This document shows positions 1 to 64,000 of a stretch of DNA of 64,000 nucleotides, piece by piece. The notes beneath the pieces were generated by a model. That model was given only the letters and a program-made list of their open reading frames with translations, was not told the DNA's origin and did not search any database. Where the stretch lies: IMG/VR virus record IMGVR_UViG_2636415425_000001, positions 47,083 to 111,082 of that record. One strand, given 5' to 3'. The DNA is from a virus (Duplodnaviria; Caudoviricetes). The translations under genes were made by a program, and so were the position numbers. Positions within the stretch are counted from its first letter, which is position 1, and each line of letters opens with the position of its first letter.

Positions 1-549
1 GTCTTCCTGGGCGATGGTGACCTGACCACCGTCGGGGCGCGTATAGGTGTATGTCAGCGTGAAGTCGGAATTCTGCCTCACTTGCATGGCGCCGGTCAGC
101 GGGATCAGCCACTTGATCTTGCCGATGGCACCACGAACGATCAGCGCGTAGCCGTTACCGCGCATCAACACCATCATCTGCATGAGGCGCTTGAACTCGC
201 TCGGCGTCTGCCAAGGGTTCGGCTTCGTCTTCAGGACGTTCCAAATCACGGCGTCCTCGGCGTCGACCCGGTTCTTCCCGACACGCCGCTTGATGTCCAT
301 TGGCAGCGTCGCCATAGCGCCGCAGATGATGGCCGAACACCGATATGCGGTGGCAACCTTCAGCGCGCTATGCGGCGTGACCGGCGCGCCGGCCTCGCTT
401 TCATAGCCGCGGCCGCGCAGCCATTCCGACACCCGAGGGTCGTCGAGGTCGAGCATCTCCGACACCTCGACGGATGCATTGATCCGCGGCTCGCGCCGCT
501 GCTCGACTGGAACGCCGCCGCCAGATCTGAAGAAATCGAGAAATCCCAT
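1..549 (-). CDS. HK97-family portal protein (N-terminal part, runs off the window)
   Basis: Own translation from ATG 549: MGFLDFFRS...VTPHSALKVATAYRC...KPNPWQTPSEFK...MRGNGYALI, typical of HK97 portals; follows terL. Confidence 0.9.
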   Translation of the reverse strand, partial: MGFLDFFRSGGGVPVEQRREPRINASVEVSEMLDLDDPRVSEWLRGRGYESEAGAPVTPHSALKVATAYRCSAIICGAMATLPMDIKRRVGKNRVDAEDAVIWNVLKTKPNPWQTPSEFKRLMQMMVLMRGNGYALIVRGAIGKIKWLIPLTGAMQVRQNSDFTLTYTYTRPDGGQVTIAQED

Positions 550-558
550 TCAGACCCC

Positions 559-2241
559 TCAAAGGACCGTTGCCCTCGGCTTTGCGCGGCCATGAGCCTT
601 CGGGTTGGTCGCCATCAGATAGGCGGAGTTGAACATTGCGATCGCGGGATCGATCTTGGAGTCGCCGGCGGTCTGCTTCGTCGCGCGGATCGCCGTTGCC
701 GTCGGCTCGATCTTCAGGTTGCTGACGCACCAATCCATCATCGGGCTCGGAGCGTGCCGAAGCTTCCCGGAAACCAGCATGCGTTCGCAGGTCTTGATGC
801 TGTTCATCATGCCGAAGCCCTGGGGGGCGCCGATGAGCAGCTTGTTGTCGACCGTGATATCGACGTCCTTGTCCGCCAAGGCATCGACGAATTCGCCGAG
901 ACCAGCCGGGTCGACCGCGACACCGCCGAGAAGGCGCCGGTCCTTCACCAACTTGATGATGCGGACGATCTTCGAGATGTCCTGCAACGAGTCATCGACG
1001 ATGGTGAGATCGCCCTCCTTCTCAAACTGAAGCAGGCGCGGTGCGATCGACTGCCTGAGTTCGAGCACGCCGCGGTGGCACCAGGCATGAACCCAGAGCA
1101 ACCAGTCGCGGGTTTCGCGGTGCCGCCCCAGGAGGCTGAGGCCGAACAAGTCGTCGAGACCGCCGCCATCGATACCAGGGACGATGACGTCGCAAACCTT
1201 GAACAGGTACCGCAGAGTGATCCGGTCGTCGTCACGCTTCTGCCAGTGCGCGGCACCTGCCCAGCGGTTCGCCCGGAGGTTCATGCCGATCTCGACGTTG
1301 AGATGCTTGGCCAGGAAGGTCCGGAGCGCGTCCTCGCTGCCGCGCTGGGCCTTGATTAGTTCGCCGAGCAGCCATTCCGTGCTGACTGACTTGTCGAGGT
1401 TCGGGTTGGTGATCCGCCAGTTCTTCGGATCGAGATAGCCTTTCGCGGCGAGGATGGCAGCCGGGAATTCGTACAGCACGCCGAGGCTGGTCGGATCCAC
1501 GATCTTTCCGTCGCGGACGTCGCGGAAGTAATCCAGCTTCTCCTTGAACACGCCGGTCGGCGGAGCATCCGACTGGGTCGTCAGGAAGATGACGAACCCC
1601 TCGGGCCTCGAGACCAGGCCGCCGAGCGCTTCCTGGAACATCGAAGCGGCGTGAGCGCGCTTGCCGAAGATCCAGAGCTCGTCGACGAGCACGAAGGCCG
1701 CCTTCTTGCCGCCGACAACGTCGGTGTCGGCGGCGACGACCTTCAGGACCGCGTCTGTCGTCAGATGTGTGATCTGCCGATAGTTGTCCTGGACGTGCAG
1801 CAGATCCTTCAGCTTGGGGTGCAGCCTGACCATGGCCGCCGCCGGCACAAACGAGTTGTTGGCGATCTCGATCGTCGGCGCCAGGATGAGCAGTTCGGCG
1901 CCGTGCCGCCAGTTCCGCACCAGCGCGGTAACCATGATGCCGGCTGCGATCGTCGACTTGGTGTTCTTCTTGCTGATCAGCAGCAAGAACTCGCGGATCA
2001 ACCGCTTCGCCTGCCCGTGATCATAGGCGCCGAAGATCGCCCGGACGAAATCGAACACCCATGGCTCGCAGGCCTCGCCGAAGGTCGGCTGCCGCGGCAG
2101 ATCGTAGATCCGGAGCGACTTGAACACCTCGAGCGCGGCGTCCGCTTCGTCCGGGAACAGCGGCTCGAACGGCACCAGGCTCTCGCCTGCGACAATCCTC
2201 CGTTCCCAATCGATGCACGCTGTGGACCAAGCCAGCGTCAT
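559..2241 (-). CDS. terL: Terminase large subunit
   Basis: Walker A-like LISKKNTKST, Walker B VLVDELW, C-terminal nuclease (GIDGG, KIDP). Confidence 0.93.
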   Translation of the reverse strand: MTLAWSTACIDWERRIVAGESLVPFEPLFPDEADAALEVFKSLRIYDLPRQPTFGEACEPWVFDFVRAIFGAYDHGQAKRLIREFLLLISKKNTKSTIAAGIMVTALVRNWRHGAELLILAPTIEIANNSFVPAAAMVRLHPKLKDLLHVQDNYRQITHLTTDAVLKVVAADTDVVGGKKAAFVLVDELWIFGKRAHAASMFQEALGGLVSRPEGFVIFLTTQSDAPPTGVFKEKLDYFRDVRDGKIVDPTSLGVLYEFPAAILAAKGYLDPKNWRITNPNLDKSVSTEWLLGELIKAQRGSEDALRTFLAKHLNVEIGMNLRANRWAGAAHWQKRDDDRITLRYLFKVCDVIVPGIDGGGLDDLFGLSLLGRHRETRDWLLWVHAWCHRGVLELRQSIAPRLLQFEKEGDLTIVDDSLQDISKIVRIIKLVKDRRLLGGVAVDPAGLGEFVDALADKDVDITVDNKLLIGAPQGFGMMNSIKTCERMLVSGKLRHAPSPMMDWCVSNLKIEPTATAIRATKQTAGDSKIDPAIAMFNSAYLMATNPKAHGRAKPRATVL

Positions 2242-2435
2242 TGCGATCGCGACGACCTGTGGCGCCGCCGAAGCTCTTTGTGCAGGCCGGTGACGAGAGG
2301 CTCAGCGCGCCGCTGGCCGCACCGGGACAGGATGGCGACCGCTCTATCGAGCGTGCAGAACGGCAGGCGACGCATGATCCGCATGGCGACGACGCGCCGA
2401 CCGGGGCGCTCGTGATACGACTGCCGCCCGTACAC
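2238..2435 (-). CDS. Small hypothetical protein between terS and terL
   Basis: Fills the gap and overlaps the terL start by 4 nt. Confidence 0.4.
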   Translation of the reverse strand: MYGRQSYHERPGRRVVAMRIMRRLPFCTLDRAVAILSRCGQRRAEPLVTGLHKELRRRHRSSRSQ

Positions 2436-2440
2436 GCCGG

Positions 2441-2896
2441 CTACTCATTGACCGCGGTGTTGTCGATCACCAGGCCGATCTTTGGCGGCTCAGGCGGCTG
2501 AAACGCTCCCGACGCCGCAACTCGTTCTGCCGCGGCCTTGCGCTCGGCCTTCTTGCCGACCTTCTCCGGCGCAGGTGGTGCAGCCGGCACTTCGCCGCCC
2601 GCCCTGCCCAGATCCGCGATCGCCTGCGCGGCCGCCGACACCCGAGTCATCTCCTCGAGCTTCTTGATGCAGGTGGCGTTGCCCTTCTTCGCCTGCTTGA
2701 ACAGGAGCCCGACCACCTCGGCCCGCTTCTTGGCCACGCCGGTCGCGATCTCGTCAGGGAAGGACTTTGCCAACGTCGGCGTCGAGATCCCGAGCACCCG
2801 AGCGCATTCGTCCTGGGACATTCCGCACGCGATCCACTCTTCGACCTTCGTGCGCTGCGCTTTCGTCGGTTTGAACGCCGGCCGACCTCGGGCCAT
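2441..2896 (-). CDS. terS: Terminase small subunit
   Basis: MARGRPAFKPT...N-terminal HTH (GMSQDECARVLGISTPTL); upstream of terL. Confidence 0.8.
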   Translation of the reverse strand: MARGRPAFKPTKAQRTKVEEWIACGMSQDECARVLGISTPTLAKSFPDEIATGVAKKRAEVVGLLFKQAKKGNATCIKKLEEMTRVSAAAQAIADLGRAGGEVPAAPPAPEKVGKKAERKAAAERVAASGAFQPPEPPKIGLVIDNTAVNE

Positions 2897-2949
2897 GCCG
2901 AAACTCCAATTTCTTTGCCGTTCTTGGCGTTCCGGACAAATTTTCCGGC

Positions 2950-3032
2950 CAGCCAAAAAAAATTGCGCGAATGAGCCCCCGTGCGGTCCGTGCCCCCGCC
3001 GGTTCCCAGACTTTCCGACCCCATACCCCTTG
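2950..3032 (-). other. Probable cos/packaging-initiation region
   Basis: Minus strand GGGGTATGGGGTCGGAAAGTCTGG...GGACCG...CTCATTCGCGCAATTTTTTTT just upstream of terS, resembling the G-rich/T-run tracts near cos in HNH-type cos phages. Confidence 0.55.
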
Positions 3033-3274
3033 GCCGAGCATGGCCGGCCGGCTTGCGGCGGGTTGGCGTGTCGTTAGCGCTGGCGTGCGATAGGCCGAGG
3101 CGCGTAGCCTGGCCGATTAGTGTCAACCCTGCAGGCTACATGCTGGCGCCGCTGGCGCCGCGCCGCGCGCGCGGTAGCCTTCCGCGCTTCTGTCTCGAAT
3201 AGCTGGCGCTAGTGGCGTTGCGCGGTTGACGTCGCGGCCTTGCATCGATCCGCCGAGGCCGAGGCCAGAAATGC

Positions 3275-3304
3275 AAAACCCGCCGAGGCTTCCCGCGGCG
3301 GGTT
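3275..3304 (-). terminator. Rho-independent terminator-like hairpin
   Basis: AACCCGCCG/CGGCGGGTT stem with a T-run on the minus strand. Confidence 0.5.
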
Positions 3305-3477
3305 GGCTGCAGTGACACTGCGCCGAATGCCTGTTCTGAATCATAACTGGAGTCGGACTGTCAAACCCGGTTCCGCTACTCGGCGGTGCATGACGGCGCC
3401 GCGCGGCCTCGGCCTCTCCCTCTTCTGTGATAGCTATTGCTTACGGACTGTTGAAACTCACGGAATAGGGAAACCCA

Positions 3478-3789
3478 ATGACTGCAGCAAAGGCGGATAA
3501 GACGGCGCCGAGGCAAGCCGGCAAAGGCCGCGCCTATGCCTCGGCCGGCGCCGCAATGCGAATCAGCGCGGCCGAATTCATGGCTTGGCAGGAAGAGCTA
3601 CGCCTATCCAATGGCGCCGCAGCTGCAGCGCTATTCATCTCGCCCAATACCGTTACAGCGGTGCGCGCGGAAGGCGGTAGCGCTGAACTGGCGCTGAAGT
3701 GTCGCGCCATCGCCGCCGGCCTTTCGCCAGCGCTACCCATGCAAGAGGCCTTTCGCCTCGGCCGAATTGCCGCGATCCTGCAGGAATAG
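3478..3789 (+). CDS. Small HTH (XRE-like) DNA-binding protein
   Basis: AEFMAWQEELRLSNGAAAAALFISPNTVT helix-turn-helix pattern. Confidence 0.6.
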   Translation: MTAAKADKTAPRQAGKGRAYASAGAAMRISAAEFMAWQEELRLSNGAAAAALFISPNTVTAVRAEGGSAELALKCRAIAAGLSPALPMQEAFRLGRIAAILQE

Positions 3790-3863
3790 AGCCGCAATTC
3801 CCTCTAGTGTGAGTCCGGCCGGGCTAAAGGCTATCTTTTTTCACAGAACAGCGAATTAGGGGA

Positions 3864-3892
3864 TTGACACGCGCCGCGCTTTATAGGCATGT
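3864..3892 (+). promoter_or_regulatory. Putative sigma70 promoter of the small-gene array
   Basis: TTGACA at 3864-3869 upstream of the first motif-A copy; -10 is degenerate. Confidence 0.45.
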
Positions 3893-3936
3893 GCGGTTTG
3901 TGAGGCGCGATTGTGCGCAAATCTAAAGGCCGCGAA

Positions 3937-4110
3937 ATGAACGCTTTCATTTCCTCTTGCATCGCAAATCCGGCTTTGGCCGGTTTCCTCTTTGCTGCGA
4001 TCTATTCCCTTTGCTGGGCTGGCCTAGCTCCCTTCCTGTATGCGCCGGCAAAGCCTCGGCGCCTCATGATCCGGCGCCGCGCGCGCCGTTCCAGTTCGCC
4101 GCGCCGCTAA
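3937..4110 (+). CDS. Small membrane protein
   Basis: Follows motif A; one hydrophobic segment then an Arg-rich tail. Confidence 0.6.
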   Translation: MNAFISSCIANPALAGFLFAAIYSLCWAGLAPFLYAPAKPRRLMIRRRARRSSSPRR

Positions 4111-4161
4111 CCCGGCAAGGCTCAACCCGCGCAATCGTGCGCAAATCGAAAAGGTAAGACA

Positions 4162-4347
4162 GTGACAAACTCAACCGTGAAAAGCCTCTTGCACCATGCG
4201 GCCGCGGCGATCCGGGTTGGAAACCTCACACTCGCATTGCGGCTTGTGTCCAATGCCGAATGCCTGGCCTCGGCGGACGAAACCATTTCCGCGGTGCGCC
4301 TCGGCCATATTCGCACCGCGCGGCTTGCGCTCGCAATCGCGAACTGA
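4162..4347 (+). CDS. Hypothetical protein
   Basis: GTG start after motif A/RBS. Confidence 0.65.
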   Translation: MTNSTVKSLLHHAAAAIRVGNLTLALRLVSNAECLASADETISAVRLGHIRTARLALAIAN

Positions 4348-4360
4348 GGAGCGCGCGACA

Positions 4361-4573
4361 ATGGCAACCGCCACAATCAAAAAGCGCGATCATGTCACCT
4401 ATGTTTGCAGCGCTGGTGTCACCGTTACCGCCATCGTTCGCACCGCGCACCGCGACGGTACCGCTACGGTTGAGGCCCGGCATATGCTGGACTCGGCCGG
4501 CAATATCCGCGGTTGCTATCTCGGTTACCGCTACCGTTTCGACGCCAGCGATCTAACCCGGGTTGAGGCATAA
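4361..4573 (+). CDS. Hypothetical small beta-rich (SH3-like?) protein
   Basis: GAGGAG RBS; MATATIKKRDHVTYV... Confidence 0.65.
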   Translation: MATATIKKRDHVTYVCSAGVTVTAIVRTAHRDGTATVEARHMLDSAGNIRGCYLGYRYRFDASDLTRVEA

Positions 4574-4578
4574 CGCAC

Positions 4579-4818
4579 ATGGCAAAGCCTGATGATTTGA
4601 CCGTGTACGCCTCGGCCGGATATGCCGCGCCGGATTCCACAAATCCGCACCTCTGGAGTAGCGCAACACACATTGCCTATTGCCTCGGCCAATGGTTTCA
4701 CGCAACCGGCCGGCCGGCGCCGCGCGCGGTCCGCATGTCCCGCGGCCTTTCGATCCGCGCAAACGATATGCTGATACGCTGGGATGCTAAAACCGGCGCA
4801 TGCGAGCGTATCAACTAA
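4579..4818 (+). CDS. Hypothetical protein
   Basis: GAGG RBS, tight packing. Confidence 0.65.
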   Translation: MAKPDDLTVYASAGYAAPDSTNPHLWSSATHIAYCLGQWFHATGRPAPRAVRMSRGLSIRANDMLIRWDAKTGACERIN

Positions 4819-4909
4819 CGCGATTTGCAGCCTATGCCGTGCACGTCACGGCATAACCGGCAAACCGCCGAAACCGCGCAATTGTGCGCAAACTGAAAAG
4901 GAAACCGCT

Positions 4910-5014
4910 ATGAAGTATCGCAAGCATGACTCCGACCGCCGGCCGATGGACAAGCGGACTCGGCGCGCCGCGGTGCGCAACGGAAAGCGCTCGTTTCTGA
5001 ATTCGTGCCTCTGA
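4910..5014 (+). CDS. 34-aa basic peptide
   Basis: Motif A + AAGGA RBS; MKYRKHDSDRRPMDKRTRRAAVRNGKRSFLNSCL. Confidence 0.55.
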   Translation: MKYRKHDSDRRPMDKRTRRAAVRNGKRSFLNSCL

Positions 5015-5025
5015 GGGATACGCCA

Positions 5026-5481
5026 ATGCGATGGACGTTTGACCAATGGTTGACGGCATGCGGCGCGGAAATGTCGCTCCAGTTTAATTGGACGCTGGAG
5101 CATTCCGGGTTGCGCGGTTTCGATTGGAGCGCGGCCTATGGCCGAGGCCTCACGGTCCGCGCGGCTTGTGACGCGGCTTACGATCATGTGCAGGAAACTG
5201 CACTAGACGGCGCCGTCTATTTCAATTGCTGCACTGGCAACACGGCGCCGGATTGGTCCGCCTTCCGTTCGCTCGAAATTGGCGGATGCAAAATGGTGAG
5301 CAATTCCGCTGGCGAAAGCTACGTGCACGGGAATCAGGCGCCGGACGATTCCGCTTTTTGGACTGTCTACGCTCGCGAGCATGACGGTTGCGCGCTGGCG
5401 ATTACCGATTGCGGAATCCTCACGGAAACCCACGCGATAGCGGAAACGCTTTCCCGGCTTTCCGGCCTTCCCCTGATTTGA
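5026..5481 (+). CDS. Hypothetical protein
   Basis: GAGGG RBS; Trp/Cys-rich globular sequence. Confidence 0.7.
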   Translation: MRWTFDQWLTACGAEMSLQFNWTLEHSGLRGFDWSAAYGRGLTVRAACDAAYDHVQETALDGAVYFNCCTGNTAPDWSAFRSLEIGGCKMVSNSAGESYVHGNQAPDDSAFWTVYAREHDGCALAITDCGILTETHAIAETLSRLSGLPLI

Positions 5482-5573
5482 CGTTGCGACACTGCGCAGC
5501 ATGTCTGCGCAGCACGGAACGCCAAAGCGGACCAACGCGCGATTGTGCGCAAACTTGAAAAGGACAACGGCCA

Positions 5574-5816
5574 ATGCCTTGGAAACTGGAACTGCAGGAA
5601 ACCCGGCGCGGTTGCCAAATGCTGGAAACGACACCGCGCTATGACGTTCTCTTGAACGGCGCGCGAACCGGCCAGCTGTATTTCAACACGCGCGGTTATG
5701 TCGGATATCTGCCGACGCCGGCCGGCGGAAAGATCGATATCGGAGAGAAGGGAATCACGGCGTTTCGTCGCGAGGTTTCCGCGCTCAACCGGGAAGCTAG
5801 GAACCTGGCCGGCTAA
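5574..5816 (+). CDS. Hypothetical protein
   Basis: Motif A + RBS. Confidence 0.75.
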   Translation: MPWKLELQETRRGCQMLETTPRYDVLLNGARTGQLYFNTRGYVGYLPTPAGGKIDIGEKGITAFRREVSALNREARNLAG

Positions 5817-5854
5817 CCCGCGCGATTGTGCGCAAATTGAAAGGACAGACTACA

Positions 5855-6046
5855 ATGGCACGATATGGCGGCGATCCGCGATGGATCATTACCAAATATC
5901 CGACCAATGACCGCAACGGCCGTTTCATCCCGGTAGGAACGCGCGCGTTCTACTATCCCGCTTCCAAACGCATGTTGACCGGCGCCGAGGCGGAACAGGC
6001 AAGCCGTGACTTTGAGGCCGCGCGCTTTGACGAAAGCATGGGGTAA
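5855..6046 (+). CDS. Hypothetical protein
   Basis: Motif A + RBS; MARYGGDPRWIITKY. Confidence 0.75.
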   Translation: MARYGGDPRWIITKYPTNDRNGRFIPVGTRAFYYPASKRMLTGAEAEQASRDFEAARFDESMG

Positions 6047-6051
6047 CGGAA

Positions 6052-6351
6052 ATGGATTTTGCAGCATTCCAAGCCGCCGCGGCCGAGCTGGATAACCGGA
6101 TGACAACGGCCGGCGCGCGCCTCGGCGCCGTGACAGAAAGCCTTGCGGCCGAGATGGGGATTCCGGCGCGCGGTCCGATGGGATTGACGCCCGATCGAAT
6201 TAAGTTCGATCCGCGATACCGGCTTGCGAAGGCCGCGGCCGATATCGCCTTTTCGGAACTGCGCGCATTCAATGCCCGGTATGCCCGGCGGTTCAAGAAA
6301 GAGATACGCGCCGCGATTGACGCGCGGCGCCGTGCCAAGGCAACGGCCTGA
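6052..6351 (+). CDS. Hypothetical helical protein
   Basis: Tight packing; RGPMGLTPDRIK. Confidence 0.7.
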   Translation: MDFAAFQAAAAELDNRMTTAGARLGAVTESLAAEMGIPARGPMGLTPDRIKFDPRYRLAKAAADIAFSELRAFNARYARRFKKEIRAAIDARRRAKATA

Positions 6352-6415
6352 CCTGGCCTCGGCCTTCCCTCAATTCTCGGCGCGATTGTGCGCAAATCAG
6401 AAAGGACAATGGACC

Positions 6416-7507
6416 ATGCAACAGGTTGATTTGATCGCGGCAAAGGCTGCAAAGGCAACGGAACGGCGCGCGCTCGCAATCGTCGCGTATGACAACGCAA
6501 CAGCGAATCCCGATTGCGCGAACTGGCGCGCGGTTGCCGATTTGCTTAGGCTCGCATTGCCGGCGCCGAAAGCCGGATCCGCCGCGGCCAAGATCCCGGA
6601 CGGCGCGGCCGATCATTGGGCGGACTATGTGATTCCGGCAAGCGCGACCAAACGTCTAGGCAAATCGCCTATTATCGTTGTCACGTTCTCTTGCGGCGCC
6701 GTGGTACGCGCGCCGGCAGTTTCCCTTCCCGGCAAGCCGGTCAATATCGGCCGCGGCTTGCGTGTTGCCTTTGCCTTCTACCGGGCACGGATCGCACGGG
6801 AATTCGGCAAGGCCTCGGCCATTGGTTCCGATTGTGTCGCGGTTCCGGCCATCGTTTCCGTTGCCTGTGACGTTGCCGGCGCCGAGTATTCCGCCGAGGA
6901 ATGCAACGCGCGAACGGCCGAATTCCGCCGCGGCCGTTTCGATCATATCGCGCTTTCGGCCGAGGCCTCGGCCTTGCCGGAAACCGCCGAGGCCGGCGAG
7001 TTGACGCGCGCCGACTTCTACCGCGGCCATTACCTCATTGCCTCGGCCGAGGCCGAGATTTTGGCCGGCGCCAATGAGGATCACGCGGCCGAGCTCGGCG
7101 CGCAGATTGCCGACTATCGGTCGCGTCTCGGCGGTATGGCCTGGCTGGAGATTGAAGCGCGGCGCCGCGCCATCATTCGCGCGGCCGAGGCCGAGGCGAA
7201 AGCCGCGGCAAAGGCCGAGGCCGAGGCCGGCCGGCGCGCCGAGCAAGAGGCCGAGGCCCGCGCAGCTGCAGCCGAGGCCGAGGCGTCGCGGTTGCGGCTT
7301 GTCGCGGACAATTCCGCCAGCGTCGAAACCGCGTCGGCTTCCCTCCCGGATACGGCCGATTCCCTCCCGGTTGCGCCCGCGCCCAAATCGATCGCGCCTA
7401 TCCCGGTTGCGCCTTCCCGCGCCGCGCGCTTCCTGGCCTCGTCATCGCTCGGCGCGCCTCGGCCTTCCCTCCCGGTTGCGCCTTTCTGCGCGATCCGCGC
7501 CAGCTAG
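6416..7507 (+). CDS. Hypothetical protein with Ala/Glu coiled coil and a repeat-derived C-terminal tail
   Basis: Motif A + RBS; the PDTAD/PVAP tail is encoded by motif-B DNA. Confidence 0.7.
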   Translation: MQQVDLIAAKAAKATERRALAIVAYDNATANPDCANWRAVADLLRLALPAPKAGSAAAKIPDGAADHWADYVIPASATKRLGKSPIIVVTFSCGAVVRAPAVSLPGKPVNIGRGLRVAFAFYRARIAREFGKASAIGSDCVAVPAIVSVACDVAGAEYSAEECNARTAEFRRGRFDHIALSAEASALPETAEAGELTRADFYRGHYLIASAEAEILAGANEDHAAELGAQIADYRSRLGGMAWLEIEARRRAIIRAAEAEAKAAAKAEAEAGRRAEQEAEARAAAAEAEASRLRLVADNSASVETASASLPDTADSLPVAPAPKSIAPIPVAPSRAARFLASSSLGAPRPSLPVAPFCAIRAS

Positions 7508-7522
7508 TCGGAGTCGCCAGCA

Positions 7523-7720
7523 ATGCGAGCCTATGGATTCGATATCTTGCCCGATGGCGCAAAGTTTCGCCTGATTGATCGCTGCGAATTCAACAATTGG
7601 GGCGAGCTATCGCCGCGGTTTGATACTCCAGCCGAGGCCGAGGAATACGCGCGCCGCTGCGACGAATTCAAGCGCGGCAAGCGTTCAAGCGTCGAATTGC
7701 GCGCTTGGGAACTGCACTAG
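7523..7720 (+). CDS. Hypothetical protein
   Basis: GGAG RBS; RFDTPAEAEEYA. Confidence 0.65.
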   Translation: MRAYGFDILPDGAKFRLIDRCEFNNWGELSPRFDTPAEAEEYARRCDEFKRGKRSSVELRAWELH

Positions 7721-7790
7721 GCCGCGGCGCGCCTCGGCCTCACGGAATGCAACACGCGCGATTGTGCGCAAACGGAAAGGAAAACAGACC

Positions 7791-8204
7791 ATGCGGAAGC
7801 CGAATCCCAACAAAGAGAAGGCCGCGCAGCTGGCGCGCCAGATTGCCAACATGACGGAAGAGCAGAAGGCGATTTGGCTGCAGCGCGCGCCGATCCTCAC
7901 CGCGGACGCGCGGCCGATATCCGGGAAAAATCACATGCTGGCGGCGATGCAATGCGAAGGCGCAACCATGCTCGGCGGCTTCAATCAATGGCTTTCCGCC
8001 GGTCGCGTGGTGCGCAAAGGCGAGTCCGCAATCTACATTTTCGCGCCGTCCGGCCGGCGCGCGACGGCCGAGACCTCGGCGGCGCCGAGCGCGGAAGGCG
8101 CCGCGGCCGAGGCCGTGGCGGAGTCCGTGCGGTTTATCCTGGTCCCGGTTTTCGACGTCTCGCAAACCGAGGAAAAGCCGGCCGAGCAAGCCGCCGCGGC
8201 CTAG
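7791..8204 (+). CDS. ArdC N-terminal-like ssDNA-binding domain protein (DUF1738-like)
   Basis: SGKNHML...GGFNQWLSAGRVVRKGESAIYIFAP...PVFDVSQTE; lacks the ArdC metallopeptidase domain. Confidence 0.8.
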   Translation: MRKPNPNKEKAAQLARQIANMTEEQKAIWLQRAPILTADARPISGKNHMLAAMQCEGATMLGGFNQWLSAGRVVRKGESAIYIFAPSGRRATAETSAAPSAEGAAAEAVAESVRFILVPVFDVSQTEEKPAEQAAAA

Positions 8205-8289
8205 TCCCGGGTACGGCCGATTTCCCCAATCCCTCGGCTACGGCCGATTTTCTCGGCGCAATTGTGCGCAAACCAAAGGAGCTAACGAC

Positions 8290-8559
8290 ATGCCGAAATT
8301 GATTCTCGATTGCCACCCCGCAACCGTCCAGGGCGATTGCATCTTGACGTCCATCATGCAAGCCGGCCCCGTGGCGCGCCTCGTTGTCGATATCGCGCGC
8401 GCCGCGGACGCCGAAAGGGAATTCGCGGATTACTGCAAGAGCATTGAGGCAACCGGCAAGCCGGCGAGCGTTTCAATGCGGATCGCCCGCGCCGATCGCT
8501 CCCCGCCTGGCTTCAAGAAACTGAAGGGCGCGGCCGGCTTTCACAGTGTCAATTGCTGA
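8290..8559 (+). CDS. Hypothetical protein
   Basis: Motifs B+A and AAGGAG RBS. Confidence 0.7.
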   Translation: MPKLILDCHPATVQGDCILTSIMQAGPVARLVVDIARAADAEREFADYCKSIEATGKPASVSMRIARADRSPPGFKKLKGAAGFHSVNC

Positions 8560-8569
8560 GGGCGCCGAA

Positions 8570-8764
8570 ATGACTTTCCGCGCCTATGACTTTCCTGCGG
8601 CCGTCATCCGGATTTATGCGGATGGCAGCTGCAGGGAGTTTCCGAAATGGTGCCTAATGATAAGCGTCGAACGCTCGCGCGCCTATGTCGCCAGTGCACT
8701 GCGCGAGTTGCGCAGCTATCGGCGGCGCCTCGCCGCTGAACCGCTTCGCCCCGCCGCCGCCTGA
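8570..8764 (+). CDS. Hypothetical protein
   Basis: GAGGG RBS. Confidence 0.55.
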   Translation: MTFRAYDFPAAVIRIYADGSCREFPKWCLMISVERSRAYVASALRELRSYRRRLAAEPLRPAAA

Positions 8765-8792
8765 TTTCCCATCACAGAACAAAGGAACCGTT

Positions 8793-9200
8793 ATGCATCT
8801 CACCTTGCCCCGCTCGCCGCTCGCCGCGCTCGTTAACGAGGCCTCAAAGTATCGATGGCGCATCCGCTACGCGCTGCAGCGCTACGGCGTAGCCTGGCGC
8901 TACGCTCGCCAGCGCTCAACCCGCGATGACGGATTGACGCTGCTTTTCGACGCCGAGCATATCGCCGGGATTTACGGCCTCGCCTGCTTGTCCGAGGAAT
9001 CCGTTTTGGATCGCGCGCGCGACCTATACGGCGACATTCCCGGTCTTGAGCGATGGGCGGCGGACGCTTGCGCGCGCGTCAACTCGAAACATGGCGGCGG
9101 CGATGGCGAAATGATCGGCGCGGCGGAAGATTGGGCGCTTGAACTGATGGCCGAATACGCCGCGCACGATGGCGTGACGCTGGCAGAACTCGCCGAGTAA
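8793..9200 (+). CDS. Hypothetical protein
   Basis: AAAGGA RBS. Confidence 0.7.
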   Translation: MHLTLPRSPLAALVNEASKYRWRIRYALQRYGVAWRYARQRSTRDDGLTLLFDAEHIAGIYGLACLSEESVLDRARDLYGDIPGLERWAADACARVNSKHGGGDGEMIGAAEDWALELMAEYAAHDGVTLAELAE

Positions 9201-9337
9201 CCCCCGGCGCCGGCTGATTCCCCAGCCGGCGCGACACCTCCCGACTACGGCCGATTTTGCGCGGTGGATGACGCGCGGACCTGGCCGCAGCCGCTCAACC
9301 ATCCGCGCAATAGTGCGCAAAGCGAAAGGACGCTCCC

Positions 9338-9571
9338 ATGAGAACGATTAAGCCCGCGACACGCGACAATGCAATCCAACTCAACAACGCAATAGCGCTG
9401 ATGAAGAAGGCCCGCGGCTGGTTGCGCGGCGCCGATAGCCCGAAAGCGTTGGAAGCGCTGCAAGCGGCGCTGAAGAGCGCCGAGGGCGCAAAGCGACACA
9501 TGCAGCACAGACTCAACCGGGCCAATCCGCCTGGCCTTCGCGCGCCCGGCGTCGATCACATGCCGGGATAG
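9338..9571 (+). CDS. Hypothetical helical protein
   Basis: Motif A + RBS. Confidence 0.7.
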   Translation: MRTIKPATRDNAIQLNNAIALMKKARGWLRGADSPKALEALQAALKSAEGAKRHMQHRLNRANPPGLRAPGVDHMPG

Positions 9572-9636
9572 CCTCCGGGCTACGGCTGATTTTCCACCCC
9601 TCGCATACGGCTAATTTTCACAAGGAGATCACCATC

Positions 9637-10542
9637 ATGAGCACAATCACGATTTGGACTTGCACCACGGAAGGCGACAACTGCGGGACCGAAACCACGG
9701 TGCACGCAACCCAAGGCGAGGCCGTGGACTACGTGCGCGCAGCGCTCCGCGATATTCTCAAAAACCGCAGACCCGAGCGCCTGGCAGCGATCGCGGCGGC
9801 GACCGCCGAGAACATCAAAGAACTCTGGGAAGATGCGGTTGACGGACCTTGCATCATCGAAGAGCAGTCCGTGACGCTTCCGCCCTTTGCGGTCGCGATC
9901 TACGAAACCCGCTACGGCGACGAAACGCGCCTCTACGCCAACACGGACGACGCGCAGACCTGGCGCCGCGAGATCGCCGCCGAGAACTGGGCGGCGCGGA
10001 TGGACGAGGAACGGCCGGCCGATGCCGACGAGACCGCAGACGCCTATTTCCATCACGTCGGCGAGGCGCGCGGCGACTTCTTCCGGGTCGAAGAGCTGGA
10101 GATGATCGGCGGCACAGTCCCGGTTGCGCCTGCCCAGGACTGGCGCCAGATCGCCCGCGACTTGGCCGGCGCGCTCGATGCATGCACCCATCAGATTGGC
10201 CAGATGCGCGGCATGTTCGACGACGAGGACGGCACGATTGCGGAAGCAGTTTCCGACGCTGACGCCGCCTCCGAAGCCTACCGCCGAGCCGCCGCCGGCC
10301 TCCCGGCTGCGCCCGCGCTGCAGCCCATCGGTCAAGATGACCGCGCCTGCTCGGAAGGCTGGGGCCTCTTCGAGAACAGCGACACAGGCCGGCTTGAGAT
10401 TCAGGCCGACGCCGAGTCCTCAATCTTTGTGCGTGACGGCGTGAGCCACGACGACGAGGCCGAGGCATTCGTAAAAGCAAAGGCCGCCGAGGGCAGCGAG
10501 TACCACGCCGCGGCGCTCGCCCGTGTCGGTACGGCCCAATAG
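9637..10542 (+). CDS. Acidic, apparently multi-module hypothetical protein
   Basis: Motif B pair + AAGGAG RBS; Asp/Glu-rich. Confidence 0.75.
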   Translation: MSTITIWTCTTEGDNCGTETTVHATQGEAVDYVRAALRDILKNRRPERLAAIAAATAENIKELWEDAVDGPCIIEEQSVTLPPFAVAIYETRYGDETRLYANTDDAQTWRREIAAENWAARMDEERPADADETADAYFHHVGEARGDFFRVEELEMIGGTVPVAPAQDWRQIARDLAGALDACTHQIGQMRGMFDDEDGTIAEAVSDADAASEAYRRAAAGLPAAPALQPIGQDDRACSEGWGLFENSDTGRLEIQADAESSIFVRDGVSHDDEAEAFVKAKAAEGSEYHAAALARVGTAQ

Positions 10543-10601
10543 GCCCGGCTACGATCGATTTTCCACCCCCGAGCTACGGCCGATTTTGAGGAGCAGCACA
10601 C

Positions 10602-10793
10602 ATGCACTTGAGCGAGACGACAAACGGAAAGCTGGCGGAGGTCTCAACCCAGATTGAGGAGCTAATCCGCTGGGCTGAAGCGGACGCCGAGCACGCCCGC
10701 GAAAACGACGCGCGTCAAACCGCGCGAGATGATCGGAGCCGCGCCGCGAAGCTCCGCAAGGCGCTCGCCCTGGTGCGAGCGTGCGAGCGATAG
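10602..10793 (+). CDS. Small helical protein
   Basis: Motif B pair + GAGGAG RBS. Confidence 0.65.
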   Translation: MHLSETTNGKLAEVSTQIEELIRWAEADAEHARENDARQTARDDRSRAAKLRKALALVRACER

Positions 10794-10870
10794 CCACTTG
10801 ACACCGCCGGCAATCTGACTCATTGAACAACCCCCGCGCGATTGTGCGCAAATTGAAAGGATGAAGACAC

Positions 10871-13234
10871 ATGCAGCATTCCGCCACCTATTCGCCCGAT
10901 GATAACAAGCTGCGCCTTTACCCGGCGCACCGGCTCGACGCCGAGGAGCACGCGCGCGTAAAGGCGCACGGCTTCAAATGGGCGCCGCGTCAAGAATTGT
11001 TCGTTGCGCCGATGTGGACGCCAGAACGCGAAGACCTGCTGATTGAGATGTGCGGCGAGATCGGCGACGAGGACAAGAGCCTGGTAGAGCGCGCCGAGGA
11101 TCGCGCCGACCGTTTCGACGAATACAGCGACAAGCGGCTGTCGGAAGCTAACCGCGCGCGCGAGGCCGTGGACCAGATCGCGGAGCGGTTCGCGATGGGG
11201 CAGCCGATTTTGGTCGGCCATCATTCCGAGAAGAGCGCACGCAAGGACAAGGAGCGGATGGACTCCGGCATGCGCAAGGCAATCAAGCTGTGGGACACTT
11301 CCAAATATTGGACGGCCCGCGCCGAGGGCGCCATCGCCCACGCGAAATACAAGGAACTGCCGGCGGTGCGTCATCGCCGCATCAAGGGCATTGAGTCCGA
11401 TAAGCGGAAGCTGGAGCGCCAGCAGGCCGAGACCGAAAGGCAGCTGAAAGCCTGGCAGATCGTCGCCGGCATCACGGACCCGGAGAAGCAGCGCGCGGCC
11501 GGTTTGGCCGTGGCCAACACCGGCGGTTATTGGTCGATGTCGTTTCCGCTGGCCGACTATCCGCGCGACCCGCCGGCCTCGCAGTATGAGGGACCGATGG
11601 GCCTTTGGTCGGCGATTGAAGGGAACGTCATCACCGCCGCCCAGGCCGCCGCTATCGCAATTCCTGGCCTGGAGCGCGGCGGGCCTCGGCGGGAGCGCTG
11701 GATTGCGCACTATGACAACCGGCTGGCCTATGAACGGGCGATGTTGGCCGAGCAGATCGGCGCGGAGGCCACTGCCAACCCGCTTGCAGACCGTTTCGCC
11801 TTCGCCGTTGGTGGTCAGGTGCAAACCCGCCGCAGCGACGATTGGCTTACGATTGTGAAGGTCAGCAAGGGCGCTAACGGCTCGGTTTCCAGCATTCAAA
11901 CCGCAGCCCCGTCAGGATCGCGCGGGCGCGGCGTTTACTGGAAGGTCGAAAGCGTCCGCGACTATCGCGCGCCGACCGCCGAGAACGTCGCCGCGGCGAA
12001 GGCCGCCACGAAGCTCCCGCCGATTTGCAACTATCCCGGCGAGGGATTCCGCGAAATGACTGAAGCCGAATGGAAGGCGCGCCGGCAGTTCTCGGATTTC
12101 TCCTATATCGGCACGGTGAAGGCGACCGAGACCCAAGGCGCGCACCGCGTCCGCCAGATGCCGACGCCCGGCGAGTTCTGGAAGGCGCAAAAGGTTTTCA
12201 TCACGGATGCAAAGCGCGTCGATCCGCCCAAGATCGCGCCGGCACCAGAGCCGACCGAACCGGCCGAATTTGTGGCTGAGTATGTCGCGCCGCCCGCGGT
12301 CGATCTTGACGCCATGCTGGCCACGGTCGGCGAAATCGTGGGCGCGCCGGTCGAGGCCGCGGCCCAGGACGAGCCCGAGGCCGCGCCGGCGCTGGCCCCG
12401 GATGCGCCCGCGGAAGAACCGCGACGCCTCGGCGACGCCAAGGCGGAGGCGCAGCGCATCGGCGCGGAGATCATCACCGGACTCGGCCAATTCCGTGTTG
12501 GCCTCGGCCAGCACGTTACCGACTGGTGCGACGACGAGGCGACCGCCTGGCGGCAGTTCTGCGGACTGGCTGGCGTGCCGTTTGAGGCCGAGGCCGTGCC
12601 GGCTGATCTGCGGCCGCGCGTTCTCGCCCCGGTCCCGGATACGGCCGATTTGCCGGCGCCGACCGCGGCGGACAGTTTCGAGGCCATGCGGGCGATGTTG
12701 AAGGGCGGCGGCGTGCAAGTCGTCGTCGCGCCTCAACTCTTCCCGACGTCGGACGAACTCGCCGCGGACGTTGCGGAGGCCGCGGACATCCGGCCCGGGC
12801 AACGCATCTTGGAGCCGAGCGCCGGAACCGGCGCCCTGATCGAGGCTGCGCGCAACTGCGCCAATGATCTGCAGGTGGTGGCGGTCGAGATCAACACGAA
12901 GCTGTGCCATGCATTGGCGGACCGCTTCACCGGCATGCAAATGACCGTCATCAATGCGGACTTTCTCGACATGGCCGGCGTCACGGACAAGTTTGATCGG
13001 ATCATCATGAATCCGCCTTTCGAGCGCGGCGCCGATATCAAGCATATCGAGAACGCGCGGCGGTTTCTGAAGCCTAACGGCCGCCTGGTCGCCATCTGTG
13101 CCGACGGCCCGCGCCAGCGCGCGAAGCTCGAACCGATCGCGGTGGAGTATCGCGCCCTGCCCGCGGGATCCTTCAAGGCTGCTGGCACCATGGTCAACAC
13201 GGCGTTGGTCGTGATCGACGGGCCGCCGGGATAG
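10871..13234 (+). CDS. DUF3560-domain protein fused to an amino-methyltransferase
   Basis: ATYSPDDNKLRLY, GQPILVGHHSE (DUF3560); C-terminal QLFPT, ILEPSAGTG, IIMNPPF. Confidence 0.88.
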   Translation: MQHSATYSPDDNKLRLYPAHRLDAEEHARVKAHGFKWAPRQELFVAPMWTPEREDLLIEMCGEIGDEDKSLVERAEDRADRFDEYSDKRLSEANRAREAVDQIAERFAMGQPILVGHHSEKSARKDKERMDSGMRKAIKLWDTSKYWTARAEGAIAHAKYKELPAVRHRRIKGIESDKRKLERQQAETERQLKAWQIVAGITDPEKQRAAGLAVANTGGYWSMSFPLADYPRDPPASQYEGPMGLWSAIEGNVITAAQAAAIAIPGLERGGPRRERWIAHYDNRLAYERAMLAEQIGAEATANPLADRFAFAVGGQVQTRRSDDWLTIVKVSKGANGSVSSIQTAAPSGSRGRGVYWKVESVRDYRAPTAENVAAAKAATKLPPICNYPGEGFREMTEAEWKARRQFSDFSYIGTVKATETQGAHRVRQMPTPGEFWKAQKVFITDAKRVDPPKIAPAPEPTEPAEFVAEYVAPPAVDLDAMLATVGEIVGAPVEAAAQDEPEAAPALAPDAPAEEPRRLGDAKAEAQRIGAEIITGLGQFRVGLGQHVTDWCDDEATAWRQFCGLAGVPFEAEAVPADLRPRVLAPVPDTADLPAPTAADSFEAMRAMLKGGGVQVVVAPQLFPTSDELAADVAEAADIRPGQRILEPSAGTGALIEAARNCANDLQVVAVEINTKLCHALADRFTGMQMTVINADFLDMAGVTDKFDRIIMNPPFERGADIKHIENARRFLKPNGRLVAICADGPRQRAKLEPIAVEYRALPAGSFKAAGTMVNTALVVIDGPPG

Positions 13235-13309
13235 TCCCGGCTGCGCCCTCCCGCTTACGACCGATTTCCAAACCCTCCCGGCTACGATCGATTTTGAAAG
13301 GAACACAGC

Positions 13310-13804
13310 ATGCCTGACCGTTTCGAATACACTTCGGAAGAGCGGATGTTGCTCGCCCGCCTGGCCCAAGGCCGGCAAACCGACCGGGATTGCATCCCTG
13401 AGCGCGTGCTCGTCAATCGAGGCATGGCGCGCCGGGTCGATCCCGGAGAGATCGAGATCACACCAGCCGGTCGCGACGAGCTCGCACGGATCGCCTCGAG
13501 CGCTGCTTTCTCCGGTCCAATCGACGGCGCACGCGCCGGCATCATCGAGGCGCTCGGCGGCGCGTTCGCAACGCCTCCGGCTTCGCCACCGCCTGGCCGG
13601 CAACTGACCGACGATGAGAAGGCCTTCATCGCTCGCATGGCGCCGCACGTCATGGCCGGCAAGACCCTCGAGGAAGCCGGGGCGGCCGTCCTCCAGGATG
13701 ATGAACGCTTGTGGCTGACCGCCATGGAGGATTCGGACGTCGGCCGCGCGATCCGCGGCGAGCTCGCCAAGGCGACATACGTCGCAGCGCGCGCGAAGCC
13801 ATAG
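13310..13804 (+). CDS. Hypothetical protein (possible N-terminal winged helix)
   Basis: Motif B + RBS; EITPAGR. Confidence 0.7.
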   Translation: MPDRFEYTSEERMLLARLAQGRQTDRDCIPERVLVNRGMARRVDPGEIEITPAGRDELARIASSAAFSGPIDGARAGIIEALGGAFATPPASPPPGRQLTDDEKAFIARMAPHVMAGKTLEEAGAAVLQDDERLWLTAMEDSDVGRAIRGELAKATYVAARAKP

Positions 13805-13877
13805 GCGCGGCTGCCCCGACTACGACTGATTTCCCATCACCCCCTCGGCTACGGCCGATTTGAAAGGAGAATTACCC

Positions 13878-14249
13878 ATGCTCGTCACCGTCAAGGCCGG
13901 CGCCAAGGTGGAAGGCCACACCTTCAGCCAGGACTCGAACCAAAACTTTGGGCGGGAGAAAGCCGAAGGCCTGATCAAAGATGGCCGCGCAAGGCCCGCG
14001 GCGTTCGACGCCGAGGGAATCTGCCGGATCAACACGCGGTTCGAAGCATGGCTCAACGAACATGGCGCGCTCGCGATCGGGTCTTGCGGCGATGCCTTTC
14101 TGCATCTCTCGCCGGAATTTCCGTTGGCTTACTTGCCCGAGGCACTGCAAGCCTATCAAGCGGGGCACCACCACGGCATGAGTTACGGCCGCAGCAAACT
14201 GCAGAACGAGCTTCTGAACTTGCTCGGGGCCGAGCCATGCAAGATATGA
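13878..14249 (+). CDS. Hypothetical protein
   Basis: Motif B pair + AAAGGAG RBS. Confidence 0.7.
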   Translation: MLVTVKAGAKVEGHTFSQDSNQNFGREKAEGLIKDGRARPAAFDAEGICRINTRFEAWLNEHGALAIGSCGDAFLHLSPEFPLAYLPEALQAYQAGHHHGMSYGRSKLQNELLNLLGAEPCKI

Positions 14250-14524
14250 CGGGGGAAGAGACAGTCACCGCGGCCGGCTACAGGGTTGCCACTCGCGCCG
14301 AGTTCGATGCCGCCACCGACGTGCCCGCGGGCGTGCGCCTGGTGGCCGATCGCCTCTTCAAACGCTGGGGCGGCGACTTCGTTGTTTACGATCCGGCCGG
14401 CGGTGATGACGGCTGGCTGCTGATCGACGACGACCGCGAGCAGATCATAGGCGAGACCGTGGAACACCTCGGACGGCTCAAACCTGAGCCGACTGCGCCG
14501 CCGGCACAAGGCTCGCTGTTTTGA
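14246..14524 (+). CDS. Hypothetical protein
   Basis: ATGA overlap; ends QGSLF (clamp-binding-like motif). Confidence 0.6.
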   Translation: MTGEETVTAAGYRVATRAEFDAATDVPAGVRLVADRLFKRWGGDFVVYDPAGGDDGWLLIDDDREQIIGETVEHLGRLKPEPTAPPAQGSLF

Positions 14525-14560
14525 CACCCGGATACGATCGATTTTGAAAGGAGACCGAGC

Positions 14561-14734
14561 ATGCCGCGGAACTGGATCGTGCGCGAGCGCCACCCATTCG
14601 ATGATGGATACTGGGCGCGCTATGACGGCAAACGCCGCCCCAACAAGTCATTGACCGAGAAACGTGAGGGCTGGGAGGCTTGCGACCGCGAGATTGCCGA
14701 AGAAGCCCACGACGCTGAGGAGGCTGTGCTATGA
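14561..14734 (+). CDS. 57-aa protein not in the ORF track
   Basis: Motif B + AAAGGAG; MPRNWIVRERHPFDDGYWARYDGKRRPNKSLTEKREGWEACDREIAEEAHDAEEAVL. Confidence 0.65.
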   Translation: MPRNWIVRERHPFDDGYWARYDGKRRPNKSLTEKREGWEACDREIAEEAHDAEEAVL

Positions 14735-15099
14735 GGCAGGTCCGCCGCGTCCCCGCCGATTGGCAGCACCCTCGCAATTCCTGGGGTCGATATACGCCGC
14801 TCCTTGAGTCCGCCCCGGATGCACCCGCGCCCGATCTTTCCCGCTGCATGCCGGCATGGCCGGAGGCGGAGCGCACCCACTGGCAGTTGTACGAGACCAC
14901 CAGCGCCGGCACGCCGGTTTCGCCGCCCTGCCCGTCGCCCGAGGCCTTGGCCAAATGGCTTGCCGACCACCATGTGGAGGCCGCACCAGGTTTCACCGGA
15001 ACGGAGGCGCAATGGCTCGGCGCCATCAAGCGCGGCGGCGTCATTCCGCCGGTGATGACCGTCGGCAAGCAGCAGGTCTCGCCGCTGGATTACACCTGA
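14731..15099 (+). CDS. Phage hypothetical protein
   Basis: RRVPADWQHP...WQLYETTSAGTPVSP. Confidence 0.75.
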   Translation: MRQVRRVPADWQHPRNSWGRYTPLLESAPDAPAPDLSRCMPAWPEAERTHWQLYETTSAGTPVSPPCPSPEALAKWLADHHVEAAPGFTGTEAQWLGAIKRGGVIPPVMTVGKQQVSPLDYT

Positions 15100-15193
15100 T
15101 CGGCCGGGACTCCCGGCTACGATCGATTTTGTGCTACCCCCTCGGCTACGGCCGATTCCGGGCGATTGTGCCCAACCGGAAAGGAACTCTCAG

Positions 15194-15517
15194 ATGTCGC
15201 CCCCCAGATTTGTTCACCGCAAGATCTCGGCCGAGGACTTCAAGGCCGAGTTGGCGAAGCAGGGCATGTCGGTGCCGGCGTTCGCCCGTGTCTGGTGCCA
15301 GAACCTTTCGACCGTCACGAAATGGGCCAACGGCGGGAACGATATCCCGACCTGGGTGCCGATCGCGCTGACCATGATGACGCTGCCAAACGCTCACGGG
15401 ACCGCCCGTATGGCGGCGGCGGCGATGATCGAAGAAGATCGGCTGCATCCCGAGCTCGGAAAATTCCCGTACCAGAAGCTTCGGCAGATGCCGGCGGACG
15501 ACGAGATCGAGGAATAG
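15194..15517 (+). CDS. XRE-like HTH regulator, last gene of the array
   Basis: FKAELAKQGMSVPAFARVWCQNLSTVTKWANGGNDIP. Confidence 0.7.
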   Translation: MSPPRFVHRKISAEDFKAELAKQGMSVPAFARVWCQNLSTVTKWANGGNDIPTWVPIALTMMTLPNAHGTARMAAAAMIEEDRLHPELGKFPYQKLRQMPADDEIEE

Positions 15518-15523
15518 TCCCGG

Positions 15524-15739
15524 CTACGATCGATTTTGCGTGCCCCGGCTGCGCCTTTTCTTCGCCGCGTGCCGTTTCTTGGGCGGCGCTCGCTTCGCCG
15601 CTGGCGCCGGCGGCGCGTCCTTCGCTGCGGCCGCGGCGTCGAGGGCATCGAGCTCCCGCTTCTGCGCCTGCATCCGTTCCCACCTGGCTTCGCGTTGAGC
15701 GCGCAGCGCGTCGGCGCGCGGTGACGGCTCCCTGCTCAT
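15524..15739 (-). CDS. Small basic hypothetical protein
   Basis: Coupled to the upstream ORF. Confidence 0.45.
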   Translation of the reverse strand: MSREPSPRADALRAQREARWERMQAQKRELDALDAAAAAKDAPPAPAAKRAPPKKRHAAKKRRSRGTQNRS

Positions 15740-15924
15740 GACGGCGACCTTTGCCAGAACCAGCGGCGCCGGCGCAACAGCACGATTGCCTCTTGCGATC
15801 GGCCAGCAACGCTGATCGGTCGCCAACCGTCCGCAATTCGGCTGTTTAACTCTCGCCGCAACCATCCCTGCGACTGCGTGGAGTAAATGCTTTGGAGATC
15901 GTATTCGTAGCGATAGAGCAGCAT
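15736..15924 (-). CDS. Hypothetical protein
   Basis: AGGAG RBS; MLLYRYEYD. Confidence 0.5.
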   Translation of the reverse strand: MLLYRYEYDLQSIYSTQSQGWLRRELNSRIADGWRPISVAGRSQEAIVLLRRRRWFWQRSPS

Positions 15925-15935
15925 CGGTCCGACTC

Positions 15936-16202
15936 CTAACCTGCGTCCGTGGGGACTTCGCCGACCTCGAGCATGACCGGCGGATGGCTCTGCGAGATGA
16001 TCCGGAGGTGCACCGGCGCGCCGGCGTTCAACCGGGCCAACTCTTCCGCCGTCGGCATCCACGCGGACGACAGCGAGGGCAGCGAATTATTCAGCACCTC
16101 AACGCGGATCGGCAGATCCATGCACTTGCCATCCCTCTCCTCGTCCCAGTTCCTCGGCGCCTCCAGCACCTTGTTGCAGCCGGAGATCCTTGCGATTTCC
16201 AT
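15936..16202 (-). CDS. Phage hypothetical protein
   Basis: APRNWDE...SAWMPTAEELARLNAG...HPPV. Confidence 0.75.
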   Translation of the reverse strand: MEIARISGCNKVLEAPRNWDEERDGKCMDLPIRVEVLNNSLPSLSSAWMPTAEELARLNAGAPVHLRIISQSHPPVMLEVGEVPTDAG

Positions 16203-16212
16203 TAGTACCCTC

Positions 16213-16557
16213 CTACGATCGCATCCGGTCCGCTCGAGCCTGCAATCCCTTGCGGACGTTGTGCTCGGCGCATTTGCAGGCGCCGTTGTTCAGGTCTAGG
16301 GCGCGGGATCGATCGTCCCTGATCTCGACGACATGATCGGCGTACATCTGGTCGCCGTTGGCCCGGCTGCGCTCGCAGCGGACGCCATCCTCGACATGCT
16401 CGCAGCGCCAGCCGGCGCGCTTCTTGACCTGCAGCGCCCACCGCTGGTGCTCGGCAGTCTGGTAGTGCGGGTCCGCGCGCTTCTCCGGAGGCTTCACCTT
16501 CCTGGTGTCGAGGGTCGGAACGCGCGGGCCCAGCGTGGGAATTCGAGACCGCTTCAT
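16213..16557 (-). CDS. HNH endonuclease (gp74-like packaging cofactor)
   Basis: KRAGWRCE...ADHVVEI...LDLNNGACKCAEHN. Confidence 0.85.
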   Translation of the reverse strand: MKRSRIPTLGPRVPTLDTRKVKPPEKRADPHYQTAEHQRWALQVKKRAGWRCEHVEDGVRCERSRANGDQMYADHVVEIRDDRSRALDLNNGACKCAEHNVRKGLQARADRMRS

Positions 16558-16742
16558 TTCTTTTCCCCGCGCCGCGGCCCGAACATCTTCCGGCCCATAG
16601 ATCGCACCATTTCGCGCTGGTCCCATGTCATCACGTCGTTGTCGACATCGAGCAGGAGGAGACCATACTCACGCCAAACCCGCTGTTTCGTTTCCAGCGG
16701 CGTCTCGCGGCTATTGGGGGCAAACCGTCCGAGGGACATCAA
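16554..16742 (-). CDS. Hypothetical protein
   Basis: Coupled to HNH. Confidence 0.6.
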   Translation of the reverse strand: MMSLGRFAPNSRETPLETKQRVWREYGLLLLDVDNDVMTWDQREMVRSMGRKMFGPRRGEKK

Positions 16743-16749
16743 TCCAACC

Positions 16750-17649
16750 CTACTTCTGCAAGCCCATGCCGGCGGCGATCCTCAGCCGCCGAACCGCGTC
16801 CCATGTCCGGTCGACGATCTCGACGCCGTCGTAAAGCTTCACCAGCGCGTTCAGCGCGACCCGGAAGTCCGAATTGTTGGTGCGGTGCTCCTCGCCGCCA
16901 TGCATCCGGACGTCCTCGCTGCTGCACTCGAGCCCGATCCTGACCAGCAGGATGTCGAACTGCCGGCGGCCGAGCCGGCGTTCCACTTCCCTGAGCCGTC
17001 CGCTGGCCTCGAGGGCGATGGTGTGCGAGGGCGAGCCGCCGCCGCCACCATCGACCTTGTCCTGCAGCGCGAAGCCGCGCGACCCATGGAAGGTGGCCAG
17101 ATCGAAGTCGCGCCGAAAGCGATCCGCGGCGCTCTGGCGCAGCTTGTCCTCGGGATCCGCGGCGCCGCGCTTCTTGGACTCCGTGAGATTGAGGTGCGAT
17201 GCACGAACCGTGTCGACCAGCACGTTGAGCCTTGGATTTTGCGGGTCCGGGATGGTGTGCTTGCGCCGACCGCTGGCCAGGCGCTCGGCTTCATCGGCCG
17301 CCTTCTGCTCTTTCTTGGTGAGTGGCTTGCCCCAGAGATTCAGGGGATCGACGGAGTCAGTTGTCCCGCTCCGGAAGCCTTGCTGGAACAGCTTGTTCCG
17401 ATGCAGCGCCTCTTTCACACGACGAGCGCCCTCGGTGTCGCGGTCCATCAGGTACTCGACCACGAGTTCCTGGACGATGCGCTGCCGGCGTCGCGTCTCC
17501 TCAAACAGGAGTTGCCCCTCATAGGTCAGCCCCTTGTACGACTCCATCGGCCGCGCGCGCCGGATGTCGCGCATGAAAGCACGGGCTCGGCGATCGCGCT
17601 CCTTGTCGACGTGTACCGGTGCGACATCCGTGATCTGTGCTTGAGACAT
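16750..17649 (-). CDS. Probable late-gene regulator (antiterminator Q position)
   Basis: Position at the end of the early operon; AADRFRRDF...KVDGGGGG pattern. Confidence 0.55.
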   Translation of the reverse strand: MSQAQITDVAPVHVDKERDRRARAFMRDIRRARPMESYKGLTYEGQLLFEETRRRQRIVQELVVEYLMDRDTEGARRVKEALHRNKLFQQGFRSGTTDSVDPLNLWGKPLTKKEQKAADEAERLASGRRKHTIPDPQNPRLNVLVDTVRASHLNLTESKKRGAADPEDKLRQSAADRFRRDFDLATFHGSRGFALQDKVDGGGGGSPSHTIALEASGRLREVERRLGRRQFDILLVRIGLECSSEDVRMHGGEEHRTNNSDFRVALNALVKLYDGVEIVDRTWDAVRRLRIAAGMGLQK

Positions 17650-17740
17650 TCCATCCTCCACGCAGAATCACGGATATGTTTTGCGGAGGTGATTTGTCTA
17701 CGACTGCAAGCGGAAAGTTGGAGCGCCGTCCACCGTCGAT

Positions 17741-18169
17741 CTATCCGCGCGCGGGATAGGTCTCGACGTATTCGCGGATCGCCTGCGCGAAAGCCTTTCC
17801 GGCCTCGACGGTTGCCTGGTCGCTCAGGTCGAGATCCGTCATCGTTCCGCGAGCGCGGTCGATGCTTATCGTGCCGTTGACGCGCCGCGGGCATTGGCCA
17901 GCCTCGAGCGCCTGGTAATCCTCCGGACCAATCGATCGATCGTGACTGAAGGCGAACGCCCGCCACATTGGGCAGTCGCCCCAACCGCCGACACAGCCCG
18001 GGCATTGCGCGTCAGCGAAGGCTGCGACCCTTGCGTGGTCGGGACAAAATCCGACCTCGCTGTCGACTCCGCCGGTTCGATGCTCCCAACCAGGTGGGAG
18101 GACAATCTCAGTGCGATGGTTTTTGCCGCAAAAGCAGCAGTCGACTGAGATTTCAAGCTTCGTGGTCAA
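17741..18169 (-). CDS. Cys-rich hypothetical protein
   Basis: CCFC, FCPDH, CPGC; TTG start overlapping the dnaB stop. Confidence 0.6.
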   Translation of the reverse strand: MTTKLEISVDCCFCGKNHRTEIVLPPGWEHRTGGVDSEVGFCPDHARVAAFADAQCPGCVGGWGDCPMWRAFAFSHDRSIGPEDYQALEAGQCPRRVNGTISIDRARGTMTDLDLSDQATVEAGKAFAQAIREYVETYPARG

Positions 18170-19596
18170 AACGGGATCTCCTCTCTGTTTGCGTTGCCCC
18201 CGAACATCATCCGCGGGCCATTGAAGTCGACCTCTTTCCACTTACAGCCGGTGCCGCTACGGTTCTTGAACACGGCGAACGCCGCCTTGTCCTTCCATAT
18301 GTCGTATTCCCGAAGCCAGCGGTCGCGCTGCTCTCTTCCCTTCGGGTTGTCTTCTGATGCCGGCTCCGGCTCGTTGTCGCGGAGCCAGATCTTGGGAATG
18401 GTGACGCCAACGATGATGTCGCTGTTTTCAACGATGAGGCCGCCGCCGTAGATGTCGCCGCTGCCGAATTTCCAACTCGGCGCCCGCTGGCCTTCGCGGG
18501 TCAGTTGCGCAAGCTGCCAAACAACGCCGTCGAGTTCCTTCGCCAGATCCTTGGTGTAGGCGGACGCATACTCGACCGTCCGGACAACGTTCCAATGCTC
18601 CTGTTCCGGCTCGACCAGCTTCAGGTGATCAATGCAAAACTGCCTGACGCCGTAGCGGCGCTTCGCCTTGCGGAACTCGTCGCCGATCTGCTTGATCGTC
18701 ATCCGGCTGCGGTCCTGGACCCATACCTGGATCGACTCGAGCTGTTCCTTTGCCCGCCGGATGTCGAGGAATTCCTTTTGGTTGAAGTCGCCGCTGATCT
18801 GCTTCTTGACCGAGACGCCGGACAGCGACGCGATGTCGCGGTATGCGATCTGCTCCGCGGACATTTCGAGGCTCAGGGAGAAGCCCGGGAAGATGCTCGA
18901 CTCGTCGAGCGACGGTCCTGCATTGTCGCGCAGGATCTGAGCCATCAGCGCCGATTTGCCGTGGCCGGATGGCGCGGCCAGCGTGACGGTCGTCCCGCCG
19001 ACGATGGGCCCGAGGACTTCATCCAATTCCGGGATCTTGGTGAGCACGCCGACGGCGCGCTTGCCGCGGTGCTCATAGGCCTCGCCGGCCTTGGCCATAG
19101 CCGTTCCGGCGGCGTCAGCCAGGCTGACAGCATGCCGAACCCGGTCATGGTCGTCGACGACGCGCAGCAGGTCGTCGATGTCTTGCCGGGTTTGGTCGAA
19201 GGTCTTGTTCGGTGCCGTGGCGACCTTGCCGAGCTCGATGCGGGCGCGCTCCCGCCACGCCAGCACGATGTCGTCGACGAAATCGAGCGCGCTGCCGACG
19301 TCCGCGGCCTTCTCGATCAGGATCTGGAGAACGGCCTCCGTGTCGCCGACACCCTCGAATTCCGTCGGGAGCTTGGCCTCGAGCAGCGACAGCGTCGGGC
19401 CGGCGCCGTTCAGGCAGCAGTCCTCGACCGCCGCGAAGATCAGGCGATGGTGGGGAACCGTGAACTGGTCCGCCGACACATGGTCGGAGACGGCCCAGAA
19501 ATTCTCGGCCGCCCCTAAAATTTTTCCAATGATCGCCTCTTCGGCACGGACGTTTTGCGTCGGCCTATCAGGCGCGGCGGCTGGCCGCTTGTTCAT
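18166..19596 (-). CDS. dnaB: DnaB-like replicative helicase
   Basis: AEEAIIG N-terminus, LAAPSGHGKS, SLEMS, IDHLKLV, LAQLTRE, KNRSG. Confidence 0.92.
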   Translation of the reverse strand: MNKRPAAAPDRPTQNVRAEEAIIGKILGAAENFWAVSDHVSADQFTVPHHRLIFAAVEDCCLNGAGPTLSLLEAKLPTEFEGVGDTEAVLQILIEKAADVGSALDFVDDIVLAWRERARIELGKVATAPNKTFDQTRQDIDDLLRVVDDHDRVRHAVSLADAAGTAMAKAGEAYEHRGKRAVGVLTKIPELDEVLGPIVGGTTVTLAAPSGHGKSALMAQILRDNAGPSLDESSIFPGFSLSLEMSAEQIAYRDIASLSGVSVKKQISGDFNQKEFLDIRRAKEQLESIQVWVQDRSRMTIKQIGDEFRKAKRRYGVRQFCIDHLKLVEPEQEHWNVVRTVEYASAYTKDLAKELDGVVWQLAQLTREGQRAPSWKFGSGDIYGGGLIVENSDIIVGVTIPKIWLRDNEPEPASEDNPKGREQRDRWLREYDIWKDKAAFAVFKNRSGTGCKWKEVDFNGPRMMFGGNANREEIPF

Positions 19597-20339
19597 GCCG
19601 GCACCTCGAACTTGAAATGATCTTGCGAAAGGCGACGCTGCATCGCGGCTACGATCTCGGGATCTGCCTCGATCAGAATGCTTGTGCGGCCGTGACGAGA
19701 CGCAACGATGCCAGTGGTGCCGCTGCCGGCGCAGCAATCCAGGACGATTCCGCCAGGCGGGCTCGAATAGAGAAGCAACGGCTCGACAATACCCATCGGC
19801 TTCTGGGTCGGATGGAACGCCTGTCCGTGCTCGGAGCGGACATATTGGACGCTCCTCATCAAGCGCGGTCCTCCCTCGAAGGTTTTGTAGTCCTGGTCAC
19901 CGATCTCGCCGAGGTGCGCCGGGCGACCGCGCCGCCGGATGCGGCGAGCAGACGCATCGTTTGTGAACTGCGGCATCTTGTAAACGTCAGCCCAGCGCGC
20001 GTCTGACCGGTAGAATTGAACAGCGGTTTCGTGAACACGGCGAAATCGATCATTCACAAACCCAGACCCGTTGTGCTTCTCCCAAACGACATCTTGCGCC
20101 ATGCACCAACCGTCAAACTCGTCGTGTTGCTCGAGGAACATCTTCAGCGTGCCAAATACCCACATGCTGCCAGTCTTTTTCAGGACTCTTCTGACACTCG
20201 CTGGCCACCCTCGAGGCCAACGGTCCCATCTCAATTTCGTCGCTCCATAGGGCGGATCGGTCAGGACCAGGTCCACCGACTCGTCCTCCAAATCCGACAG
20301 CACGTCACGGCAATCGCCGCAGATCACTTGGATGCTCAT
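19593..20339 (-). CDS. N6/N4 DNA methyltransferase (beta class)
   Basis: TDPPYG, HPTQKP, VLDCCAGSGTT. Confidence 0.92.
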   Translation of the reverse strand: MSIQVICGDCRDVLSDLEDESVDLVLTDPPYGATKLRWDRWPRGWPASVRRVLKKTGSMWVFGTLKMFLEQHDEFDGWCMAQDVVWEKHNGSGFVNDRFRRVHETAVQFYRSDARWADVYKMPQFTNDASARRIRRRGRPAHLGEIGDQDYKTFEGGPRLMRSVQYVRSEHGQAFHPTQKPMGIVEPLLLYSSPPGGIVLDCCAGSGTTGIVASRHGRTSILIEADPEIVAAMQRRLSQDHFKFEVPA

Positions 20340-20863
20340 GCCAGTGCCTCATCGAATAGCGGCAGCCCAAGCGGTAGCCGCTGCTTCGCCGGCATCGGCG
20401 GCGGCATGTCGATAGGCAGGATCTGGAAGGTGAGCAGTCCTGCCTTCGTCTGTCCGACGTATCGGAAGCCAGCCTTCACCCAGACCCATCCCCATGTTGG
20501 GTGGCTTCGGATCATCGTCGGCTTGACTTGCCGGTGATCGATGAACGTGACAAGGCCGAGCGCCGGCGGCTCACCGAGGGCTGCGCGCGTGGCCGACAAT
20601 GCCTGCGTGACGAGTTCGACCGACCCGCCGGCATCCTCGCTGCGGAACGCCGAGCAAATCCACGCGCCTGGCCAATCATGTTTCACGAATTCCGGGAGCG
20701 GCCAGGACGTGACCCAAAATGCTCGTGCGGTATCCTCAACCAGCACGCAACAGCGGCCCGGCGGCACGAACTGCTCGGCGCCGACGGTCTGGCGATTGTA
20801 GTGCCGATCGGCGATCGCGCGCGCGACTGGATCGGCCCTGTTGCTGGCGCACCACCGCATCAT
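20336..20863 (-). CDS. Phage hypothetical protein between two MTases
   Basis: ADRHYNRQ...VPPGRC...WICSAFRSE. Confidence 0.7.
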   Translation of the reverse strand: MMRWCASNRADPVARAIADRHYNRQTVGAEQFVPPGRCCVLVEDTARAFWVTSWPLPEFVKHDWPGAWICSAFRSEDAGGSVELVTQALSATRAALGEPPALGLVTFIDHRQVKPTMIRSHPTWGWVWVKAGFRYVGQTKAGLLTFQILPIDMPPPMPAKQRLPLGLPLFDEALA

Positions 20864-22179
20864 GCCGGCACCGCCTCGATCTCGACGGAGGTCAGCATCG
20901 GATGGCTCGCGCCGATCCGTTTGGCGGCCATCTCGGCATAGTCGGGATTGAGCTCTATCAGGATCGCATCGCGCTGCAGATGATCCGCGACCATGCCGGT
21001 GGTGCCAGCGCCGGCGAACGGGTCGAGAACAGTGCCGCCCTGGGGCACGCCGGCGAGGATGCACACTGCTGCCAGTTCCGGCGGCATTACGGCAAAATGG
21101 TTGAGCCAGTCCTCGTGCGAACCGCACTCGCAGAAGCGATGCGTCAGCTTGCGGCCGTCGCGCTCAACTTTTTCGGTCCGGAGGCGGCCGAGCTCAGCGC
21201 TGGGATAGAACCTGCGGCACTTCGTGCAGAACTCATCGTTGAACCCGCCGGGCGCCACCCACCAAACCGAGCGCAGCGCGGCGCCGTTCGCGCGCTGTTC
21301 AGCAACCGACATGCCGTCCCAGCGATCGTTGAAGCCGGCGTGGCGGCGGCCGTGCCCCCGTTGGCGATCGCGCTTCCGAGCGCCTGCATGGGGCGGCTGT
21401 CCCTCTGGAGCGTATCCTCCCCCGCTGATGACCAGGTCGCCATCATTTCCCAGCTTGTCACGCATAGCGCGGGCCAAGCGCGTCACCGACTCTGGGGCCG
21501 CCGGCAGCCGGACGTCGTCGTAGCCGTGGTAATAGGTCTCCGACTTCGTGAGATGGAACACGTATTCGTGCGCCGTGGTCGACCGGTCGCGGGTGCTCTC
21601 AGGCATTCCGTTCGGCTTGGCCCAGATGTTGTCCTTGCGCAGCCACCAGCCGTCGGCGCGCAACGCGAAGGCCAGCATCCACGGAATCCCGATCAGGTCT
21701 TTCTGCTTCAGCCCGCCGGGCGGCGGCTCCCACGCTCGCCCGATCGCGCCCTCACCCTGGGCCTTCGCCTGGATGCCGGCCGGCACGCGGCTGCCACGCT
21801 CGGTCTGCGCCGCGGTCCTCGAACTCGCACCGATCTCCCAGTTCTGCCGCACCACCATGGACGCTTCCTGCGATTGCAGGGTGCCGAGCAGCGTCGACGA
21901 GGCAGCCGCCGGATTGCCGCCGCGACCGGAACCGGCATAGCAGTCCCCGATGTTGATCCAGAGCGAGCCATCATCGCGCAGCACCCGCCGCACCTCGCGG
22001 AAGAGCTCGACCATTTCCGCGATATAGGCCTCGGGCGAACTCTCGAGTCCGATCTGGCCGGCCATCTTGTAATCGCGCAGCCGGAAATACGGCGGTGAGC
22101 AGACGCAGGCATTCACCGAGTTGGAAGGCAGCAGCCGCACCACGGCACGCGCATCACCATTGAGAATTCGAACCGTCAA
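20860..22179 (-). CDS. N4/N6 DNA methyltransferase (beta class)
   Basis: CSPPYF, WAKPNGMPES, HFAVMP, LDPFAGAGTT. Confidence 0.92.
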   Translation of the reverse strand: MTVRILNGDARAVVRLLPSNSVNACVCSPPYFRLRDYKMAGQIGLESSPEAYIAEMVELFREVRRVLRDDGSLWINIGDCYAGSGRGGNPAAASSTLLGTLQSQEASMVVRQNWEIGASSRTAAQTERGSRVPAGIQAKAQGEGAIGRAWEPPPGGLKQKDLIGIPWMLAFALRADGWWLRKDNIWAKPNGMPESTRDRSTTAHEYVFHLTKSETYYHGYDDVRLPAAPESVTRLARAMRDKLGNDGDLVISGGGYAPEGQPPHAGARKRDRQRGHGRRHAGFNDRWDGMSVAEQRANGAALRSVWWVAPGGFNDEFCTKCRRFYPSAELGRLRTEKVERDGRKLTHRFCECGSHEDWLNHFAVMPPELAAVCILAGVPQGGTVLDPFAGAGTTGMVADHLQRDAILIELNPDYAEMAAKRIGASHPMLTSVEIEAVPA

Positions 22180-23267
22180 GATAGCGCCTCCGCGCGCAGT
22201 CGCGCATTCCAGATGTCGAGATAGTCGGTCCGCATGCGTGGCTCCGGCTGGCTGTCGTGCAGCTTTCCGAGCGCCACCATGCGTTCATGAAGTTTGCGCA
22301 CCGCGGCGCGGCCGGCGGGTTCGGCCAGCACCAGATCCCCGTCCTGGCGCCGCCACGGCTTGTCGCCGTCCGGGAAAGACGTGATCCGTTCAACCTCTAT
22401 CGGCGGCTCGAGCCCGGCGACGCCGCTGGTGCTGAGGCCGGCCCAGACCGGGCGGCGATACTTGATCAGCGCGCGCGCGGCGAGACAGGTTTCGAGGCCC
22501 TCGCCCAGGCCGATGTGCGCGGCGACGCCGCCGATCCGCACGGCGCCGCCGGCAGCTGCCCCGGCACCGATCTTCGCCTTCTCGACTGGCGCCTTGGCGG
22601 CCTTCGCCGGGTCGAGATGGACTTTCCAAATGGCGGTCAAGTCGCCGAAGACGTCGTCAACGCGTGCGACCAGCGTCGGGAACGAAAGGCGGGTGTCGAG
22701 GTCATAGGCCACACTGCGGTGGAAGCGGAGACAGTCATCCCAACCGTCTGGTGGCACTGGGATGCCGCGGGCCAGCAGATACGCCTCGGCGTGTGTGCCG
22801 GCGATCGGAATCCCTTCCGCCCAGATCTCAGCGGCCGTGCGCTGGCGCGCCTGCACATGCTCGGCGGCCCGCCGCTCATCCGCCGCGCGCTTCTCGGCAG
22901 CGTCGGCCTCGCGATCTTCTCGCCGCTTCCGCTCTTCCGGTGTCTCTTCGCGGGCGCGATCGAGCCCGACGAACTCGCGGGCCCGGTCGAACACCTCGGC
23001 ATTGGCCCGGTGATTGCCCGTCAATCCGTAGGCGAACAGGTTGATCTCGTCGCCGCCGATGCTGGCCGAACTCCTGACCCAGGCGCCGCGGTCGTACTTG
23101 CCGATCTTGCCCAGATAGACGACGAATGAACCGAGATCCTTCGGCGACGCCGGCGCGCAATAGGCCAGTTTGCCCTTGGTCACATGACCGGGCCAGAAAT
23201 GCTTCAGCACCTGTTCGAGCATCTCGTTCAGGCGCTTCTTGATCTCGGCGGTGTCTTCTCGCGTCAC
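22176..23267 (-). CDS. Primase-like toprim-domain protein
   Basis: AEAYLLARGI, LGEGLET, FPDGD. Confidence 0.8.
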   Translation of the reverse strand: MTREDTAEIKKRLNEMLEQVLKHFWPGHVTKGKLAYCAPASPKDLGSFVVYLGKIGKYDRGAWVRSSASIGGDEINLFAYGLTGNHRANAEVFDRAREFVGLDRAREETPEERKRREDREADAAEKRAADERRAAEHVQARQRTAAEIWAEGIPIAGTHAEAYLLARGIPVPPDGWDDCLRFHRSVAYDLDTRLSFPTLVARVDDVFGDLTAIWKVHLDPAKAAKAPVEKAKIGAGAAAGGAVRIGGVAAHIGLGEGLETCLAARALIKYRRPVWAGLSTSGVAGLEPPIEVERITSFPDGDKPWRRQDGDLVLAEPAGRAAVRKLHERMVALGKLHDSQPEPRMRTDYLDIWNARLRAEALS

Positions 23268-23473
23268 GGCCGCCTCGCATTGAAATTCAGGACGGCCTTG
23301 GAACCGTGCGCTTGGCGCGCCAGCGTGTCGTACTCGATCGCGGCGCCGATTGCGGTGGCGCAACGCTCGGAATAGATCACGGTCTCGCCGACGCGAAGCC
23401 GCGCGAAGTATGGCTTGGCACGCCAGGCGTCGTTGCTCTTCCTGACTCCGCGGAAACCGTTCTTGTTCTTCAC
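23264..23473 (-). CDS. Stand-alone AP2-domain protein
   Basis: GFRGVRK...AAIEYDTLARQAHGSKAVLNF. Confidence 0.75.
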   Translation of the reverse strand: MKNKNGFRGVRKSNDAWRAKPYFARLRVGETVIYSERCATAIGAAIEYDTLARQAHGSKAVLNFNARRP

Positions 23474-24153
23474 GCGAACATATCCTGCTGTTCCGGCTGA
23501 ACGGTCCAAACGCCGTTACACTGTACGGCGTCGAGACGCCTCGCCATGCGCTCGGGGTCAAGATTGAAATCCTTGAAATTGCGAGCGACGTTCACAGAGT
23601 CGACGGAGGCGAAGGGCCAGCGGTCGCCGGAGAGCGACATGCCGCGCAGCATGTGGATCCACGGCAGGTGTTGGTGGCGCTTTGCCAACTCGTTGAAGGC
23701 TTGATCGGCCCGGCGACACCAGAGATCAGAACCAACCTGCCAATACTGGCTCGTTGAACCGAAGCAGATCCGCGGCCAAGCATCGGCGAGTTCCAACAAC
23801 CAGTCGATTGGAAGCGCCATGTGCCAGACCGGCGCACTCAGGGCACCGGGGTACGGCCAGTCCGCCAGTCCTGCGCGCTGCTCGTCGACGCTGCCATCAA
23901 TTACGTCCGGCGGAATTGCCCAGTGCGGCGGTGCCAATCGCGGCTCGAGGAAGCGAATGTAGCCTGCGCGATCGAACTGCTTCTTCTGGGTGAAGGCACT
24001 GAAGGCACCGTTGTCGAACATGACGGCCTGCCCGATCGTGAGGCAGGTGTCCGCGTCGCGCGCGTCGGAATACGGCACGCAGAAGCACTTGCCCGCCATC
24101 TTCAAGAGCTCAGCGCGCGGGGATAGCGGCGTGCCATGGTAGTGAATCGTCAC
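23470..24153 (-). CDS. Phage protein with TGT/DpdA-like motifs
   Basis: MFDNGAFS, PDVIDG, PVWH, IHMLRG, FASVDS. Confidence 0.55.
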   Translation of the reverse strand: MTIHYHGTPLSPRAELLKMAGKCFCVPYSDARDADTCLTIGQAVMFDNGAFSAFTQKKQFDRAGYIRFLEPRLAPPHWAIPPDVIDGSVDEQRAGLADWPYPGALSAPVWHMALPIDWLLELADAWPRICFGSTSQYWQVGSDLWCRRADQAFNELAKRHQHLPWIHMLRGMSLSGDRWPFASVDSVNVARNFKDFNLDPERMARRLDAVQCNGVWTVQPEQQDMFA

Positions 24154-24503
24154 GCCGGCTCCTTCCGTCGCCGGCGCGGCGCGTCCTCGGCGCCGAATGC
24201 CGCCTTGATCGTCACATCCGCTTGGATGCGCTCCCAAAGCGCATTGCAGGCAGCCGCTGCTCTATCCCACGCGTTTCCGAACTTTTGGAGCTTCGGCGAC
24301 CGAGCGATCGCGTTCTGCCGCCTCTCCCATCGGCGCTCAAACCACCGCGCGCGCTTGCGTAACTGCTTGTGGCGGTCGCGCATGGCTTGGTCGCCCATCC
24401 GCCAATGGCGGCCGCACATTATCTTCACGCCTTCGGCATCGCCGGCCTCGCGCTTGAAGGTCCGCCCGCAGCCCGGGATGCAGCACCTGATGCGTTCCGT
24501 CAT
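24150..24503 (-). CDS. Zn-binding hypothetical protein
   Basis: CCIPGC...MCGRHW. Confidence 0.7.
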   Translation of the reverse strand: MTERIRCCIPGCGRTFKREAGDAEGVKIMCGRHWRMGDQAMRDRHKQLRKRARWFERRWERRQNAIARSPKLQKFGNAWDRAAAACNALWERIQADVTIKAAFGAEDAPRRRRKEPA

Positions 24504-25309
24504 AGCAAGCTTTCCTGTTTCGGTTCGGGCGCGGCGACCGGCGACGGCGCCAGCGGGTCCGCCGGCTTCCAGTGATCGAAGTCCGCGGCGATCTCGTCAT
24601 AGGCCCGCGGGTGCTGCGCCTTGAAATTCGGGAAGCCAGGCGCGCCCCGGTAGACACCGTTGTCCAGCCTCAGCCACCCGGCGGCGGACGGCAGCCAGCG
24701 GCGGTGATCGATGTTGACGTGCTTGAAATCGGCGCGGACGAGGAAGCCGCGCTTCTCCAGAATGATTGCGATCTTGATGGCTGCAATCTTCCAGCTTGTC
24801 AGTTGGACCGGCGACGGCGCGCCGGCGTCGACATCAGGAACGTAATCCGGCAACGGGTGCCGCTTTGCCGGCGCCCACTCGTACCATTCCTTCTCGTTGA
24901 TGCCGTGCCGATCACCCGGCAGGCTCGGCTCGAACACCTTGCTGGGACGGTTTGCATAGGCCGACGTCGGCTTCATTTCCGCTTCGGACCGGACATAGAT
25001 GATGGTCAGACCGATGTAGCGGCAAATGCGGTCAAACCCGCCCTGAGAGTCGGCGGGCACCAGGACGGCCCGGCAGTCTGGTCCGGGATGATCGGCGTAG
25101 AAGGCCCCGTATTCCTCAAGCGCCTGGCTGATGACGTCGGTATTGAGCCGAAGCTTTGCCTCGACGCCGATCTGGAAGCCATCCGCATTGCGGACGAGCA
25201 GGATGTCCCACCCACACGTCTCCGGATAAGCGGTCCATCCCTCGGGCAATGAGGAGATGAACCGCTTGCACAACGCGACCTCGGTAGCGAATGGCTTCGT
25301 CTTTGCCAT
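24500..25309 (-). CDS. PD-(D/E)xK-like hypothetical protein
   Basis: WDILLV...IGVEAKL. Confidence 0.6.
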   Translation of the reverse strand: MAKTKPFATEVALCKRFISSLPEGWTAYPETCGWDILLVRNADGFQIGVEAKLRLNTDVISQALEEYGAFYADHPGPDCRAVLVPADSQGGFDRICRYIGLTIIYVRSEAEMKPTSAYANRPSKVFEPSLPGDRHGINEKEWYEWAPAKRHPLPDYVPDVDAGAPSPVQLTSWKIAAIKIAIILEKRGFLVRADFKHVNIDHRRWLPSAAGWLRLDNGVYRGAPGFPNFKAQHPRAYDEIAADFDHWKPADPLAPSPVAAPEPKQESLL

Positions 25310-25310
25310 G

Positions 25311-27494
25311 TCAGGCACTCGCAGCGCGCTTGACGATGGCCGGTTCCGGTTTTGCTTTGGCCGCGGCATCCGCCATGATCGCGGCGACCTCGGCCTTCAT
25401 CAGCGACACCGAGACTGCGTTGCCGATCTGCTTGATCTTCTGCGTCTTGGTGCCGGCGAATTCGTACTCGGCCTCGTCTTCGTTGAAGCCCATGGCCGCG
25501 GCGAGCTCGTGCGGCTCAAGCATCCGGAAGAGGATGTCGTACTGCGGCGTCGCCTCAACGAGGTTGACGTGGCCTGTGGCAGTGATCGCCGGGGTAGGTT
25601 CTGCGATATCGTGCACCCGCGGCGCCTGACCTTCCCGCTCGCCGAACTGCGCCGCGATGAATGCGAGCTCGCCGCGCGCGGCCGTCGTTACCGTCGGGAT
25701 CGGTTCGCCGAGATCGCGGACGCGGTCGCTGTGGTCGTGATGGGTGACCGGCATAACCATGGCGAACTCGCCGCCCTTCGCCGTGGTCAGCGTAGGGAGC
25801 GGATCGGCGACGTCGCGGGCCGCGTTGCCGCCCTGGGTGTGGGTGACCGGCACCACCATGCCGAACCGCCCCTTCGACGTGACGGTGTCCAACGGCTCCT
25901 CGGCGCTCTTGCAAGTCTCGCCAGATCCCGAGCCGTAATACGGCGAGATCAGTACGTGGCTTTGCTTCGCGACCTGGGTTGGTGTGGGCTCTTCGACTGA
26001 CCGCGGCGCCCCGCCGGCATGGCGAGACAGGACAAACGGCTCGACCAGGTATCCGCCGCCGTCGCAGTTCGCGGTCGGCGCCGGATCGCCTATCGAGTGC
26101 GCCCGGGTCTCGGCGAAGCCGTCGCCATGACGATTAAGGATGAACGGCTCAACCGCGCTACCGTTGATCTCGGCCATCATCTGATCGAACGAGATAACGG
26201 GAGAAACCAGCATCGGCCGCGCGCAGCCCGGGTCATCAGATCCGGCGCCGCCGGTGGTGATCGTCGGCAGCGGATCGTCCGCGGGCCGCGCCGCGCCGCT
26301 TCCGGTGCTGAGAACGAGCGGCTCAGCCAACCAGACTCCACCCTTGGTGTCCAAAGTCGGCGCCGGTTCGGACGAAACGCCCTTCGCCTTGTTGTTCTTC
26401 CGCCCATTGATGATGACCGGTTCGACAAAGAACTGGCCGCCGCCGGTCGTGGTGGTGATCCCGCCGACGGGCTCGTCGACACTCTTGGCGGTGTTGTTTG
26501 TCCGGTTCCCGCAGACGATGGGCTCCGCGAGCCCAATGCGAGCCTGCGTCATCACCGTCGGTGCCGGGTCGTCTACGGTCTGCGCGTCCCGCCTGAAGTT
26601 CTGCTTCAGCAGGATCGGCTCGGCCAGCGCCATGTGGAGACCGTTTGCAGCAACGGTCGGCAGCGGCCGGTCGAGGCTCTGCCCGTCCATGTGGTTGCGG
26701 AGAACGACGAGGAACGGCTCCGGCCAGTTGAACTTGACCGCGCCGGCATAGATCCGGGCCAACGTCTTCGGCGCCAAGGGCTTCGAGCGGTTGAAGATCG
26801 ACCGGCCCTTGAGCGACCAGTCGATGATCTCGCGTGCCGGCTTCCACGGCTTCATGCCCGGGAACAGCAACGTGTCGTCGGCTCGCTTGGCGTGGGTCAG
26901 CGGGGCCCAAGCAACGATCTTGCGGTCGTTGCGCGCCTTCAAGATGAAGCGCTGCCGAGTCGTGGCGTCGCCGTAGTTCGCGGCGTTGAGCTTCCGCCAT
27001 TCCGGTTCGAAGCCGAGCCGGCGGATCGTGTCGATCCAGAGGGCGAAATACTCGCCCTTGCGGCTCTTGATCGGCTTGCCGGTCCGCGGATCGACCGGGC
27101 CCCATCCCACGAATTCCCAGACGTTCTCGATGATCAACCGCTTGACGCGCAGTTCGGTCAGCCAGGTGATGATGTGCCAAGGGTCGGAGCGCTGCTGGTC
27201 CGAGGTCGGCTTGCCCCCGCGTGCGACGGAGTGATGGGTGCACGTCGGCGACGCCATCAACAGGTCGAGGTAGCCTTCCGGAACGATGATGTGCGGCCGG
27301 ACGGCGGCGATGTCTTCGCAGTAATGGCGGGCGAGCGGATGGTTCTTCTTGTGCGTCTCGATCGCGATGCCCCAATGATTGACGCAGACCAATTCCATCT
27401 CGAGCCCGAGCTCGGCGAGAGCCCGCGCGCAGCCGGTGGACGAGCCACCGGCGCCGCAGAGAAGGTCAGCAACGAGGATCTTGCGACGGCTCAA
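25311..27494 (-). CDS. C5 cytosine DNA methyltransferase with a repeated variable region
   Basis: DLLCGAGG, SPTCTHHS, IENV, TTRQRF, QIGNAV. Confidence 0.93.
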   Translation of the reverse strand: MSRRKILVADLLCGAGGSSTGCARALAELGLEMELVCVNHWGIAIETHKKNHPLARHYCEDIAAVRPHIIVPEGYLDLLMASPTCTHHSVARGGKPTSDQQRSDPWHIITWLTELRVKRLIIENVWEFVGWGPVDPRTGKPIKSRKGEYFALWIDTIRRLGFEPEWRKLNAANYGDATTRQRFILKARNDRKIVAWAPLTHAKRADDTLLFPGMKPWKPAREIIDWSLKGRSIFNRSKPLAPKTLARIYAGAVKFNWPEPFLVVLRNHMDGQSLDRPLPTVAANGLHMALAEPILLKQNFRRDAQTVDDPAPTVMTQARIGLAEPIVCGNRTNNTAKSVDEPVGGITTTTGGGQFFVEPVIINGRKNNKAKGVSSEPAPTLDTKGGVWLAEPLVLSTGSGAARPADDPLPTITTGGAGSDDPGCARPMLVSPVISFDQMMAEINGSAVEPFILNRHGDGFAETRAHSIGDPAPTANCDGGGYLVEPFVLSRHAGGAPRSVEEPTPTQVAKQSHVLISPYYGSGSGETCKSAEEPLDTVTSKGRFGMVVPVTHTQGGNAARDVADPLPTLTTAKGGEFAMVMPVTHHDHSDRVRDLGEPIPTVTTAARGELAFIAAQFGEREGQAPRVHDIAEPTPAITATGHVNLVEATPQYDILFRMLEPHELAAAMGFNEDEAEYEFAGTKTQKIKQIGNAVSVSLMKAEVAAIMADAAAKAKPEPAIVKRAASA

Positions 27495-27718
27495 CTCAGC
27501 GCCTCCAAGATATCCCGGACCAGCGTCGGCACCGCGACCGCCACCGAATTGGGCGGCGCGCCGGGCACGTAAGGACCGCCCTTGTCTCCGACCTGTCGGA
27601 CGGAGATCAGTCCGATATGCTGAACACCCTCGATATTGAGCGCCGGCACGCCGTGGCTTTTAAAGATGCGCAAGAGCTCGGCTTCCAGCTTGCGCTCATC
27701 GTGCTTGATGACGGTCAT
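27491..27718 (-). CDS. Hypothetical protein
   Basis: Tight packing. Confidence 0.6.
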   Translation of the reverse strand: MTVIKHDERKLEAELLRIFKSHGVPALNIEGVQHIGLISVRQVGDKGGPYVPGAPPNSVAVAVPTLVRDILEALS

Positions 27719-27721
27719 CGG

Positions 27722-28834
27722 CTACACTCTCATCGGCATGAGGACGTAGAGGATCGACTCATCGCTACCGCGCAGCAGCGCTGGCGAGCCCGGGTCGCCG
27801 AGATCCAGCCTGACTGTTTCGCCCTGGATCTGCATGAAGATGTCGTGCAGGTACCGGCTGTTGAAACCGATATCCATCGCATCGCCGGCGTACTCGGCTT
27901 CCAGTTCGTCCGTCGCGGAGCCGGCGTCCGGGTTCGAGCAGCTCAGCGTGATCTTACCGGCGCCGAGCGTCATCTTCACGGCGCGGCCCTTCTCGCTGGA
28001 AATCGTCGCGACGCGATCAGTGGCGGCGAGCATGTCCTTGCAGACAACCGCGATCTTCTTCTCGTTGTTCTGCGGGATGACGCGGCCGTAGTCCGGAAAC
28101 GTGCCGTCGATCAGCTTCGAGGTCAGCACCATGTCGCCGGCCGAGAAGCGGATCTTGCTGCCGGAGGCCTCGACAAGGATTTCGTTATCGCCGGCGTCGA
28201 AGAGACGCGTGATCTCGGCGACCGTTTTCCGGGGCACAATGATCCCCTTCAAGTCGGCGGCGCCCTCCGGCAGCGGGTATTCGACCTGGGCCAGGCGATG
28301 CCCGTCCGTGGCGACGGCGCGCAGCGTGGCGACGTTCCCCTGCTTCACGGCATGCAAATAAATGCCGTTGAGGTAATAGCGGGTCTCCTCGGTCGAGATG
28401 GCGAAGGCAGCCCGATCGACCAGCCGCCGCAGATCCTTTCCGGTCACGGTGAAGCTGACATTGAGGTCGTCGACCGAGAGGTTCGGGTAGTCGCTGACGG
28501 GCAACGTCTGAAGCGTGAACCGCGAACGCCCCGACTTGACGACGGCGGTGGAGTCGCCGGTCTGCTCCAGCGTCACCTGCGAACCGGCGGGCATCTTCCG
28601 GACGATCTCGTGGAAGAGCCGGGCCGGCACGGTTGTCGACCCCTTCTCGGCCACCTCGGCCCTGATCGAGTCGACCACCTCGAGGTCGAGGTCGGTGGCC
28701 CTGATCGTCAGCTTGTCCTGGCTGATGTCGACCAGGACGTTGCTCAGGATCGGGATCGTGTTGCGCTGCTCCACCGCACGCGAGATGCGGCCGAGCAGTT
28801 TCGCCAGCGCGGCCTGTTCCATTACGGCTTTCAA
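27722..28834 (-). CDS. dnaN: DNA polymerase III beta clamp (phage copy)
   Basis: RNTIPILSNV, ATDLD, EETRYYLNG, ATDGHRL, IGFNSRY, YVLMPMRV. Confidence 0.96.
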   Translation of the reverse strand: MKAVMEQAALAKLLGRISRAVEQRNTIPILSNVLVDISQDKLTIRATDLDLEVVDSIRAEVAEKGSTTVPARLFHEIVRKMPAGSQVTLEQTGDSTAVVKSGRSRFTLQTLPVSDYPNLSVDDLNVSFTVTGKDLRRLVDRAAFAISTEETRYYLNGIYLHAVKQGNVATLRAVATDGHRLAQVEYPLPEGAADLKGIIVPRKTVAEITRLFDAGDNEILVEASGSKIRFSAGDMVLTSKLIDGTFPDYGRVIPQNNEKKIAVVCKDMLAATDRVATISSEKGRAVKMTLGAGKITLSCSNPDAGSATDELEAEYAGDAMDIGFNSRYLHDIFMQIQGETVRLDLGDPGSPALLRGSDESILYVLMPMRV

Positions 28835-29403
28835 AACGGGGTCTCCTTTCGGGTTGGGGTAAGCGTCGGTTCAAAGAGATCGCCGCGCGGCGCTGCGAAG
28901 CGCGGATCCAGATGGCCACGGAGCCACCAGGCCACGCCGAGGCTCTCGGCGGCGTCGAGGGAAGTGATGTTTCGGTCGATCAGTTGGGCGTAACCGAGCG
29001 ACGTTTCCTTGGTGGCGCGCCCGTTGCCGGTGAACGCCTTTCGCCACGTCCCCTGATTGACGTAGATGAACGGGACGTCATGGGCGGCAAAGACTTCTTC
29101 GGCGATCGCGCACAGCCCGTAGATCCGCTGAAACGTCTTCATCGGCGGGCGCGTCGTCGCAGGCTCCGGGTTTTCCTCGGTTGGCTTCCCCTTGAGCTCA
29201 ATGTCGGTACGAAGCGGCTCTTCGGCGGCGCCGTGCCTGACCTGGTTGTCCTTGACAATCTGGAACAGCGTCTTCCGGAAATGCCGAAAGACTTGTCCCG
29301 AGTTCTTGCCCTCCCAATGGAAGGCCCGGGCCCAGACATAGCGATCGCCGTCGAGCAGCGTGATGCCCGTTGTCGTCGCGATATCTAAGCCCAGGATCTT
29401 CAT
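28831..29403 (-). CDS. RuvC-like Holliday junction resolvase
   Basis: ILGLDIATTTG, AAEEP, WRKAFTGNGRATK, DAAESL. Confidence 0.8.
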   Translation of the reverse strand: MKILGLDIATTTGITLLDGDRYVWARAFHWEGKNSGQVFRHFRKTLFQIVKDNQVRHGAAEEPLRTDIELKGKPTEENPEPATTRPPMKTFQRIYGLCAIAEEVFAAHDVPFIYVNQGTWRKAFTGNGRATKETSLGYAQLIDRNITSLDAAESLGVAWWLRGHLDPRFAAPRGDLFEPTLTPTRKETPF

Positions 29404-29408
29404 CGCGA

Positions 29409-29597
29409 TCAGGCGACCTGGATCGCGGTTTCGTCGAACCAGCTTTCGGTCTGCCTGCCGTCGCCGGCGCGATAGCGGACCAGATAGCTATTGACGTGAT
29501 CCTGATACTCAGCGCGGCCGATCACCGTGCCTTTCTCGTTGCTCTCGATCATGCTGACGATCGTTTTCAGTTCGTACAGGAACGGCTTGCTCTTCAC
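29409..29597 (-). CDS. Small SH3-like phage protein
   Basis: GTVIGRAEY...YLVRY...ESWFDE. Confidence 0.6.
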   Translation of the reverse strand: MKSKPFLYELKTIVSMIESNEKGTVIGRAEYQDHVNSYLVRYRAGDGRQTESWFDETAIQVA

Positions 29598-29648
29598 GGC
29601 TTCTCTCCATGGTTTCCGGCGGCGGTTGCTGCCGGTCATCTCGAACGG

Positions 29649-30221
29649 TCAGGCCTCGTCGCCGTCGTCGCCTTTCGGCTGCTCGCCGCCTTCGGGCGTC
29701 GGCTGCGGCATGGCCATGATGGCGTCGCGCTCCGAACGGGCCTGACGGAATGCCGACAGCCATGCCTGCCCCTTGATCGAGCCGACTTCGTACGGGTTGT
29801 CGGATTCCTTGGAGCCGGGCTCGGTATCGAGACGGAAGCCGGCGGCGCGACCCTCGCGCTTGGCGCGCTCGTCTTCCGGTGTCGGCCCCTGTCCGCGCAT
29901 GCCGAAGAGCTCGTACTGGCGCGGGCTCAACGTCTTGCCGAGCAAGCCGAGATAAATGCCGGCTTTCTCAATCTCGGCGCAGTAGGCGTCGATTACTTCG
30001 TCGCCGCCCTCCAGCAGCCTGATCGCGAGCTTGGCGGCGTCATTGTTCATGCCCTGCTGCGAGGTGATCGCGAAAACGCCCCGGAGCCGGTTTTTGACGG
30101 AATTGTTGGACTCGTTGGCGACCTTCGCTTCGGCTTGAGCGGCCCGGATACGTGAGAGGTTGTAGGCATCGAGCGCGCTCTGTGTCGGCTCATTTGGTCT
30201 GTCGGCGGCAGGCGTTGTCAT
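29649..30221 (-). CDS. GapR-like N-terminus fused to an RMF-like C-terminus (tentative)
   Basis: LRGVFAITSQQGMNNDAAKLAIRL; EGRAAG...DNPYEVGSIKGQAWLSAF. Confidence 0.5.
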   Translation of the reverse strand: MTTPAADRPNEPTQSALDAYNLSRIRAAQAEAKVANESNNSVKNRLRGVFAITSQQGMNNDAAKLAIRLLEGGDEVIDAYCAEIEKAGIYLGLLGKTLSPRQYELFGMRGQGPTPEDERAKREGRAAGFRLDTEPGSKESDNPYEVGSIKGQAWLSAFRQARSERDAIMAMPQPTPEGGEQPKGDDGDEA

Positions 30222-30238
30222 ATGTTTCTCCAGGTTGA

Positions 30239-31120
30239 TCAGTGGGTGATGAACGCGATCGGACGTTTCGATTGCCAGCAGAGGCCGCACGTCGCGCATG
30301 CCTCGGTGCGCCCGAGTTGTTGGGGGCAGACAATCGCTTCAGCCGGCGCCTGCAGCGGGGTCTCGATCGAGACGGTCGAGCACTCGTCAATCGGGGCGTC
30401 GGAGAATCGGATGGCGAAGCGGTCCCAGTTCGCCAGCACCAGGCGCACCAGCGCCGCGGCGATCGGATCTCGCTTCGCGTCCCAGCGAGCCGTGAATCCG
30501 TAGACATGCAGCTGCGGCACCTCGGCCAGCAGCCGCTGCCAGAGAGCGACGTAGGGGACCGAATAAAAATCGCCCAGCACGTGCAGGCGCACCACGAAGC
30601 CGCGGCGATGCTTGCGGCCGAGCGAGCGGACTTCCTGCTCCAGCCGGGCCTCCAGCGCCGCCCCTCGGTCGAGCCGGTGCGCGTGCTGCATCGAGTTGCC
30701 GTAGCAGGAGCGCCAATGCCGGCACCAGGTCGGGCATGTCGCGCGCTCCTCGAGCGTCAGGGTGTAGATCGGGAAGCCTTTCCAGCGTCCCTTGGTGACG
30801 GCCTTCCCAATCTTCGAACTGTTGAACCCGCTCTTGAGAACGTCGTGGCCGTAGGAACTCGGATCGACCACGGTCGAGCGGTAGACCGTCCGGCCTTCCA
30901 CGATCGCAGGGTTATCAAACGCGGGGATCTTGGCCGGCCGGCCGGCCAGCGGGAGCGCCGACTGCCGCGAATGGCTATTCGGCTTGACGCCGACCTTTCC
31001 TTTGATGATGAGACGGAGATACGCGGGCGATCCGCCGACGCGCGCCTTGATCTGGGGGACGGTCAGGTTCGCGGCATGAAGCGCCCTCACCTGGTCGTGG
31101 TCGATGGTGCGTTCTCTCAT
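30239..31120 (-). CDS. Gp88-like Cys-rich phage protein
   Basis: ATCPTWC...SCYG, VRLHVLGDFYS, CPQQ...CATCGLCW. Confidence 0.65.
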   Translation of the reverse strand: MRERTIDHDQVRALHAANLTVPQIKARVGGSPAYLRLIIKGKVGVKPNSHSRQSALPLAGRPAKIPAFDNPAIVEGRTVYRSTVVDPSSYGHDVLKSGFNSSKIGKAVTKGRWKGFPIYTLTLEERATCPTWCRHWRSCYGNSMQHAHRLDRGAALEARLEQEVRSLGRKHRRGFVVRLHVLGDFYSVPYVALWQRLLAEVPQLHVYGFTARWDAKRDPIAAALVRLVLANWDRFAIRFSDAPIDECSTVSIETPLQAPAEAIVCPQQLGRTEACATCGLCWQSKRPIAFITH

Positions 31121-31305
31121 GCCCCACCTTCAATGATGAGGACACGAACCGGCGACGTCTCGCGGCGCCATTCCGAGCGGCCGTCGATGGCGATCCAGCG
31201 GCGCTCAAGCCGAACGCCGAAAAGTCGCGGCGCCAGCCGATATTCGGCCGTCGGCGCCCATCCGCGATTATCCCAATCCGGCGGTGGCGGCAGATACACC
31301 TTCAT
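31117..31305 (-). CDS. Hypothetical protein
   Basis: Coupled to neighbours. Confidence 0.5.
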   Translation of the reverse strand: MKVYLPPPPDWDNRGWAPTAEYRLAPRLFGVRLERRWIAIDGRSEWRRETSPVRVLIIEGGA

Positions 31306-31925
31306 GCCGGCACCTCGATCGCGTCGAAAAGCGGGGTCGCCGAGGCCTGCTTCTCCGTCTTGCGGCGTGGCGGCACCCTGGCGCCGACTTCGATGGTGCC
31401 AACCTCGTCCCCCCAGTGCGTGAAGCCCTCATGGTTCTCGCGGGAGAACAGACACAGCCTCTCCAGGCCGGGCGTCTTTTCCCGGAGATGCTCGTACCAT
31501 TCGACCGGCTTCTGACTGTGTCCCCGAGCTTTGCCCTTGATCTCGCCGTAGAGCGCGTCGTGGATCTGGTGCTCATCACCGAACACGCCGAGCAAGACCG
31601 ACTCGTGCATGCCGCGCGACCGATACCCGGTGCCCATGCGCCCCTTCGGCCATACCAGTTCCGTCTTGAAGCGCGCGCCCCACTGCTCCAGGAGCCACAT
31701 CGACTTATTCAGCGTCGGCGGGCCTGCCCAAAGCGTGATGATGCCGTTGCCGCGGACGAGGTGACCGACAGGCAGATTGGCGAGATCCTCCCAGGACATG
31801 ATCTTGTATTGGGCGGACGCGGATTTCTTGTTGCCGCTCTCCGACCGCAGCTTGAACTCGGTCGGCGGATCGATGTCGACGACATCGAAACCAAACATCG
31901 GCAGCGGCTCGAAGAACCAGCTCAC
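31302..31925 (-). CDS. MT-A70-family methyltransferase
   Basis: IDPPTEF, GTGYRSR, HESVLLG, HSQKP, LFSRE...WGDE. Confidence 0.85.
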   Translation of the reverse strand: MSWFFEPLPMFGFDVVDIDPPTEFKLRSESGNKKSASAQYKIMSWEDLANLPVGHLVRGNGIITLWAGPPTLNKSMWLLEQWGARFKTELVWPKGRMGTGYRSRGMHESVLLGVFGDEHQIHDALYGEIKGKARGHSQKPVEWYEHLREKTPGLERLCLFSRENHEGFTHWGDEVGTIEVGARVPPRRKTEKQASATPLFDAIEVPA

Positions 31926-32749
31926 AGCCCGCACATCCCTTCGCAATCGTTGTTGAAGAGATCCGGCTGGCCACGCTCTTCGCTCGTCGAGAAGTCGACC
32001 TGGTCGAGCGGCTTCATTGAACGGTGCAGGTACGGCTTCAGCCGTAAGTGCCGTGAATAGCCGGACTCCGGCGAGCGGATTGCGTGGTCGACCTCGACTG
32101 CCTGTTGCCATCCGGCTGGATCGCGGTTGCGCAAATCACGCCATTGATGGTCGCTGCGATACGGACAGAACGTACATGCGCTTTTCGGTGGTTCCGGATA
32201 ACCGTTCCGGCGCAGCCACTGCAGGCAATCCCATCGGGACATGCGCTTTTCGATCAGCGGCCAGCGGTTCACCTGCCACGCATTGCGCGCAGGCTTCATC
32301 CGGACCGCCTCATCGGTTGAGATGCCGATCCAGACTTCCATGCTTGCCGCTGGAATGCGCTTGCGCGGGGCGAAGCCAAGCAACTCGCGCTGCTTCTTCA
32401 AAAGCGGCTCAATCTTGTATTCCTTGGTGCACTGTCGGCGGCCGAGCCCGTCCTCACCATTTCCTCGATCGAGGAAGGCCGGGATGGCCGCATACCGACG
32501 CTTTCCGCCGCCGTTGGTGCCCGCGAACAACGCCGTGTGCAGGGCCTCTGGCTTGCGCGTGGTGTGGACCGGAAAGGGCAGGACGTTAGGCGACATCAGC
32601 CAGCGGAGATGTTCATAAACGGGTGCTGGCTCGCTTCCGGTGTCCGCGAATATCGCGGCATCCGGCATCGGTCCGATTTCGCCATGCGCCGCCATCAGCG
32701 CCATAGTGGTGCTCTGGACGCCGGCACCGAGGGAGATGACGCGCATCAT
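31922..32749 (-). CDS. PAPS-reductase/PP-loop-like phage protein
   Basis: ISLGAGVQST, IFADTG, RQCTKEYKI, IGISTDE, KSACTFCPY. Confidence 0.75.
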   Translation of the reverse strand: MMRVISLGAGVQSTTMALMAAHGEIGPMPDAAIFADTGSEPAPVYEHLRWLMSPNVLPFPVHTTRKPEALHTALFAGTNGGGKRRYAAIPAFLDRGNGEDGLGRRQCTKEYKIEPLLKKQRELLGFAPRKRIPAASMEVWIGISTDEAVRMKPARNAWQVNRWPLIEKRMSRWDCLQWLRRNGYPEPPKSACTFCPYRSDHQWRDLRNRDPAGWQQAVEVDHAIRSPESGYSRHLRLKPYLHRSMKPLDQVDFSTSEERGQPDLFNNDCEGMCGL

Positions 32750-33099
32750 GGGGCGCCTCCCACGAAGTACGCGCGCAGGGCCTCCTCGGCCGCGGTCCGC
32801 TCCGAGATCCGATGTTCGTGGGCATAGGCGCGGATGGCGCGGCGGACCTCCGGCAGCGGGCGCACAACGATCCCATCCCCGACACCCGGCTCCGGGATAC
32901 TCAGCGTCCGAGCCTTGCCCGGAACGCGCAGCAGCGCGCCGCGATAGACGAGACTGTCGATCAGGTGCGAGATCGTGCCACGCCCCCGGATCCCGAGATG
33001 GTCGGCGATCTCCCGATACGATGGCGATGCACCGTGCTGCTCGACGTGATGCCTGACGAATTGAACGCACTGCGCCTGGACGTTGGTGAGGCCCATCAT
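32746..33099 (-). CDS. LexA N-terminal-like DNA-binding protein
   Basis: GLTNVQ...GASPSYREIADHLG...PGKARTL; no peptidase domain. Confidence 0.75.
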   Translation of the reverse strand: MMGLTNVQAQCVQFVRHHVEQHGASPSYREIADHLGIRGRGTISHLIDSLVYRGALLRVPGKARTLSIPEPGVGDGIVVRPLPEVRRAIRAYAHEHRISERTAAEEALRAYFVGGAP

Positions 33100-33341
33100 G
33101 CTGGACCTCCCGCCGGCAACGTCGGCTTGATCACTTCGTCAGCAAATCGCGAGAAGACATCGTATGTCTTCTCCCGTCCGATCGATCCGACCAGGTAGGA
33201 CGCGATGGCCTGGAGGTGTGCGTCGATCACAAGCGCCGCAACGTCCTTGCCGCCGGCGTGCTCGACCGTCATCAGGGAGGCGATGCACTCCTTGCGGGCG
33301 TAGTCTTTCATGATGGTCGAGGCGCCGGGGTTCATGACCAT
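33096..33341 (-). CDS. Hypothetical protein
   Basis: Coupled to neighbours. Confidence 0.55.
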   Translation of the reverse strand: MVMNPGASTIMKDYARKECIASLMTVEHAGGKDVAALVIDAHLQAIASYLVGSIGREKTYDVFSRFADEVIKPTLPAGGPA

Positions 33342-33901
33342 GACGTGGCCGCCCTCTGTGCCCGGTGATGATCCTGAATTCGGAGCGACCGCTGCTCCTG
33401 CGTCTCCCTGCCCCGACGGTTCTGCGTCGGCTGATACGCCAGCCGAGTGTGATGCGCGCAGTACGGCAGACCGGCGAGCGCGCGACCGCTGCAGAAATAG
33501 AAATCCGGCGTCGTGGGATCTCCGATCGGCCAGCGGCAGTCGCCGTCACGAAGGTCGAGAATTCCCTTCCGCTGATCTTGAGGGACGCCGGGATCGAAGT
33601 CGGTCGCGGACTGGTGCGGCTCAGCACTCTCCTCGAGGATAGGCTCCTGTGCCTGGGCAAACACCTGGCGGATTGCGGACTGCCGGCGAGACGGCGCGGC
33701 TGTACGCTTCCGTTTCGGCGCCTCGATTTCCCGGACCTGCTTGGGTCGGCTGTTGGCCATGCCCAGACGGTGAAGCTTCCCGATGACCGCGTTGCGTGTC
33801 ACCTGGCCGAGTTCGGCGGCGATCTGCGAGCATGACAAACCTGCCGCGAACAGTTCCTTCAAACGCGTGATGCGATCGTCGCTCCAGGTTGACGGCTTCA
33901 T
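33332..33901 (-). CDS. gcrA: GcrA-like cell-cycle regulator
   Basis: WSDDRI...GLSCSQIAAELGQVTRNAVIGKLHRLG; CRWPIGDP...FYFC...PYCAHH. Confidence 0.92.
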   Translation of the reverse strand: MKPSTWSDDRITRLKELFAAGLSCSQIAAELGQVTRNAVIGKLHRLGMANSRPKQVREIEAPKRKRTAAPSRRQSAIRQVFAQAQEPILEESAEPHQSATDFDPGVPQDQRKGILDLRDGDCRWPIGDPTTPDFYFCSGRALAGLPYCAHHTRLAYQPTQNRRGRETQEQRSLRIQDHHRAQRAATSWS

Positions 33902-34074
33902 CGGCGCGCCGCCTTTCGTCGGGCGGCACGGATCTCAGCGAACGGCTTCTCGCAGCGGCTATCCAGCCACTTCGAGACGTCGAACCACCAGCTTCCCAAC
34001 TTGATCCAGCTTTCGCCGCACGATGTGCAGCAGGTGCTGATAGCGACGGCCTGATCGGCCAGGAATGCAAACAC
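33898..34074 (-). CDS. Small hypothetical protein not in the ORF track
   Basis: Own translation MFAFLADQAV...KAARR; stop overlaps the gcrA ATG. Confidence 0.35.
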   Translation of the reverse strand: MFAFLADQAVAISTCCTSCGESWIKLGSWWFDVSKWLDSRCEKPFAEIRAARRKAARR

Positions 34075-34138
34075 GCAGAAGCTCGCTTTAACAATGCGCC
34101 GCGAATTCGCGCGGCTCGTACTCAGACCGACCGCCCGT

Positions 34139-34570
34139 TCAGCGCCGGGTCAACTCCATGTGGATCTGCCGCTCATCGGCCTCGCGCCGCACGCGCTTCA
34201 CCTCGGCCTCTGCCTCGGCGAGCCGGCGCTCGAGTATCCGGCGAGTCAGCCAACGCTCGCGTGTCTCTTCGGGGATGTGCGCCCAGAGCGCGTCGATGCA
34301 CTCGAGGCCTTCCGGCCCCGCGCAGACGTTGAGGAAATGTTCGAGGTCGATGACGCGATTGCTGGCGGTCCAATTATCGACGGTGCTCAGAGAGCACTGC
34401 GCACGCGCAGCCATCGTTTTGCGGAAGCTACCGCCGGTCATCGCGTTGCGACAAACCCGAATGATTTCAGCGGTTATCTTCGCGGCTCTTACGTTCGTAG
34501 AAATCGGTTTGCACGAACGTAGGACGGGTTCGTTTGCATTGATCGAAGCGGCAAGCGATGCTGTTCCCAT
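34139..34570 (-). CDS. CII-position HTH protein
   Basis: KTMAARAQCSLSTVDNW; downstream of cro. Confidence 0.55.
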   Translation of the reverse strand: MGTASLAASINANEPVLRSCKPISTNVRAAKITAEIIRVCRNAMTGGSFRKTMAARAQCSLSTVDNWTASNRVIDLEHFLNVCAGPEGLECIDALWAHIPEETRERWLTRRILERRLAEAEAEVKRVRREADERQIHMELTRR

Positions 34571-34915
34571 GATGAATGCTCCCTTTTTTCACAAACACAA
34601 TTCGAGCGTCGCCGTGGTGTCGACGCCTGACAAAGATGACGACTGGGCGCGCGCCGCCCTGGCCGGAACACGAATGCTGATTGCGGAAGAGTGCTTCGAT
34701 GCGATGTTGCAGATGCTGATCGATGCCGGCTTGGTGCCGAGGAGTTGTGCCGCGGTCATGCTCGACCGCCTTTCGGAGAAGCTGCTTCTGCACGCCTCGG
34801 GACGAACGGAAACGCACTGGGCGATCCGAGTGCCGGAATTGATCGACCAGGCGACGAGGTTGTCGACGAAAGCCGCGACGCTGAAAACTGTGATCGGCGG
34901 CGTGTCATGACGCCC

Positions 34916-35176
34916 TCACCGGCCAGCGGTGTCAGCGGGCGCCCGCGCAGCGACGTTGGCGGCGTAGAGTTCCTCGGCTGTGACGTCGCACAGCCCGCGG
35001 ATCACGCCCCAATGTCGGTCGGGAATGCCGATCTTGGACCATTTGTAGACGGCCTCGATCGTGACCACCCCGTCAGAGGCCTTCGCGATCTCCGCAGCGC
35101 CGCCGGCGTACTTGATGATTTCGGGAACCGTCTTTGGACGATCGGCGGGCGGAGTGTCTGCGGAGGCATCTGTCAT
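34916..35176 (-). CDS. Cro-like repressor
   Basis: AGGAAEIAK...EAVYKWSKIGIP; divergent from cI. Confidence 0.8.
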   Translation of the reverse strand: MTDASADTPPADRPKTVPEIIKYAGGAAEIAKASDGVVTIEAVYKWSKIGIPDRHWGVIRGLCDVTAEELYAANVAARAPADTAGR

Positions 35177-35181
35177 GGCCT

Positions 35182-35247
35182 CTGGAATTTACTGGAATTT
35201 AATTCCGGAAACAAGTCATCCGAATTCTATTCCGAAAATAATTCCAG
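35182..35247. promoter_or_regulatory. cI/cro operator region with 17-bp CTGGAA-N5-TTCCRG-like sites
   Basis: CTGGAATTTAATTCCGG 35192-35208; TCCGAAAATAATTCCAG 35231-35247. Confidence 0.7.
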
Positions 35248-35263
35248 TTCCTATGCTGGACCC

Positions 35264-36046
35264 GTGGAGAATCTGGAACCCGACAAAGGACTTACCTTGG
35301 AGACACCGCCCCTACTGTGGAACCACCGACTGCGCGCTGCTCGCAGGTCGAAGGGTGTTTCGGTACCCGATCTCGCGCGCGTCATCGTTGGCAGCAACGA
35401 TGCCGATGCGATCGCCGCGATGGTCCAGAAAATTTATAGCTACGAGAAGATCTCGGCGAAGCAAAAGCCCGTCGAGCAACCGCGTGGCAAAACGATGGAG
35501 CAACTGGCAACTGCGCTCGGCGTGAGCGTCGAATGGTTGCGCGACGGTAAAGCAACCTCGGGTAACCATATCTCGGATGAGACGATTGTTGCCCTTGACG
35601 AAAATATGGTTACCCCAAACCTTACGGGCGAACAAAGAGAAACAAAATACTCGCGGAAAACTGTGCCTATCTACGGTCGAGCCGCGGGTGGTCGTGAGGG
35701 AAGGTTCATCTTGAACGGGGAAAAAGTTGGGGAGATCCTGCGCCCACCGAGCCTCGAAGCAGTCGCCGAAGGTTACGTCGTGGAGCAGAGCGGAGACTCG
35801 ATGTCTCCAGCAATCAAGGATGGGTACAAGGTCTACGTCAATCCGAAGCGCCCATACCATCGCGGCTCGCTGGTGGTCGTGCAGATCAAGACCGGCGTCG
35901 AAAACGAATTCGACGGCTACGCGAAGGAGTTTGTCTCCTTCTCGCGGAAGGAACTGATACTCGAGCAGTACAATCCGCCGAAGCAACTCCGGTTTGCCGC
36001 GAACCTGGTCGAAAGCATCCACGCAATTGTGGGCGTGGAGTTTTGA
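35264..36046 (+). CDS. CI-like repressor (XRE HTH + S24 peptidase); start uncertain
   Basis: LRAARRSKG, LATALGVSVEWL, GRAAGG cleavage site, GDSMSP, YAKE. Confidence 0.9.
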   Translation: MENLEPDKGLTLETPPLLWNHRLRAARRSKGVSVPDLARVIVGSNDADAIAAMVQKIYSYEKISAKQKPVEQPRGKTMEQLATALGVSVEWLRDGKATSGNHISDETIVALDENMVTPNLTGEQRETKYSRKTVPIYGRAAGGREGRFILNGEKVGEILRPPSLEAVAEGYVVEQSGDSMSPAIKDGYKVYVNPKRPYHRGSLVVVQIKTGVENEFDGYAKEFVSFSRKELILEQYNPPKQLRFAANLVESIHAIVGVEF

Positions 36047-36091
36047 CAGCCACCACATCTGGTGGCGTCGACTCTGGCGCGGAAAGATTCA

Positions 36092-36352
36092 ATGATGCCG
36101 GCATACATCGTCACGAGCGAGAACGATGCGGCGTCAAAACACTGCAAAAACCGTTATTTCCGCGGTCACTCCGTCGTCTGGACAAGCAATGATCTCCAGC
36201 ACTTTCGGATCCATCCGGAGACTACGATCGATGAGCTCGGTCAGCACATCCACTGCTCCCGTTGCCGCGGCCAGGGTGGCTGGGGCTGGAACGTCGAGAT
36301 CTACCCTCGCCGCGTTTATCCTGATCAGTCTTGGCGCCGGCGCGCGGGTTGA
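36092..36352 (+). CDS. Small Zn-ribbon-like protein downstream of cI
   Basis: HC...H...HCSRC. Confidence 0.5.
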   Translation: MMPAYIVTSENDAASKHCKNRYFRGHSVVWTSNDLQHFRIHPETTIDELGQHIHCSRCRGQGGWGWNVEIYPRRVYPDQSWRRRAG

Positions 36353-36695
36353 AGCCGCTCAGCCGTCTGAGGAGTCGATCCGCGCCGCTCGCGCCGAGAT
36401 CACCCGCATGAGCGAGCCGGAGCTGCGATCGCTGCTAAATTACTTTGCGGAATGCACCGACCGAACGACGATGAACCAGGCGGTGAGGCAGGCTTGCAAA
36501 GCGGCGTTCGTCAAGTACCAGACCGAGTTCGGCGGGAAGCGAACCGTCGACAAGCTGATCGCGGAACAGGAAGAGCTCGGCGATATCCAGCGCACCTTCC
36601 GCGCCACTGGCCAGGCGACGGACTCGAGCTATGTCGAGACCGTTGATCGGCAGCTTCGCCAAGCTGTCGGCGACGCGCTAAAGGCCCATCGCTAG
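36231..36695 (+). CDS. Possible exported helical protein; start uncertain
   Basis: Signal-peptide-like STLAAFILISLGAGARVEAA then a Cys-paired helical domain. Confidence 0.45.
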   Translation: MSSVSTSTAPVAAARVAGAGTSRSTLAAFILISLGAGARVEAAQPSEESIRAARAEITRMSEPELRSLLNYFAECTDRTTMNQAVRQACKAAFVKYQTEFGGKRTVDKLIAEQEELGDIQRTFRATGQATDSSYVETVDRQLRQAVGDALKAHR

Positions 36696-37201
36696 CGCGA
36701 CAACCTCGCGGCGAGCGCGTTTCGGATCGTCGGTAGCCGCTCGACGAATTCGGCGATGCCGGCGAGCTCTTCGCGAGCCGCCCTTACCTCCACCATCATC
36801 TCGGCGATCGTCGGCAGGAACTTGGACTTCTGCCGCCAGCGCCGGCACGCCATTTCGACCGCGCCGAACGACGGATCCAGCGACATGACGTCGTCGCGGA
36901 GGAACTGGCCGAAGACCCCGGCATCTTGGCTGCCGGCGTTCGGGTACGCCTTCACCAGCAAGCCCAAATAGGCGACGGCGCCAGCGACAGGGATCGGCGC
37001 CAGCGCCTGTTCCAGCGCCGCTCGGTTCTCACGGTGAACCGCGATGGCCTTGTCCACCTGCCCCAGGAGTTCGACACTCGGTTCGTCGGCCAGCGCAGCT
37101 GCCTCGCGGGCTGCGGCAATTGCGCGTAGCGGCGGCTCGAGTCCTGAGAACGATGGCGGTGCCGGCGGCTTCCCGCGTTGCGGTTCAACGAGATCGCGCA
37201 T
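36692..37201 (-). CDS. Replication P-like/helicase-loader-position protein
   Basis: Follows the O-like gene; AVEMACRRW...FLPTIAEM. Confidence 0.55.
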   Translation of the reverse strand: MRDLVEPQRGKPPAPPSFSGLEPPLRAIAAAREAAALADEPSVELLGQVDKAIAVHRENRAALEQALAPIPVAGAVAYLGLLVKAYPNAGSQDAGVFGQFLRDDVMSLDPSFGAVEMACRRWRQKSKFLPTIAEMMVEVRAAREELAGIAEFVERLPTIRNALAARLSR

Positions 37202-38132
37202 GGAAATCCCCCTCTGTTAGTCCGGCCATCATGCCGTCAATCGCGGTGTCGGCGCGGCTCGGCGCCGGCGCGCCGCCACCTCGAGTTGATCGGCGGTCGT
37301 AGTCATTGCCAACCCAGGTCCGCCATGCGGCGTCCCAGTCGGCCATCAGGTTGCCCCTGCTGGTGTGGAAGTTCTTGAACTTCTCCGCCTGAAACCGGAT
37401 GTGGTCGTCGTTCCAGCCGCGCTCGCGGGCGTACTTCCATCCCGCTTCAGGAAGCTGCCAGTCGTCAGGAATCTTCGTCCTGCGCCCGGTCGTCTGCCGC
37501 TTCTTGCGCTTTGGCTGCTGCTCATCGGCCGGAGCATCATCGCCAAAAAGGCCTTGGGCCGGGACCAGTTTGCGCCCGGCAACGGGCGCCATATGATCTT
37601 CCCCTTCTTCCTTTCTTAGATTTTTTATTTCTTCTGTATTGTGCTGGCCCTGTGCTGGCGCTGTGCTGGGACCTTGCTGACGCTGTGCTGGGACGTTGTC
37701 GTCCACTGTGTCATCAGCTTGATCGTCACCCTGATAATGATCGTAGTTGCAAACGGTTATGACGGTCACCCCCTTGTCGGACCGTGTGTTGATCATGCCC
37801 TCTCTCTCGAGACGACCCAGATAGCCCCTCACCGCTCCTACGCTCCATAGCCAGTTTTCCGCGAGAAACCGCAGCGAGCCGGCGAGCTCGCCGCGATCGA
37901 GATCGACGAAGAACTGACCGAACCGACGCTGCCGCGGCTTCCACGCCGCTTCCTTGATCATCCAGATGAAGGCCTCGCGCTCGGTCATCGCCGATGGCCT
38001 GAAAAACTCGTGCCCGTACAGCGAGCGAAAGAGCTTGATGTAGCCTCGGGAACTCACCCCATAGATCTCCGACCTGGCATTTCGACTGGATGGCGGCGGG
38101 CCCGTCGTGGCGGACCTCGGTCCAGTCGTCAT
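37185..38132 (-). CDS. Replication initiator (O-like)
   Basis: GYIKLFRSL, RGELAGSLRFLA, ITVCNYDHYQ, DWDAAWRTW. Confidence 0.8.
   Translation of the reverse strand: MTTGPRSATTGPPPSSRNARSEIYGVSSRGYIKLFRSLYGHEFFRPSAMTEREAFIWMIKEAAWKPRQRRFGQFFVDLDRGELAGSLRFLAENWLWSVGAVRGYLGRLEREGMINTRSDKGVTVITVCNYDHYQGDDQADDTVDDNVPAQRQQGPSTAPAQGQHNTEEIKNLRKEEGEDHMAPVAGRKLVPAQGLFGDDAPADEQQPKRKKRQTTGRRTKIPDDWQLPEAGWKYARERGWNDDHIRFQAEKFKNFHTSRGNLMADWDAAWRTWVGNDYDRRSTRGGGAPAPSRADTAIDGMMAGLTEGDFHARSR
37610..37693. repeat. Iteron-like origin inside the O-like gene
   Basis: TGTGCTGG at 37640, 37651, 37662, 37684 (11-bp phase) beside an AT-rich tract at 37610-37640. Confidence 0.65.
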
Positions 38133-38140
38133 AATCCGGT

Positions 38141-38198
38141 CTGGAATTTATTTCCAGTTTTTTATTGACATGTCCCCGCGTCTGGAATTATCTTCCAG
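38141..38198 (+). promoter_or_regulatory. Repressor-controlled early promoter with two operators
   Basis: CTGGAATTTATTTCCAG 38141-38157; CTGGAATTATCTTCCAG 38182-38198; TTGACA 38165, TATCTT 38189. Confidence 0.8.
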
Positions 38199-38218
38199 AT
38201 GCCACGGGAGACTTGCTT

Positions 38219-38410
38219 TTGACCATCACGACATCAATCGCCGATCCGGCCGCCCTCGAAGAAGGGCAACGCTGCCCGATCAAGGGCTGCGACGGCACTG
38301 TCGTGTTGGTCCGCGCAGGCGATTGCTCCTGCCACATCGCTCCGCCCTGCCCGGCCTGCACCGATGCTCACTTGGCCTGCGATGTCTGCGGTGAGGAGCG
38401 CCGCCCATGA
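38219..38410 (+). CDS. Small Cys-rich protein
   Basis: CPIKGC...CSCHIAPPCPAC...CDVC. Confidence 0.6.
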   Translation: MTITTSIADPAALEEGQRCPIKGCDGTVVLVRAGDCSCHIAPPCPACTDAHLACDVCGEERRP

Positions 38411-38628
38411 CGGTGATCGCTTACATCGCCACGGCAATCTTCTTCACCGGGGTCGGCTTTCTGGTCGCGGCCGTTTGGAGCCAGCGGGCAATCGACCGGC
38501 TCACCGAGCAGCGAAACCGCCTGATCGGCGGCTTGCAACATGCCGGAGCGCAGTTCCGCGCGATCGGACTCGACGCCGCCGCCGACAAGGCCTTCGCCGC
38601 AGCCGACGTGACGAAGGAGCCGGTCTAA
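38407..38628 (+). CDS. Small membrane protein
   Basis: N-terminal hydrophobic helix. Confidence 0.6.
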   Translation: MTVIAYIATAIFFTGVGFLVAAVWSQRAIDRLTEQRNRLIGGLQHAGAQFRAIGLDAAADKAFAAADVTKEPV

Positions 38629-38957
38629 TGCTGATCCGTGTCTCCGGCAAAAGCGACTGGCGGAAGTTCTTTTTCGATGCACCTGCCATCACGGTCGACG
38701 GACGGACCGTGATCGACGTGATCGAGGCCGACGACGAGGCCGGATACGTCATCCGCTACATGCGCGGCGAGGACGGCCAGTTGATCGAGGACGGCTACCG
38801 CTACGCAACCATCCGCGAGGATGGCGTCGTCACGATCACCGGACGCCGCCGCTGGAGCCCGGACGATGCTCGGGCCGCGGCGCAGACCAAGCGCGATCGC
38901 CGCGCCGTCCGCAACCTCGATGTTCAACGTCGAGCCGGAAAGGACGTCACGGCATGA
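38628..38957 (+). CDS. Hypothetical protein
   Basis: AAGGAG RBS; VIEADDEAGYV. Confidence 0.65.
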   Translation: MLIRVSGKSDWRKFFFDAPAITVDGRTVIDVIEADDEAGYVIRYMRGEDGQLIEDGYRYATIREDGVVTITGRRRWSPDDARAAAQTKRDRRAVRNLDVQRRAGKDVTA

Positions 38958-39271
38958 CCGACCTTTCCTTCGATCCGACCGCCATCATCGACGACCTTTC
39001 GTTCCGCGCCGGGTATCTCGAGGCGGCGCAGATCCAGACCATTGAGCGACTGCGGGCGCTTGCCGCGCGCGGCGGCGCAACGGCGGACGAACTGCGCCTT
39101 GCGATCGCCGGGCTCGCCATCGACACGCACAAGGGTTTTGCCGCGCTCCAGGTCGGTGCGGCTGCGCGGATGGCTGCCCGCAATGCCGCCACTACTCCTG
39201 AGGTGTGCGCGAAGATCCTGCAATTTCCGCCGCGCGACGGCGAGACAAGGCCGGAGGCCTTCTCGTCATGA
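38954..39271 (+). CDS. Hypothetical protein
   Basis: Coupled. Confidence 0.6.
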   Translation: MTDLSFDPTAIIDDLSFRAGYLEAAQIQTIERLRALAARGGATADELRLAIAGLAIDTHKGFAALQVGAAARMAARNAATTPEVCAKILQFPPRDGETRPEAFSS

Positions 39272-39290
39272 CGCATGCGGCGAACACGAA

Positions 39291-39367
<77 letters not shown>

Positions 39368-39371
39368 TTCC

Positions 39372-39901
39372 CGTATCCGAGCGAGCGGAGGATGCATTGT
39401 CCGTACGCGCGAACTCGGTGCTGCATCTGGGCCAGTGCGCGCCGGCCGGCCAGGCAGATGCAAGTGTCGGGTGCGCCCAACTCCCTGTTCTCAATTCTCG
39501 CGGCGACACAAGGGGCCAGGTCAGCGACCCAGCGGACGCGGCTGGTGTGAGAGTCGGCACCGAACTTTTCATCGGGCATGACAAGCAACCGAAACCGGAC
39601 TCGAAGTCAGGGCCTCGCAAGGCGTCCGGCTGCCCTGTGTTCTCCGGCCCCGCAATGTCGATTACAGCCGGGCAAGCGCCCGGCCCGCGAGATGCATTTT
39701 CAATTCCGACCACTGCACTGGGGTCATCGGGGCGGCCACTCGCCTTGATGACGGATCTATCGCCGGCTCACCTGACGTGGACGCGAAGCCGGCGATACCA
39801 AACCCTAGAAGGTCGAGGCCCTGCCGAGGACAGGACAGGCGGGTGCCTAGCAGCGAGGGCGGTCAAATACCCGGCACGGCGGGGAGCCTCGCCCCGTGTG
39901 C
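39372..39901 (+). ncRNA. Candidate structured ncRNA(s) following the tRNA
   Basis: Three nested multibranch domains with G-U-containing helices; no credible CDS. Confidence 0.55.
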
Positions 39902-39926
39902 TCATTTCATCTGTGGAGGCGCCCCC

Positions 39927-40151
39927 GTGATCACGGCATCCCTCCCACCGACTTGGACCCGCCTCATCTTCGCGCCGGCCGCGGAACGCGCAGCGGCGAC
40001 TCCAGAAGAGCGCGCCGCCTACGACAATTATGTCGAGCGGCTGATGGCTCGGCCGGAGGACTTCGGATTTCGGCACGAAACACCCGAGGACGTCGCGGCG
40101 GATGACCGCTTCGACACCGCCCTCGCCGCAGAAAATCAGGATTGGGGATAG
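39927..40151 (+). CDS. Hypothetical protein
   Basis: GGAGG RBS, GTG start. Confidence 0.6.
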   Translation: MITASLPPTWTRLIFAPAAERAAATPEERAAYDNYVERLMARPEDFGFRHETPEDVAADDRFDTALAAENQDWG

Positions 40152-40155
40152 CCCA

Positions 40156-40407
40156 ATGGCACATCCAGGAATGACCCGGTGCACGCCGGACACCTTCGAC
40201 CTCGACCTCACCGGCGCCTATGCCGTGATCCTTCGCGCCTACGGCATGACCTATGAGGGCACCGTCGACGAGATCGAAGCGCGCGCGTTCAAGATCCTGT
40301 GGAATCCGGGCGAAGCGCGCCCGTATTCCCAGGTCAAGCCGCGGCTGACGGCGGCGATCGCCTTGGCGCGCCGCGACGGCGCCATCGACCTGTCGGTGGC
40401 GGCATGA
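40156..40407 (+). CDS. Hypothetical protein
   Basis: Tight packing. Confidence 0.6.
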   Translation: MAHPGMTRCTPDTFDLDLTGAYAVILRAYGMTYEGTVDEIEARAFKILWNPGEARPYSQVKPRLTAAIALARRDGAIDLSVAA

Positions 40408-40580
40408 CGCTCGAACGCGCCGTCATCGTGATCCTGCTGGCCTTCATCATTGCCCTGCTCGCCGGCGGCAACACGGTTGAGGGCTTCGGCATCGGGCTGC
40501 TGGTCGGCCTCGTGCTGGGTGCGCCTGTCGGCGCGGCCTTTGTCACCGATCGTCAACGTAAGGAGCCGACCCCGAGATGA
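40404..40580 (+). CDS. Small two-TM membrane protein
   Basis: Two hydrophobic segments. Confidence 0.6.
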   Translation: MTLERAVIVILLAFIIALLAGGNTVEGFGIGLLVGLVLGAPVGAAFVTDRQRKEPTPR

Positions 40581-40690
40581 ATGCTGTCCGGACATTGACG
40601 CGTGAAGTTGCGGCGTTCCTCGCGATCGCGGCGATGATTTTTGGCTGCATCGTCACGGCGGCGTCAGCGATGGGAGTTGGCCATGGCTGA
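40577..40690 (+). CDS. 37-aa membrane peptide
   Basis: AAGGAG RBS; MNAVRTLTREVAAFLAIAAMIFGCIVTAASAMGVGHG. Confidence 0.45.
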   Translation: MNAVRTLTREVAAFLAIAAMIFGCIVTAASAMGVGHG

Positions 40691-41246
40691 ACAGCGGCGC
40701 ATCGAACTCGATCCGACCGTGTTGCTACGGCTCGGCGCCAACATGGAAACCATCGGTCAGGCCTGGCAGGCCGACGTCGATGAATTGAACACGGCACGCG
40801 ACCAGATCGCGATGCTGAGACGCGAGCTCGACCAGGCGGACGACCGCGCGGCCAACTATCAGGCGGACCTCACGGCGACACGGGCAGAAGTCCGGCAGTT
40901 GCTCGAGCGGAACGCCTTCCTCGAGGCGCACACCAAGCGCCTTTTCGACACGGCTCACGATGTCGGCGACAGCATGAAGTCGCTCGCCGAGTCTGCCGTT
41001 GACGTCGCGCGCCGAGCGCCGGCAGTGGCGCCGGCCGTCGCTCCGGTGCGTGCCGACGGCACCACGGCGCCGCGGCCCTCGGTGGTCGCGGCGCCGCCCG
41101 GACCCGCGCCGGTTCAGCGGCCGCGCACCTTGGACGATGTCCGCCGGGAGCAGCTGGCCGCGGCCGACGACGAGGAAGACGGCACCGGCCTGCCGCCGGG
41201 CAAACCGCAGTTCCTCAGAACCCCACTTCCAACCGTTGCACCGTAG
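40683..41246 (+). CDS. Coiled-coil protein
   Basis: Heptad region plus Pro-rich tail. Confidence 0.65.
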   Translation: MAEQRRIELDPTVLLRLGANMETIGQAWQADVDELNTARDQIAMLRRELDQADDRAANYQADLTATRAEVRQLLERNAFLEAHTKRLFDTAHDVGDSMKSLAESAVDVARRAPAVAPAVAPVRADGTTAPRPSVVAAPPGPAPVQRPRTLDDVRREQLAAADDEEDGTGLPPGKPQFLRTPLPTVAP

Positions 41247-41252
41247 GTTCGC

Positions 41253-42605
41253 ATGTCCGAGCAAAGGCAAAATTATCGAATTCTCTCATTCCAGATCGAA
41301 GGCATCCTCCGTGTAGTTGCGGTTACGATCCGGCCCGATGGCCGCACGCTGGAGCTCACCGGGCCCAACCGCCAAGGTAAGAGTTCGATCATCGACGCCC
41401 TCTGGATGGCGCTGGGCGGCGAGAAGTTCATCCCACAGGACCCTATCCATGACGGAATGGACGAAGGCCGCGTGTTGGTCGACCTCGGGGACGACTCCGG
41501 CACGAAGCTGAAAGTTACAAGACGCATCAAGCGCAAGGATGATGGCTCGTTCAAGCCGAGCTTGACCGTCGAAGATGCGGACGGATCGAAGTTCTCCAAT
41601 CCGCAGAAGATGCTGAACGACCTGATCGGATCACTCAGCTACGACCCGCTCGACTTCATCAACAAGAAGCCGAAGGAGCAGTTTGACCTCCTCAAGTCGT
41701 TCGTCTCCGGCATTGATTTTGATGCCATCGCGAAGGCCAATGACGCGGACTTCGACGCCCGGACCGTGGTCAACCGCGATGCCAAGGCACTGCGGACCCG
41801 AGCCGACGCCATTGTCATCGACCAAACCGCGCCGACCGAAGCGGTGGACGAGGCCGCGCTCGTGCAGGAGCTCGCCCAAGCCGCCGACAAGAACGGCGCC
41901 GTTCAGCGCTTCCGGTCCGATCAGGCGGCGCGCCGGCAGCGGGCGCAGGAGCGCGACCAGGCCGCCGAACTTGCGCGCCAGCGGATCGACCAACTGCAAG
42001 CCGAGATCGAGAAGCTGACCGCGGAGGCTGATGCCGCCGAGACCGCGGCCGGCGAGATCCGGCTCGAGATCAGCGACGCCGGCGACGAGCCGCCATCGGT
42101 CGACACGCAGGAACTGCAAGCCAAGATCACTGCGGCACGCGAGACGAATGCCAAGGTAGCCGCCGCTGCACGCGCACGCGTCGAGAAGGAGCGGCTCACC
42201 AGCGAAGCGGCGGAGCTCGAGGCCAAGTCCGAAGCCCTCAGCAAGGCGATCGTCGCCCGCGAGACCGAGAAGCAGGAAGCCATTGCCCGCGCCGACATGC
42301 CGATACCCGGCTTGTCCTTCGGGGACGGCGTCATCTTGCTCGACGGTCACCCCCTCGCCCAGGCCAGCCAGGCGCAGAAGCTCGGCCTTGCCGTCGCCAT
42401 CGCGATGAAGCTGCAGCCGCGGCTCCGCTTCCTGACGACCAAGCACGCCGCACTGCTGGACGACGAGTCCTGGGCGTCCCTTGTCCGCTTGGCTGACGAG
42501 CAGGATCTGCTCGTCATCGCGGAGACCGTCAATTCAAACCGGCCAACCGCAGTGGTGATCGAAGACGGCCACGTCCGCGGCGCCAAGCAGCAAGCCGCGG
42601 AGTGA
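41253..42605 (+). CDS. SMC/Rad50-like ABC ATPase
   Basis: GPNRQGKSS, central coiled coil, ASQAQ signature, degenerate Walker B. Confidence 0.85.
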   Translation: MSEQRQNYRILSFQIEGILRVVAVTIRPDGRTLELTGPNRQGKSSIIDALWMALGGEKFIPQDPIHDGMDEGRVLVDLGDDSGTKLKVTRRIKRKDDGSFKPSLTVEDADGSKFSNPQKMLNDLIGSLSYDPLDFINKKPKEQFDLLKSFVSGIDFDAIAKANDADFDARTVVNRDAKALRTRADAIVIDQTAPTEAVDEAALVQELAQAADKNGAVQRFRSDQAARRQRAQERDQAAELARQRIDQLQAEIEKLTAEADAAETAAGEIRLEISDAGDEPPSVDTQELQAKITAARETNAKVAAAARARVEKERLTSEAAELEAKSEALSKAIVARETEKQEAIARADMPIPGLSFGDGVILLDGHPLAQASQAQKLGLAVAIAMKLQPRLRFLTTKHAALLDDESWASLVRLADEQDLLVIAETVNSNRPTAVVIEDGHVRGAKQQAAE

Positions 42606-42610
42606 TCGCC

Positions 42611-43078
42611 ATGTTCGACACCATTCTCCGTTTCTTCCGCCCTCATCGCTCTTCGCCCTGGGACTCTGCTCCGCCTTGGGCGCTGGAACTGAAGCACATG
42701 CAGGAGCGAATTCTGAGAAAAGAGGACCAACAGATGTCTGCCCAAGACGATCTCAACAACGCGGTTGTCGCGCTGGCTGCCGGCTACGGCAGCCTGCACA
42801 CCGCCATCCTGCCGGTTCTGCAGGTCATCGCCGACAATGCAAATGGCAACTCGGTCATCACGCAGGCGGTCGCCAACATCCAGGCGGTGACCGGCAAGAT
42901 GGCCGACGATGCGGCCGCCCTCACCGCCGCCGTCCCGGCCGCGACGACCGTCTCGCCGCCGCCGGCGTCGCAGCCGGTCGTGCAGGACCCGCCGTCCATC
43001 ACGCCGCCGTCGATCGATCCGCCGACTGTCACCGATCCCGCTGCGACTCCGCCGACCGGCGACGCTTCCGGCTCCTGA
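42611..43078 (+). CDS. Hypothetical protein with Pro-rich tail
   Basis: GGAG RBS. Confidence 0.6.
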   Translation: MFDTILRFFRPHRSSPWDSAPPWALELKHMQERILRKEDQQMSAQDDLNNAVVALAAGYGSLHTAILPVLQVIADNANGNSVITQAVANIQAVTGKMADDAAALTAAVPAATTVSPPPASQPVVQDPPSITPPSIDPPTVTDPAATPPTGDASGS

Positions 43079-43164
43079 CCGGAAGACGGCTCCTCCCCAA
43101 CTTGCCGCGCGGGTCTCATCTCGCGCGGCACCTTTCCCGGGCAATCCGATTGCGAGATCCCAAC

Positions 43165-43488
43165 GTGTCCCTCACCAAGGTCGAACTTCACGTCGAGACG
43201 AGGCCGTCAAATCGCGTCCTCAACCTGCTCTGCCAGATCCTCTTCTGGGTGCTTCTGATTGGAGCGATCGCGGTCTCGCGCCTTTATCTCGGCGGCTCGT
43301 TCATAGTTGAGGTGCTGGCCACGATCTTCGCGCTCGTCGTCCTGGTGCATATCGCCAAGAGGCATTCCGGTGCCGAGATCACGATGTCGGTTTCGGAGGT
43401 CGACGCATGGATCCGCGACGGCGCGCCGACCGACGTCAAGGAATGGCTCGCCGCCAGGTCGGCCAAGGTTGTGGGTGGTCGGCCATGA
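43165..43488 (+). CDS. Two-TM membrane protein
   Basis: Two hydrophobic helices. Confidence 0.6.
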   Translation: MSLTKVELHVETRPSNRVLNLLCQILFWVLLIGAIAVSRLYLGGSFIVEVLATIFALVVLVHIAKRHSGAEITMSVSEVDAWIRDGAPTDVKEWLAARSAKVVGGRP

Positions 43489-44600
43489 ATGCCGTTGTCA
43501 GCCCCGACGTTGCCGCGAGCGAACCGGTGAAATTCGAGCCCGGCATCTACTTCGGCGTGCCCGAGGACAAATACCACCAGGACACCTCGCTCGGATCCAC
43601 GAAGCTGAAGGAACTGGTGATCGACCCGATCGAGTACCAGCACGGCCGCCTGCACGGCGCCGAGCAGAAGGAAACGTTCCAGTTGAAGTGGGGCCGCGCG
43701 ATCCACTGTCGCGCGCTCGAGGGAAAGCAGTTCTTGGCCGAGCGCTTCCCGATCGCGCCGGCGCTGGCCGACTATCCGAACGCGCTCGTGACGATGGATC
43801 ACCTCCGCGAGCACGCCAAGAAGCTGGGCCTGACCAAGGTCGGTAACACCAAGGCATTGGTGGCCACCGCGATCCGCGAGTTCGACCAGAGCATCCCGAT
43901 CTGGGACGAGATCATGGCTCGGTTCGAGACCGAGCACGCTGGCAAGACCATCATTCCGCGTGAGGCGATCGAGCACATCGAGCGCGCCGTGGAATGGATG
44001 CAGCGGGAGCCGAAGCTTGCACCCGTCATGGAAGACGGCACTTTCACCGCCGGTGCATCGGAGGTCTCGATCTTCTATGTCGAGAACGGCGTCCGGCTGA
44101 AAGCCCGCATCGACCACCTGCTGTCACATGCCGTGGTCGACCTGAAATCCTTCCGGCCGTTCCTGCAGGAGCGACTGAGGGAAGGTGCCAAGAAGGCGAT
44201 CTCGCGCATGCGGTACGACCTGCAGGCCGCGGCATACATCCGCGCGCTGAAGGTCGCCGCCAAGCTGTACGCCGACGGCAAGGTCTTCGATTGCCCCTAC
44301 TCGCCCGCCTTCCTCGAGTCCGTGTTTGCCGCCTTGTCCATCGCGGAGCGCGATCCGCACTCGGCCGAGGCTCTGAAATGGGTCTGGGTGCTGATCAAGG
44401 CCTCGGGCGCGCCGCAGCCAGTCGTCGCCGAATTCGATCTCGGCAGCATGATCTTCCGCCAGGCCGCCGTCGATATCGACGACGCCATCAAGAACTACCG
44501 CCTCTACGTCGAGAAGTTTGGCCTTGACCAGGACTGGGTGCCGGAGCTCCCGGCCGAGGTCTGGGGCGACACCGACTTCCCGTCTTGGGCTTTCACCTAA
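43485..44600 (+). CDS. RecE/ExoVIII-like PD-(D/E)xK exonuclease
   Basis: PGIYFG, YH, GRAIH, SEVS, KARID, VDLKS, YDLQAAAY. Confidence 0.85.
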   Translation: MNAVVSPDVAASEPVKFEPGIYFGVPEDKYHQDTSLGSTKLKELVIDPIEYQHGRLHGAEQKETFQLKWGRAIHCRALEGKQFLAERFPIAPALADYPNALVTMDHLREHAKKLGLTKVGNTKALVATAIREFDQSIPIWDEIMARFETEHAGKTIIPREAIEHIERAVEWMQREPKLAPVMEDGTFTAGASEVSIFYVENGVRLKARIDHLLSHAVVDLKSFRPFLQERLREGAKKAISRMRYDLQAAAYIRALKVAAKLYADGKVFDCPYSPAFLESVFAALSIAERDPHSAEALKWVWVLIKASGAPQPVVAEFDLGSMIFRQAAVDIDDAIKNYRLYVEKFGLDQDWVPELPAEVWGDTDFPSWAFT

Positions 44601-44617
44601 ACCACTGAGGACTGACG

Positions 44618-46087
44618 ATGAATATGATTGTCGACGAGCGCGACCAAGAACGTCAAACGTTGCCCGCCGTCGTTGTGGAAAGTGCGATGCCGGCGATGCT
44701 GCGCGCCGAGATCGACGGTCAGATCGCTACCGCCAAGATGTATCCGCGGAACGTCTCGCGCGCGATCGGCAACATCAAGAGCCTGGCGACACTCGACGAA
44801 GAGACGGCCGCGGAGTCGCTGTACGCGCTCGTCCGCAAGAAGAAGCAGCAGAACCGCGGCGGTGGTGACTCGACCGATACCGCCAACGCGGCGATCGAAG
44901 GACCGAGCATTCGCCTGGCCGAGATCGCGGCCCAATGCTGGGGCAACTGCCGGATCGAGGCTCACGTCGTCACGGTCAACAAGAAGGACAAGTACGTCGA
45001 GGCCGTCGGCACGTTCCACGATCTTGAGACGAACATGGCTTCGACCGCGACGGTGCGGCGCCGGATCTCGACCTCCAGCGGCAACCTCTTCTCCGAAGAC
45101 ATGATCACAGTCACCGGGAACGCTGCCTGCTCGATCGCGAAGCGTAACGCGATCCTCGCCGGCATTCCGCGCGGCGTCTATCGGCCCGCCTATCATGCGG
45201 CTCGCGAAGTCGTCGCCGGCACCACCGCGACGCTTTCTCAGAACCGCGACAAGGCCATCAAGGCATTCGCGACCTATGGCGTCACGCCCGATCAGATCTT
45301 CGAGGCTCTCGACGTCAATGGAGAGGCCGAAATCCGACTCGAGCACATCGCAACCCTGCGCGGCATGTTCATGTCGATCAAGAACGGCGAAGCCACGGTC
45401 GAGGAGATGTTCGCCAAGGAGAAGCCGTCCCAGGCCGATCCCGACTACAACCCGTTGGTGAAGAAGGACACCGGCGGTGCCGAACAGCAGGCCGGTGGCG
45501 CAGCCGATACGGCCGGCAACGAAGAACGCACCTCAGCTGCGCAGGAAGGCAGCCAGACCGGTGAGAAGCCGGCCACGGAATCCGCCGCGGCGGAGGCAGC
45601 GCATCCATCTGACCATGCGGCGGGACATCAACCCGCGGTCGGATCGGACAGCGCTGCCACCTCGGCGCAGACGTCGGCGAAGCCAGCCCCCGCCGATGAA
45701 GGGACGAGCCAGGAGCGCACCGCCAGCGGCTCGTCCCAACCTGATTTGCTGTCCGGCCCAACCTCCGCCCAGGACAGCAAACCGCAGTCGAGCGTTCCCC
45801 AAAGCTCGACTGCTGACGGAGCGGATGCGTCCCGTGGCCGTGGCGCGTCCGCTCCCGATCAGCTTCGCTCCTATCACAGGACCCTCTCCACCATCGAGAA
45901 CGGCGGCCCGGCCAAGCTCGGGAAGATGTCGCTCGCTTGGTACAAGGCCAACGGAGAGGCGAACGCCTTCGACGACCTGAATCACCCGAAGGCTGAGAAG
46001 ATCTTCGCCGCCCATACGGAGCGTCTGACCGGTTCGATCGATCTCGCGGCGTGCACCAAGAAGGTCGAGGAGATCATCGCGCGATGA
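44618..46087 (+). CDS. Probable single-strand annealing/recombination protein
   Basis: Follows the exonuclease; QIATAKMYPR, GPSIRLAE, WGN, RNAIL; long disordered tail. Confidence 0.6.
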   Translation: MNMIVDERDQERQTLPAVVVESAMPAMLRAEIDGQIATAKMYPRNVSRAIGNIKSLATLDEETAAESLYALVRKKKQQNRGGGDSTDTANAAIEGPSIRLAEIAAQCWGNCRIEAHVVTVNKKDKYVEAVGTFHDLETNMASTATVRRRISTSSGNLFSEDMITVTGNAACSIAKRNAILAGIPRGVYRPAYHAAREVVAGTTATLSQNRDKAIKAFATYGVTPDQIFEALDVNGEAEIRLEHIATLRGMFMSIKNGEATVEEMFAKEKPSQADPDYNPLVKKDTGGAEQQAGGAADTAGNEERTSAAQEGSQTGEKPATESAAAEAAHPSDHAAGHQPAVGSDSAATSAQTSAKPAPADEGTSQERTASGSSQPDLLSGPTSAQDSKPQSSVPQSSTADGADASRGRGASAPDQLRSYHRTLSTIENGGPAKLGKMSLAWYKANGEANAFDDLNHPKAEKIFAAHTERLTGSIDLAACTKKVEEIIAR

Positions 46088-46491
46088 CCATCCTCGATCG
46101 CCCGCCGTCGGACTGGAAGCGGCCGGCTATGCCCGTCCGCACCAAGCTGGACGTCGTCATCCGACAGGAAGGCAAGTGCAAGCAGACCGGCGAGAAGCTC
46201 GGCACGCTCGAAAACACCCGGTTTGATCACCGCCCGGCCCTCTGGGAGCGACAGTTCGACACCGTGGCGGACGACACGATCCCGCCGGCGAACGACGCCG
46301 CATTCATTGATGCGTGCACGGTCGCCGGCCACGACGTCCGAACCCATGGGAACGGCGCCACGACCGTCGGCTCCGACTCCCATCGTCGCGCGAAGATCAA
46401 GCGGATGACCGATCCCAAGCCGGCAAAGCCGAAGCGGAAGATCCGCGGGCGGTCGACCTTCCCAAAACGAAAGGTCCGGAGGTTTGGATGA
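46084..46491 (+). CDS. HNH-like nuclease
   Basis: FDHRPAL...CTVAGHDVRT. Confidence 0.6.
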   Translation: MTILDRPPSDWKRPAMPVRTKLDVVIRQEGKCKQTGEKLGTLENTRFDHRPALWERQFDTVADDTIPPANDAAFIDACTVAGHDVRTHGNGATTVGSDSHRRAKIKRMTDPKPAKPKRKIRGRSTFPKRKVRRFG

Positions 46492-47081
46492 ATTCGGCAG
46501 CATCAGCATCCCTTGAATTCAGCACGTTGGCTGAGTTGTCGGCCCACTATCGTCAGGTCCGAGCTCGGTTGCCGGTTGTGGTCCCGCAGTGGCAGCGCGA
46601 CACGCTGGCGCTGCCCCCGGGTCTTCTCCGCCTGCCGGCGCCGGCCGCCTTCGCGACCGTCGAGGATATCGTTCCGTCGCAGTTGAGACGGGCGCCGGAG
46701 GAAGTTCGGAAGTTGAGCGGCGAAGCCGAGCGCGTGGCGATCCGCAGGTCGATCGCCGCATACCGCGCCCTGCTTTGCCAAATGCCGGCGAACCAGCGCC
46801 GGGTCAATTTGATCAAGGCTGCGGTCGGTCGCGCTTTCAAGGTCAGCCAGGACGGCTTCACGCACCATTCACGCCGACACGGCGTGACGCGCATCCGGCA
46901 GATCGCGATGTGCCTCTCGAAGCTGCTGACCACGACCAGCCACAACGAGATCGGCCGCAGTTTCGGCGGTCGCGACCACACCACGGTGCTGCACGCCTAC
47001 CGCAAGTTTCTGCCGATCGTCGCCGAGGTCATGGCCGAGATGAACGACGGTCAACCCTGCCAGATCGGGGGCCAACTATGA
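46488..47081 (+). CDS. DnaA C-terminal (domain IV) HTH protein
   Basis: RQIAM...EIGRSFGGRDHTTVLHA. Confidence 0.85.
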   Translation: MNSAASASLEFSTLAELSAHYRQVRARLPVVVPQWQRDTLALPPGLLRLPAPAAFATVEDIVPSQLRRAPEEVRKLSGEAERVAIRRSIAAYRALLCQMPANQRRVNLIKAAVGRAFKVSQDGFTHHSRRHGVTRIRQIAMCLSKLLTTTSHNEIGRSFGGRDHTTVLHAYRKFLPIVAEVMAEMNDGQPCQIGGQL

Positions 47082-47920
47082 CGATGACCGACGGATATTT
47101 CGCCGATCAGCCGATCGTGCCTGGCGCCGACGTCATCTATCGGCCGAAGGGCAACGCCGGTGAGTACGCGCCGCTGGCGACGAACCCCTATCGAGGCTGC
47201 GGACACGGCTGCGCCTATTGCTACGTTCCGCCGGCGACGCATATCCCGCGGCTGACTTTCGACCAGGGCGCAGTACCGCGACCTGGGTTCATGCAGCGGC
47301 TCGACCGCGATATCCGACGCTATCAGGCCGCCGGCGTCTCCGACGGTCACCCCGCCGATCAGATCTTCATCACGTTCTCCAGCGACCCGTTCCACCGCGG
47401 CGACCTCTCCCTGACTCGGCAAACAATGCATGCTCTCAAGGAAGGCGGCATGTCGTTCTGCACTTTGTCCAAGGGTGGACGTCGTGCGCTATCGTTCCTG
47501 CCGGAATACCGCCGCGAGCGGGACGCTTACGCCTGCACGCTGACAACGTTGGACGATGAGTTCTCGCAGACATGGGAGCGCAATGCGGCGTTGCCCGGCG
47601 AGCGGATCGCCGTGCTGGAGACCTTCCACCAGGCCGGCATTTTCACTTGGGTGTCGCTCGAACCGACGCTCGATGCCGCAGCTTCGGTTGCGATCGTCCG
47701 GGCAACGTACAGGTTCGTGGATCTCTACAAGATCGGGCGCGCCAACTACGTCCCCAAGATCTCCAAGACGATCGATTGGGCGGCATACACCCGCGACGTG
47801 ACTCAGGCGTGCCGCGAGGTCGGCGCGCGCCATTACGTGAAGCGCGACCTGCAAGCCCATTTGCCACCTGGTTATGACAACCCCCTGCGCGTTCCGCAGC
47901 ATCATGGAGCCACGGCATGA
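47078..47920 (+). CDS. Radical SAM protein (SPL-like)
   Basis: NPYRGCGHGCAYCY (CxxxCxxC), SSDPF, WVSLEP. Confidence 0.85.
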   Translation: MTMTDGYFADQPIVPGADVIYRPKGNAGEYAPLATNPYRGCGHGCAYCYVPPATHIPRLTFDQGAVPRPGFMQRLDRDIRRYQAAGVSDGHPADQIFITFSSDPFHRGDLSLTRQTMHALKEGGMSFCTLSKGGRRALSFLPEYRRERDAYACTLTTLDDEFSQTWERNAALPGERIAVLETFHQAGIFTWVSLEPTLDAAASVAIVRATYRFVDLYKIGRANYVPKISKTIDWAAYTRDVTQACREVGARHYVKRDLQAHLPPGYDNPLRVPQHHGATA

Positions 47921-48561
47921 AGCCCGAGTTCATCACCTTCACCGGTATCGACAACTGGACCGAGCTCCACGACATCCACGTCCTCTCGATCAAGTACCCT
48001 GTCGAGTTCGGTGTCTTGTTCAGCCCAAAGCGCCAGGGCACCGATCCGCGCTATCCCGACGGCGACGCGCTGTCCCGCTTCATGTGGAGCGGGCTCCGGC
48101 TGTCAGCGCACCTCTGCGGCGACTACAGCCGCCGGATCATGGCAGGCGAGTCCATCGTCGACACCATCCCGGTCGACCTCGGGTACCTGAACCGGGTTCA
48201 GGTGAACCACGCCGAGCCGGATCCGGCGAAGATCATCGAATTTCGCAACGGCTGGGGATCGATGCGCGCGATCGCGCAGACCCGCGCCGATGCGTTCCCG
48301 GCCGACACCTCCGTGGACTGGCTCTTTGATCGCAGCGGCGGCACCGGCGTCGCGCCGACGGCCTGGCCGATGCATCCCGGCGGCGATCGGCTGGTTGGTT
48401 ACGCCGGCGGCATCTCGCCCGACAACATCCGCGGCGTCATGTCGGTGCTCGAGCAGATGCCAGGTCGATACTGGATCGACATGGAAAGCGGAGTCCGGAC
48501 CGACGACCGGTTCGACATCGCAAAGTGCCGTGCCGTTTGCGAGGCGGTGTTCGGCAAATGA
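47917..48561 (+). CDS. TrpF/PRAI-like TIM-barrel protein
   Basis: LFDRSGGTG, GYAGGISPDN, WIDMESGVR. Confidence 0.7.
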   Translation: MKPEFITFTGIDNWTELHDIHVLSIKYPVEFGVLFSPKRQGTDPRYPDGDALSRFMWSGLRLSAHLCGDYSRRIMAGESIVDTIPVDLGYLNRVQVNHAEPDPAKIIEFRNGWGSMRAIAQTRADAFPADTSVDWLFDRSGGTGVAPTAWPMHPGGDRLVGYAGGISPDNIRGVMSVLEQMPGRYWIDMESGVRTDDRFDIAKCRAVCEAVFGK

Positions 48562-49274
48562 GGGACGTTCCGGTAATCTTTAGCGCCCCGATGGTGCAGT
48601 CCCTGCTTCGCGAAGTTGAAGCGCCGGGGACCGGCAAGACCATGACGCGGCGCCTCGCTTGGGGCGAGCCGTTCACCGTCTACGACGACGAAGACGGCGA
48701 ACAGGCGGCGAAGCTCCGAAAGAAGGGCTGCAAGGTCAGCGGTCCGGACGATACTTCCGCGCGTATCGCTTGGCCCCCGTCACCGTGGCAGCGCGTGAAG
48801 GCTGGCGACCGCCTCTGGGTGCGCGAGTCCGTCAAGGGCGAACCGAACGCAGAGGGATGGGACGGCGTCCGCTACGCCGCCGACAATGCCTGGATCATGT
48901 CGACGGCGGCGAACGCCGAAGAGGCCGACGAATTCGTCGCTCTTTACCGTTACGGCGGCAAGCGCGGCGCGAGCGTTCCTTCGATCCATATGCCGCGTTG
49001 GGTCTCCCGTATCACGCTGATCGTCACCGCGACGAAGATCGAGCGGCTGACCACGATCACCGAGGCTGATGCCATCGCCGAAGGTGTCGAGCACCGCGGC
49101 GAGCGCGACTACTGGGCCGGGCTCAACCGCGGGACCGATGCCGTTGCTTGCTTCTCCGCGCTCTGGCGGTCGCTACACGGTATGGGCTCGTGGGACAAGA
49201 ACCCCGAGGTCGTCGCCCTCACCTTCAAAGTCATCAAAGCCAACATCGATAAGCCGGAGGCTCGTGCAGCATGA
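48558..49274 (+). CDS. ASCH/PUA-like phage protein
   Basis: IFSAPMV, GKTMTRR, GDRLWVRE, PSIHMPRW. Confidence 0.75.
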   Translation: MRDVPVIFSAPMVQSLLREVEAPGTGKTMTRRLAWGEPFTVYDDEDGEQAAKLRKKGCKVSGPDDTSARIAWPPSPWQRVKAGDRLWVRESVKGEPNAEGWDGVRYAADNAWIMSTAANAEEADEFVALYRYGGKRGASVPSIHMPRWVSRITLIVTATKIERLTTITEADAIAEGVEHRGERDYWAGLNRGTDAVACFSALWRSLHGMGSWDKNPEVVALTFKVIKANIDKPEARAA

Positions 49275-49753
49275 CAGACACCGCTCCCATCTGCTGCGGC
49301 ATCGCCACCCGCCTGACGACCGGAAAAGAGATCTATCCGCATCGGCGCGACCTGCATTGGAAGCACTTCTACAAGTGCGACCGCTGCGGCAAATATTGCG
49401 GCTGCCATCCCGGCACCACGAAGAGCCTCGGCACGCCGGCAGATGCCGCCACCCGCGCAGCGCGATCGAACCTGCACGACAACGTCTTCGATCCGATCTG
49501 GAAGAGCGCGGTGACGACAGGCCAATACGATCCCGAGGACCACAAAGCGAAGACCAGGATCCTGAAGGCGGCTCGGTCCCGGCTCTACCGCTACCTGGCG
49601 CACCACCTCGGTATCGATCGCGATGCCTGCCACTTCGGCATGTTCACGCTCGAGCAGTGCAAGCGCGCGACCGAGATCCTGAGCGGACTGTCCTATCGGA
49701 CGGTTCGGGATTGGCACTATGCGCGGGTCAAGCAGGAAGGCAAAGCGGCATGA
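49271..49753 (+). CDS. DUF3268-like zinc-finger protein
   Basis: EIYPHR, CDRC..YCGCHPGT, CHFGMF. Confidence 0.75.
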   Translation: MTDTAPICCGIATRLTTGKEIYPHRRDLHWKHFYKCDRCGKYCGCHPGTTKSLGTPADAATRAARSNLHDNVFDPIWKSAVTTGQYDPEDHKAKTRILKAARSRLYRYLAHHLGIDRDACHFGMFTLEQCKRATEILSGLSYRTVRDWHYARVKQEGKAA

Positions 49754-50181
49754 GCATCGACGGCGCTATCTATCCCTGCCCGCTCTGTCTCGGCACGAAC
49801 CTGAACTCCTTTAGCCATTGGGTTTCGCTCAACGACGGCATGAAGGAAATCCCCAAGGTCCAGTGCAGGGCCTGCCACTGCGAGGCGAGCGTTCAAGCCT
49901 GGTCGGCGCGGAAGCCTGTTCCGCCGGCAGCGTGGCTGCTCGTCGAGGCCCTGCGCGCGGATGAGGCCCACAGCGTCACGCTGTTTTGTGACAACCCCGA
50001 TTTCAACATGGGGCCGGACAGCGCGGTCGAGGTCTGCGGCGATTACACCGACTGGAGCGAGCGCCGGTTCGAGGGCGACAATCTCACCGCCGCGCTGATG
50101 GCGGCGTATCTCGCCAAGACCGGCGGCACCGTGTCGCCCGAGATCGCGGAAGCCCTGAAGCGGGAGGCCGCCCATGGCTGA
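49750..50181 (+). CDS. Zn-ribbon hypothetical protein
   Basis: PCPLC...CRAC. Confidence 0.6.
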   Translation: MSIDGAIYPCPLCLGTNLNSFSHWVSLNDGMKEIPKVQCRACHCEASVQAWSARKPVPPAAWLLVEALRADEAHSVTLFCDNPDFNMGPDSAVEVCGDYTDWSERRFEGDNLTAALMAAYLAKTGGTVSPEIAEALKREAAHG

Positions 50182-50578
50182 CGTCACCGGTCCTATCTCG
50201 ACGCTGCCGGGCTCCGGTCACCGTCTGCCGGACGGCACGATGTGTGACCGCCACCCCGATCGGCCGGCGGTAGCGCGCATCCAAGGCGAGACCGACTCCT
50301 TCGGCTCCGAGATGAATGATCTCTGCACGGAGTGTCTCGAGGCTCAGCGCGTCTATGCAAGATCTCCGGAGGCGCGAACTGGTCGATGCGACTGGTGCAA
50401 GACGAACGCCACGGACCTGAGCAACACCCGCGACATCGACGAGGGCTCGGCAGGACCGGTCTACCGCGTCTGCGGCGGCTGCAAGAAGAAGCAAGACGAC
50501 GCAATTCGCGAAGAACTCGACCGTTACGATCGCGAGCACGGTCCGCTCGACGATGGCTACGATGACTACGACGATTGA
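50174..50578 (+). CDS. Cys-rich phage protein
   Basis: CDRHP, QGETDSFG, CTEC, CDWC, CGGC. Confidence 0.7.
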   Translation: MADVTGPISTLPGSGHRLPDGTMCDRHPDRPAVARIQGETDSFGSEMNDLCTECLEAQRVYARSPEARTGRCDWCKTNATDLSNTRDIDEGSAGPVYRVCGGCKKKQDDAIREELDRYDREHGPLDDGYDDYDD

Positions 50579-50605
50579 CCCAAACATCCCGCAGGAGGTG
50601 AACCA

Positions 50606-51433
50606 ATGCGCAAGACCGTTAAAGCAGATCTCATCATCATCGACCCCCAGAACGACTTCATGGACCAGAAGGGGGCAGCGCTGCCGGTTGCCGGCGCCGT
50701 CGCCGACATGACGCGCGTCGCCGGTGTCGTGAAGCGGATCGGCCGGCGGCTGAATGACATCCACGTCACGCTGGACTCGCACCGCGTCATCGACGTTGCG
50801 CATCCTGGGTTCTGGCGCGGTGCCGACGGCAAGCACCCTGCCCCGTTCACCATGATCACCAACGCCGACATCAAGTCGGGCATGTGGGAGCCGCGCAACC
50901 ACACGCTCCGCAGGCGCATGCTGGACTACACCGCCGCGCTCGAGGCGGCCGGCAAGTTCGTTCTCATGATCTGGCCGGAACACTGCATCATCGGCAGCTG
51001 GGGCCACAACGTCGTCGACGTCCTTCGCGACGAGCTCGCCGCCTGGGAGCGCGACAACTTCGCCACGATCGATTTCGTCACGAAGGGCACCAACACCTTC
51101 ACGGAGCACTACGGAGCTCTGATGGCTGAGGTGCCGGATCCCGCCGATCCCTCGACCCAGTTGAACGGTGGCTTCCTCAGCGTGCTGCAGGAAGCCGACG
51201 TCATCGGCATCGCCGGCGAGGCATCCTCGCACTGCGTCGCCACCACGATCCGGCAGATCGTCGACAACATCGGCGACGACCACCTTCGCAAGATCCACAT
51301 CTTGACGGACTGCATGTCGCCGGTCCCGCAGACGCCCGGCGGACCCGACTTCCCGGCGATCGCGCAGCAGTTCCTGAAGGACATGGAAGCGCGCGGGCTC
51401 GTCCTCACGACGTCCGACGCCTTCCTGGCCTGA
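50606..51433 (+). CDS. Nicotinamidase/isochorismatase-family cysteine hydrolase
   Basis: IIDPQNDF, TLDSH, WPEHC, TKG, GEASSHCV (Asp-Lys-Cys triad plus metal ligands). Confidence 0.9.
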   Translation: MRKTVKADLIIIDPQNDFMDQKGAALPVAGAVADMTRVAGVVKRIGRRLNDIHVTLDSHRVIDVAHPGFWRGADGKHPAPFTMITNADIKSGMWEPRNHTLRRRMLDYTAALEAAGKFVLMIWPEHCIIGSWGHNVVDVLRDELAAWERDNFATIDFVTKGTNTFTEHYGALMAEVPDPADPSTQLNGGFLSVLQEADVIGIAGEASSHCVATTIRQIVDNIGDDHLRKIHILTDCMSPVPQTPGGPDFPAIAQQFLKDMEARGLVLTTSDAFLA

Positions 51434-51472
51434 TTCCACGACACCACCCTCGAATTCCCGAAAGGAGCCACA

Positions 51473-52222
51473 ATGCCCCGTCTCGACGGAACTGACATCG
51501 AAACCCACAACCTCGGCGGCAACTTCTCATTCACCGGTGCCCGTATCGCAGGGCTCGGCGCCACCGAGTACACCCTGGTCGATATCGAAGTCGACATGAG
51601 CGGATCGGTCTCGCCGTTCCTCAGCGACCTGATCGCCATGATCAAGGCGTCGGTCGAGGCCTGCCGGAAATCGCCACGGTCGGAAAACCTGCTGGTCCGC
51701 GTCGCGGCATTCAGCAGTTCGTATCCTGGCGGCATCAACGAGGTGCATGGTTTCATCCCGTTGGCCAGCGTCGACCAGACCGCATATGACCGGCTCAGCG
51801 CCGGCGGCGGAACGCCGCTCTTCGACGCCTGCTACGTCGGCGTCGGCGCCGCGAATGCCTATGCGAAGATGCTCTTCGACCAGGAATTCAACGCCAACGG
51901 CATCAGCTTCTTCATCACCGACGGCGAGGACACCGGCGGCGCCGCATCACCGGCCATGATCAAGGCCGAGATCGCGCGGGCGACGAAGGAAGAATTCCTC
52001 GAGAGCCACGTCAGCATCCTGATCGGGATCAATGCCGCCGCCTGCACCGCGGCGCTCGGCCGGTTCCAGAAGGAAGCCGGCATCACCCAGTACATCGACG
52101 CCGGCGACGTCACCAAAGGCAAGCTGGCCAAGTTGGCGGCCTTTGTCTCGCAGTCGGTTTCGAGCACGTCGCAGGCGCTCGGCACCGGCGGTCCCAGCCA
52201 AGCCATCGCGGCCACGATCTGA
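51473..52222 (+). CDS. vWA domain protein (TerY/YegL-like)
   Basis: MIDAS DMSGS, GGTPLFDA, ITDGED. Confidence 0.88.
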   Translation: MPRLDGTDIETHNLGGNFSFTGARIAGLGATEYTLVDIEVDMSGSVSPFLSDLIAMIKASVEACRKSPRSENLLVRVAAFSSSYPGGINEVHGFIPLASVDQTAYDRLSAGGGTPLFDACYVGVGAANAYAKMLFDQEFNANGISFFITDGEDTGGAASPAMIKAEIARATKEEFLESHVSILIGINAAACTAALGRFQKEAGITQYIDAGDVTKGKLAKLAAFVSQSVSSTSQALGTGGPSQAIAATI

Positions 52223-52245
52223 TCCCAGCCGCCGCGGAGAACATC

Positions 52246-53064
52246 ATGCGCTTCACAGTTGACCACTCCTTTCATATCGGATCGCAGCATCTCCGCGGCG
52301 GCATGCCGTGCCAGGACTACGCGCTGTCGCACACCGACAGCGACTTCTTTGCGGCCGCCATAATCTCTGACGGCTGCTCAAGCGGCGGAAAGACGGACGT
52401 TGGATCTCGCGTGGTCGCCCACTCGACGCTCACGGCCATCATAGAGAACCCGCATCTGGATGAGAGGTCGATCGATCGTCACTGCCACGACCGCGATCGT
52501 CGCGCGATGATGGCTCTTTGCCTCAAGCCCGAAGACATGCTGGCAACCAGCCTCTACATCGCGATCTGGGGTGACCGCGCCATCTCGCGCGTTGTCGGCG
52601 ACGGCGTGATTGCTGCAGTCCATCGCGATGGGCGGCTGGTTATGAACAAGATCGACTGGGCAAACAACATGCCCGTCTATCGGGCCTACGAGCGGCGCGA
52701 CAACTATCGGGATTTCATTTCCGCTCACGGTGGTCCGGACGCCCTTGGGTTCTCCCAGCATGTGGTCTCCTGGGACGGTGAGTTTAGCCTTCCACACCCG
52801 GTCGAGGCCGGGCTCGTCGGCACCAGCATTGATCATGATCTGCAGATGTTCAGGCTCATCGCCGTCTTCTCCGACGGCGTGACGCAGGTCGACGGCATGG
52901 ACTGGCGCGAAGTCGTCACCCAGCTGATGTCCTTCAAGTCGACCGGTGGCGCCTTTGTGAAGCGCCGCATGCTGCGGTTCCTCAAGGACTGCCAGGCGCA
53001 CGGCAAAGGCCCGATCGACGATATCGCCATGGCCTGCATCCACATCGACCACGAGGCCGAGTGA
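52246..53064 (+). CDS. PP2C-family phosphatase (YegK-like)
   Basis: GSQH...PCQD, SDGCSS, VGDG, FSDGV, DDIA. Confidence 0.88.
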   Translation: MRFTVDHSFHIGSQHLRGGMPCQDYALSHTDSDFFAAAIISDGCSSGGKTDVGSRVVAHSTLTAIIENPHLDERSIDRHCHDRDRRAMMALCLKPEDMLATSLYIAIWGDRAISRVVGDGVIAAVHRDGRLVMNKIDWANNMPVYRAYERRDNYRDFISAHGGPDALGFSQHVVSWDGEFSLPHPVEAGLVGTSIDHDLQMFRLIAVFSDGVTQVDGMDWREVVTQLMSFKSTGGAFVKRRMLRFLKDCQAHGKGPIDDIAMACIHIDHEAE

Positions 53065-53447
53065 TGGGCGCGACCTATTTCCAAGACTTTACCCGCGACA
53101 ACGGTTACCCCGTGACGGTCGAGTACGGCTATTCGCCGGGCAGCGAAACGACCTATTCGCCGATGCACGGCGCCTGCGGTGGCGCCCCCTGCGAAATCCA
53201 GATCGTCTCGTCCATGCCCAACACGCCGGCATTCGAGCGCTTCAGCGGGATCTACAACCATCTTCGCTGGGGCCGGCGCCAGGCCTGGCAGCGCCCAGCG
53301 TTCGAGCTTGCTGCCGCCATTGTCCGCCTTTGCCGATGGATCTGGGAGTTTCGCGCCCGCCTTTCGACCGAGGAGCGAGAGCGCATGGAGGAATGGCTCG
53401 CCGAGCACCACGTCTACGAACCCTATGAGCCGGAGGACTGCAACTGA
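53064..53447 (+). CDS. Hypothetical protein
   Basis: Coupled between the PP2C and kinase genes. Confidence 0.55.
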   Translation: MGATYFQDFTRDNGYPVTVEYGYSPGSETTYSPMHGACGGAPCEIQIVSSMPNTPAFERFSGIYNHLRWGRRQAWQRPAFELAAAIVRLCRWIWEFRARLSTEERERMEEWLAEHHVYEPYEPEDCN

Positions 53448-55192
53448 TGGCGCGCAGGGGCACGATCAACGTCCACCTCGAGGGCCGCGGCGCGATGACG
53501 CTGCGCGAGGCCAATTACGTCACTTCCGGCGGCGAAGGCTCGATCTACCGGACCGGCAAGACCATCGTGAAGCTCTACACCGACGCCGACAAGATGGCGC
53601 GCGACGGCATGCCGGAGAAGGTGAAGGCGCTGGCCAGCCTGAAGCATGCCGGCATCGTGGCGCCGCAAGGACTGGTGCTGGATGACTCGAGGAAGCCGGT
53701 CGGCTTCTACATGCCGTTCGTCGACGGCGAGCCGATGTCGCGGGTATTCGTGTCGGATTACCGGGTGCGGACCGGTTTCGCGGATGGCGACGCCGTCGCG
53801 CTGACGCAGTCCATGTACGAGATCGTCGAATATGCCCACAGCCAGAAGGCAGTGCTGGTCGACGCGAACGAGCTCAATTGGCTGGTCGGCTTCCGGAAGG
53901 GTGCCGCGGCGACCGCCTCGGTGATCGACGTCGATTCCTGGGCGATCGGCCGCTGGGGCGCCTCGGTCATCATGCCGTCCATCCGCGACTGGCACGCCTC
54001 CTCGTTCGATGCTCAGACGGATTGGTTCGCGTGGGGCATCGTGGCGTTCCAAGTCTTCACCGGCATCCACCCCTACAAGGGTCGGATCGAAGGCTATAAG
54101 CCTGCCGATCTCGTCCAGAGGATGAAGGACAACGCGTCGGTCTTCGACAAGCGGGCCAAGATGCCGCTGTCGGTCCGCGACTTTGCCTGCATCCCTGGCC
54201 CGCTGCTGGACTGGTTCCAGACCACGTTCCAACTCGGCAAGCGCGGGACGCCGCCGGCGCCGACGGCAAAGGGCAAGCCGGCGAAGGCGGCGCAGATCAT
54301 GCGGGCCGTCACGACGGCGACCGGCGGCGCGCTGGTGTTCGAGAAGGTGTTCGCGCGTGGCGGCTGGCATGTCACGCGGGTCTGGGCGAACGGCGCCGCC
54401 CGGCTGACGTCCGGCGAAGTCGTCGACCTCTCGACTGGCGGCGCGATCGCGCACCAGGTGCCGGCGGACGCCGAGGTCATCAAGGTCCCAGAGGGTTGGG
54501 TCATTTCGCTCCCGACCCAGAACGAGATCCTTTTCGCGCACATCCCGTTCGAGATGGTCGGCGGCGCCGGCGGCCGCAGGTTTGCCGATCAGCCGGTACC
54601 GCTCCGCCGCGTCTTCCGCGCCGGCGAGACGCTATTCGGCGTCACCGACCGCGAGTTGATTGAGCTCGAGCTCAACGATGTCGGCGGCCGGCCGCGCATG
54701 ATCATGGATCGGCGCTGGAACATGCTGGTCGGCGCCACGACCTGGTTGGATGACGTCGCCGTTACCGACGCGCTCGGCAACGCCTTCGTGGTGCTCCCGC
54801 ATGCCGGCGGCATCTCGCAGATCCGGGTGCCGGAGCTCGACGGCGGGACAATAGTCTCAGGCAAGGCCGCAGGTCGCTTCGCCGCCTTCGCTGTCATCAG
54901 CGGACAAGGAAACTTCTACCGCATCGAACTGACGTTCGATCGCACCTTCACGACCTATCAGGTGTGGACCGGGCCGGTCGACAGCGCCGAGCTCAACATG
55001 GCCATCCTGCCGCGTGGGGTCGCTGCCACCATCACCAATGACTTCGAGATCACGATCTTCGTCCCGACCACGGGCGTCATGAACAAGGTCCGCGACACCG
55101 GCGTCAGCACCGCGATGAAACTGGCGGCCTGGGGCGAGCGCATCGTCTACCTGATCGACGGCGCCGTCTGGCAGATGAGGATGGCACCATGA
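53447..55192 (+). CDS. Ser/Thr protein kinase (YegI-like) with an unrecognised C-terminal domain
   Basis: SGGEGSIY, VKLY, GFYMP, LVDANELN, IDVDS, TDWFAW, GIHPY. Confidence 0.88.
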   Translation: MARRGTINVHLEGRGAMTLREANYVTSGGEGSIYRTGKTIVKLYTDADKMARDGMPEKVKALASLKHAGIVAPQGLVLDDSRKPVGFYMPFVDGEPMSRVFVSDYRVRTGFADGDAVALTQSMYEIVEYAHSQKAVLVDANELNWLVGFRKGAAATASVIDVDSWAIGRWGASVIMPSIRDWHASSFDAQTDWFAWGIVAFQVFTGIHPYKGRIEGYKPADLVQRMKDNASVFDKRAKMPLSVRDFACIPGPLLDWFQTTFQLGKRGTPPAPTAKGKPAKAAQIMRAVTTATGGALVFEKVFARGGWHVTRVWANGAARLTSGEVVDLSTGGAIAHQVPADAEVIKVPEGWVISLPTQNEILFAHIPFEMVGGAGGRRFADQPVPLRRVFRAGETLFGVTDRELIELELNDVGGRPRMIMDRRWNMLVGATTWLDDVAVTDALGNAFVVLPHAGGISQIRVPELDGGTIVSGKAAGRFAAFAVISGQGNFYRIELTFDRTFTTYQVWTGPVDSAELNMAILPRGVAATITNDFEITIFVPTTGVMNKVRDTGVSTAMKLAAWGERIVYLIDGAVWQMRMAP

Positions 55193-55515
55193 CCGCCGGC
55201 CGCGCTTGGGTGAAAGACCGGCTCGCCGCGATCCGATCGCTGGACGAGACCACGTTTCAGAAGTTCATGACCAAGTGGAACATGCCGCAGCCGCGACAGT
55301 GGTTGCCGCAGGCCCGGCTCGTTCTCATGCACAAGATGCGGTGTGATGCCGGCATCGTCGGGTTGACCGAGGAAGAACGCCAAGCCTCTCGGGACTGGCT
55401 GAAGCAGAACGGCTACAGCGAGTCGACCGCTCAACCCGGCGGCTGTCCTGCCTGCGGACACATCGGCCCATCGTTCACCGACTGCCCGACCTGCGGAATG
55501 GGAGCGAAGCAATGA
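55189..55515 (+). CDS. Hypothetical protein with C-terminal Zn ribbon
   Basis: CPAC...CPTC. Confidence 0.6.
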   Translation: MTAGRAWVKDRLAAIRSLDETTFQKFMTKWNMPQPRQWLPQARLVLMHKMRCDAGIVGLTEEERQASRDWLKQNGYSESTAQPGGCPACGHIGPSFTDCPTCGMGAKQ

Positions 55516-56252
55516 CGGCACCGCTTTTCGCTGGCATGGGCGCCCATCAGACACCGCGGCGCAATCGCACCGACAACTGGCTGACGCCGCCCTGGCTGCT
55601 GCGCATGCTCGGCGGCTGGGAAGCGTACGACTTGGATCCGAGCGCGATGGTCGACCAGCCGTGGCCGACGGCCCGCCGGCACTACACCATCAACGACAAC
55701 GGCCTGCTGCTGCCGTGGGAAGGCGACGTCTGGCTGAACCCGCCCTATCTCCGCGGGCTGCTCGGTCGCTTCATGGCGAGAATGGCCGCGCACGGTCGCG
55801 GCATCGCGCTGATCTTCGCCCGCACGGAGACGTCGACCTTTTTCCGCTACGTCTGGGAGCGCGCCACCGCGGTCTTGTTCCCGCGCGGTCGGATCGACTT
55901 CTGCACCCCGGACGGCGGCACCGCCGGCGACTCCGGCGCGCCCTCCGTTCTCTGCGCCTATGGCGATCGGCACGCCGAGGTGCTCGCCGCCGTCGATCCC
56001 GACTTCGGTCAATTCCTGCCGCTGCGGCTGCCGCGGAGCGTCGCGGTCCTGGCGCTGGCGACGACCTGGCGCGAGGCGATCGTCGATTGGCTGCGCGCGC
56101 AGCGCGGTCCCGTCGCCCTCGCCGAAATCTACCGCGCCTTCGCGTCTCACCCGAAGGCGGCCACCAACCCGAATTACCAGGCCAAGATCCGGCAGGTGCT
56201 CCAGCTGGGCGCCGGCGTTCGGGTCGGTCGCGGACAATGGAGCGCAGCTTGA
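55512..56252 (+). CDS. Phage Dam-type N6-adenine methyltransferase
   Basis: WLTPP, DLDP, VWLNPPY, FARTET. Confidence 0.88.
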   Translation: MTAPLFAGMGAHQTPRRNRTDNWLTPPWLLRMLGGWEAYDLDPSAMVDQPWPTARRHYTINDNGLLLPWEGDVWLNPPYLRGLLGRFMARMAAHGRGIALIFARTETSTFFRYVWERATAVLFPRGRIDFCTPDGGTAGDSGAPSVLCAYGDRHAEVLAAVDPDFGQFLPLRLPRSVAVLALATTWREAIVDWLRAQRGPVALAEIYRAFASHPKAATNPNYQAKIRQVLQLGAGVRVGRGQWSAA

Positions 56253-56659
56253 GGCCCTCTCTGACAATCACAAAGGTGAATTCTGGAAATGGAGACGACC
56301 GGGTCCGCGTCACGATTAGATCCGGGCAACGGGTCATAGCTCAGACCGAGTGTAGTCTTGAGGATTACGCGAAGGCGCAGTTCGGGCTGTCAGAGGTGGC
56401 GGTCAATCTGGTTACTCGCGAAAGCAGTGCGGTGCCGGCAGACACGATCTCGGCGGGCATTACCGAGCAAGTCGCCATCCTCTACTCGGACGGATCGTTC
56501 AACGTCCTCGGGACGAAGCGCGATCGCGCGAGGATTCTGGCGGAAGCGCGGGATCAATGCGCCGACGCAAATCTCTACGAGAAACGCCCCTCCCACCTCG
56601 CGCGTGTCGTGTTGGTCGAAGTCTTGGTCAAACGCGACATCCCCGAAGACGAGAAGTGA
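56249..56659 (+). CDS. Hypothetical protein
   Basis: Fills the gap; TTG start overlaps the upstream stop. Confidence 0.5.
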   Translation: MRPSLTITKVNSGNGDDRVRVTIRSGQRVIAQTECSLEDYAKAQFGLSEVAVNLVTRESSAVPADTISAGITEQVAILYSDGSFNVLGTKRDRARILAEARDQCADANLYEKRPSHLARVVLVEVLVKRDIPEDEK

Positions 56660-56661
56660 TC

Positions 56662-57579
56662 ATGATCATTCGCCCGTGCGATGTTGAGACAACCGGTCTC
56701 GAGGCCTCCGACGAGGTAATCGAGATCGGCTTCACTGACCTCCGGAATGTCAGCGATATCTGGGGGCTGTCGACGGTCAGCAAGCAGACATTCATCCGTC
56801 CTGCCCGGCCGATCCCGCCCGAGTCGTCGGGCATTCACCACATCACGGATGACGACGTAAAGGACGCGCCGTCCTGGGCGGACGGATGGCGCATGCTAGT
56901 CGAGACACCGAACGACGACGGCAAGATCATCTTTGCCGCACATGCCGCGTACTACGAGCGGCAATATCTCGATCACCTGATCCAGGCCGATTGGATCTGC
57001 ACCTGGAAGTGCAGTCTCCGGCAATGGCCGGAGCTCGCGAGCCACAAGCTGCAGGCGCTGCGCTATGCGCTGAACTTGCCGACCGACCCAGAGCGCGCCT
57101 CACCGCCGCACCGTGCCGCGCCGGACTCCTATGTCTGCGGTTTGGTGTTGCTCGAGCTGCTGGAGCATCAGACCGTTGAGACGCTCCTGCTGTGGTCCTC
57201 CGAGCCCGCCGTTTTCACGAAGTTCGATTTCGGTCAGTTCGACGGCAAGCCGCTGTCCGCCGCCGACGACGGCTATCTCGATTGGCTCGCCAACAAAGAC
57301 CATAAGATGGGCGAGGACTGGCGCTGGAACGCGCGCCGCGAGATCGAACGGCGACTGATCGTAAAGCGCAAGCAGGCGCTGGATCTCCTGCTGCCCGCGA
57401 TCGCCGGCGCAGCCACCGTCACGGACCTCGAGAATTGGTACCACGGGTCGGCGGAGTACCTGGCCAAGCACGGCATCATCATCGGATCGACCGACTATCA
57501 ATCGCTGATCTCGGCCTGTGCGGCACGGAAGAAGGTGTTGATCGAGGGCGGCCAGCCGCAGTTCGGCGGCACGCAGTGA
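56662..57579 (+). CDS. DEDDh 3'-5' exonuclease (ExoX-like)
   Basis: DVETTG, IEIG, IHHIT, HRAAPD. Confidence 0.85.
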   Translation: MIIRPCDVETTGLEASDEVIEIGFTDLRNVSDIWGLSTVSKQTFIRPARPIPPESSGIHHITDDDVKDAPSWADGWRMLVETPNDDGKIIFAAHAAYYERQYLDHLIQADWICTWKCSLRQWPELASHKLQALRYALNLPTDPERASPPHRAAPDSYVCGLVLLELLEHQTVETLLLWSSEPAVFTKFDFGQFDGKPLSAADDGYLDWLANKDHKMGEDWRWNARREIERRLIVKRKQALDLLLPAIAGAATVTDLENWYHGSAEYLAKHGIIIGSTDYQSLISACAARKKVLIEGGQPQFGGTQ

Positions 57580-58154
57580 ACGCCGCCCTCCACAATCCCG
57601 GCGGCAAGGTCAAGCTGCGGCTCGCCGACGGTGTCGGTGGCGACGCCATGTTCTGGGGCGAGAACGACTGCTACCGCCCGATCCTGACTCGCAAGTGGGT
57701 AAACCTGTTCACCGCCGAGACCAGGCTGCCGAACAATTTCGTGCTCTGGATCGGGATGAACCCGTCGACCGCCGACGCATCATTCGATGATCCGACCCTG
57801 AACAAGGTGATCGACTTCTCCATGGCGTGGGATTTCGACGGCCTCGCCATGATGAACGTCTGCGATTACCGGGCGACCGATCCGAAGCATTTACTGAAGG
57901 ACGGCGTCGCGCCGCGGAGCAAAGGCAACCTGCCGCTGATACGCGATACCGCAAAGCAAGCCGCCAAGGTCGTCGCGGCTTGGGGCAACCTCGACCGTCG
58001 GCTGGCGCATTTCGCGGTGGATACCGAAGACGCATTGCGCCGGGACGGAATCGAAATGTGGTGCCTTGGCCTCAACAAAGGCGGCACGCCGAAACACCCG
58101 CTCTACGTCCGCGGCGACACCCCCCTCGTTCGATTTAAGGAGATTCCTGTATGA
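57576..58154 (+). CDS. DUF1643-family protein
   Basis: IGMNPSTAD...DDPT, RATDP, AAWG, PKHPLY. Confidence 0.85.
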   Translation: MNAALHNPGGKVKLRLADGVGGDAMFWGENDCYRPILTRKWVNLFTAETRLPNNFVLWIGMNPSTADASFDDPTLNKVIDFSMAWDFDGLAMMNVCDYRATDPKHLLKDGVAPRSKGNLPLIRDTAKQAAKVVAAWGNLDRRLAHFAVDTEDALRRDGIEMWCLGLNKGGTPKHPLYVRGDTPLVRFKEIPV

Positions 58155-59905
58155 CGTTCGCATTCCCGCGCGCCGTGTTGGAGCAGCACACCGCTTTCCT
58201 GGGTAAGACCGGCTCGGGCAAGACATCGACCGCGAAGCTAGCCGTCGAGCAGATCCTCGCCGCCAACCCGTCGGCTCGAGTCTGCGTCCTGGATCCGATC
58301 AAGTCGGACTGGTGGGGCCTCACCTCGAGTGGCGACGGCCGGCAGCCGGGCCTGCCGTTCTACATCCTCGGCGGCCCGCGCGGTCACGTCGCGCTCCACG
58401 AATCCGCCGGCAAGGCGATCGGCGAGCTCGTCGCCACCGGCGATCTGCCGCTGTCCATCATCGACATGGCGGACTTCAGCGCCGGCGGCCTCCAGAAATT
58501 CTTCAACGACTTCGCCCCTGCCCTCATGAAGCGGATGCGCGGCGTCGTCTATCTCGTCCTTGAGGAGGCGCACGAGTTCGCGCCGAAGGAGCGTGCCGGC
58601 ATCGGCGCCGAAACCATGGCGATCCACAACGCCAAGAAGCTGGCCACCGCGGGCCGGTCGAAGGGCATCCGCCTGATGGTGGTGACCCAGCGCACCCAGG
58701 CGCTGCACAACGCCGTGCTCGGCAGTTGCGACACCATGATCGCGCACCGCCTCACGGCGCCGGCCGATCAGGATCCAGTCAAGAAGTGGCTGAAGGGCAA
58801 TGTCGACAAGGCGGTCTTCGAGCGCGTGTCGTCATCCCTGGCTTCCCTGAAGACCGGCACCGGCTGGATGTGCTCCGGCGAGGCGCAGGTCGCCGACCTG
58901 GTGCAGTTTCCGAAGATCTCGACCTTCGACAATTCCGCGACGCCGACCGACGGCGACGCCGAATTTCAGGTCACCACTGCACCGGTCGATCGCGACCGGT
59001 TGCGCGCCATCATCGGCGACGTCGTGAAGCAGGCTGAGGAGAATGACGTCCCGCGGCTGCGGGCCGAGATCACGCGGCTGACCGCCGAGTTGGCGAAAGG
59101 CGCACCAGCGCCAGCCGCTGGCGCCGCCCGGGAGGAGATCGACGCCGCATATCAGGAAGGGCTGTGGGACGGTCTGCATCCCTTCCTCGACCTATTCGAG
59201 GACTTCAAGGTGATCGGCGCGGGCGTACAGAACCTGCTCGCCCGTGTCGGAGAGGTGCAAGCAAAACACAAAAGCGCTGTGGACCACGCTCCCGCGCATG
59301 CGCGCGAATTGCGCAACCACCGCTCTTTGCTGAAGCCGGCCTCGCCTTCCCTGGCGGCCCCTCCCCGCGCGGCGGCGCTGCCGGCGCCGCCTCCTCGGCC
59401 AACGACGGCGGCGAGCGGTGATGGGAGCCTCTCGCCTTCGCTGCAGAATGCCCTCAACGCGATCGCTTGGTGGCACAAGATCGGCCACGCCTCCATCGAA
59501 CGCGCGCGGGCCTGCGTCGTCGCGGGATTGAGTCCAAAGGCTTCCACGTTTGGAGTCTATCTCGCCGAATTGGCAAAGCGCGGACTCGTCACGACCGCGG
59601 TGCCAGGGAAAGTGTCGCTGACCGATGCCGGGCGGCAAAAAGCAGTGTTCCCAGCGGCGACATCGGCCGCGGATCTGCGCGCGGCAGCGGACTCACTCCT
59701 CAGCGGCCAAGAACGCAGGGCCTTCGACGTCGTCTATCGCGCCTACCCAGGATCAATCGCGCGCAAGTCGGTCGCGGAAGCGATGGGCTTGTCGCCGAGC
59801 GCAAGTACCACAGGCGTCTACCTCGCCGCCGTCGCCGGGTACGGCATCATCGTGAACGCCGGACCCGGCGAGGTCCGCGCGGCAGACTGGCTGTTTACGA
59901 CATAG
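58151..59905 (+). CDS. HerA-like ATPase with C-terminal winged helices
   Basis: GKTGSGKT, VLDP, LEEAHEF, GRSKGI, VTQR; C-terminal LAKRGLV...SLTDAGR. Confidence 0.82.
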   Translation: MTFAFPRAVLEQHTAFLGKTGSGKTSTAKLAVEQILAANPSARVCVLDPIKSDWWGLTSSGDGRQPGLPFYILGGPRGHVALHESAGKAIGELVATGDLPLSIIDMADFSAGGLQKFFNDFAPALMKRMRGVVYLVLEEAHEFAPKERAGIGAETMAIHNAKKLATAGRSKGIRLMVVTQRTQALHNAVLGSCDTMIAHRLTAPADQDPVKKWLKGNVDKAVFERVSSSLASLKTGTGWMCSGEAQVADLVQFPKISTFDNSATPTDGDAEFQVTTAPVDRDRLRAIIGDVVKQAEENDVPRLRAEITRLTAELAKGAPAPAAGAAREEIDAAYQEGLWDGLHPFLDLFEDFKVIGAGVQNLLARVGEVQAKHKSAVDHAPAHARELRNHRSLLKPASPSLAAPPRAAALPAPPPRPTTAASGDGSLSPSLQNALNAIAWWHKIGHASIERARACVVAGLSPKASTFGVYLAELAKRGLVTTAVPGKVSLTDAGRQKAVFPAATSAADLRAAADSLLSGQERRAFDVVYRAYPGSIARKSVAEAMGLSPSASTTGVYLAAVAGYGIIVNAGPGEVRAADWLFTT

Positions 59906-59914
59906 GAGGCGCAC

Positions 59915-60292
59915 ATGAAGCTCGATCGAAATCTCAGCGGTGATGGTCGCGGCAAGTATGGGCTCATCCTGAACCGCGAACTCGCCCAGCGCGCTGCGGA
60001 AGCAGTCGTCGGCGCCAAGCCTGGCAATCAAGTGACCGAGAGCCAGTTGGAAGCGATGAAGATCGTCAACGCGGTGAGTTTCCTCGAGGCAATGGGGATC
60101 ATCGACTGGGGAACAACGCCTGAGACGGAATTCTTCGTCATGCGCCTGAAAGACGAGCACGCCGGCGCGGCGCTCGCAGCCTATGCGACCGACGCGAAGG
60201 CGCACGGAGATCCCGAGTACGCAAACCAGATCTATTACGGCTTGGCGACCCGCGCAGGCCGGCTCCACCCGCACAGCAAGAAACCCGACTGA
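59915..60292 (+). CDS. Hypothetical protein
   Basis: GGAGG RBS; FFVMRLKD. Confidence 0.7.
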   Translation: MKLDRNLSGDGRGKYGLILNRELAQRAAEAVVGAKPGNQVTESQLEAMKIVNAVSFLEAMGIIDWGTTPETEFFVMRLKDEHAGAALAAYATDAKAHGDPEYANQIYYGLATRAGRLHPHSKKPD

Positions 60293-60294
60293 TT

Positions 60295-60471
60295 ATGCCG
60301 AAGCGCGAACTGATCGACATCGCCGCCGAAGTGATGGTCGAGACACAGAGGGCATTCAAGATCTTCGACGGCAAGACCACCGAGTGGGTGCCGAAGTCGC
60401 AGGTCGAGCGCAACGACGACGGGACGTTCACGATGCCCGAGTCGCTGGCGAAGGAGAAAGGCTTCATCTGA
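60295..60471 (+). CDS. 58-aa phage protein not in the ORF track
   Basis: MPKRELIDI...ETQRAF...WVPKSQVE...MPESLAKEKGFI. Confidence 0.7.
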   Translation: MPKRELIDIAAEVMVETQRAFKIFDGKTTEWVPKSQVERNDDGTFTMPESLAKEKGFI

Positions 60472-60917
60472 TGAACGTGCCGTATAGCCAGGAGCAGTTG
60501 CTGGCCCGCGCCGAGACCACCGAGCGGATCGCCGAGCGATGGAAGGCGAACCCCGGTTATGCCGAAACCCTGCGGATGGAGGTGTGGGCGCTGCGCACCG
60601 CCGCGGCACTGTTCTCGCCCGAGATCCAGGACTGGTTTGAGGGCACGCGGCTCGAGGCCGGCCACCAGGTCATCCGCTTCGCCGCGGAACACGATGCCGG
60701 CAAGACTGCCTTCGATTGGTTCTGGCTGGTCGGCTACCTGGCCCAGAAGGCGGCCGCATCGGCGGTGGATGGCGACGTAGAAAAGGCCATGCACCACACA
60801 ATTTCGACGGCGGCGGCGTTACTGAATTGGCATCGGCATCTCTCGGGCGCGAGCCGCCTGATGCGACCGGGCATCGACCCTGTCGCGCGCGGTGTCGACG
60901 TGGAGACGACGACGTGA
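60471..60917 (+). CDS. Hypothetical protein
   Basis: DWFWLVGYLAQKA...HHTIS. Confidence 0.7.
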   Translation: MNVPYSQEQLLARAETTERIAERWKANPGYAETLRMEVWALRTAAALFSPEIQDWFEGTRLEAGHQVIRFAAEHDAGKTAFDWFWLVGYLAQKAAASAVDGDVEKAMHHTISTAAALLNWHRHLSGASRLMRPGIDPVARGVDVETTT

Positions 60918-61261
60918 CCGAAGCACGGAACGAAAGCACCGAGGCGCTCCGCGGCGCCGATATCCGCTTCCGGGTCGACCCCGGCGACGTGCCGCCTGAG
61001 AAGGCCGCCCGCCGGCTGCACCTGACGCTCGACCGGTTCAACGAATTGCTGCCCAACCTGCTGAAGCGCGGCTTCCCTCCGGCCGATCCGGACACCGGCA
61101 TGTATAGCCTTGAGGCGATCGACGAGTGGAGAAAGGTGCGGGATGGGCTCAAATCGCCATTGACGGGCGCCAGCCATCCTCCCCAGGCTAACCAGCCGGC
61201 GGACAAGCCGATGTCGATGGGAGAGCGCTTTGCGGCCAAGAAGCGGAGCAGGCATGGTTGA
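60914..61261 (+). CDS. Probable excisionase
   Basis: AARRL...RGFPPAD...AIDEW; directly upstream of int. Confidence 0.7.
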   Translation: MTEARNESTEALRGADIRFRVDPGDVPPEKAARRLHLTLDRFNELLPNLLKRGFPPADPDTGMYSLEAIDEWRKVRDGLKSPLTGASHPPQANQPADKPMSMGERFAAKKRSRHG

Positions 61262-62561
61262 TCTGCCCAAATACGTCCATGGCGAGAAAAAGGCCAGCGG
61301 CCGCAGGTACTTCGCCTACCAGCGGTTCCGCGGGACACCGAAGGCATGGCCGCGGGTACCCCTCCCGGCGGATCCGCTCAGCGTCGAATTTGTGACCCGC
61401 GCCAAGCTATGCGAGCGGCTGGTCGCTTCGAAGGATGAGACCGGCTGGACGTGGAAGTTCATGGACGATGCCGGCAGCCCCCACGTTCTTCCGTCTCCCG
61501 ACGATCCGAACACGTTCTGGGCAGCTGTAGAAAAGGCTGTCGAGGTCGCAAAGCAGATAGCCTCCGGCGAGCGGAGAACGTTCCGGGCACTCATCACCGA
61601 GTTCAAAGCGAGCGCGGCCTATAAGCTGAGAGGCAGCGTCGACGATGGCAACGCGGCTGCGCCGGCGGAGGAGCCCATTCCGACGCGGCCCGGTGCGAAG
61701 CGCAAGCCCGGCAAGCGCAGCACCGGAGGGCTCTCCAAGTCGACACGGGATCAGTACGCCCGCCATTTCCGAGAGATCGAAGATAACTGGGCCGATGATC
61801 CTGTCCGCGATCTGACCACGGTGGACGTGCAGCAGGCGATCGATGCCTTCAGCGATCTCGGCCAGCCGTCGGCCGGGCGTGCCTTCCGCGCCACCCTGTC
61901 GCGCCTGATCGACTGGGGAATTCCCCGGGGCTATTCGGAAACGAATGTCGTCGAGAAGACGGAAAAGCCGCGCGAGGACGGAACTTACGAGCCGTGGGCG
62001 CCGTGGGCTTTCGAGCACTTCTTCAAGCACGCGAGGCTCGGTCTTCACCTGCCTGTTTATTCAGGGCTTTTTACCGGCCAGCGCATCAGCGATATCGTCC
62101 AGATGCGACGACCGCAGGACGGCGTCACCGAGATGCCGATCATCGCCCAGAAGACCAATGCAATCGTGCCGGTCCAGATCCACTCCGAGTACCGCGCCAT
62201 CATCAAGGCCACAGGCCAGACGCACGAGATGCTGCACCTACGCGAAGATGGCGAGCCATGGACCTATGAGGGTTTCAAGACGGCGTGGCAGCGGGAGATG
62301 AACCGAGACGTCTTCAAGCGATTCCGGGAAGAGCGAGTCGTCTTCCACGGCACCCGCAAGAACGCCGTTAACAACCTCCTCGAGGTCGGCTGCTCGGAAG
62401 CGCTGGTCGCCGCGATCGTGAAGATGAGCCCGGCGATGGTGCACCACTATTCGAAGCGGGTGAACCAGTTCCGACTGGCTCGGGCCGCGATGAAGCAGTT
62501 CGAGGCCGGCTGGGCTGAGCTCCGGCCGCACGTCCTGGGCAACCTGAAGGCGGCCACATGA
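61254..62561 (+). CDS. int: Tyrosine integrase
   Basis: TGQRISD (R), QKT (K), FHGTRK (HxxR), HHYS (Y). Confidence 0.93.
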   Translation: MVDLPKYVHGEKKASGRRYFAYQRFRGTPKAWPRVPLPADPLSVEFVTRAKLCERLVASKDETGWTWKFMDDAGSPHVLPSPDDPNTFWAAVEKAVEVAKQIASGERRTFRALITEFKASAAYKLRGSVDDGNAAAPAEEPIPTRPGAKRKPGKRSTGGLSKSTRDQYARHFREIEDNWADDPVRDLTTVDVQQAIDAFSDLGQPSAGRAFRATLSRLIDWGIPRGYSETNVVEKTEKPREDGTYEPWAPWAFEHFFKHARLGLHLPVYSGLFTGQRISDIVQMRRPQDGVTEMPIIAQKTNAIVPVQIHSEYRAIIKATGQTHEMLHLREDGEPWTYEGFKTAWQREMNRDVFKRFREERVVFHGTRKNAVNNLLEVGCSEALVAAIVKMSPAMVHHYSKRVNQFRLARAAMKQFEAGWAELRPHVLGNLKAAT

Positions 62562-62665
62562 CGTCTACAAACCCCATGTTTTCGCCCACGTTATCGCACG
62601 TTGAGGGTCTGCGATTTGTAGACAGGTTTGTTGAAATCGCTGCGGAAAAGTGCCCGGGCACATTT

Positions 62666-62710
62666 CTTTTAATCATGGGGTCGAGGGTTCGAGTCCCTCC
62701 GCGCTCACCA
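62666..62710 (+). other. attR: 3' half of tRNA-Lys(UUU)
   Basis: CTTTTAATCATGGGGTCGAGGGTTCGAGTCCCTCCGCGCTCACCA (anticodon loop to CCA); no 5' half upstream. Confidence 0.9.
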
Positions 62711-62715
62711 AACAA

Positions 62716-62728
62716 AATCAATCACTTA
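62716..62728 (+). promoter_or_regulatory. IHF-consensus site
   Basis: AATCAATCACTTA matches WATCAANNNNTTR. Confidence 0.5.
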
Positions 62729-63754
62729 AGTCAAAAAATCAGCCTCCAGACCGAACTAGAGATTTCGTCAAGCACACACCCAGCACACGCTAGGTGCGGC
62801 AATGACGATAGCCCTTATGGTGCTGGGAGTTGTCGCGCTGGCGGTGGTGTTGCTCGTCGCCGCCGCTGTCGCGCTGATCGCGACGGTCAACAGTTTCGGC
62901 GATCCGGGATAGGATGCGGCGATGTGGCTCCTATTCAGTCGCTCGTGATCTTCGCGGTAGTTGCGTCGAGCATCCATTGGCAATGGACGCCAAACGGATA
63001 TCTCGCAAGTCTAATCGGCGTCGGGCTTGCGTGGCTGCTCACCGCGCTCGTCACTGAACTTCCTCAGACCCTCAAGGGCCTTCGTCGCCGCCGGTCGTGC
63101 CCCTGCGGCACAGACGGTGCAGTACGTTTGACGCTGGGGATTTCAGTGTCCCAGTTCAGGAAGAAAACGCCGCCGGGCGTGTATTTGTGAGACCGGCGGC
63201 GTCTTTTCCTGGGACGATCAGAACAGCAAGCCGCTGCCGACCGTCGCAAGGTTTTCCGCGCAGGGGGCGGCCTCGACACGTGGGCTGCGTCGAGGCCGCA
63301 TTTCAATCTCCCGCAGTCGGGTTGCGCAACTGAGATGACGGGAGCCGTCTATTCTACCCCCGTCACCGTGGCCCATTCCGACGGCATTAAGGATTACCCC
63401 AATCCGACCGCGTCTGCCGGGCTCGATAGTCGTCAGACCATGGTGCCCGAAGATGAAGAATTGTCAGAACCTCGGCACCGGCACCTGGGCGATCGGGGGC
63501 CTCCTGCGCTGCGGCGGCGCGCCAAGCCGGGCCACGAAACCATTTTCGCAAACGGTCGAAACCGTGCTGAAACATTCGGCCGCTACCACTTCCGCAAAAC
63601 CATACGGGGAAGTGTCATGATGGAAGCGGCTATCATCGCTTTGCTGTGTCTGAGCGCCACGATCTTCGGCGCCCACGTCTACGACGCCATACATACCCAT
63701 TGACGATCACGCCAGTTGCAACGGGCGGCCAAGAGCAAGCCTCACGAGCCAGCC

Positions 63755-64000
63755 TCACGGCCCCACCGTCAGCGGCAGCTCGCCCTGACCGCCGGTCCAG
63801 TCGATGATCTCAAGCTGCAGCCCTCGCTTCAGCATCTCGGCCTCGAGACTGCCGGCGTGGCGTTTCCATTCGGGCGTTGAGCGGACGCGGAATTTGGGCT
63901 CTTCGCCGTGCGCCTCGAATTCATCGTCGGCCTTGAGCGCGCCGCGGATGGCTTCGTACATCATCTTCAGGCTGGCGTCGGTCAAGGCGCCGTAATCCAT
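63755..64000 (-). CDS. Small hypothetical protein in the flank
   Basis: 81-aa ORF starting at the window edge. Confidence 0.55.
   Translation of the reverse strand: MDYGALTDASLKMMYEAIRGALKADDEFEAHGEEPKFRVRSTPEWKRHAGSLEAEMLKRGLQLEIIDWTGGQGELPLTVGP

Follow-up and report, generated by a model that had tools for sequence, protein, structure and literature searches.

The block of small genes between the terminase genes and an HNH endonuclease gene in the 64,000-nucleotide stretch of phage DNA analysed here (the window, whose coordinates are used unless stated) is best read as an accessory region of a 110-kb temperate phage, a counter-defence array that is probably early and is controlled post-transcriptionally through a recurrent hairpin, family A, a reading to which we assign a probability of roughly 0.45. 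The array would consist of ∼16 standardised translational units of 1–3 small genes each, probably transcribed by host RNA polymerase; two or three sigma-70-like promoters would serve, of which one precedes the first gene, g1, and two are termed P1 and P2. Hairpin A, present ahead of most units, would serve the mRNA as operator; being an inverted repeat whose half-sites are one helical turn apart, it might do so in the DNA as well. On its binding by a phage-encoded regulator, translation of the whole array would be limited following an initial burst. The array would be a variant of kinds known from Aca-controlled operons, from the SAS/ESAS of mycobacteriophages and from the PeSL promoter-terminator cassettes of T4-type hyperplastic regions (PMC2839356 and PMC4122927).

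A total of 26 plus-strand ORFs are called at 3478–15517, of which 18 encode fewer than 130 aa and 24 have no domain recognisable in domain and profile searches. Both flanks are minus-strand, and a preliminary description of ∼25 small, mostly unrecognisable plus-strand genes lying opposite to both flanks is thus upheld. On one side the TerL gene (559–2241; Pfam TerL_ATPase and TerL_nuclease; phrog_9, E 1.5e-112) and a TerS-like gene (2441–2956; phrog_309 and phrog_12540, small subunit) open a packaging/structural operon heading leftwards beyond the window; on the other are a 113-aa ORF (15524–15865) and the HNH gene (16213–16626; phrog_589, E 3e-12), all four on the minus strand. Substitutions relative to four relatives are concentrated at third positions (684/595/1915 at codon positions 1/2/3, a count in which g6 and g23 are read one base off frame and their excess is entered at position 2). 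The calls for g22 and g23 overlap (13878–14249 and 14048–14524). Array genes start with ATG in 24 of 25 cases, carry a 5-mer Shine-Dalgarno core in 17 of 25 versus 12 of 31 other window genes, and end in TAG or TAA in 16 of 25 versus 8 of 31. GC3 is 0.73 in the array and 0.82 in the remaining prophage, a lower value that gives no hint of codon adaptation towards fast expression.

At the HNH-side junction the genes converge, their stop codons being 7 bp apart; the 520 non-coding bp on the TerS side (2957–3477) are the only space available for cos. This interval, in which an alignment of five relatives reveals conserved GC-rich blocks, is the likeliest location of cos; HNH-cos-terminase is given as the usual arrangement in PMC3592412. 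Also present there, on the minus strand, are a promoter-like site (TTGACA at 3359–3364, a 16-nt spacer and GATTCA at 3337–3342) within a block conserved in seven relatives and, downstream of it, a terminator hairpin (3279–3306; RNA fold −35.3 kcal/mol, z −3.15). The array would be expected to enter first and to be expressed early. DNA entry is fast in lambda-like phages, so that any advantage conferred by position is conjectural.

The prophage spans 110.5 kb of an 8.27-Mb host genome and is delimited by an exact 46-bp repeat at a tRNA-Lys gene, with attR at 62666–62711 and attL at the 3' end of the gene as placed by a tRNA scan (G000:C1:30842–30887); its integrase gene lies at 61230–62561 on the plus strand (weak PF00589 match, E 4.4e-5). 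The block lies inside this prophage, which answers the possibility raised earlier that it is an independent element with its own att sites. In every one of the seven relatives for which that side was fetched, TerL adjoins the array in opposite orientation, and the HNH gene stands at the far end in six of these seven, none being detected in the fetched stretch of relative L070. The array could instead be a moron or lysogenic-conversion region at a plastic genome end, expressed from the prophage for superinfection exclusion or host fitness, its cos-side place being only a permissive insertion site. Hypervariability, the lower GC3, promoter-like sites of its own, the 24 genes of unassigned function and the minus-strand terminator and promoter-like unit parting the array from the late operon would suit such a region, which we consider quite unlikely: an ArdC-N domain and an orphan methyltransferase belong typically to establishment and not to conversion genes, and an operon-end HTH gene with a 5' UTR hairpin fits burst-then-shut-off control. 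Moreover, the seven relatives checked, a 54%-GC metagenomic phage among them, all keep this placing and direction, suggesting more than a tolerated insertion site.

Control through A, as we prefer to read the locus, draws on the distribution and conservation of the hairpin, a 4-bp stem with a 6-nt loop, GCGC-RAUNGU-GCGC-AA. GCGCRATNGTGCGCAA occurs ten times in the window, always on the plus strand (3905–10836), and 11 times in the whole genome, the 11th copy lying within a coding sequence without a Shine-Dalgarno sequence. The ten canonical hairpins, with 16-nt cores at 3905, 4129, 4876, 5537, 5820, 6380, 7756, 8256, 9305 and 10836 (zone 3905–10851), are each followed after 3–7 nt by a GAAAGG-type Shine-Dalgarno and then a start codon. 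A variant, GGGC-GATTGT-GCCC (15160–15175, plus strand), precedes the last gene, g26; a covariance model finds exactly 11 A units in the window (27.6–36.2 bits, the next best match scoring 19.4), each on the strand of the genes and preceding a start codon by ∼20 nt. The zone of mainly 3.9–10.9 kb originally given to A holds for the ten canonical copies, with the eleventh unit, missing from the original list, lying beyond it. Comparison of related prophages, proposed at the same time, finds the same A hairpin before unrelated genes in different arrays.

Searching with a pattern in which the two inner stem pairs alone were fixed yielded 86 matches in eight arrays, reduced to 84 units by dropping two without a Shine-Dalgarno, and a single match on the opposite strands. 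Among distinct rows the free stem pair is CG in 66, GC in seven and unpaired in none, and both G-U and U-G wobbles are seen at the outer pair. The covariation score of 0.121, against 0.015 ± 0.010 in shuffled data, is reached by none of 500 shuffles and the signal is lost on sliding the partner column; it comprises one pair plus wobble at another, two of the four pairs being held invariant by the search pattern. Many of the seven GC rows are orthologous and may represent as few as three independent events, the GC state being found at at least three non-orthologous sites. On this comparative evidence A can be taken as a conserved RNA hairpin, demonstrated at the level of structure.

Whether A also, or only, works in DNA bears on a second explanation, which we regard as doubtful: that A is a stoperator-type operator through which a phage repressor (g1, g26 or another) blocks array transcription in the lysogen, its hairpin potential being a by-product of dyad symmetry. 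The GCGC-N6-GCGC inverted repeat would equally suit a dimeric DNA-binding protein, its half-site centres being 10 bp apart and its sequence almost invariant, loop included. The sites are intergenic and in a single orientation, resembling in this the 13-bp stoperators that are set against SAS in PMC3203893, whose authors judged the ESAS inverted repeats of Cluster K mycobacteriophages to be DNA sites, and two possible HTH proteins, g1 and g26, bracket the array. However, a GCGC-reading protein needs no joint change of half-sites, so that the pairing-preserving CG to GC double changes at at least three independent sites, with the pair broken in no row, count against a stoperator, as do the wobbles tolerated at the outer pair, the tight distance to the Shine-Dalgarno and the placing of two A units downstream of promoter-like sites, that is, within a 5' UTR. 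Candidate promoter P1 has a −35-like TTGACA at 3864–3869 on the plus strand, ∼35 nt ahead of the first A hairpin and conserved in position in five arrays, which was not called by a strict sigma-70 scan; candidate P2 has a −35-like TTGACA at 10798–10803 on the same strand, upstream of the A hairpin of g20 and conserved in five arrays.

Control in the mRNA would liken the array to Aca-controlled operons, the shared elements being an HTH gene at the array end and a 5' UTR hairpin. As described in PMC13551039, ribosome binding is blocked when the HTH proteins Aca1 and Aca2 bind a conserved 5' UTR hairpin ending ∼20 nt short of the start codon, a control which can reach neighbouring counter-defence operons. 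The prime candidate for the presumed A-binding factor would be the Aca-like HTH protein g26 (107 aa; 15194–15517, plus strand), encoded at the array end behind the variant hairpin. The AlphaFold model of g26 is confident (pLDDT 87.9), and the structural comparison with Foldseek advocated in the preliminary description returned XRE-type HTH proteins as best PDB matches (HigA2 C-domain, Aca1, Aca2, C-proteins and HipB) at weak E-values of 0.06–0.9; no Pfam or Aca family model matches it. g26 therefore models as an XRE-like HTH protein, short of a demonstrated Aca. Each of the 11 viral loci encoding g26 homologues has A hairpins on the same strand further upstream, and one of GGGC..GCCC type standing directly before g26. 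The first array gene, g1 (103 aa; 3478–3789, plus strand), conserved in seven of eight compared arrays, is possibly an HTH regulator, as its HTH stretch aligns with the g26 family in hhalign at a probability of 42% (E 2.6e-4); its AlphaFold model is unusable (pLDDT 50).

A second candidate regulator would be g6 (4910–5014, plus strand), an arginine-rich micro-protein of 34 aa which is always encoded directly behind an A hairpin, is found in all eight fully fetched arrays and in single copy in the genome, and whose substitutions, once the frame is corrected, fall mainly at third codon positions. A and g6 presumably resemble boxB and N of lambda, in which N binds boxB. If A were a nut-like site, binding of g6 would make RNA polymerase resist weak B2-type terminators; the arginine-rich composition of g6, its occurrence in 8/8 arrays under purifying selection, the short GC stem and conserved loop of A, and the folding of B2-type units (−9 kcal/mol) as a 5-bp hairpin capped by a UACG tetraloop, with a U run behind it, are all consistent with this. 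We nevertheless hold it to be very unlikely, as A sites number 11 here whereas in lambda a single nut site serves a whole operon, nothing resembling boxA was seen, g6 is too short for NusA- and polymerase-binding regions and matches no Pfam family, and terminator-like sites in the array do not exceed chance (23 versus 15.7 ± 4.5).

Family B is a stop-associated sequence, (TAG/TAA)-N-CCC..TACGRYCGATTT. With at most one mismatch, CTACGRYCGATTT has 16 matches in the window where 0.22 are expected, a number reached in none of 100 shuffles. Fifteen units have plus-strand 13-nt cores at 8211, 8238, 9245, 9580, 10549, 10574, 12639 (inside g20), 13255, 13282, 13820, 13849, 14532, 15117, 15146 and 15524 (zone 8211–15536), the sixteenth match is at 51063, and a further copy lies at 7351 inside g11. 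The B zone described previously (7.3–15.5 kb) is sound. Most units directly follow a stop codon, five tandem pairs are formed at a spacing of 25–29 bp, and B often provides the upstream unit's own TAG or TAA. B is not a conserved fold. In the preferred reading B would close a unit and, at a guess, insulate or process the transcript between units. Apart from the coding-sequence copy of GCGCRATNGTGCGCAA and the B match at 51063, A and B are locus-specific in the genome, and both are kept in 11 of 11 viral records encoding a g26 homologue, bearing out the proposal that the array has its own signals.

By sequence comparison the region is a hypervariable mosaic among relatives, 11 of the 26 genes being unmatched in three or more of the four close relatives, the motifs nonetheless being retained. 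The repeats might thus be mainly cassette-exchange junctions, PeSL-like, with recombination at A and B shuffling small genes and regulation being secondary. Such exchange would account for one motif fronting unrelated genes and for B giving a stop codon to whatever gene precedes, and of the 47 homology-breakpoint clusters in the window, 47% are no more than 30 nt away from an A or B unit, compared with 18% for random positions (0/2000 permutations). However, inspection of the breakpoint output places a breakpoint at 13 of 17 junctions with a motif and 8 of 9 without; breakpoints are as frequent at motif-free junctions, which points to usual gene-boundary mosaicism. Recombination alone also leaves loop conservation, the fixed Shine-Dalgarno distance and stem covariation unexplained, and we judge this explanation unlikely.

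The cargo would include at least two anti-restriction-type proteins, one with ArdC-N and one combining DUF3560 with an N6-amino-methyltransferase common to conjugative plasmids. g13 (137 aa; 7791–8204, plus strand) matches PF08401 (ArdC-N, E 2.6e-6, 28.1 bits against a cutoff of 22.6) and the anti-restriction family phrog_7245; it is the ArdC N-terminal, ssDNA-binding domain alone, the metalloprotease domain being absent. g20 (787 aa; 10871–13234, plus strand) has an N-terminal DUF3560 (PF12083, E 1e-33) and matches class-I amino-methyltransferase families C-terminally, where its translation contains an NPPF motif. Its methyltransferase is nearest to rRNA adenine methyltransferases in NCBIfam, far below cut-off, and DNA is thus only a putative substrate. 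Because 24 of 26 genes have no recognisable domain, the counter-defence reading draws on these two genes. Anti-defence activity of the array, as first proposed, is presumed from them and finds a further echo in the XRE/Aca-like g26, but does not extend to the other genes by any domain. g20 is ∼50% identical over 80% of the protein to conjugative-plasmid genes; these plasmid homologues of g20 are neighbours of ssb, DUF932, a C5 methyltransferase and radC on a conjugative plasmid of the MOBF type. The proposed likeness to a plasmid leading region stands as far as this homologue; nothing else is common to the array and the one plasmid region compared, and a plasmid search found the motifs on no plasmid.

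Family C (GCCTCGGCC/GGCCGAGGC) has 28 copies in the window and 625 in the genome. In the host, GCCTCGGCC has no Chi-like strand bias. The zone proposed for C is confirmed, with 27 copies at 3093–12594, densest at 3.1–8.1 kb, and no other stretch of the genome has at least five copies in 5 kb; the picture is corrected in that copies of C are spread over both strands and the three reading frames, and in that roughly half of the related arrays commonly carry the motif whereas the others have almost none. In the best reading, C is a lineage-specific passenger or add-on outside the core system.

The plus-strand gene array situated between the terminase genes and an HNH gene forms, on solid grounds, a conserved and self-contained module that is punctuated by repeats and adjoins the packaging genes. 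The most distinctive result of its analysis is that a covarying hairpin, termed A, precedes nearly every translational unit and is accompanied by an Aca-like helix-turn-helix (HTH) protein and an arginine-rich micro-protein. Twenty-six plus-strand genes (g1 to g26) were called at window positions 3478-15517, 18 of which encode fewer than 130 aa, in agreement with the approximately 25 small genes, all on the plus strand, of the preliminary description. Substitutions between the array and four relatives fall mainly at third codon positions (684/595/1915 at positions 1/2/3, counts which include two genes, g6 and g23, taken one base out of frame). Array genes begin with ATG in 24/25 cases, have a mean GC3 of 0.73 compared with 0.82 in the other window genes (n=31), and more frequently carry a 5-mer Shine-Dalgarno core (17/25 versus 12/31) and a TAG or TAA stop (16/25 versus 8/31). 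The three repeat families, A, the stop-associated motif B and the short motif C, occupy successive zones as originally reported, and A and B are indeed specific to the array, neither being found in the remaining 98 kb of the prophage. These original observations are extended here by an A variant at 15160, B copies inside g11 and g20 and the occurrence of C on both strands; the accompanying interpretation, that the array is a phage counterpart of a plasmid leading region, held only in part.

Hairpin A (GCGCRATNGTGCGCAA) is present in 10 copies in the window, all on the plus strand, with one chance copy elsewhere in the genome. A covariance model of 84 units detects 11 A units in the window with scores of 27.6-36.2 bits, the next match scoring 19.4 bits. 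Each unit consists of GCGC, a 6-nt loop RAUNGU, a second GCGC and AA, followed after 3-7 nt by a GAAAGG-type Shine-Dalgarno sequence and, 6-9 nt further, by the start codon. Pairing was assessed in a non-circular manner, the collecting pattern fixing two inner pairs only; this pattern gave 86 matches and one match on the opposite strands, and removal of the two matches lacking a Shine-Dalgarno sequence left the 84 A units. Among distinct rows, the free inner-outer pair is CG 66 times and GC 7 times, with no unpaired case, while the outermost pair is GC in 68, UG in 2, GU in 1 and another combination in 2. The covariation score of 0.121 was reached by none of 500 shuffles (0.015 ± 0.010) and the signal was lost when the partner column was slid. 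The GC state precedes g26 in every array and recurs at two further sites in a relative of 54% GC, indicating at least three independent events. Covariation of this kind is expected of a base-paired single strand, i.e. mRNA, rather than of a plain duplex site, and the pattern, which comes from one informative pair only, tentatively favours A acting as an mRNA hairpin over the alternative of a site recognized in double-stranded DNA. A can equally be read as an inverted repeat whose half-sites are spaced by one helical turn.

Other roles for A were considered. A conserved TTGACA lies ~35 nt upstream of A at two places, 3864 and 10798, such that the hairpin would fall at the 5′ end of the transcript; no TTGACA-type site was noticed upstream of the remaining A units, suggesting that A is not itself a promoter. 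A promoter for a phage RNA polymerase was rejected as the genome contains no match to PF00940, an argument that is weak since control genomes were equally silent, and the prophage contains no ORF longer than 1275 aa. Pairing of A or B with 16S rRNA was likewise rejected, matches being limited to 7 nt, the level expected by chance. No Rfam family matches A, and the array promoters share no meaningful 11-mers with other parts of the window. Outside any array, a single canonical A with its Shine-Dalgarno sequence was observed in Bradyrhizobium elkanii WSM2783 and Rhodopseudomonas palustris BisB18, in which it precedes a 74-aa gene beginning MKIEIKKIGNSDGLLLP and AbrB/MazE-like by eye.

Motif B (CTACGRYCGATTT, at most one mismatch) gave 16 matches compared with 0.22 expected, and begins at or just past the stop codon of the upstream gene. 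In high-GC arrays it has the form TAG-N-CCCGGC-TACGRYCGATTT and in the 54%-GC array TAA-CCCC-N4-5-TACGRCTGATT; copies are often paired, 25-29 bp apart, and in the right half of the array B directly abuts the Shine-Dalgarno sequence in place of A. Folding is limited to the second B type (CCCTCGGCTACGGCCGATTT), with a 5-bp stem, a UACG loop and -9 kcal/mol, and the mean z-score over all B copies is -0.32. B was thus rejected as an RNA structure family, these values indicating a sequence signal and not a fold. Our guesses as to its role are insulation, processing or factor-dependent termination between units.

Motif C (GCCTCGGCC, either strand) differs in its distribution, 27 of the 28 window copies lying at 3.1-12.6 kb, in all three reading frames and on both strands, and no cluster of at least five copies per 5 kb occurs elsewhere in the 8.27-Mb genome. 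Its orientation flips near 3.3-3.4 kb, resembling Chi sites flanking a DNA end. A Chi-like function was nevertheless rejected, as the 8-mer core has no leading-strand bias in the host (0.51) and C is nearly missing in roughly half of the related arrays, the 10-kb stretches that precede g26 homologues containing at least 18 copies at 5 of 11 loci and at most one copy at the other 6. C is dispensable in relatives.

Candidate readers of the hairpin are encoded within the array itself. The last gene, g26, has 62 homologues, all annotated as hypothetical and without a Pfam domain; g26 matched no Pfam family at E values up to 1 and its profile gave nothing relevant against PDB sequences. Structure prediction with Foldseek comparison was informative for g26, whose AlphaFold model is confident (pLDDT 87.9) and for which the best PDB matches are XRE-type HTH proteins, namely the HigA2 C-domain, Aca1, Aca2, restriction-modification controller proteins and HipB, with probabilities of 0.9-1.0 accompanied by E-values of only 0.06-0.9 (Aca1 TM by target 0.64); the model of the first gene, g1, was unusable (pLDDT 50). 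At 11 of 11 viral loci with a g26 homologue, same-strand A hairpins lie upstream and a GGGC..GCCC-type hairpin directly precedes g26. By profile comparison g1 may share the HTH with g26, aligning to the g26 family with an hhalign probability of 42%, while BLASTP between the two was not significant. The second candidate, g6, is an arginine-rich protein of 34 aa that matches no Pfam family and is present in 8 of 8 fully fetched arrays, always behind an A hairpin. The combination of a hairpin with an arginine-rich protein brings to mind lambda N/nut, in which boxA accompanies boxB and N joins its arginine-rich motif to NusA- and RNA polymerase-binding parts; in the array no boxA was seen and g6 is too short for those parts of N.

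The closest mechanistic precedent is hairpin control by Aca1 and Aca2, HTH proteins which bind a conserved 5′ UTR hairpin of acr-aca operons and block ribosome access, the hairpin ending ~20 nt before the start codon and control being able to extend to neighbouring counter-defence operons (PMC13551039). The two systems are alike in that a small HTH gene closes an operon of small unknown genes, in having a conserved covarying inverted repeat whose hairpin ends ~20 nt before the start codon, and in the expected logic of an early burst followed by shut-off. They differ in number, Aca operons having one hairpin each whereas the array has ~11 over 12 kb, before nearly every translational unit, and in that Aca operons have no counterpart of the stop-associated motif B. 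g26 matches none of the Aca families by sequence, although its fold matches include Aca1 and Aca2.

Repeats preceding start codons have also been described as SAS/ESAS in Cluster K mycobacteriophages, for which no function is known (PMC3203893). SAS/ESAS and A are both short, asymmetric, one-orientation repeats confined to the non-structural part of the genome and located a few nt before the start codons of different gene families, with a strong ATG association; like the array repeats, they are not in the host genome and the stop of the upstream gene sometimes lies within the repeat. Conversely, SAS is a 13-bp motif, GGGATAGGAGCCC, which includes the Shine-Dalgarno sequence and lies 3-7 bp before the start codon, whereas the conserved part of A is upstream of the Shine-Dalgarno sequence; the ESAS inverted repeats are without support for RNA pairing in that account, whereas A has covariation support; and host phylum and motif sequence differ. 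Judged on sequence and layout, A is thus an analogue of SAS/ESAS and not a member. The stoperators of Cluster A mycobacteriophages are asymmetric repressor sites distributed genome-wide across early and late operons, unlike A and B, which are confined to the 12-kb array. The PeSL units of T4-type hyperplastic regions (PMC2839356, PMC4122927) are similar in that repeated regulatory units flank small, presumably early ORFans that are mosaic between close relatives. PeSL repeats differ in combining an early promoter with a terminator-like stem-loop and in containing the exchange end-points, while no promoter lies within A or B.

Such mosaicism is evident among relatives of the array. Exact matches to motif A in IMG/VR, with retrieval of the records concerned, led to seven further arrays, showing that relatives carry the motifs while their gene content differs between close relatives, and a g26-family search identified 11 loci, four of them new. 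TerL lies to the left of the array on the opposite strand in 7/7 relatives and HNH to the right in 6/7, HNH not being detected in the stretch of the remaining record (L070) that was examined; TerL identity among relatives is 44-93%. Eleven of the 26 window genes are without a counterpart in at least three of four close relatives. The relative of 54% GC (G406), a 94-kb contig with overlapping ends, retains both A and B. When each of 185,579 species was represented by one genome, arrays of A plus Shine-Dalgarno were found only in three Bradyrhizobium records, and single matches in unrelated phyla were rejected as coding sequence of a conserved ABC-ATPase motif. The B-B-A unit is in no cultured phage and no PLSDB plasmid, and a family-wide pattern scan of 400 genomes returned background matches only. 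In the window, 47% of breakpoints, i.e. positions where a block of homology with another array stops, are close to A or B, compared with 18% of random positions. By inspection, breakpoints are equally frequent at gene junctions lacking a motif and therefore provide no specific sign of the repeats driving cassette exchange.

The array is an internal part of the phage. The window corresponds to G000:C1:78661-142660 of a host genome of 8.27 Mb and 64% GC, in which 46 bp at the 3′ end of a tRNA-Lys gene (C1:30842-30887) are repeated exactly at window 62666-62711, and a weak tyrosine-integrase match (61230-62561) lies just inside the right repeat copy; together these features define a 110.5-kb prophage. 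The alternative that the array is an independent element with its own att sites is contradicted by its location within this prophage, which is integrated at a tRNA gene and has the terminase genes on one side of the array and HNH on the other. The flanking genes are all on the minus strand: TerL (559-2241), beyond which structural genes continue leftward out of the window, a TerS-like gene (2441-2956) and, on the other side, HNH (16213-16626), a 303-aa gene and a DnaB helicase (18166-19737). The closest phages by TerL are 55% identical. HNH and TerS are 12.4 kb apart with the array between them, an arrangement shared by 6 relatives. The usual arrangement is that HNH genes adjoin cos and the terminase genes (PMC3592412). 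In the HK97-type order HNH stands directly beside cos and terS/terL, unlike the situation here.

The two junctions of the array differ in the room that they offer for a cos site. Next to HNH, 7 bp separate the end of the array from the stop codon of a convergent gene and a terminator-like hairpin is present, while the TerS side has a 520-bp non-coding stretch in which several relatives share conserved blocks. Within the latter, a minus-strand promoter-like site, TTGACA-N16-GATTCA (in the unit at 3279-3366), is conserved in 7 relatives and is followed after ~30 nt, just upstream of TerS, by a strong minus-strand intrinsic terminator (-35.3 kcal/mol, z -3.15). This looks like a late promoter/terminator pair awaiting an antiterminator, a layout recalling that of lambda, in which a late promoter and terminator precede the packaging genes. 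Non-coding room on the TerS side and the convergent junction on the HNH side place cos most likely between 2957 and ~3280; record ends gave no information on packaging type. In lambda the end opposite terS is packaged last and ejected first, and with cos at this position the array would be the end opposite terS, transcribed inward. First-entering, early and anti-defence status of the array is plausible. T7 and T5 also have anti-restriction and host-takeover genes at the first-entering end, transcribed inward, and enter in steps, making gene position decisive; by comparison, the present phage is temperate and apparently of cos and HNH type, with no terminal repeat seen.

In plasmid leading regions, small genes of mostly unknown function run in one direction and include orphan methyltransferases and anti-restriction functions, on DNA that presumably enters first (PMC11541004). 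The array resembles them in being a unidirectional run of small genes, most of them unrecognized, and in that g20 has a plasmid homologue, ~50% identical, next to ssb on a MOBF plasmid; of the functions typical of leading regions it contains one orphan methyltransferase and one ArdC-N domain. It differs in that phage DNA enters double-stranded, which leaves no place for oriT, a T-strand or Frpo-type single-strand promoters, and in having no relaxase or oriT context, ssb or psiB; neither ssb nor psiB was found among the 26 array proteins by Pfam, PHROGs and NCBIfam, and no PLSDB plasmid carries the array motifs.

We assign a probability of roughly one in five to the reading in which the array is nonetheless a phage 'leading region'. 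The 12 kb that a large temperate cos phage packages last and ejects first would then constitute a dedicated establishment module, its ~16 translational units tied into one post-transcriptional regulon through a hairpin operator before each ribosome binding site. The reader would be encoded by the module itself, either the Aca-like HTH protein g26, acting on RNA and DNA, or the 34-aa arginine-rich g6; many counter-defence proteins would consequently be made in one timed burst, with the stop-linked motif B closing each unit by insulating or processing it. If correct, single-site RNA control by Aca1/Aca2 would be widened to a multi-site regulon, and tailed phages would gain a counterpart of the plasmid leading region; we found no earlier case in the literature of an Aca-like RNA operator multiplied over a whole gene array. 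The array would also represent a catalogue of about two dozen establishment or counter-defence candidates per phage, differing between relatives, and A and B, by marking each unit, could be used to find cargo genes in metagenomes. The question raised is whether temperate cos phages place establishment genes on the first-entering end, as conjugative plasmids do. Even if first entry fails, A and B are well-defined cis elements that are conserved between Bradyrhizobium prophages of 64% GC and a metagenomic phage of 54% GC.

Recognizable cargo is limited to 2 of the 26 genes, g13 and g20, the other 24 being without a recognizable domain in Pfam, PHROGs and NCBIfam; no known acr gene was detected in the array, and the ESM Atlas gave no usable lead for g18 and g11. 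The 137-aa g13 contains the ArdC N-terminal domain only (E 2.6e-6, PF08401 positions 8-102). The anti-restriction protein ArdC joins an N-terminal ssDNA-binding domain to a C-terminal HExxH metalloprotease, and this protease domain is absent from g13. The 787-aa g20 combines DUF3560 (E 1e-33) with a class-I methyltransferase carrying an NPPF motif and matches at least 5000 plasmid records; among the matches listed, 3944 are typed conjugative and 15 cover at least 80% of the protein at ~50% identity. On pAOVO01 (Acidovorax sp. JS42, MOBF) the homologue is grouped with ssb, DUF932, a C5 methyltransferase and radC, all on one strand, and none of the remaining array proteins matches that 20-kb region. 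In g20, the linker that connects DUF3560 to the methyltransferase domain contains a B unit (12639-12651), which all relatives retain, and on some plasmids the two domains are annotated as two genes. Combined, these observations suggest that g20 could have arisen by fusion across a once-intergenic B unit. Repeat DNA also appears to have been taken up into the coding sequence of g11, in which the 3′ end (7337-7500) specifies a C-terminus in which TCCCTCCCGGTTGCGCC (peptide SLPVAP) occurs three times together with a single B-like unit, and the middle is an (AE)n repeat composed of C motifs. Towards the end of the array, g22 (13878-14249) and the g23 frame (14048-14524) overlap by ~200 nt, homologues in relatives being found for the g23 frame only; the overlap may reflect a recent cassette junction or a frameshift.

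Outside the array, the replication region contains two more DNA methyltransferase genes (phrog_67, 20860-22179; phrog_116, 25311-27494; both minus strand), such that the phage has at least three methyltransferase domains including that of g20, and a DNA polymerase clamp-like gene (phrog_947, 27722-28834). The prophage carries ~31 tRNA genes in one minus-strand cluster left of the window (G000:C1:34855-46100), none of the prophage tRNA genes having a suppressor anticodon, and further tRNA-Pro and tRNA-Met genes lie in the window at 24189-24271 (minus strand) and 39291-39367 (plus strand). In the host genome, the most strand-skewed frequent word is the 8-mer CGGGCAGG, with 624 copies and a fraction of 0.77 on the leading strand as defined by GC skew, making it a candidate KOPS- or Chi-like polar motif.

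Follow-up and report, generated by a model that had tools for sequence, protein, structure and literature searches.

The sequence CYCCCGGCTACGRYCGATTT (element B), 22 nt long and non-palindromic, is a functional gene-end element private to the phage. It occupies the distal half of a 12-kb early prophage array of about 26 small, anti-restriction-type genes, with the terminase module on one side and the replication module on the other. The window, by which we mean the whole 64-kb stretch of DNA analyzed, contains 17 full copies of B (25.4-34.9 bits in a PWM scan of the 64 kb), one decayed copy at 9200 (13.8 bits) and seven copies of a half-form, B' (TCCCGGYTGCGCC). All of these are on the + strand within 7342-15555, and no other site in the 64 kb reached 10 bits on either strand. 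The initial annotation had described about 23 copies in a single orientation; the orientation applies to every array copy, while the copies belong to two classes, full (with the decayed one) and half. B spans about 20 bp (20-22) and has two strongly conserved blocks, CCGGCTACG and GATTT, with a center that varies by transitions only. TACG and GATT are fixed, R/Y is free between them, and nearly every substitution at positions 4-7 is a transition (68 of 72 distinct copies).

The observation itself is real. CCCGGNTRCG occurs 18 times in the window, always on the + strand, against an expectation of 2.99 +/- 1.84, and none of 100 shuffles reached 18; 16 of the 18 occurrences fall in 7345-15553. 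In the 8.27-Mb genome the half-copy sequence CCCGG[CT]TGCGCC was found 23 times on both strands together, seven of these being the array half-copies at 7366, 7402, 7471, 10119, 10302, 13236 and 15544, all +. A regular expression for the 11-mer core of B matched 17 sites in the array and 19 elsewhere, scattered over both strands; the best B-like site outside the array in the genome-wide PWM scan scored 19.3 bits, and the remaining 8.26 Mb held nothing comparable to the B cluster. Among ten proviruses, all 123 copies scoring at least 17 bits lie on the gene strand, and in five whole proviruses (43-132 kb) the core gave 48 gene-strand matches, none on the opposite strand and none in the reversed control. 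B is restricted to 5-8 kb of one array or operon. Because B has a strict polarity and is confined to the array, it is not the equally frequent, unbiased motif that the initial annotation had named as the outcome telling against its proposals.

B comes after stop codons, either as a single copy or as an ordered tandem pair, along the direction of transcription, and is followed on its 3' side by the next ribosome-binding site, by a hairpin (element A, described below) or, in relatives, by a TTGACA box. Twenty-eight of 64 first or single copies start 0-3 nt past the stop codon and 45 of 64 lie within 12 nt of it; starts 1-3 nt after the stop, as described earlier, were found at 8206, 9575, 10544, 13236, 14527 and 15519. 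In 13 distinct copies the SD is 2 nt from B, the order being GATT, then TT, then SD, and a TTGACA/G box stands 4-13 nt downstream of B in six of ten proviruses. Seven direct pairs had been proposed for the window. Six are full B+B pairs, with TACG-to-TACG distances of 27, 25, 25, 27, 29 and 29, and the seventh, 15519/15544, is a full copy with a half-copy. Pair spacing ranges from 19 to 37 bp, and helical phasing is absent. The reported copies inside coding sequences are also present, those at 7345 and 12634 being full and read as PDTAD, and those at 7366, 7402, 7471, 10119 and 10302 being half-copies read as PVAP or PAAP (Table 1).

Table 1. Copies of B, copies of element A and associated genes, in window coordinates (bits are PWM scores)
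Feature	Position	Strand	Evidence	Remarks
Small terminase gene	2441-2956		PHROG	
First array gene, likely XRE/Cro-type HTH	3478..3789	+	Atlas feature scores 0.90-0.93, TM 0.51-0.55, HTH_3 clusters	No Pfam match; HTH assignment from Atlas leads alone
Element A, GCGCR-ANNG-TGCGC, 22 nt each	3902, 4126, 4873, 5534, 5817, 6377	+		
Element A, further copies (eleven in all)	7753, 8253, 9302, 10833, 15157	+		
B in 3' tail of gene 6416-7507	7342..7363	+	29.1 bits	Read PDTAD; conserved in L067, L068, L069
Half-copies after the preceding B	7365-7378, 7401-7414, 7470-7483	+		Read PVAP
ArdC N-terminal domain gene	7791..8204	+	Pfam ArdcN 2.6e-06; PHROG anti-restriction 2.9e-06	
Tandem pair B1+B2	8203..8251	+	28.9, 31.6 bits	Right after TAG of ArdC-N gene; hairpin A (8253-8274) next
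Decayed (9200-9221) and full (9237-9258) B	9200..9258	+	13.8 bits (decayed)	After TAA of gene 8793-9200
Tandem B pair	9572..9618	+	31.0, 25.4 bits	After TAG of gene 9338-9571; second copy abuts SD of gene 9637-10542; mosaic joint with L068
Half-copy B' inside gene 9637-10542	10118..10131	+		PVAP
Second half-copy inside gene 9637-10542	10301-10314	+		PAAP
Tandem B pair	10541..10587	+	30.1, 28.0 bits	After TAG of gene 9637-10542; second copy abuts SD of gene 10602-10793; orthologous pairs in 7 relatives
DUF3560 + methyltransferase fusion gene	10871..13234	+	Pfam DUF3560 9.6e-34, several methyltransferase domains	
B inside gene 10871-13234	12631..12652	+	27.4 bits	Linker between DUF3560 and methyltransferase domains, read VPDTADL; in 10/10 proviruses, translated full pair in L070, L081, L087, L088
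B' (13235-13248), full B (13247-13268, 13274-13295)	13235..13295	+		After methyltransferase gene TAG; copy 13274-13295 abuts SD of gene 13310-13804
Tandem B pair	13812..13862	+	26.6, 29.9 bits	After gene 13310-13804; second copy abuts SD of gene 13878-14249
Single B	14524..14545	+	31.3 bits	After TGA of gene 14246-14524; abuts SD of gene 14561-14734
Tandem B pair	15109..15159	+	34.9, 27.5 bits	Ahead of hairpin A (15157-15178) and HTH gene 15194-15517; intergenic region mostly identical in 8 proviruses, 31-column run spans B1 and spacer
Last array gene, XRE-type HTH fold (predicted)	15194..15517	+	AlphaFold2, pLDDT 84.8	B-B-A upstream, B downstream
Terminal B, then half-copy B'	15516..15555	+	33.7 bits	Past last array gene; B' in weak hairpin and T-run, 15538-15563 (terminator-like)
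HNH endonuclease gene	16213-16626		PHROG	

The same grammar of B recurs in nine sister proviruses and in two soil-metagenome contigs. Orthologous copies retain their own variants across phages, and the invariant positions stay fixed. The longest invariant run in the 10-phage alignment of the 2.5-kb gene 10871-13234 is 12640-12650, which is the 11-nt core of B. Across this gene the third base is kept in all ten phages at 50 of 245 amino-acid-invariant degenerate codons, and inside B at four of four such codons. The earlier suggestion that intragenic copies are under selection for their DNA sequence agrees with this methyltransferase-gene copy, in which the synonymous positions are invariant.

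The host of the prophage is an alphaproteobacterium, a soil bacterium, and the prophage encodes a PDDEXK exonuclease-like protein. The companion element A sits 3-6 nt before GAAAGGA and a start codon. Base pairing is kept in 349 of 350 cells of its alignment; G.U alternates with A-U, one change is compensatory, and element A thus appears to behave like an RNA hairpin. Tests of B as a hairpin gave no support: the folding z-scores of B-bearing spacers were -0.7 to +1.0 in seven of nine, a spacer with a z-score of -2.4 owed it to hairpins other than B, and B cells were paired at 68.9% vs 69.8% in shuffles, with 467 of 500 shuffles as high. There was no covariation in B.

Our preferred reading, which we hold tentatively, is that a phage protein binds B and acts polarly on transcription in a stoperator-like manner, with B secondarily providing homology for PeSL-like module exchange. 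A phage-encoded, sequence-specific protein would recognize B as double-stranded DNA; that a comparable site is missing from the host chromosome argues against a host factor as the binder. The bound protein would hinder elongating RNA polymerase in one direction, as a roadblock or insulator like the stoperators of mycobacteriophages. Such a roadblock would set the modules apart and, as long as the protein is present (in a lysogen, for instance), keep the distal array quiet. The same 22-50 bp at each module border could incidentally serve as a foothold for homologous recombination, and the gain, loss and replacement of modules exactly at B would follow from this shared border homology. A 20-nt linear, bipartite, unstructured site would be typical of DNA binding by a two-headed protein (cf. 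PMC9283540).

Stoperators are 13-bp sites of cluster A mycobacteriophages such as L5 and TipsytheTRex. As described in PMC9283540, they are like B in being short and asymmetric, numerous in each phage, placed in short intergenic spaces, oriented with transcription and private to the phage. They are, however, spread over the whole genome, in both arms, and also serve as operators in promoters, whereas B is found in 5-8 kb of one array, measures 20-22 bp, often forms ordered pairs, overlaps no promoter candidate and belongs to a phage of an alphaproteobacterial host. The stoperator binder is a known monomeric repressor with an HTH and a Stoperator domain, whereas the binder of B is proposed only. 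Against the stoperator-like reading, the contacts with stop codons and SDs, the copy after the last gene and the neighboring element A suit an mRNA element equally well or better, and the pair spacing lacks helical phasing.

Alternatively, B could work at the level of the polycistronic mRNA, between cistrons or in the 3' UTR, a reading that is itself doubtful and nearly as likely as the preferred one. A phage protein, or an endoribonuclease cutting the GAUUUU part, would recognize B, which would set transcript ends, stability or the translation of the next cistron, and hairpin A would be the 5' stabilizer or translational operator of the downstream piece. The sense orientation of every copy, the tight spacing from stop codons, the GATT-TT-SD run in 13 distinct copies, the copy that follows the last gene and precedes a terminator-like hairpin and the pairing of the neighboring A are all consistent with this, and the transitions at positions 4-7 would give G.U or C.A oppositions. 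Aca-type HTH regulators of anti-defense operons are reported in PMC13551039 to recognize not only DNA but also structured 5'-UTR RNA. B, however, lacks a conserved structure, and protein binding to RNA at a linear 20-nt site would be unusual. It also has no excess complementarity to 16S rRNA (z -0.8 and -1.0), matches no Rfam family, and has no complementary, antisense-type copy (0 reverse matches in five whole proviruses). The selected copies inside a translated gene are awkward for a 3'-UTR role, and Pfam and PHROG gave no recognizable RNase among the array genes. The SAS/ESAS of cluster K mycobacteriophages, as presented in PMC3203893, are likewise asymmetric, in one orientation, confined to the non-structural portion of the genome, linked to translation signals, and conserved across sub-lineages beside unrelated genes. 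An SAS measures 13 bp, includes the SD and stands 3-7 bp before start codons, whereas B comes after stops and only sometimes touches the SD; element A with its SD is a closer analog of SAS/ESAS than B.

It is unlikely that B has no regulatory role and is only a recombination scaffold, a PeSL- or attC-like cassette junction for shuffling small anti-defense genes. Homology-block ends, which are not independent of each other, lie within 12 nt of B in 206 of 1091 cases (18.9%), on 4.3% of the bases; other intergenic and gene-edge positions, 13% of the bases, account for 31% of the ends. These alignments suggest that B is a preferred point for the homology of sister phages to break off, a preference that overlaps the general tendency of mosaic joints to coincide with gene borders. 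From the methyltransferase gene to the gene that precedes the last HTH gene, the gene set differs in nearly every provirus and B stands at the module borders. ORF-precise replacement was seen between the A-SD unit and B, and the encoded PDDEXK exonuclease-like protein would suit a scaffold as well. Position-specific conservation and the retained copy-specific variants, however, point to base recognition beyond homology, and evolvability by itself exerts only weak selection. In integrons, promoter-poor small ORFs in one orientation each have an attC repeat right after the stop codon, and the B array is similar in its co-oriented, promoter-poor small ORFs and its repeat at stop codons. An attC site folds through its imperfect inverted repeats and is cleaved by the integron integrase, whereas B is direct and unstructured, contains no inverted repeats and has neither an IntI-type gene beside the array nor a dedicated recombinase adjoining it. 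Like B, the PeSL of T4-type phages (PMC2839356, PMC4122927) are conserved intergenic repeats on either side of ORFans in hyperplastic regions, and it is at the repeats that indels and replacements have their joints when sister phages are compared; a PeSL consists of a sigma-70 early promoter and a stable stem-loop terminator, and B has neither. The earlier proposal of cassette junctions of this kind fits the breakpoint enrichment at B among sister prophages, but not the absence of the defining promoter and stem-loop. Its companion proposal of polar protein-loading sites (translocation, protection, antitermination) is conjectural.

We consider it improbable that B is a weak intrinsic terminator or attenuator, in which a UCGGC-UACG-GCCGA hairpin and a U-tract end the transcript of each module. 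T at -5 in 19 of 28 second pair copies would give a 5-bp stem, a UACG loop and UUUU; the copy at 8234-8247 was caught by a terminator scan, and B stands at module ends, ahead of TTGACA boxes. All five pairs are possible in just 12 of 72 distinct copies, however, and 25 of 72 keep only the three inner pairs. Covariation is lacking, single copies such as that at 14524 are unable to form the stem, and a terminator does not need the invariant loop and tail.

Strand-specific DNA events marked by B, whether site-specific nicks, barriers to forks, or signals for entry or packaging at the first-entering genome end, are very improbable. They would suit the strict polarity of B and the location of the array between the HNH endonuclease and small terminase genes, which is where HNH-terminase phages would be expected to have their genome end, but such signals have no reason to track stops and ribosome-binding sites gene by gene. 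Although most conserved, oriented intergenic repeats of phages are promoters (e.g., in halovirus HF2), the idea that a phage-specific polymerase or sigma factor uses the copies of B as promoters has almost no standing: B is not a promoter, given the SD just 2 nt past it in 13 distinct copies, the copy closing the array, the lack of any -35/-10 match in B or candidate promoter overlapped by it, and a search of the genome that found no T7-type RNA polymerase, a weak test since the control genomes were negative too.

Two HTH-type genes bracket the array and, judging from their predicted folds, are candidate regulators. The best PDB matches of the model of 15194-15517 are all XRE-family HTH proteins (HigA2, MqsA, C-proteins, Aca2), with E values of 0.02-0.4 and none at or below 0.001; the gene has 62 homologs, none of them named. 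XRE folds usually bind palindromes as dimers, so two putative XRE-fold HTH proteins would fit element A better than B. The array resembles Aca operons, as described in PMC13551039, in that an HTH gene ends an operon of small anti-defense-type genes, and Aca operators resemble element A in being inverted repeats foldable as a 5'-UTR hairpin beside a ribosome-binding site. This likeness concerns the putative operator A, not B, and A precedes about 11 genes in each phage, whereas on that account the Aca operator is in the leader only.

The string CCCGGNTRCG occurs 18 times in the window, always on the plus strand, against 3.0 expected occurrences. A position matrix built from the copies extends it to a 22-nt motif, which we call B, with the consensus CYCCCGGCTACGRYCGATTT(T). 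The window holds 17 copies of B scoring 25-35 bits and a decayed one scoring 13.8 bits; all its other sites, on both strands, fall below 10 bits. A half-copy, B' (TCCCGGYTGCGCC), is present seven times in the window, all on the plus strand, out of 23 occurrences genome-wide. In a matrix scan of the 8.27-Mb genome the best site outside the array of small early genes that carries B scored 19.3 bits. Extragenic repeats of the REP or MITE type have many chromosomal copies, dispersed and in both orientations; B was rejected as a host-wide repeat of this kind, there being no copy of at least 20 bits outside the array in the 8.27 Mb and clusters of B in 3 of 300 other species genomes of the genus.

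The initial annotation had placed copies 1-3 nt after stop codons, in direct pairs and inside genes. Its coordinates, stop-codon distances and in-gene copies all hold, as do its direct pairs, except that the seventh consists of a B and a B'. Spacers of the array's distal half run in the order stop codon, 0-3 nt, first copy (B1), a C-rich stretch of 3-10 nt, second copy (B2), and then the ribosome-binding site (SD) GAAAGGAG, either directly adjoining B2 or behind a companion hairpin element, A. In 13 distinct copies the SD starts 2 nt past B. The first B is found only at 7342, whereas A begins at 3902, and the last array gene is also trailed by a B, followed by a B' in a weak hairpin with a T-run. 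Among 28 distinct pairs, the base at -5 is C in the first copy of 24 and T in the second copy of 19. The start-to-start spacing of pairs is always odd (19, 21, 23, 25, 27, 29 or 37) in a set made up of these 28 pairs, from the window and the related phage loci L067-L093, and three metagenome pairs; one orthologous pair has a spacing of 23, 25 or 27 depending on the phage. One reading frame of B has TAG at its start, a second makes TGA with the following bases, and the third is free of stops and gives P-(D/A)-T-(A/I)-D, which is exactly the frame of the in-gene copies. TAG stands ahead of B in 22 of the 45 close cases; the figure for 2565 long genome ORFs is 28%. This excess is only mild and the cases are non-independent, and TAG was not taken to belong to the motif.

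A scan for the pair pattern gave multiple matches in three Bradyrhizobium genomes and seven IMG/VR proviruses, and Bradyrhizobium strains are the named records with the same repeat pairs. Nine sister proviruses were gathered by way of the array's methyltransferase protein, its last helix-turn-helix (HTH) gene, and coordinates; the gene calls in these relatives are rough and our own. The ten arrays (window and nine sisters) contain 123 B copies scoring 17 bits or more, non-independent among sister phages, and all 123 lie on the gene strand; each relative has 10-14. Across five whole proviruses (43-132 kb) the B core occurs 7-11 times each, within 5-6.5 kb, with no occurrence of the core on the other strand and none of a reversed control. 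The multi-copy contigs of IMG/VR are the same nine proviruses, and the single matches there (about 30) are near chance level by our own estimate. A version of the last HTH gene, 64-68% identical, is encoded on each of two short soil-metagenome contigs, which carry 5 and 4 further co-oriented B copies together with a variant of the A hairpin, GGCA-AUCG-UGCC. B, A and any analogous dispersed repeat are absent from nine distant phages (L072-L080), whose methyltransferases are 43-55% identical, and isolated phages and plasmids gave no DNA match. Literature on intergenic repeats of Bradyrhizobium prophages and intergenic motifs of rhizobiophages, with subscription journals thinly covered, yielded nothing on B.

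The window is prophage DNA and corresponds to positions 78661-142660 of contig C1 in the 8.27-Mb genome, which has about 64% G+C. Most array genes belong to no known family, the exceptions being the ArdC N-terminal gene and the methyltransferase fusion. Phage early regions with anti-restriction or counter-defence genes evolve fast, and to our knowledge the control and reshuffling of such regions are poorly known beyond a few model phages. The small terminase gene lies on one side of the 12-kb array and an HNH endonuclease gene on the other. In HNH-terminase phages the genome end lies between these two genes and, by analogy with this gene order, the array may be at the first-entering end of the virion DNA. 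The prophage has five genes of DNA methyltransferase type and also encodes a GcrA homologue and its own DnaN clamp.

Coordinates of prophage genes, array features and the predicted promoter box (window positions unless a related locus is named)
Feature	Position	Strand	Remark
Portal	1-549	minus	
Large terminase	559-2241	minus	
Small terminase	2441-2956	minus	
Array	3478-15517	plus	about 26 small genes
First HTH-type gene	3478-3789		
A copies	3902, 4126, 4873, 5534, 5817, 6377, 7753, 8253, 9302, 10833, 15157		n=11, span 3902-15178
ArdC N-terminal domain gene	7791-8204		
TTGACA/G box	10798-10803; L067:9927, L068:9927, L069:9927, L071:9930, L087:6303, L088:6528		
DUF3560-methyltransferase fusion gene	10871-13234		
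Fusion linker of methyltransferase gene	12600-12700		one B copy in window
Last HTH-type gene	15194-15517		
HNH endonuclease	16213-16626	minus	
Block with HNH endonuclease, DnaB, primase, several DNA methylases, DnaN	right of array	minus	
Methyltransferase-type genes (N6_N4, C5, MT-A70, Dam, array fusion)	20860-22179, 25311-27659, 31302-32135, 55347-56252, 10871-13234		
GcrA homologue and DnaN clamp	33332-33934 and 27722-28870		
LexA-type DNA-binding protein, GcrA homologue, DnaA-C HTH protein, Dam	further right		
Integrase, phage-integrase type	61164-62561		45 kb from array; sole integrase match

From phage to phage, orthologous copies of B retain variants of their own, with TACG, GATT and the C at -6 fixed, which argues for purifying selection on each copy and not for homogenisation between copies. 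The spacer before the last HTH gene is mostly identical in eight proviruses while the flanking genes vary, and includes a 31-column identical run over B1 and its spacer. The proposal that copies inside genes are selected as DNA is borne out in the methyltransferase gene, where B sits in a poorly conserved linker. Across ten phages the third base is kept in only 20% of the amino-acid-invariant degenerate codons of this gene, against 4 of 4 such codons within B, and the 11-nt B core is the longest invariant run in the 2.5-kb gene alignment. In four phages a whole B pair is translated at the linker and followed by GAGG and an in-frame ATG, which suggests that two genes once separated by a spacer fused to give this one. 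In gene 6416-7507 the C-terminal tail (positions 7340-7507) comprises one B and three B' (SLPDTADSLPVAP...PIPVAP...SLPVAP) and is kept in three relatives; it looks like read-through into a former spacer. The strings GCCTCGGCC and GGCCGAGGCC are very frequent in and around the same gene (6350-7300 and elsewhere).

The gene maps consist of a conserved core interspersed with variable modules, which have B at their borders and are concentrated from the methyltransferase gene to the gene preceding the last HTH gene. Pairwise BLAST blocks stop at the motifs; one ORF is swapped exactly between an A+SD unit and a B, and elsewhere a block of six genes between a B pair and the following A is either there or missing. 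Comparing the ten arrays in every ordered pair gave 1091 block ends, which are non-independent and affected by the conserved motif itself stretching a block to the motif's far edge. Ends no more than 12 nt from B make up 18.9% of the total (4.3% of bases), those at A and its SD 11.7% (4.3% of bases), those at other spacers and gene edges 31% (13% of bases), and those within genes 38% (78% of bases). According to PMC2839356 and PMC4122927, PeSL elements combine a sigma-70-like early promoter with a stable stem-loop terminator and flank ORFans in hyperplastic regions, where recombination between copies leads to indels and replacements. B has neither a promoter-like site nor a stable stem-loop. 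On the maps B borders variable modules, and homology-block ends between sister prophages, a check proposed by the initial annotation, are enriched at it, but phage mosaics would in any case be joined at gene borders. A PeSL-like role in module exchange is supported as a consequence of the presence of B and not as its primary function.

The companion element A (GCGCR-ANNG-TGCGC) lies 3-6 nt ahead of GAAAGGA and a start codon, with 97 matches on the plus strand and 9 on the minus strand in the ten proviruses. Pairing is observed in 349 of 350 cells (70 of 73 distinct copies), a count that omits three deviant rows and draws on copies chosen by consensus likeness, which favours pairing. The closing pair is G.U in 45 copies and A-U in 25, and none of 500 shuffles matched the pairing values. 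The four orthologues of the A copy that precedes the last HTH gene show a CG-to-GC compensatory change, which counts once, as one event. A behaves as an inverted repeat or hairpin, unlike B, and is likely to serve as a hairpin in the 5' UTR, as the operator of an Aca-like HTH protein, or as both.

Because B is long, linear, bipartite and phage-private, it would be the site of a phage-encoded, sequence-specific protein. One close analogue is the L5-type stoperator, which PMC9283540 describes as a short asymmetric site in more than 20 copies in short intergenic spaces, oriented with the direction of transcription, spread through the phage genome and also found in promoters as an operator. In the same source its binder is a monomeric repressor that combines an HTH with a Stoperator domain, and reversal of the site abolishes the block. 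B is likewise non-palindromic, mostly intergenic and always on the gene strand, with 17 full copies in the window, although its copies follow one transcription direction only, so that a correlation is not visible on both arms. Unlike stoperators, it occurs only within 5-8 kb of proviruses that are 43-132 kb long and overlaps no promoter box, the promoters being predicted. By analogy with the account in PMC9283540, B may act as a polar block or insulator on transcription, a tentative reading to which we give rather less than an even chance. The length of B, its lack of structure, its persistence in a translated gene and its proximity to TTGACA/G in 6 of 10 phages were weighed for such action on DNA.

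Action at the level of the mRNA is only slightly less probable; it would fit the intimate association of B with stop codons and SDs, the presence of a copy in the final 3' UTR, and the way A behaves like an RNA element. The remaining rivals to a DNA block and an mRNA role are rated lower. A broader and improbable scheme would make B and A the cis-parts of an undescribed phage "cassette grammar", in which the start-associated hairpin A and the stop-associated polar B delimit each anti-defence module, while a dedicated phage protein reads B, stops read-through between modules and targets recombination, giving integron-like swapping between temperate phages with no integrase. Within this alphaproteobacterial prophage lineage, the array is a clear example of conserved gene-start and gene-end elements framing variable modules, with the gene-end element B under nucleotide-level selection even where it is translated. 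If B is a polar roadblock, the stoperator principle would reach past actinobacteriophages; if it acts in RNA, it would represent a novel signal between cistrons. Either way, B and A are usable as search handles for unannotated anti-defence modules in related phages.

An intrinsic terminator is a GC-rich hairpin followed by a U-tract; in B a U-tract is present but a hairpin is feasible in a minority of copies only. A conserved RNA hairpin was rejected. Folding z-scores of nine B spacers run from -2.4 to +1.0, no better than shuffles, with the lone low value owed to other hairpins. A possible 5-bp stem with a UACG loop is complete in 12 of 72 distinct copies; over all 72, 68.9% of B cells are paired against 69.8% in shuffles, with no covariation. 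Rfam returned no family for positions 3000-17000 at E<=1, with a chance match at 0.6 elsewhere in the stretch, and complementarity of B to 16S rRNA was not above that of shuffles. B was dismissed as a promoter because the SD follows 13 distinct copies at 2 nt, one copy closes the array, and no promoter-like match falls within any copy; no T7-type RNA polymerase was found in the genome, a weak test in which control genomes likewise gave nothing. The integron attC site has imperfect inverted repeats that form a hairpin, with the integron integrase adjoining the array. B is instead a direct, unstructured repeat, and the only integrase match is distant and of the phage type. SAS/ESAS elements, as described in PMC3203893, are 13 bp long, contain the SD and lie 3-7 bp before the start codon, whereas B is ahead of the SD or further upstream and has its fixed relation to the stop codon. 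Since B fails the defining features of stoperators, PeSLs, SAS, attC and terminators, we have filed it under phage-private oriented intergenic control repeats. The linkage of B to gene families is uninformative, with 6 inconsistent families of 30 for the upstream gene and 5 for the downstream gene on rough gene calls.

Predicted TTGACA-type boxes do not overlap B, the nearest copies ending 4-13 nt upstream, and B lies just upstream of a TTGACA/G box in 6 of 10 phages. This box may be an internal promoter of the methyltransferase gene. In six relatives it is 4-13 nt past the last B, and A begins 9-10 nt after a weak -10 (3-4 of 6 matches). The window has an extra small gene (10602-10793) between the B pair and the box, with a -10 match that is even weaker.

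An HTH-type gene stands at either end of the array. The first has XRE/Cro-type look-alikes in Atlas, which are leads only, and the last has 62 homologues, all unnamed. The predicted structure of the last HTH protein has five helices (pLDDT 84.8), and every one of its top PDB matches is an XRE-family HTH protein (HigA2, MqsA, controller proteins and Aca2), with E-values of 0.02-0.4, none passing 0.001. The array HTH proteins look like single XRE domains. A relationship between the two genes as paralogues is not supported (BLASTP E 0.48). Aca regulators bind promoter DNA and structured 5'-UTR RNA (PMC13551039). The HTH gene that closes this operon of small anti-defence-type genes is reminiscent of them, an analogy that fits the palindromic A better than the asymmetric B. 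The last HTH gene lies between a B-B-A unit and a B, a layout like that of acr-aca operons.

Follow-up and report, generated by a model that had tools for sequence, protein, structure and literature searches.

A nicotinamidase-type hydrolase, a vWA protein, a PP2C phosphatase and a Ser/Thr kinase form a fixed four-gene cassette in the stretch of DNA analysed here (64,000 nucleotides, referred to as the window). We favour, with moderate confidence, the explanation that this is the prophage copy of a widespread, self-contained module in which a nicotinamidase switched by phosphorylation would feed the NAD+ salvage of the host. The window carries TerL, TerS-like, DnaB, primase and integrase genes, and the locus is a Bradyrhizobium prophage. 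The cassette spans positions 50606–55192, where five open reading frames (ORFs) lie on the plus strand with spacings of at most 39 bp; it is part of a long run of replication and recombination genes that all point the same way. These encode, in order, a divergent PncA-like hydrolase of the isochorismatase fold (275 aa, 50606–51433), a vWA protein that has a MIDAS motif and ends in a conserved Ser-rich tail (249 aa, 51473–52222), a PP2C-type Ser/Thr phosphatase (272 aa, 52246–53064), an accessory ORF of no known family (128 aa, 53061–53447) and a kinase protein (581 aa, 53447–55192). The kinase protein is sub-divided into an N-terminal Ser/Thr protein kinase domain (residues 1–270, 53447–54256) and an all-beta C-terminal domain that is predicted to be a beta-propeller (residues 284–581, 54296–55192). 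The hydrolase and vWA genes are 39 bp apart and the vWA and PP2C genes 23 bp, and the accessory ORF overlaps the PP2C gene by 4 bp and the kinase gene by 1 bp. The flanking genes are equally tight, with 27 bp upstream and 4-bp overlaps for the two genes that follow. Across the five ORFs, GC3 is 0.79–0.90 (0.81 for the accessory ORF), which argues that all five are coding. The sequence-only reading of this DNA had described four enzymes or domains with intact motifs, co-oriented and never more than 39 bp apart, and both the ORF list and the family alignments agree with that description.

The arrangement of the four genes is fixed far beyond chance. A search seeded with the kinase gave 103 non-duplicate loci containing a kinase relative, of which the 69 with at least 2800 bp upstream form the denominator; the order hydrolase-vWA-PP2C-kinase on the same strand is found in 64 of these 69 loci, which include some near-identical pairs, each counted. 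When the hydrolase is the seed, all four genes are present in 67 of the 76 IMG/VR loci for which 4.5 kb or more of downstream sequence is available, and none of the 76 has the hydrolase without triad genes. Conservation of the four-gene order had been put forward as the check on the module, and the hydrolase is kept beside the triad whether the search starts from the kinase or from the hydrolase. The leading hydrolase, previously regarded as unusual, is instead the rule for the family by both counts, and a hydrolase at the front defines the cassette family. An extra ORF had also been counted with the module. It is present beside the triad, between the phosphatase and the kinase, but it is a lineage-restricted insertion rather than a feature of the family: it is found only in three Bradyrhizobium-type loci (L002, L003 and L005), is absent from L006 although the kinase there is 93% identical, and is missing from all distant loci examined. 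Searches of Pfam, PHROGs, NCBIfam and PADLOC gave no match for the accessory ORF; among its 36 homologues, the named ones are from Bradyrhizobium, Pseudolabrys and Mesorhizobium.

Nicotinamidases are recognised by an Asp-Lys-Cys catalytic triad, an Asp/His/His metal site and a WPxHC motif. In an alignment of 28 sequences of the hydrolase family, D13, K160, C210, D57, H59 and the segment W123-x-x-H126-C127 are invariant, and the WPxHC segment aligns with that of Pnc1 (PDB 2h0r) in phmmer. Based on Pnc1 and PncA structures, we take the Asp/Lys/Cys residues to be the catalytic triad and the Asp/His/His residues to be the metal site. The AF2 model of the hydrolase (pLDDT 93.8) points the same way as the initial nicotinamidase-like assignment, since every one of its best 12 Foldseek matches in the PDB is a nicotinamidase (E = 2.9e-14 to 1.9e-9; target-normalised TM, 0.52–0.81), with Pnc1 (PDB 3v8e) on top at 2.9e-14. 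The protein scores under the cut-off of Pfam PF00857 (18.7 vs 27 bits) and far under that of the NCBIfam nicotinamidase model NF008623 (19.1 vs 174 bits), and we place it in a separate subfamily, for which 1348 cluster representatives are found at E ≤ 1e-30. The hydrolase also contains an insert specific to its family, and this insert, together with the low scores against curated models, means that its substrate could differ. Across metagenome loci the hydrolase is 52–65% identical, compared to 36–47% for the kinase and 29–43% for PP2C. Judging from the model and the conserved residues, the hydrolase probably turns nicotinamide into nicotinate.

The link to NAD+ metabolism that had been suggested for the locus is strong. 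NrtR-regulated Preiss-Handler NAD salvage operons are composed of pncA-pncB-nadD-nadE, and distant cassettes sit with NrtR, PncB, NadD and NadE, with the hydrolase in the place of PncA. The flanking genes, verified with Pfam, encode NrtR, NAPRTase, a NadD-like enzyme, NAD synthase and NAD kinase. At least one NAD salvage gene lies near the cassette in 41 of the 54 loci that retain 5 kb or more of flank, divided by source into 32 of 36 metagenome loci, 9 of 13 IMG/VR loci and 0 of 5 Bradyrhizobium-type loci. In one locus (L046) the order is NrtR, cassette, NadD-like, PncB, NAD kinase and NadE, followed by SOD and UvrB. In cellular genomes, the cassette is found within NAD salvage operons and not in defence islands. 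A canonical PncA is near the cassette in 5 of the 54 loci and there is none nearby in the remaining 49, from which we reason that the cassette hydrolase fills the PncA step. The cassette departs from the Preiss-Handler operons in that its nicotinamidase is longer, belongs to a distinct subfamily and is followed by three signalling genes, and in that the window has neither the other pathway genes nor NrtR. The window, like 55 of the 80 viral loci from the hydrolase-seeded search, has no NAD gene within 7 kb of the cassette, the 42–64 kb flank of the window contains no NAD gene cluster, and the single NrtR-type gene of the host is on another contig. The host genome encodes a NAPRTase and can therefore use the nicotinate product. 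It also holds two canonical PncA genes of its own, so a plain additional nicotinamidase looks redundant.

The three genes that follow the hydrolase retain the residues expected of their families. The vWA protein of the window matches no Pfam family, and Pfam VWA is matched by 8 of the 27 members of its family (best E = 4.1e-8). Within these 27 sequences D41 and S45 of the motif D41-x-S43-x-S45, T114 and D150 are invariant, position 43 is mostly Ser, and the family alignment shows a conserved, Ser-rich C-terminal tail (FVSQSISSQSQALGTGGPSQ). The phosphatase matches Pfam PP2C_2 above the cut-off (E = 9.5e-15), and an alignment of 26 sequences shows no variation at its D24, D42-G43, D119-G120, D210-G211 and D258-D259, of which the Asp residues are metal-binding. 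The 21 aligned kinase sequences never vary at K42, D139, N141 or D163 and hardly at N144. In MLK1, the residues aligned with D139, N144 and D163 are the HRD Asp, the catalytic-loop Asn and the DFG Asp, and the kinase domain of the window protein aligns with PknB (PDB 1mru) with a VIA-align Z of 18.4.

That these genes form a TerY-P-like triad, as first proposed, is partly upheld. E. coli YegL-PphC(YegK)-YegI has a vWA protein, a PP2C phosphatase and a Ser/Thr kinase in identical order, and hhalign pairs the window proteins with PphC (probability 94%, E = 1.4e-7), with YegI (97%, E = 5.7e-11, 194 columns, a match that may not be specific to YegI among kinases) and, weakly, with YegL (65%, E = 5.8e-5). 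The YegL alignment reaches the Ser-rich C-terminal tail, which both vWA proteins possess. The systems differ in that E. coli has yegJ between pphC and yegI, in that a nicotinamidase-type hydrolase precedes the triad here, and in the kinase C-terminus. Described TerY-P kinases end in a zinc ribbon when linked to CoCoNuT or in an OB fold in stand-alone defence, according to PMC11090510, and neither is found at the end of the window kinase, where 298 residues are predicted to form an all-beta propeller. The partners differ as well, TerY-P being associated with restriction, DNA-processing or tellurite systems and the cassette, in distant loci, with NAD salvage genes. PADLOC gave no TerY-type match in the window, but it equally missed E. 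coli YegL and PphC, so this result is uninformative.

The beta-rich kinase C-terminus is real, in that it folds with confidence in the AF2 model (29 strands, with most 10-residue blocks at pLDDT 80–93), and it is no longer unrecognised, since the model and Foldseek together predict a beta-propeller. The Foldseek search returned the kinase-WD40 half of LRRK2 on top and the Nup133 propeller (PDB 6x04) at E = 4.3e-8, and LRRK2 (PDB 6vno) could be aligned across residues 12–579 of the kinase protein with VIA-align. The strand count suggests a propeller of about seven blades. In LRRK2-type kinase-WD40 proteins, as here, the kinase domain is followed directly by a beta-propeller, but identity is 11–14% and the window protein has no ROC-COR or LRR domains. 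The predicted resemblance is therefore one of two folds, and we claim no homology beyond them.

Within the genus the cassette is rare, being present in 1 of 150 other genomes, and near copies are found in the named strains Ai1a-2, Leo170 and B. cenepequi. Five related prophage loci share 53–95% identity over the cassette, and in the hydrolase tree the prophage clade is nested inside metagenome sequences of the NAD-operon type. Relatives of the hydrolase number 197 in the viral collection. No named, cultured phage was matched for hydrolase and kinase together; among GenBank phage records, both occur in just three, huge metagenomic phages deposited as “uncultured phage” (462–595 kb), and one of these (LR745208.1) has all four cassette genes. 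The four-gene unit is common in uncultured bacteria and giant phages, and almost all of its carriers are uncultured.

In the mechanism we propose, the hydrolase would act on free nicotinamide, the base freed by NAD+ cleavage, and convert it to nicotinate, as its fold and invariant active site suggest. Nicotinate would then enter the Preiss-Handler route (PncB, NadD, NadE), to which the cassette is linked by gene neighbourhood and presumably by flux; cellular carriers encode this route in the same operon, and the prophage would borrow that of its host. The kinase and PP2C would oppose each other on a protein substrate, most likely the Ser-rich C-terminal tail of the vWA protein, with the beta-propeller of the kinase as a putative sensing or docking domain. 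Nicotinamidase output would in this way be gated after translation. The likely benefit to the phage would be that NAD+ is kept or rebuilt during development, including when NADase-type defences cleave NAD+.

Phage-borne genes acting on NAD+ breakdown products are also found in NARP1–3, with nicotinamide as the common metabolite, and the NARP2 enzymes are named Nampt and Nmnat. According to the abstracts, NARP1 rebuilds NAD+ from ADPR and nicotinamide, NARP2 uses nicotinamide via NMN, and NARP3 consists of PnuC and a NadR-like enzyme (10.1101/2024.02.11.579819; PMC13464706); the NARP1 enzymes are named Adps and Namat in the abstract of PMC13586617. Unlike the cassette, NARP1–3 as described in those abstracts include no nicotinamidase or deamidated route and no kinase, phosphatase or vWA part, and none of their defining enzymes is among the five window proteins by Pfam, PHROGs or NCBIfam. 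A counter-defence role of the cassette is plausible. It is possible, though we propose it tentatively, that the propeller-sensor kinase and PP2C toggle the vWA protein as an adaptor so that the nicotinamidase is on during NAD+ cleavage, which would make the cassette a fourth, deamidating NAD+ countermeasure operating via host PncB-NadD-NadE.

Prophage defence or superinfection exclusion would turn the same parts to another end: the triad would sense phage, and loss of nicotinamide would deepen NAD+ depletion or starve NARP1 or NARP2 rivals, both of which use nicotinamide according to the abstracts cited above. This appears rather improbable to us. In its favour are the kinship of the triad with YegL-PphC-YegI, the reported antiphage activity of TerY-P-like modules as stand-alone systems (PMC11090510, citing Gao 2020), the prophage setting of the cassette and its rarity in the genus, and the weak PADLOC matches of the kinase to mad6 (E = 6.2e-6) and PD-T4-6. 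Against it, the neighbours in 32 of 36 metagenome loci are NrtR and genes of NAD biosynthesis rather than of defence, the cassette also occurs in genomes deposited as huge phages, the kinase has a predicted propeller where described TerY-P kinases have an OB fold or a zinc ribbon, and the window copy lies among replication and recombination genes.

A signalling device, in which the hydrolase reads out NAD+ cleavage through the nicotinamide, or related amide, that it binds or turns over, and the kinase, PP2C and vWA protein relay this to replication or NAD-consuming enzymes, is unlikely, although it would account for a hydrolase family that occurs only with the triad (alone in 0 of 76 loci). 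The invariant catalytic triad and metal site argue against binding alone and for turnover; the hydrolase is the sole PncA-type gene in most NAD operons, and no output target is evident. That a canonical PncA accompanies the cassette in 5 of 54 loci, and that the host has two, suggests non-redundant functions and so speaks for signalling, as do the family-specific insert and the stronger conservation of the hydrolase relative to the kinase and PP2C. It is very improbable that the cassette is inert or decaying cargo, acquired horizontally and without a role in the prophage. All four reading frames are uninterrupted, the catalytic residues are invariant, GC3 matches the host, identity of 53–95% is kept over five related prophage loci, and stop and start codons overlap with neighbouring genes; on the other side stand the lack of NAD genes or NrtR beside the window cassette and the nesting of the prophage clade within metagenome NAD-operon sequences, which suggests acquisition.

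The phospho-switched nicotinamidase module that we favour bears on NAD+ depletion, a central battlefield between bacteria and phages on which NARP1–3, as described in the abstracts cited above, rebuild NAD+ without a nicotinamidase or a signalling layer. Our literature search found no description of a hydrolase-vWA-PP2C-kinase cassette or of its control point in NAD recovery. The bare four-gene core in a Bradyrhizobium prophage, with copies in named strains, makes the enzyme, the switch and the effects on NAD+ and phage growth directly testable. If real, the switch would be, as far as our literature search extends, the first control of bacterial NAD salvage by Ser/Thr phosphorylation, common to candidate-phyla bacteria and giant phages. 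Should the switch control the nicotinamidase, it would represent a new regulatory principle in NAD salvage and would assign a role to a branch of the vWA-PP2C-kinase triads, which are poorly understood.

The window corresponds to G000:C1:78661-142660, within the 8.27-Mb host genome G000 (36 contigs), and its closest relatives are from Bradyrhizobium. ORF calling returned five plus-strand ORFs between 50606 and 55192, as the sequence-only reading had proposed in describing five tightly packed, co-oriented genes. They encode a 275-aa hydrolase (50606-51433), a vWA protein (ORF2, 51473-52222), a PP2C phosphatase (52246-53064), a 128-aa accessory protein (53061-53447) and a 581-aa kinase (53447-55192), and are separated, in order, by 39 bp, 23 bp, a 4-bp overlap and a 1-bp overlap. 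The cassette lies 27 bp from the upstream gene, and 4-bp overlaps occur with two genes downstream. GC3 of the five ORFs is 0.79-0.90, consistent with coding DNA in the G000 genome. A blastn comparison of the cassette locus with GenBank phages gave nothing beyond one 170-bp match.

The arrangement of the cassette is conserved from both of its ends. More than 755 full-length relatives of the kinase were found, and among those with an NCBI name are MAGs of Patescibacteria, Parcubacteria and Paceibacterota, which are ∼45% identical. The alignment of these relatives was used to retrieve 22 IMG/VR and 80 metagenome loci, giving a set of 103 loci after removal of five exact duplicates, in which several near-identical pairs remain. 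At least 2800 bp of sequence 5′ of the kinase was available in 69 of the 103, and in 64 of these 69 the kinase is preceded, on the same strand and in the same order, by the hydrolase, vWA and PP2C genes, 53 of these loci being compact (span ≤3 kb). The five exceptions are varied. PP2C is the sole cassette partner near the kinase in L015 and L019, and on the L015 contig the hydrolase and vWA genes are found ∼9 kb away (locus L122, judging from the coordinates). In L018 the hydrolase and vWA genes are 3′ of the kinase, while in L027 and L028 the N-terminal part of the kinase is just 25% identical. The reverse search of IMG/VR, seeded with the hydrolase, gave 197 relatives, of which 80 were kept. 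All four genes are present in 67 of the 76 loci with at least 4.5 kb downstream, some of whose contigs overlap the kinase-seeded set, and the hydrolase stands alone in none of the 76. Because the kinase- and hydrolase-seeded counts agree, non-conservation of the hydrolase beside the triad is ruled out, and the association expected from the sequence-only reading is clearly upheld. Chance adjacency of the cassette genes is likewise ruled out by these counts.

The hydrolase scores below the cut-offs of the family models, with 18.7 bits against 27 for Pfam Isochorismatase and 19.1 bits against 174 for the NCBIfam nicotinamidase model. Its AF2 model has a pLDDT of 93.8, and the best twelve PDB matches to this model are all nicotinamidases, led by Pnc1 (3v8e, E = 2.9e-14). 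Across an alignment of 28 family members, D13, K160, C210, D57, H59 and the W123-x-x-H126-C127 motif are unchanged, residues which in the structures of Pnc1 and PncA make up the catalytic triad and the metal site, where the pyridine nitrogen is bound. Their invariance points to free nicotinamide as the likely substrate, and the hydrolase quite probably has nicotinamidase activity. The family is large, with 1348 cluster representatives at E ≤ 1e-30. Some representatives (P0157, P0162, P0233 and P0174) are much longer; in those of 520-626 aa the hydrolase forms the C-terminal part, and one of 1629 aa has five matched stretches. These may be fusions or gene-calling run-throughs.

The vWA protein, ORF2, taken alone had no match in the Pfam, PADLOC, NCBIfam or PHROGs libraries, and single-sequence and profile searches against PDB sequences gave nothing significant. 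Within its family alignment the MIDAS residues D41, S45, T114 and D150 are invariant, a Ser-rich tail at about residues 224-242 is strikingly conserved, and 8 of the 27 members match Pfam VWA. The phosphatase matches PP2C_2 (E = 9.5e-15, Pfam), and the Asp residues that bind metal do not vary. PADLOC left the hydrolase, vWA and PP2C proteins unmatched, and likewise E. coli YegL and PphC, which served as a positive control, so that this negative result carries no weight. In the kinase family, K42, D139, N141 and D163 do not vary and N144 hardly does, and comparison of the kinase domain with PknB gave Z = 18.4. The C-terminal part of the kinase had been described as beta-rich and unrecognised. 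The first term stands, with 29 beta strands in the folded model of residues 284-581; the second does not, because this part co-aligns with the LRRK2 WD40 and Nup133 propellers and is thus a predicted beta-propeller. A search of the ESM Atlas gave no usable match to the propeller part.

The 128-aa accessory ORF (n = 36 homologues, those with names being from Hyphomicrobiales) is a member of no known family. Among the loci compared it is limited to the Bradyrhizobium type, and it is missing from L006 despite a 93%-identical kinase. For the ORF/kinase homologue pairs P0129/P0021 and P0136/P0010, the longest contigs are of equal size (23022 and 25996, respectively). The ORF may travel with the cassette down to ∼60% kinase identity.

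TerY-P systems combine a TerY-like vWA protein and a PP2C with a Ser/Thr kinase that ends in a zinc ribbon (PMC11090510), and OB-fold-fused forms are reported as stand-alone defences (Gao 2020, as cited in PMC11090510). The E. coli locus is annotated yegL-pphC-yegJ-yegI. Profile comparison matched the cassette triad to its products with probabilities of 97% for kinase/YegI, 94% for PP2C/PphC and 65% for vWA/YegL, the last alignment taking in the Ser-rich tail. By these profile matches the triad is a relative of TerY-P. It differs in that its kinase carries another C-terminal domain, the hydrolase is obligatory and the genomic partners are others. We class it as a variant rather than a member.

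Outside the Bradyrhizobium-type loci, the cassette is linked in the genome to NAD salvage. Flanking ORFs were clustered by BLAST and representatives checked with Pfam. The recurrent neighbors are NrtR (NUDIX and NrtR_WHD), NAPRTase (PncB), a NadD-like adenylyltransferase, NAD synthase and NAD kinase, with canonical PncA as an occasional addition (5 of the 54 loci whose flanks reach at least 5 kb, no more). Locus L046, which is a cellular setting with a GC content of 39%, has the order NrtR, cassette, NadD-like, PncB, NAD kinase and NadE, followed by SOD and UvrB. At least one NAD salvage gene lies near the cassette in 41 of the same 54 loci, divided by source into 32/36 metagenome, 9/13 IMG/VR and 0/5 Bradyrhizobium-type loci. 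We give no weight to NadK counts, since BLAST cluster 14, labeled “NAD kinase”, is not uniform; its member in L105 is a GNAT by Pfam. In the cassette operon of L100, PncB and NadE are separated by an ADP-ribosylglycohydrolase gene (13542-14603; PF03747, E = 1.6e-52), which adds a tie to ADP-ribose turnover. Among the 80 hydrolase-seeded viral loci, just 25 have any NAD gene closer than 7 kb. Because NAD genes are often absent near viral cassettes, the four genes are the portable core, and this bare core is often phage-borne, as it is in the window. At L108, on a metagenome contig of 1.1 Mb, a plasmid RepA_C gene (897-1925, minus strand) precedes the cassette by 3.5 kb, a hint that the setting there is mobile as well.

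Almost the entire window is phage DNA. TerL (559-2241) and a TerS-like gene (2441-2956) lie near its start, and the minus strand carries DnaB, a primase, a clamp-like gene and several DNA methyltransferases. PHROG matches place at least five DNA methyltransferase-like genes in the window (10871-13234, 20860-22179, 25311-27494, 31302-32111 and 55512-56252) and a queuine tRNA-ribosyltransferase-like gene on the minus strand (23470-24237; phrog_887, E = 1.7e-31; Pfam match absent), which together suggest heavy DNA modification. The prophage also contains a tRNA-Met(cat) (39291-39367, plus strand) and a tRNA-Pro(tgg) (24189-24271, minus strand); the latter overlaps two predicted ORFs, so that one call may be wrong.

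The cassette belongs to a plus-strand block from ∼38 to 62.5 kb, together with an SbcC-like ATPase, a PDDEXK exonuclease, Dam and a DnaQ-like exonuclease. From 37.5 to 57 kb, promoter- and terminator-like sites do not exceed their frequency in shuffled sequence, and for this reason the site at 38165-38194 is just a hint of where the block starts. Ahead of the cassette are a DnaA C-terminal helix-turn-helix gene (46314-47081; PF08299, E = 2.4e-20), a radical SAM gene a few genes 5′ of the cassette with its domain in the C-terminal part (46589-47920, plus strand), a weak PRA-isomerase-like gene in stop/start overlap with it (47917-48561, plus strand; PF00697, E = 6.5e-5) and a DUF3268 zinc-finger gene (49271-49753). 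DUF3268 is also found directly 3′ of the kinase in L012 (9680-10108), a 176-kb IMG/VR record. Beyond the cassette lie a DUF1643 gene and then a 584-aa HerA/FtsK-like ATPase (DUF87, HerA_C), at 57435-59905 on the plus strand, and the integrase (61230-62561). The ATPase also has a weak PHROGs terminase match, and the integrase is ∼1.3 kb downstream of it.

IMG/VR contigs related to the window are 110-132 kb long. Terminase_6N occurs in one of five cassette-bearing IMG/VR records, a single Pfam family that is insufficient to class the other four. A search of 150 other genomes of the genus found the kinase in just 1. In a midpoint-rooted FastTree of 133 hydrolases, the window groups with the Bradyrhizobium-type loci (support 0.999); their clade falls inside a set of 24 metagenome sequences (support 0.975), apart from the 77 IMG/VR sequences. 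With the midpoint as its only root, the tree suggests that the prophage cassette was acquired from the NAD-operon type. In the host genome, contigs other than that of the prophage carry a NAPRTase, two canonical PncA genes and a single NrtR-type gene.

In the literature that our searches covered, we found no description of a module combining a nicotinamidase, vWA, PP2C and kinase; the closest combination of TerY with these components was in the CoCoNuT preprint. Among the papers listed on Patescibacteria, Parcubacteria, the candidate phyla radiation and NrtR, none mentions a nicotinamidase, and no relevant account of a NARP4 came up. The phage NAD+ reconstitution pathways NARP1-3 use enzymes other than those of the cassette. 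In the phage G paper, gp275 is given as PncA-like, its function unknown, and vWA, von Willebrand or PP2C are not mentioned; phage G is also absent from our tblastn matches at E ≤ 1e-10. The words kinase and phosphatase are absent from the jumbo-phage NAD paper.

Several rival explanations can be offered for a module of this kind, which is found both in NAD salvage operons and as a bare core in phages. It could act in defence or exclusion through the removal of nicotinamide, it could have a pure signalling role, or it could be inert cargo. In the mechanism that we propose instead, the kinase and PP2C would form an antagonistic switch acting on the tail of the vWA protein, a step for which we put the chances at about even. 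More tentatively, the phage might use the module to sustain or rebuild NAD+ via the PncB route of its host.
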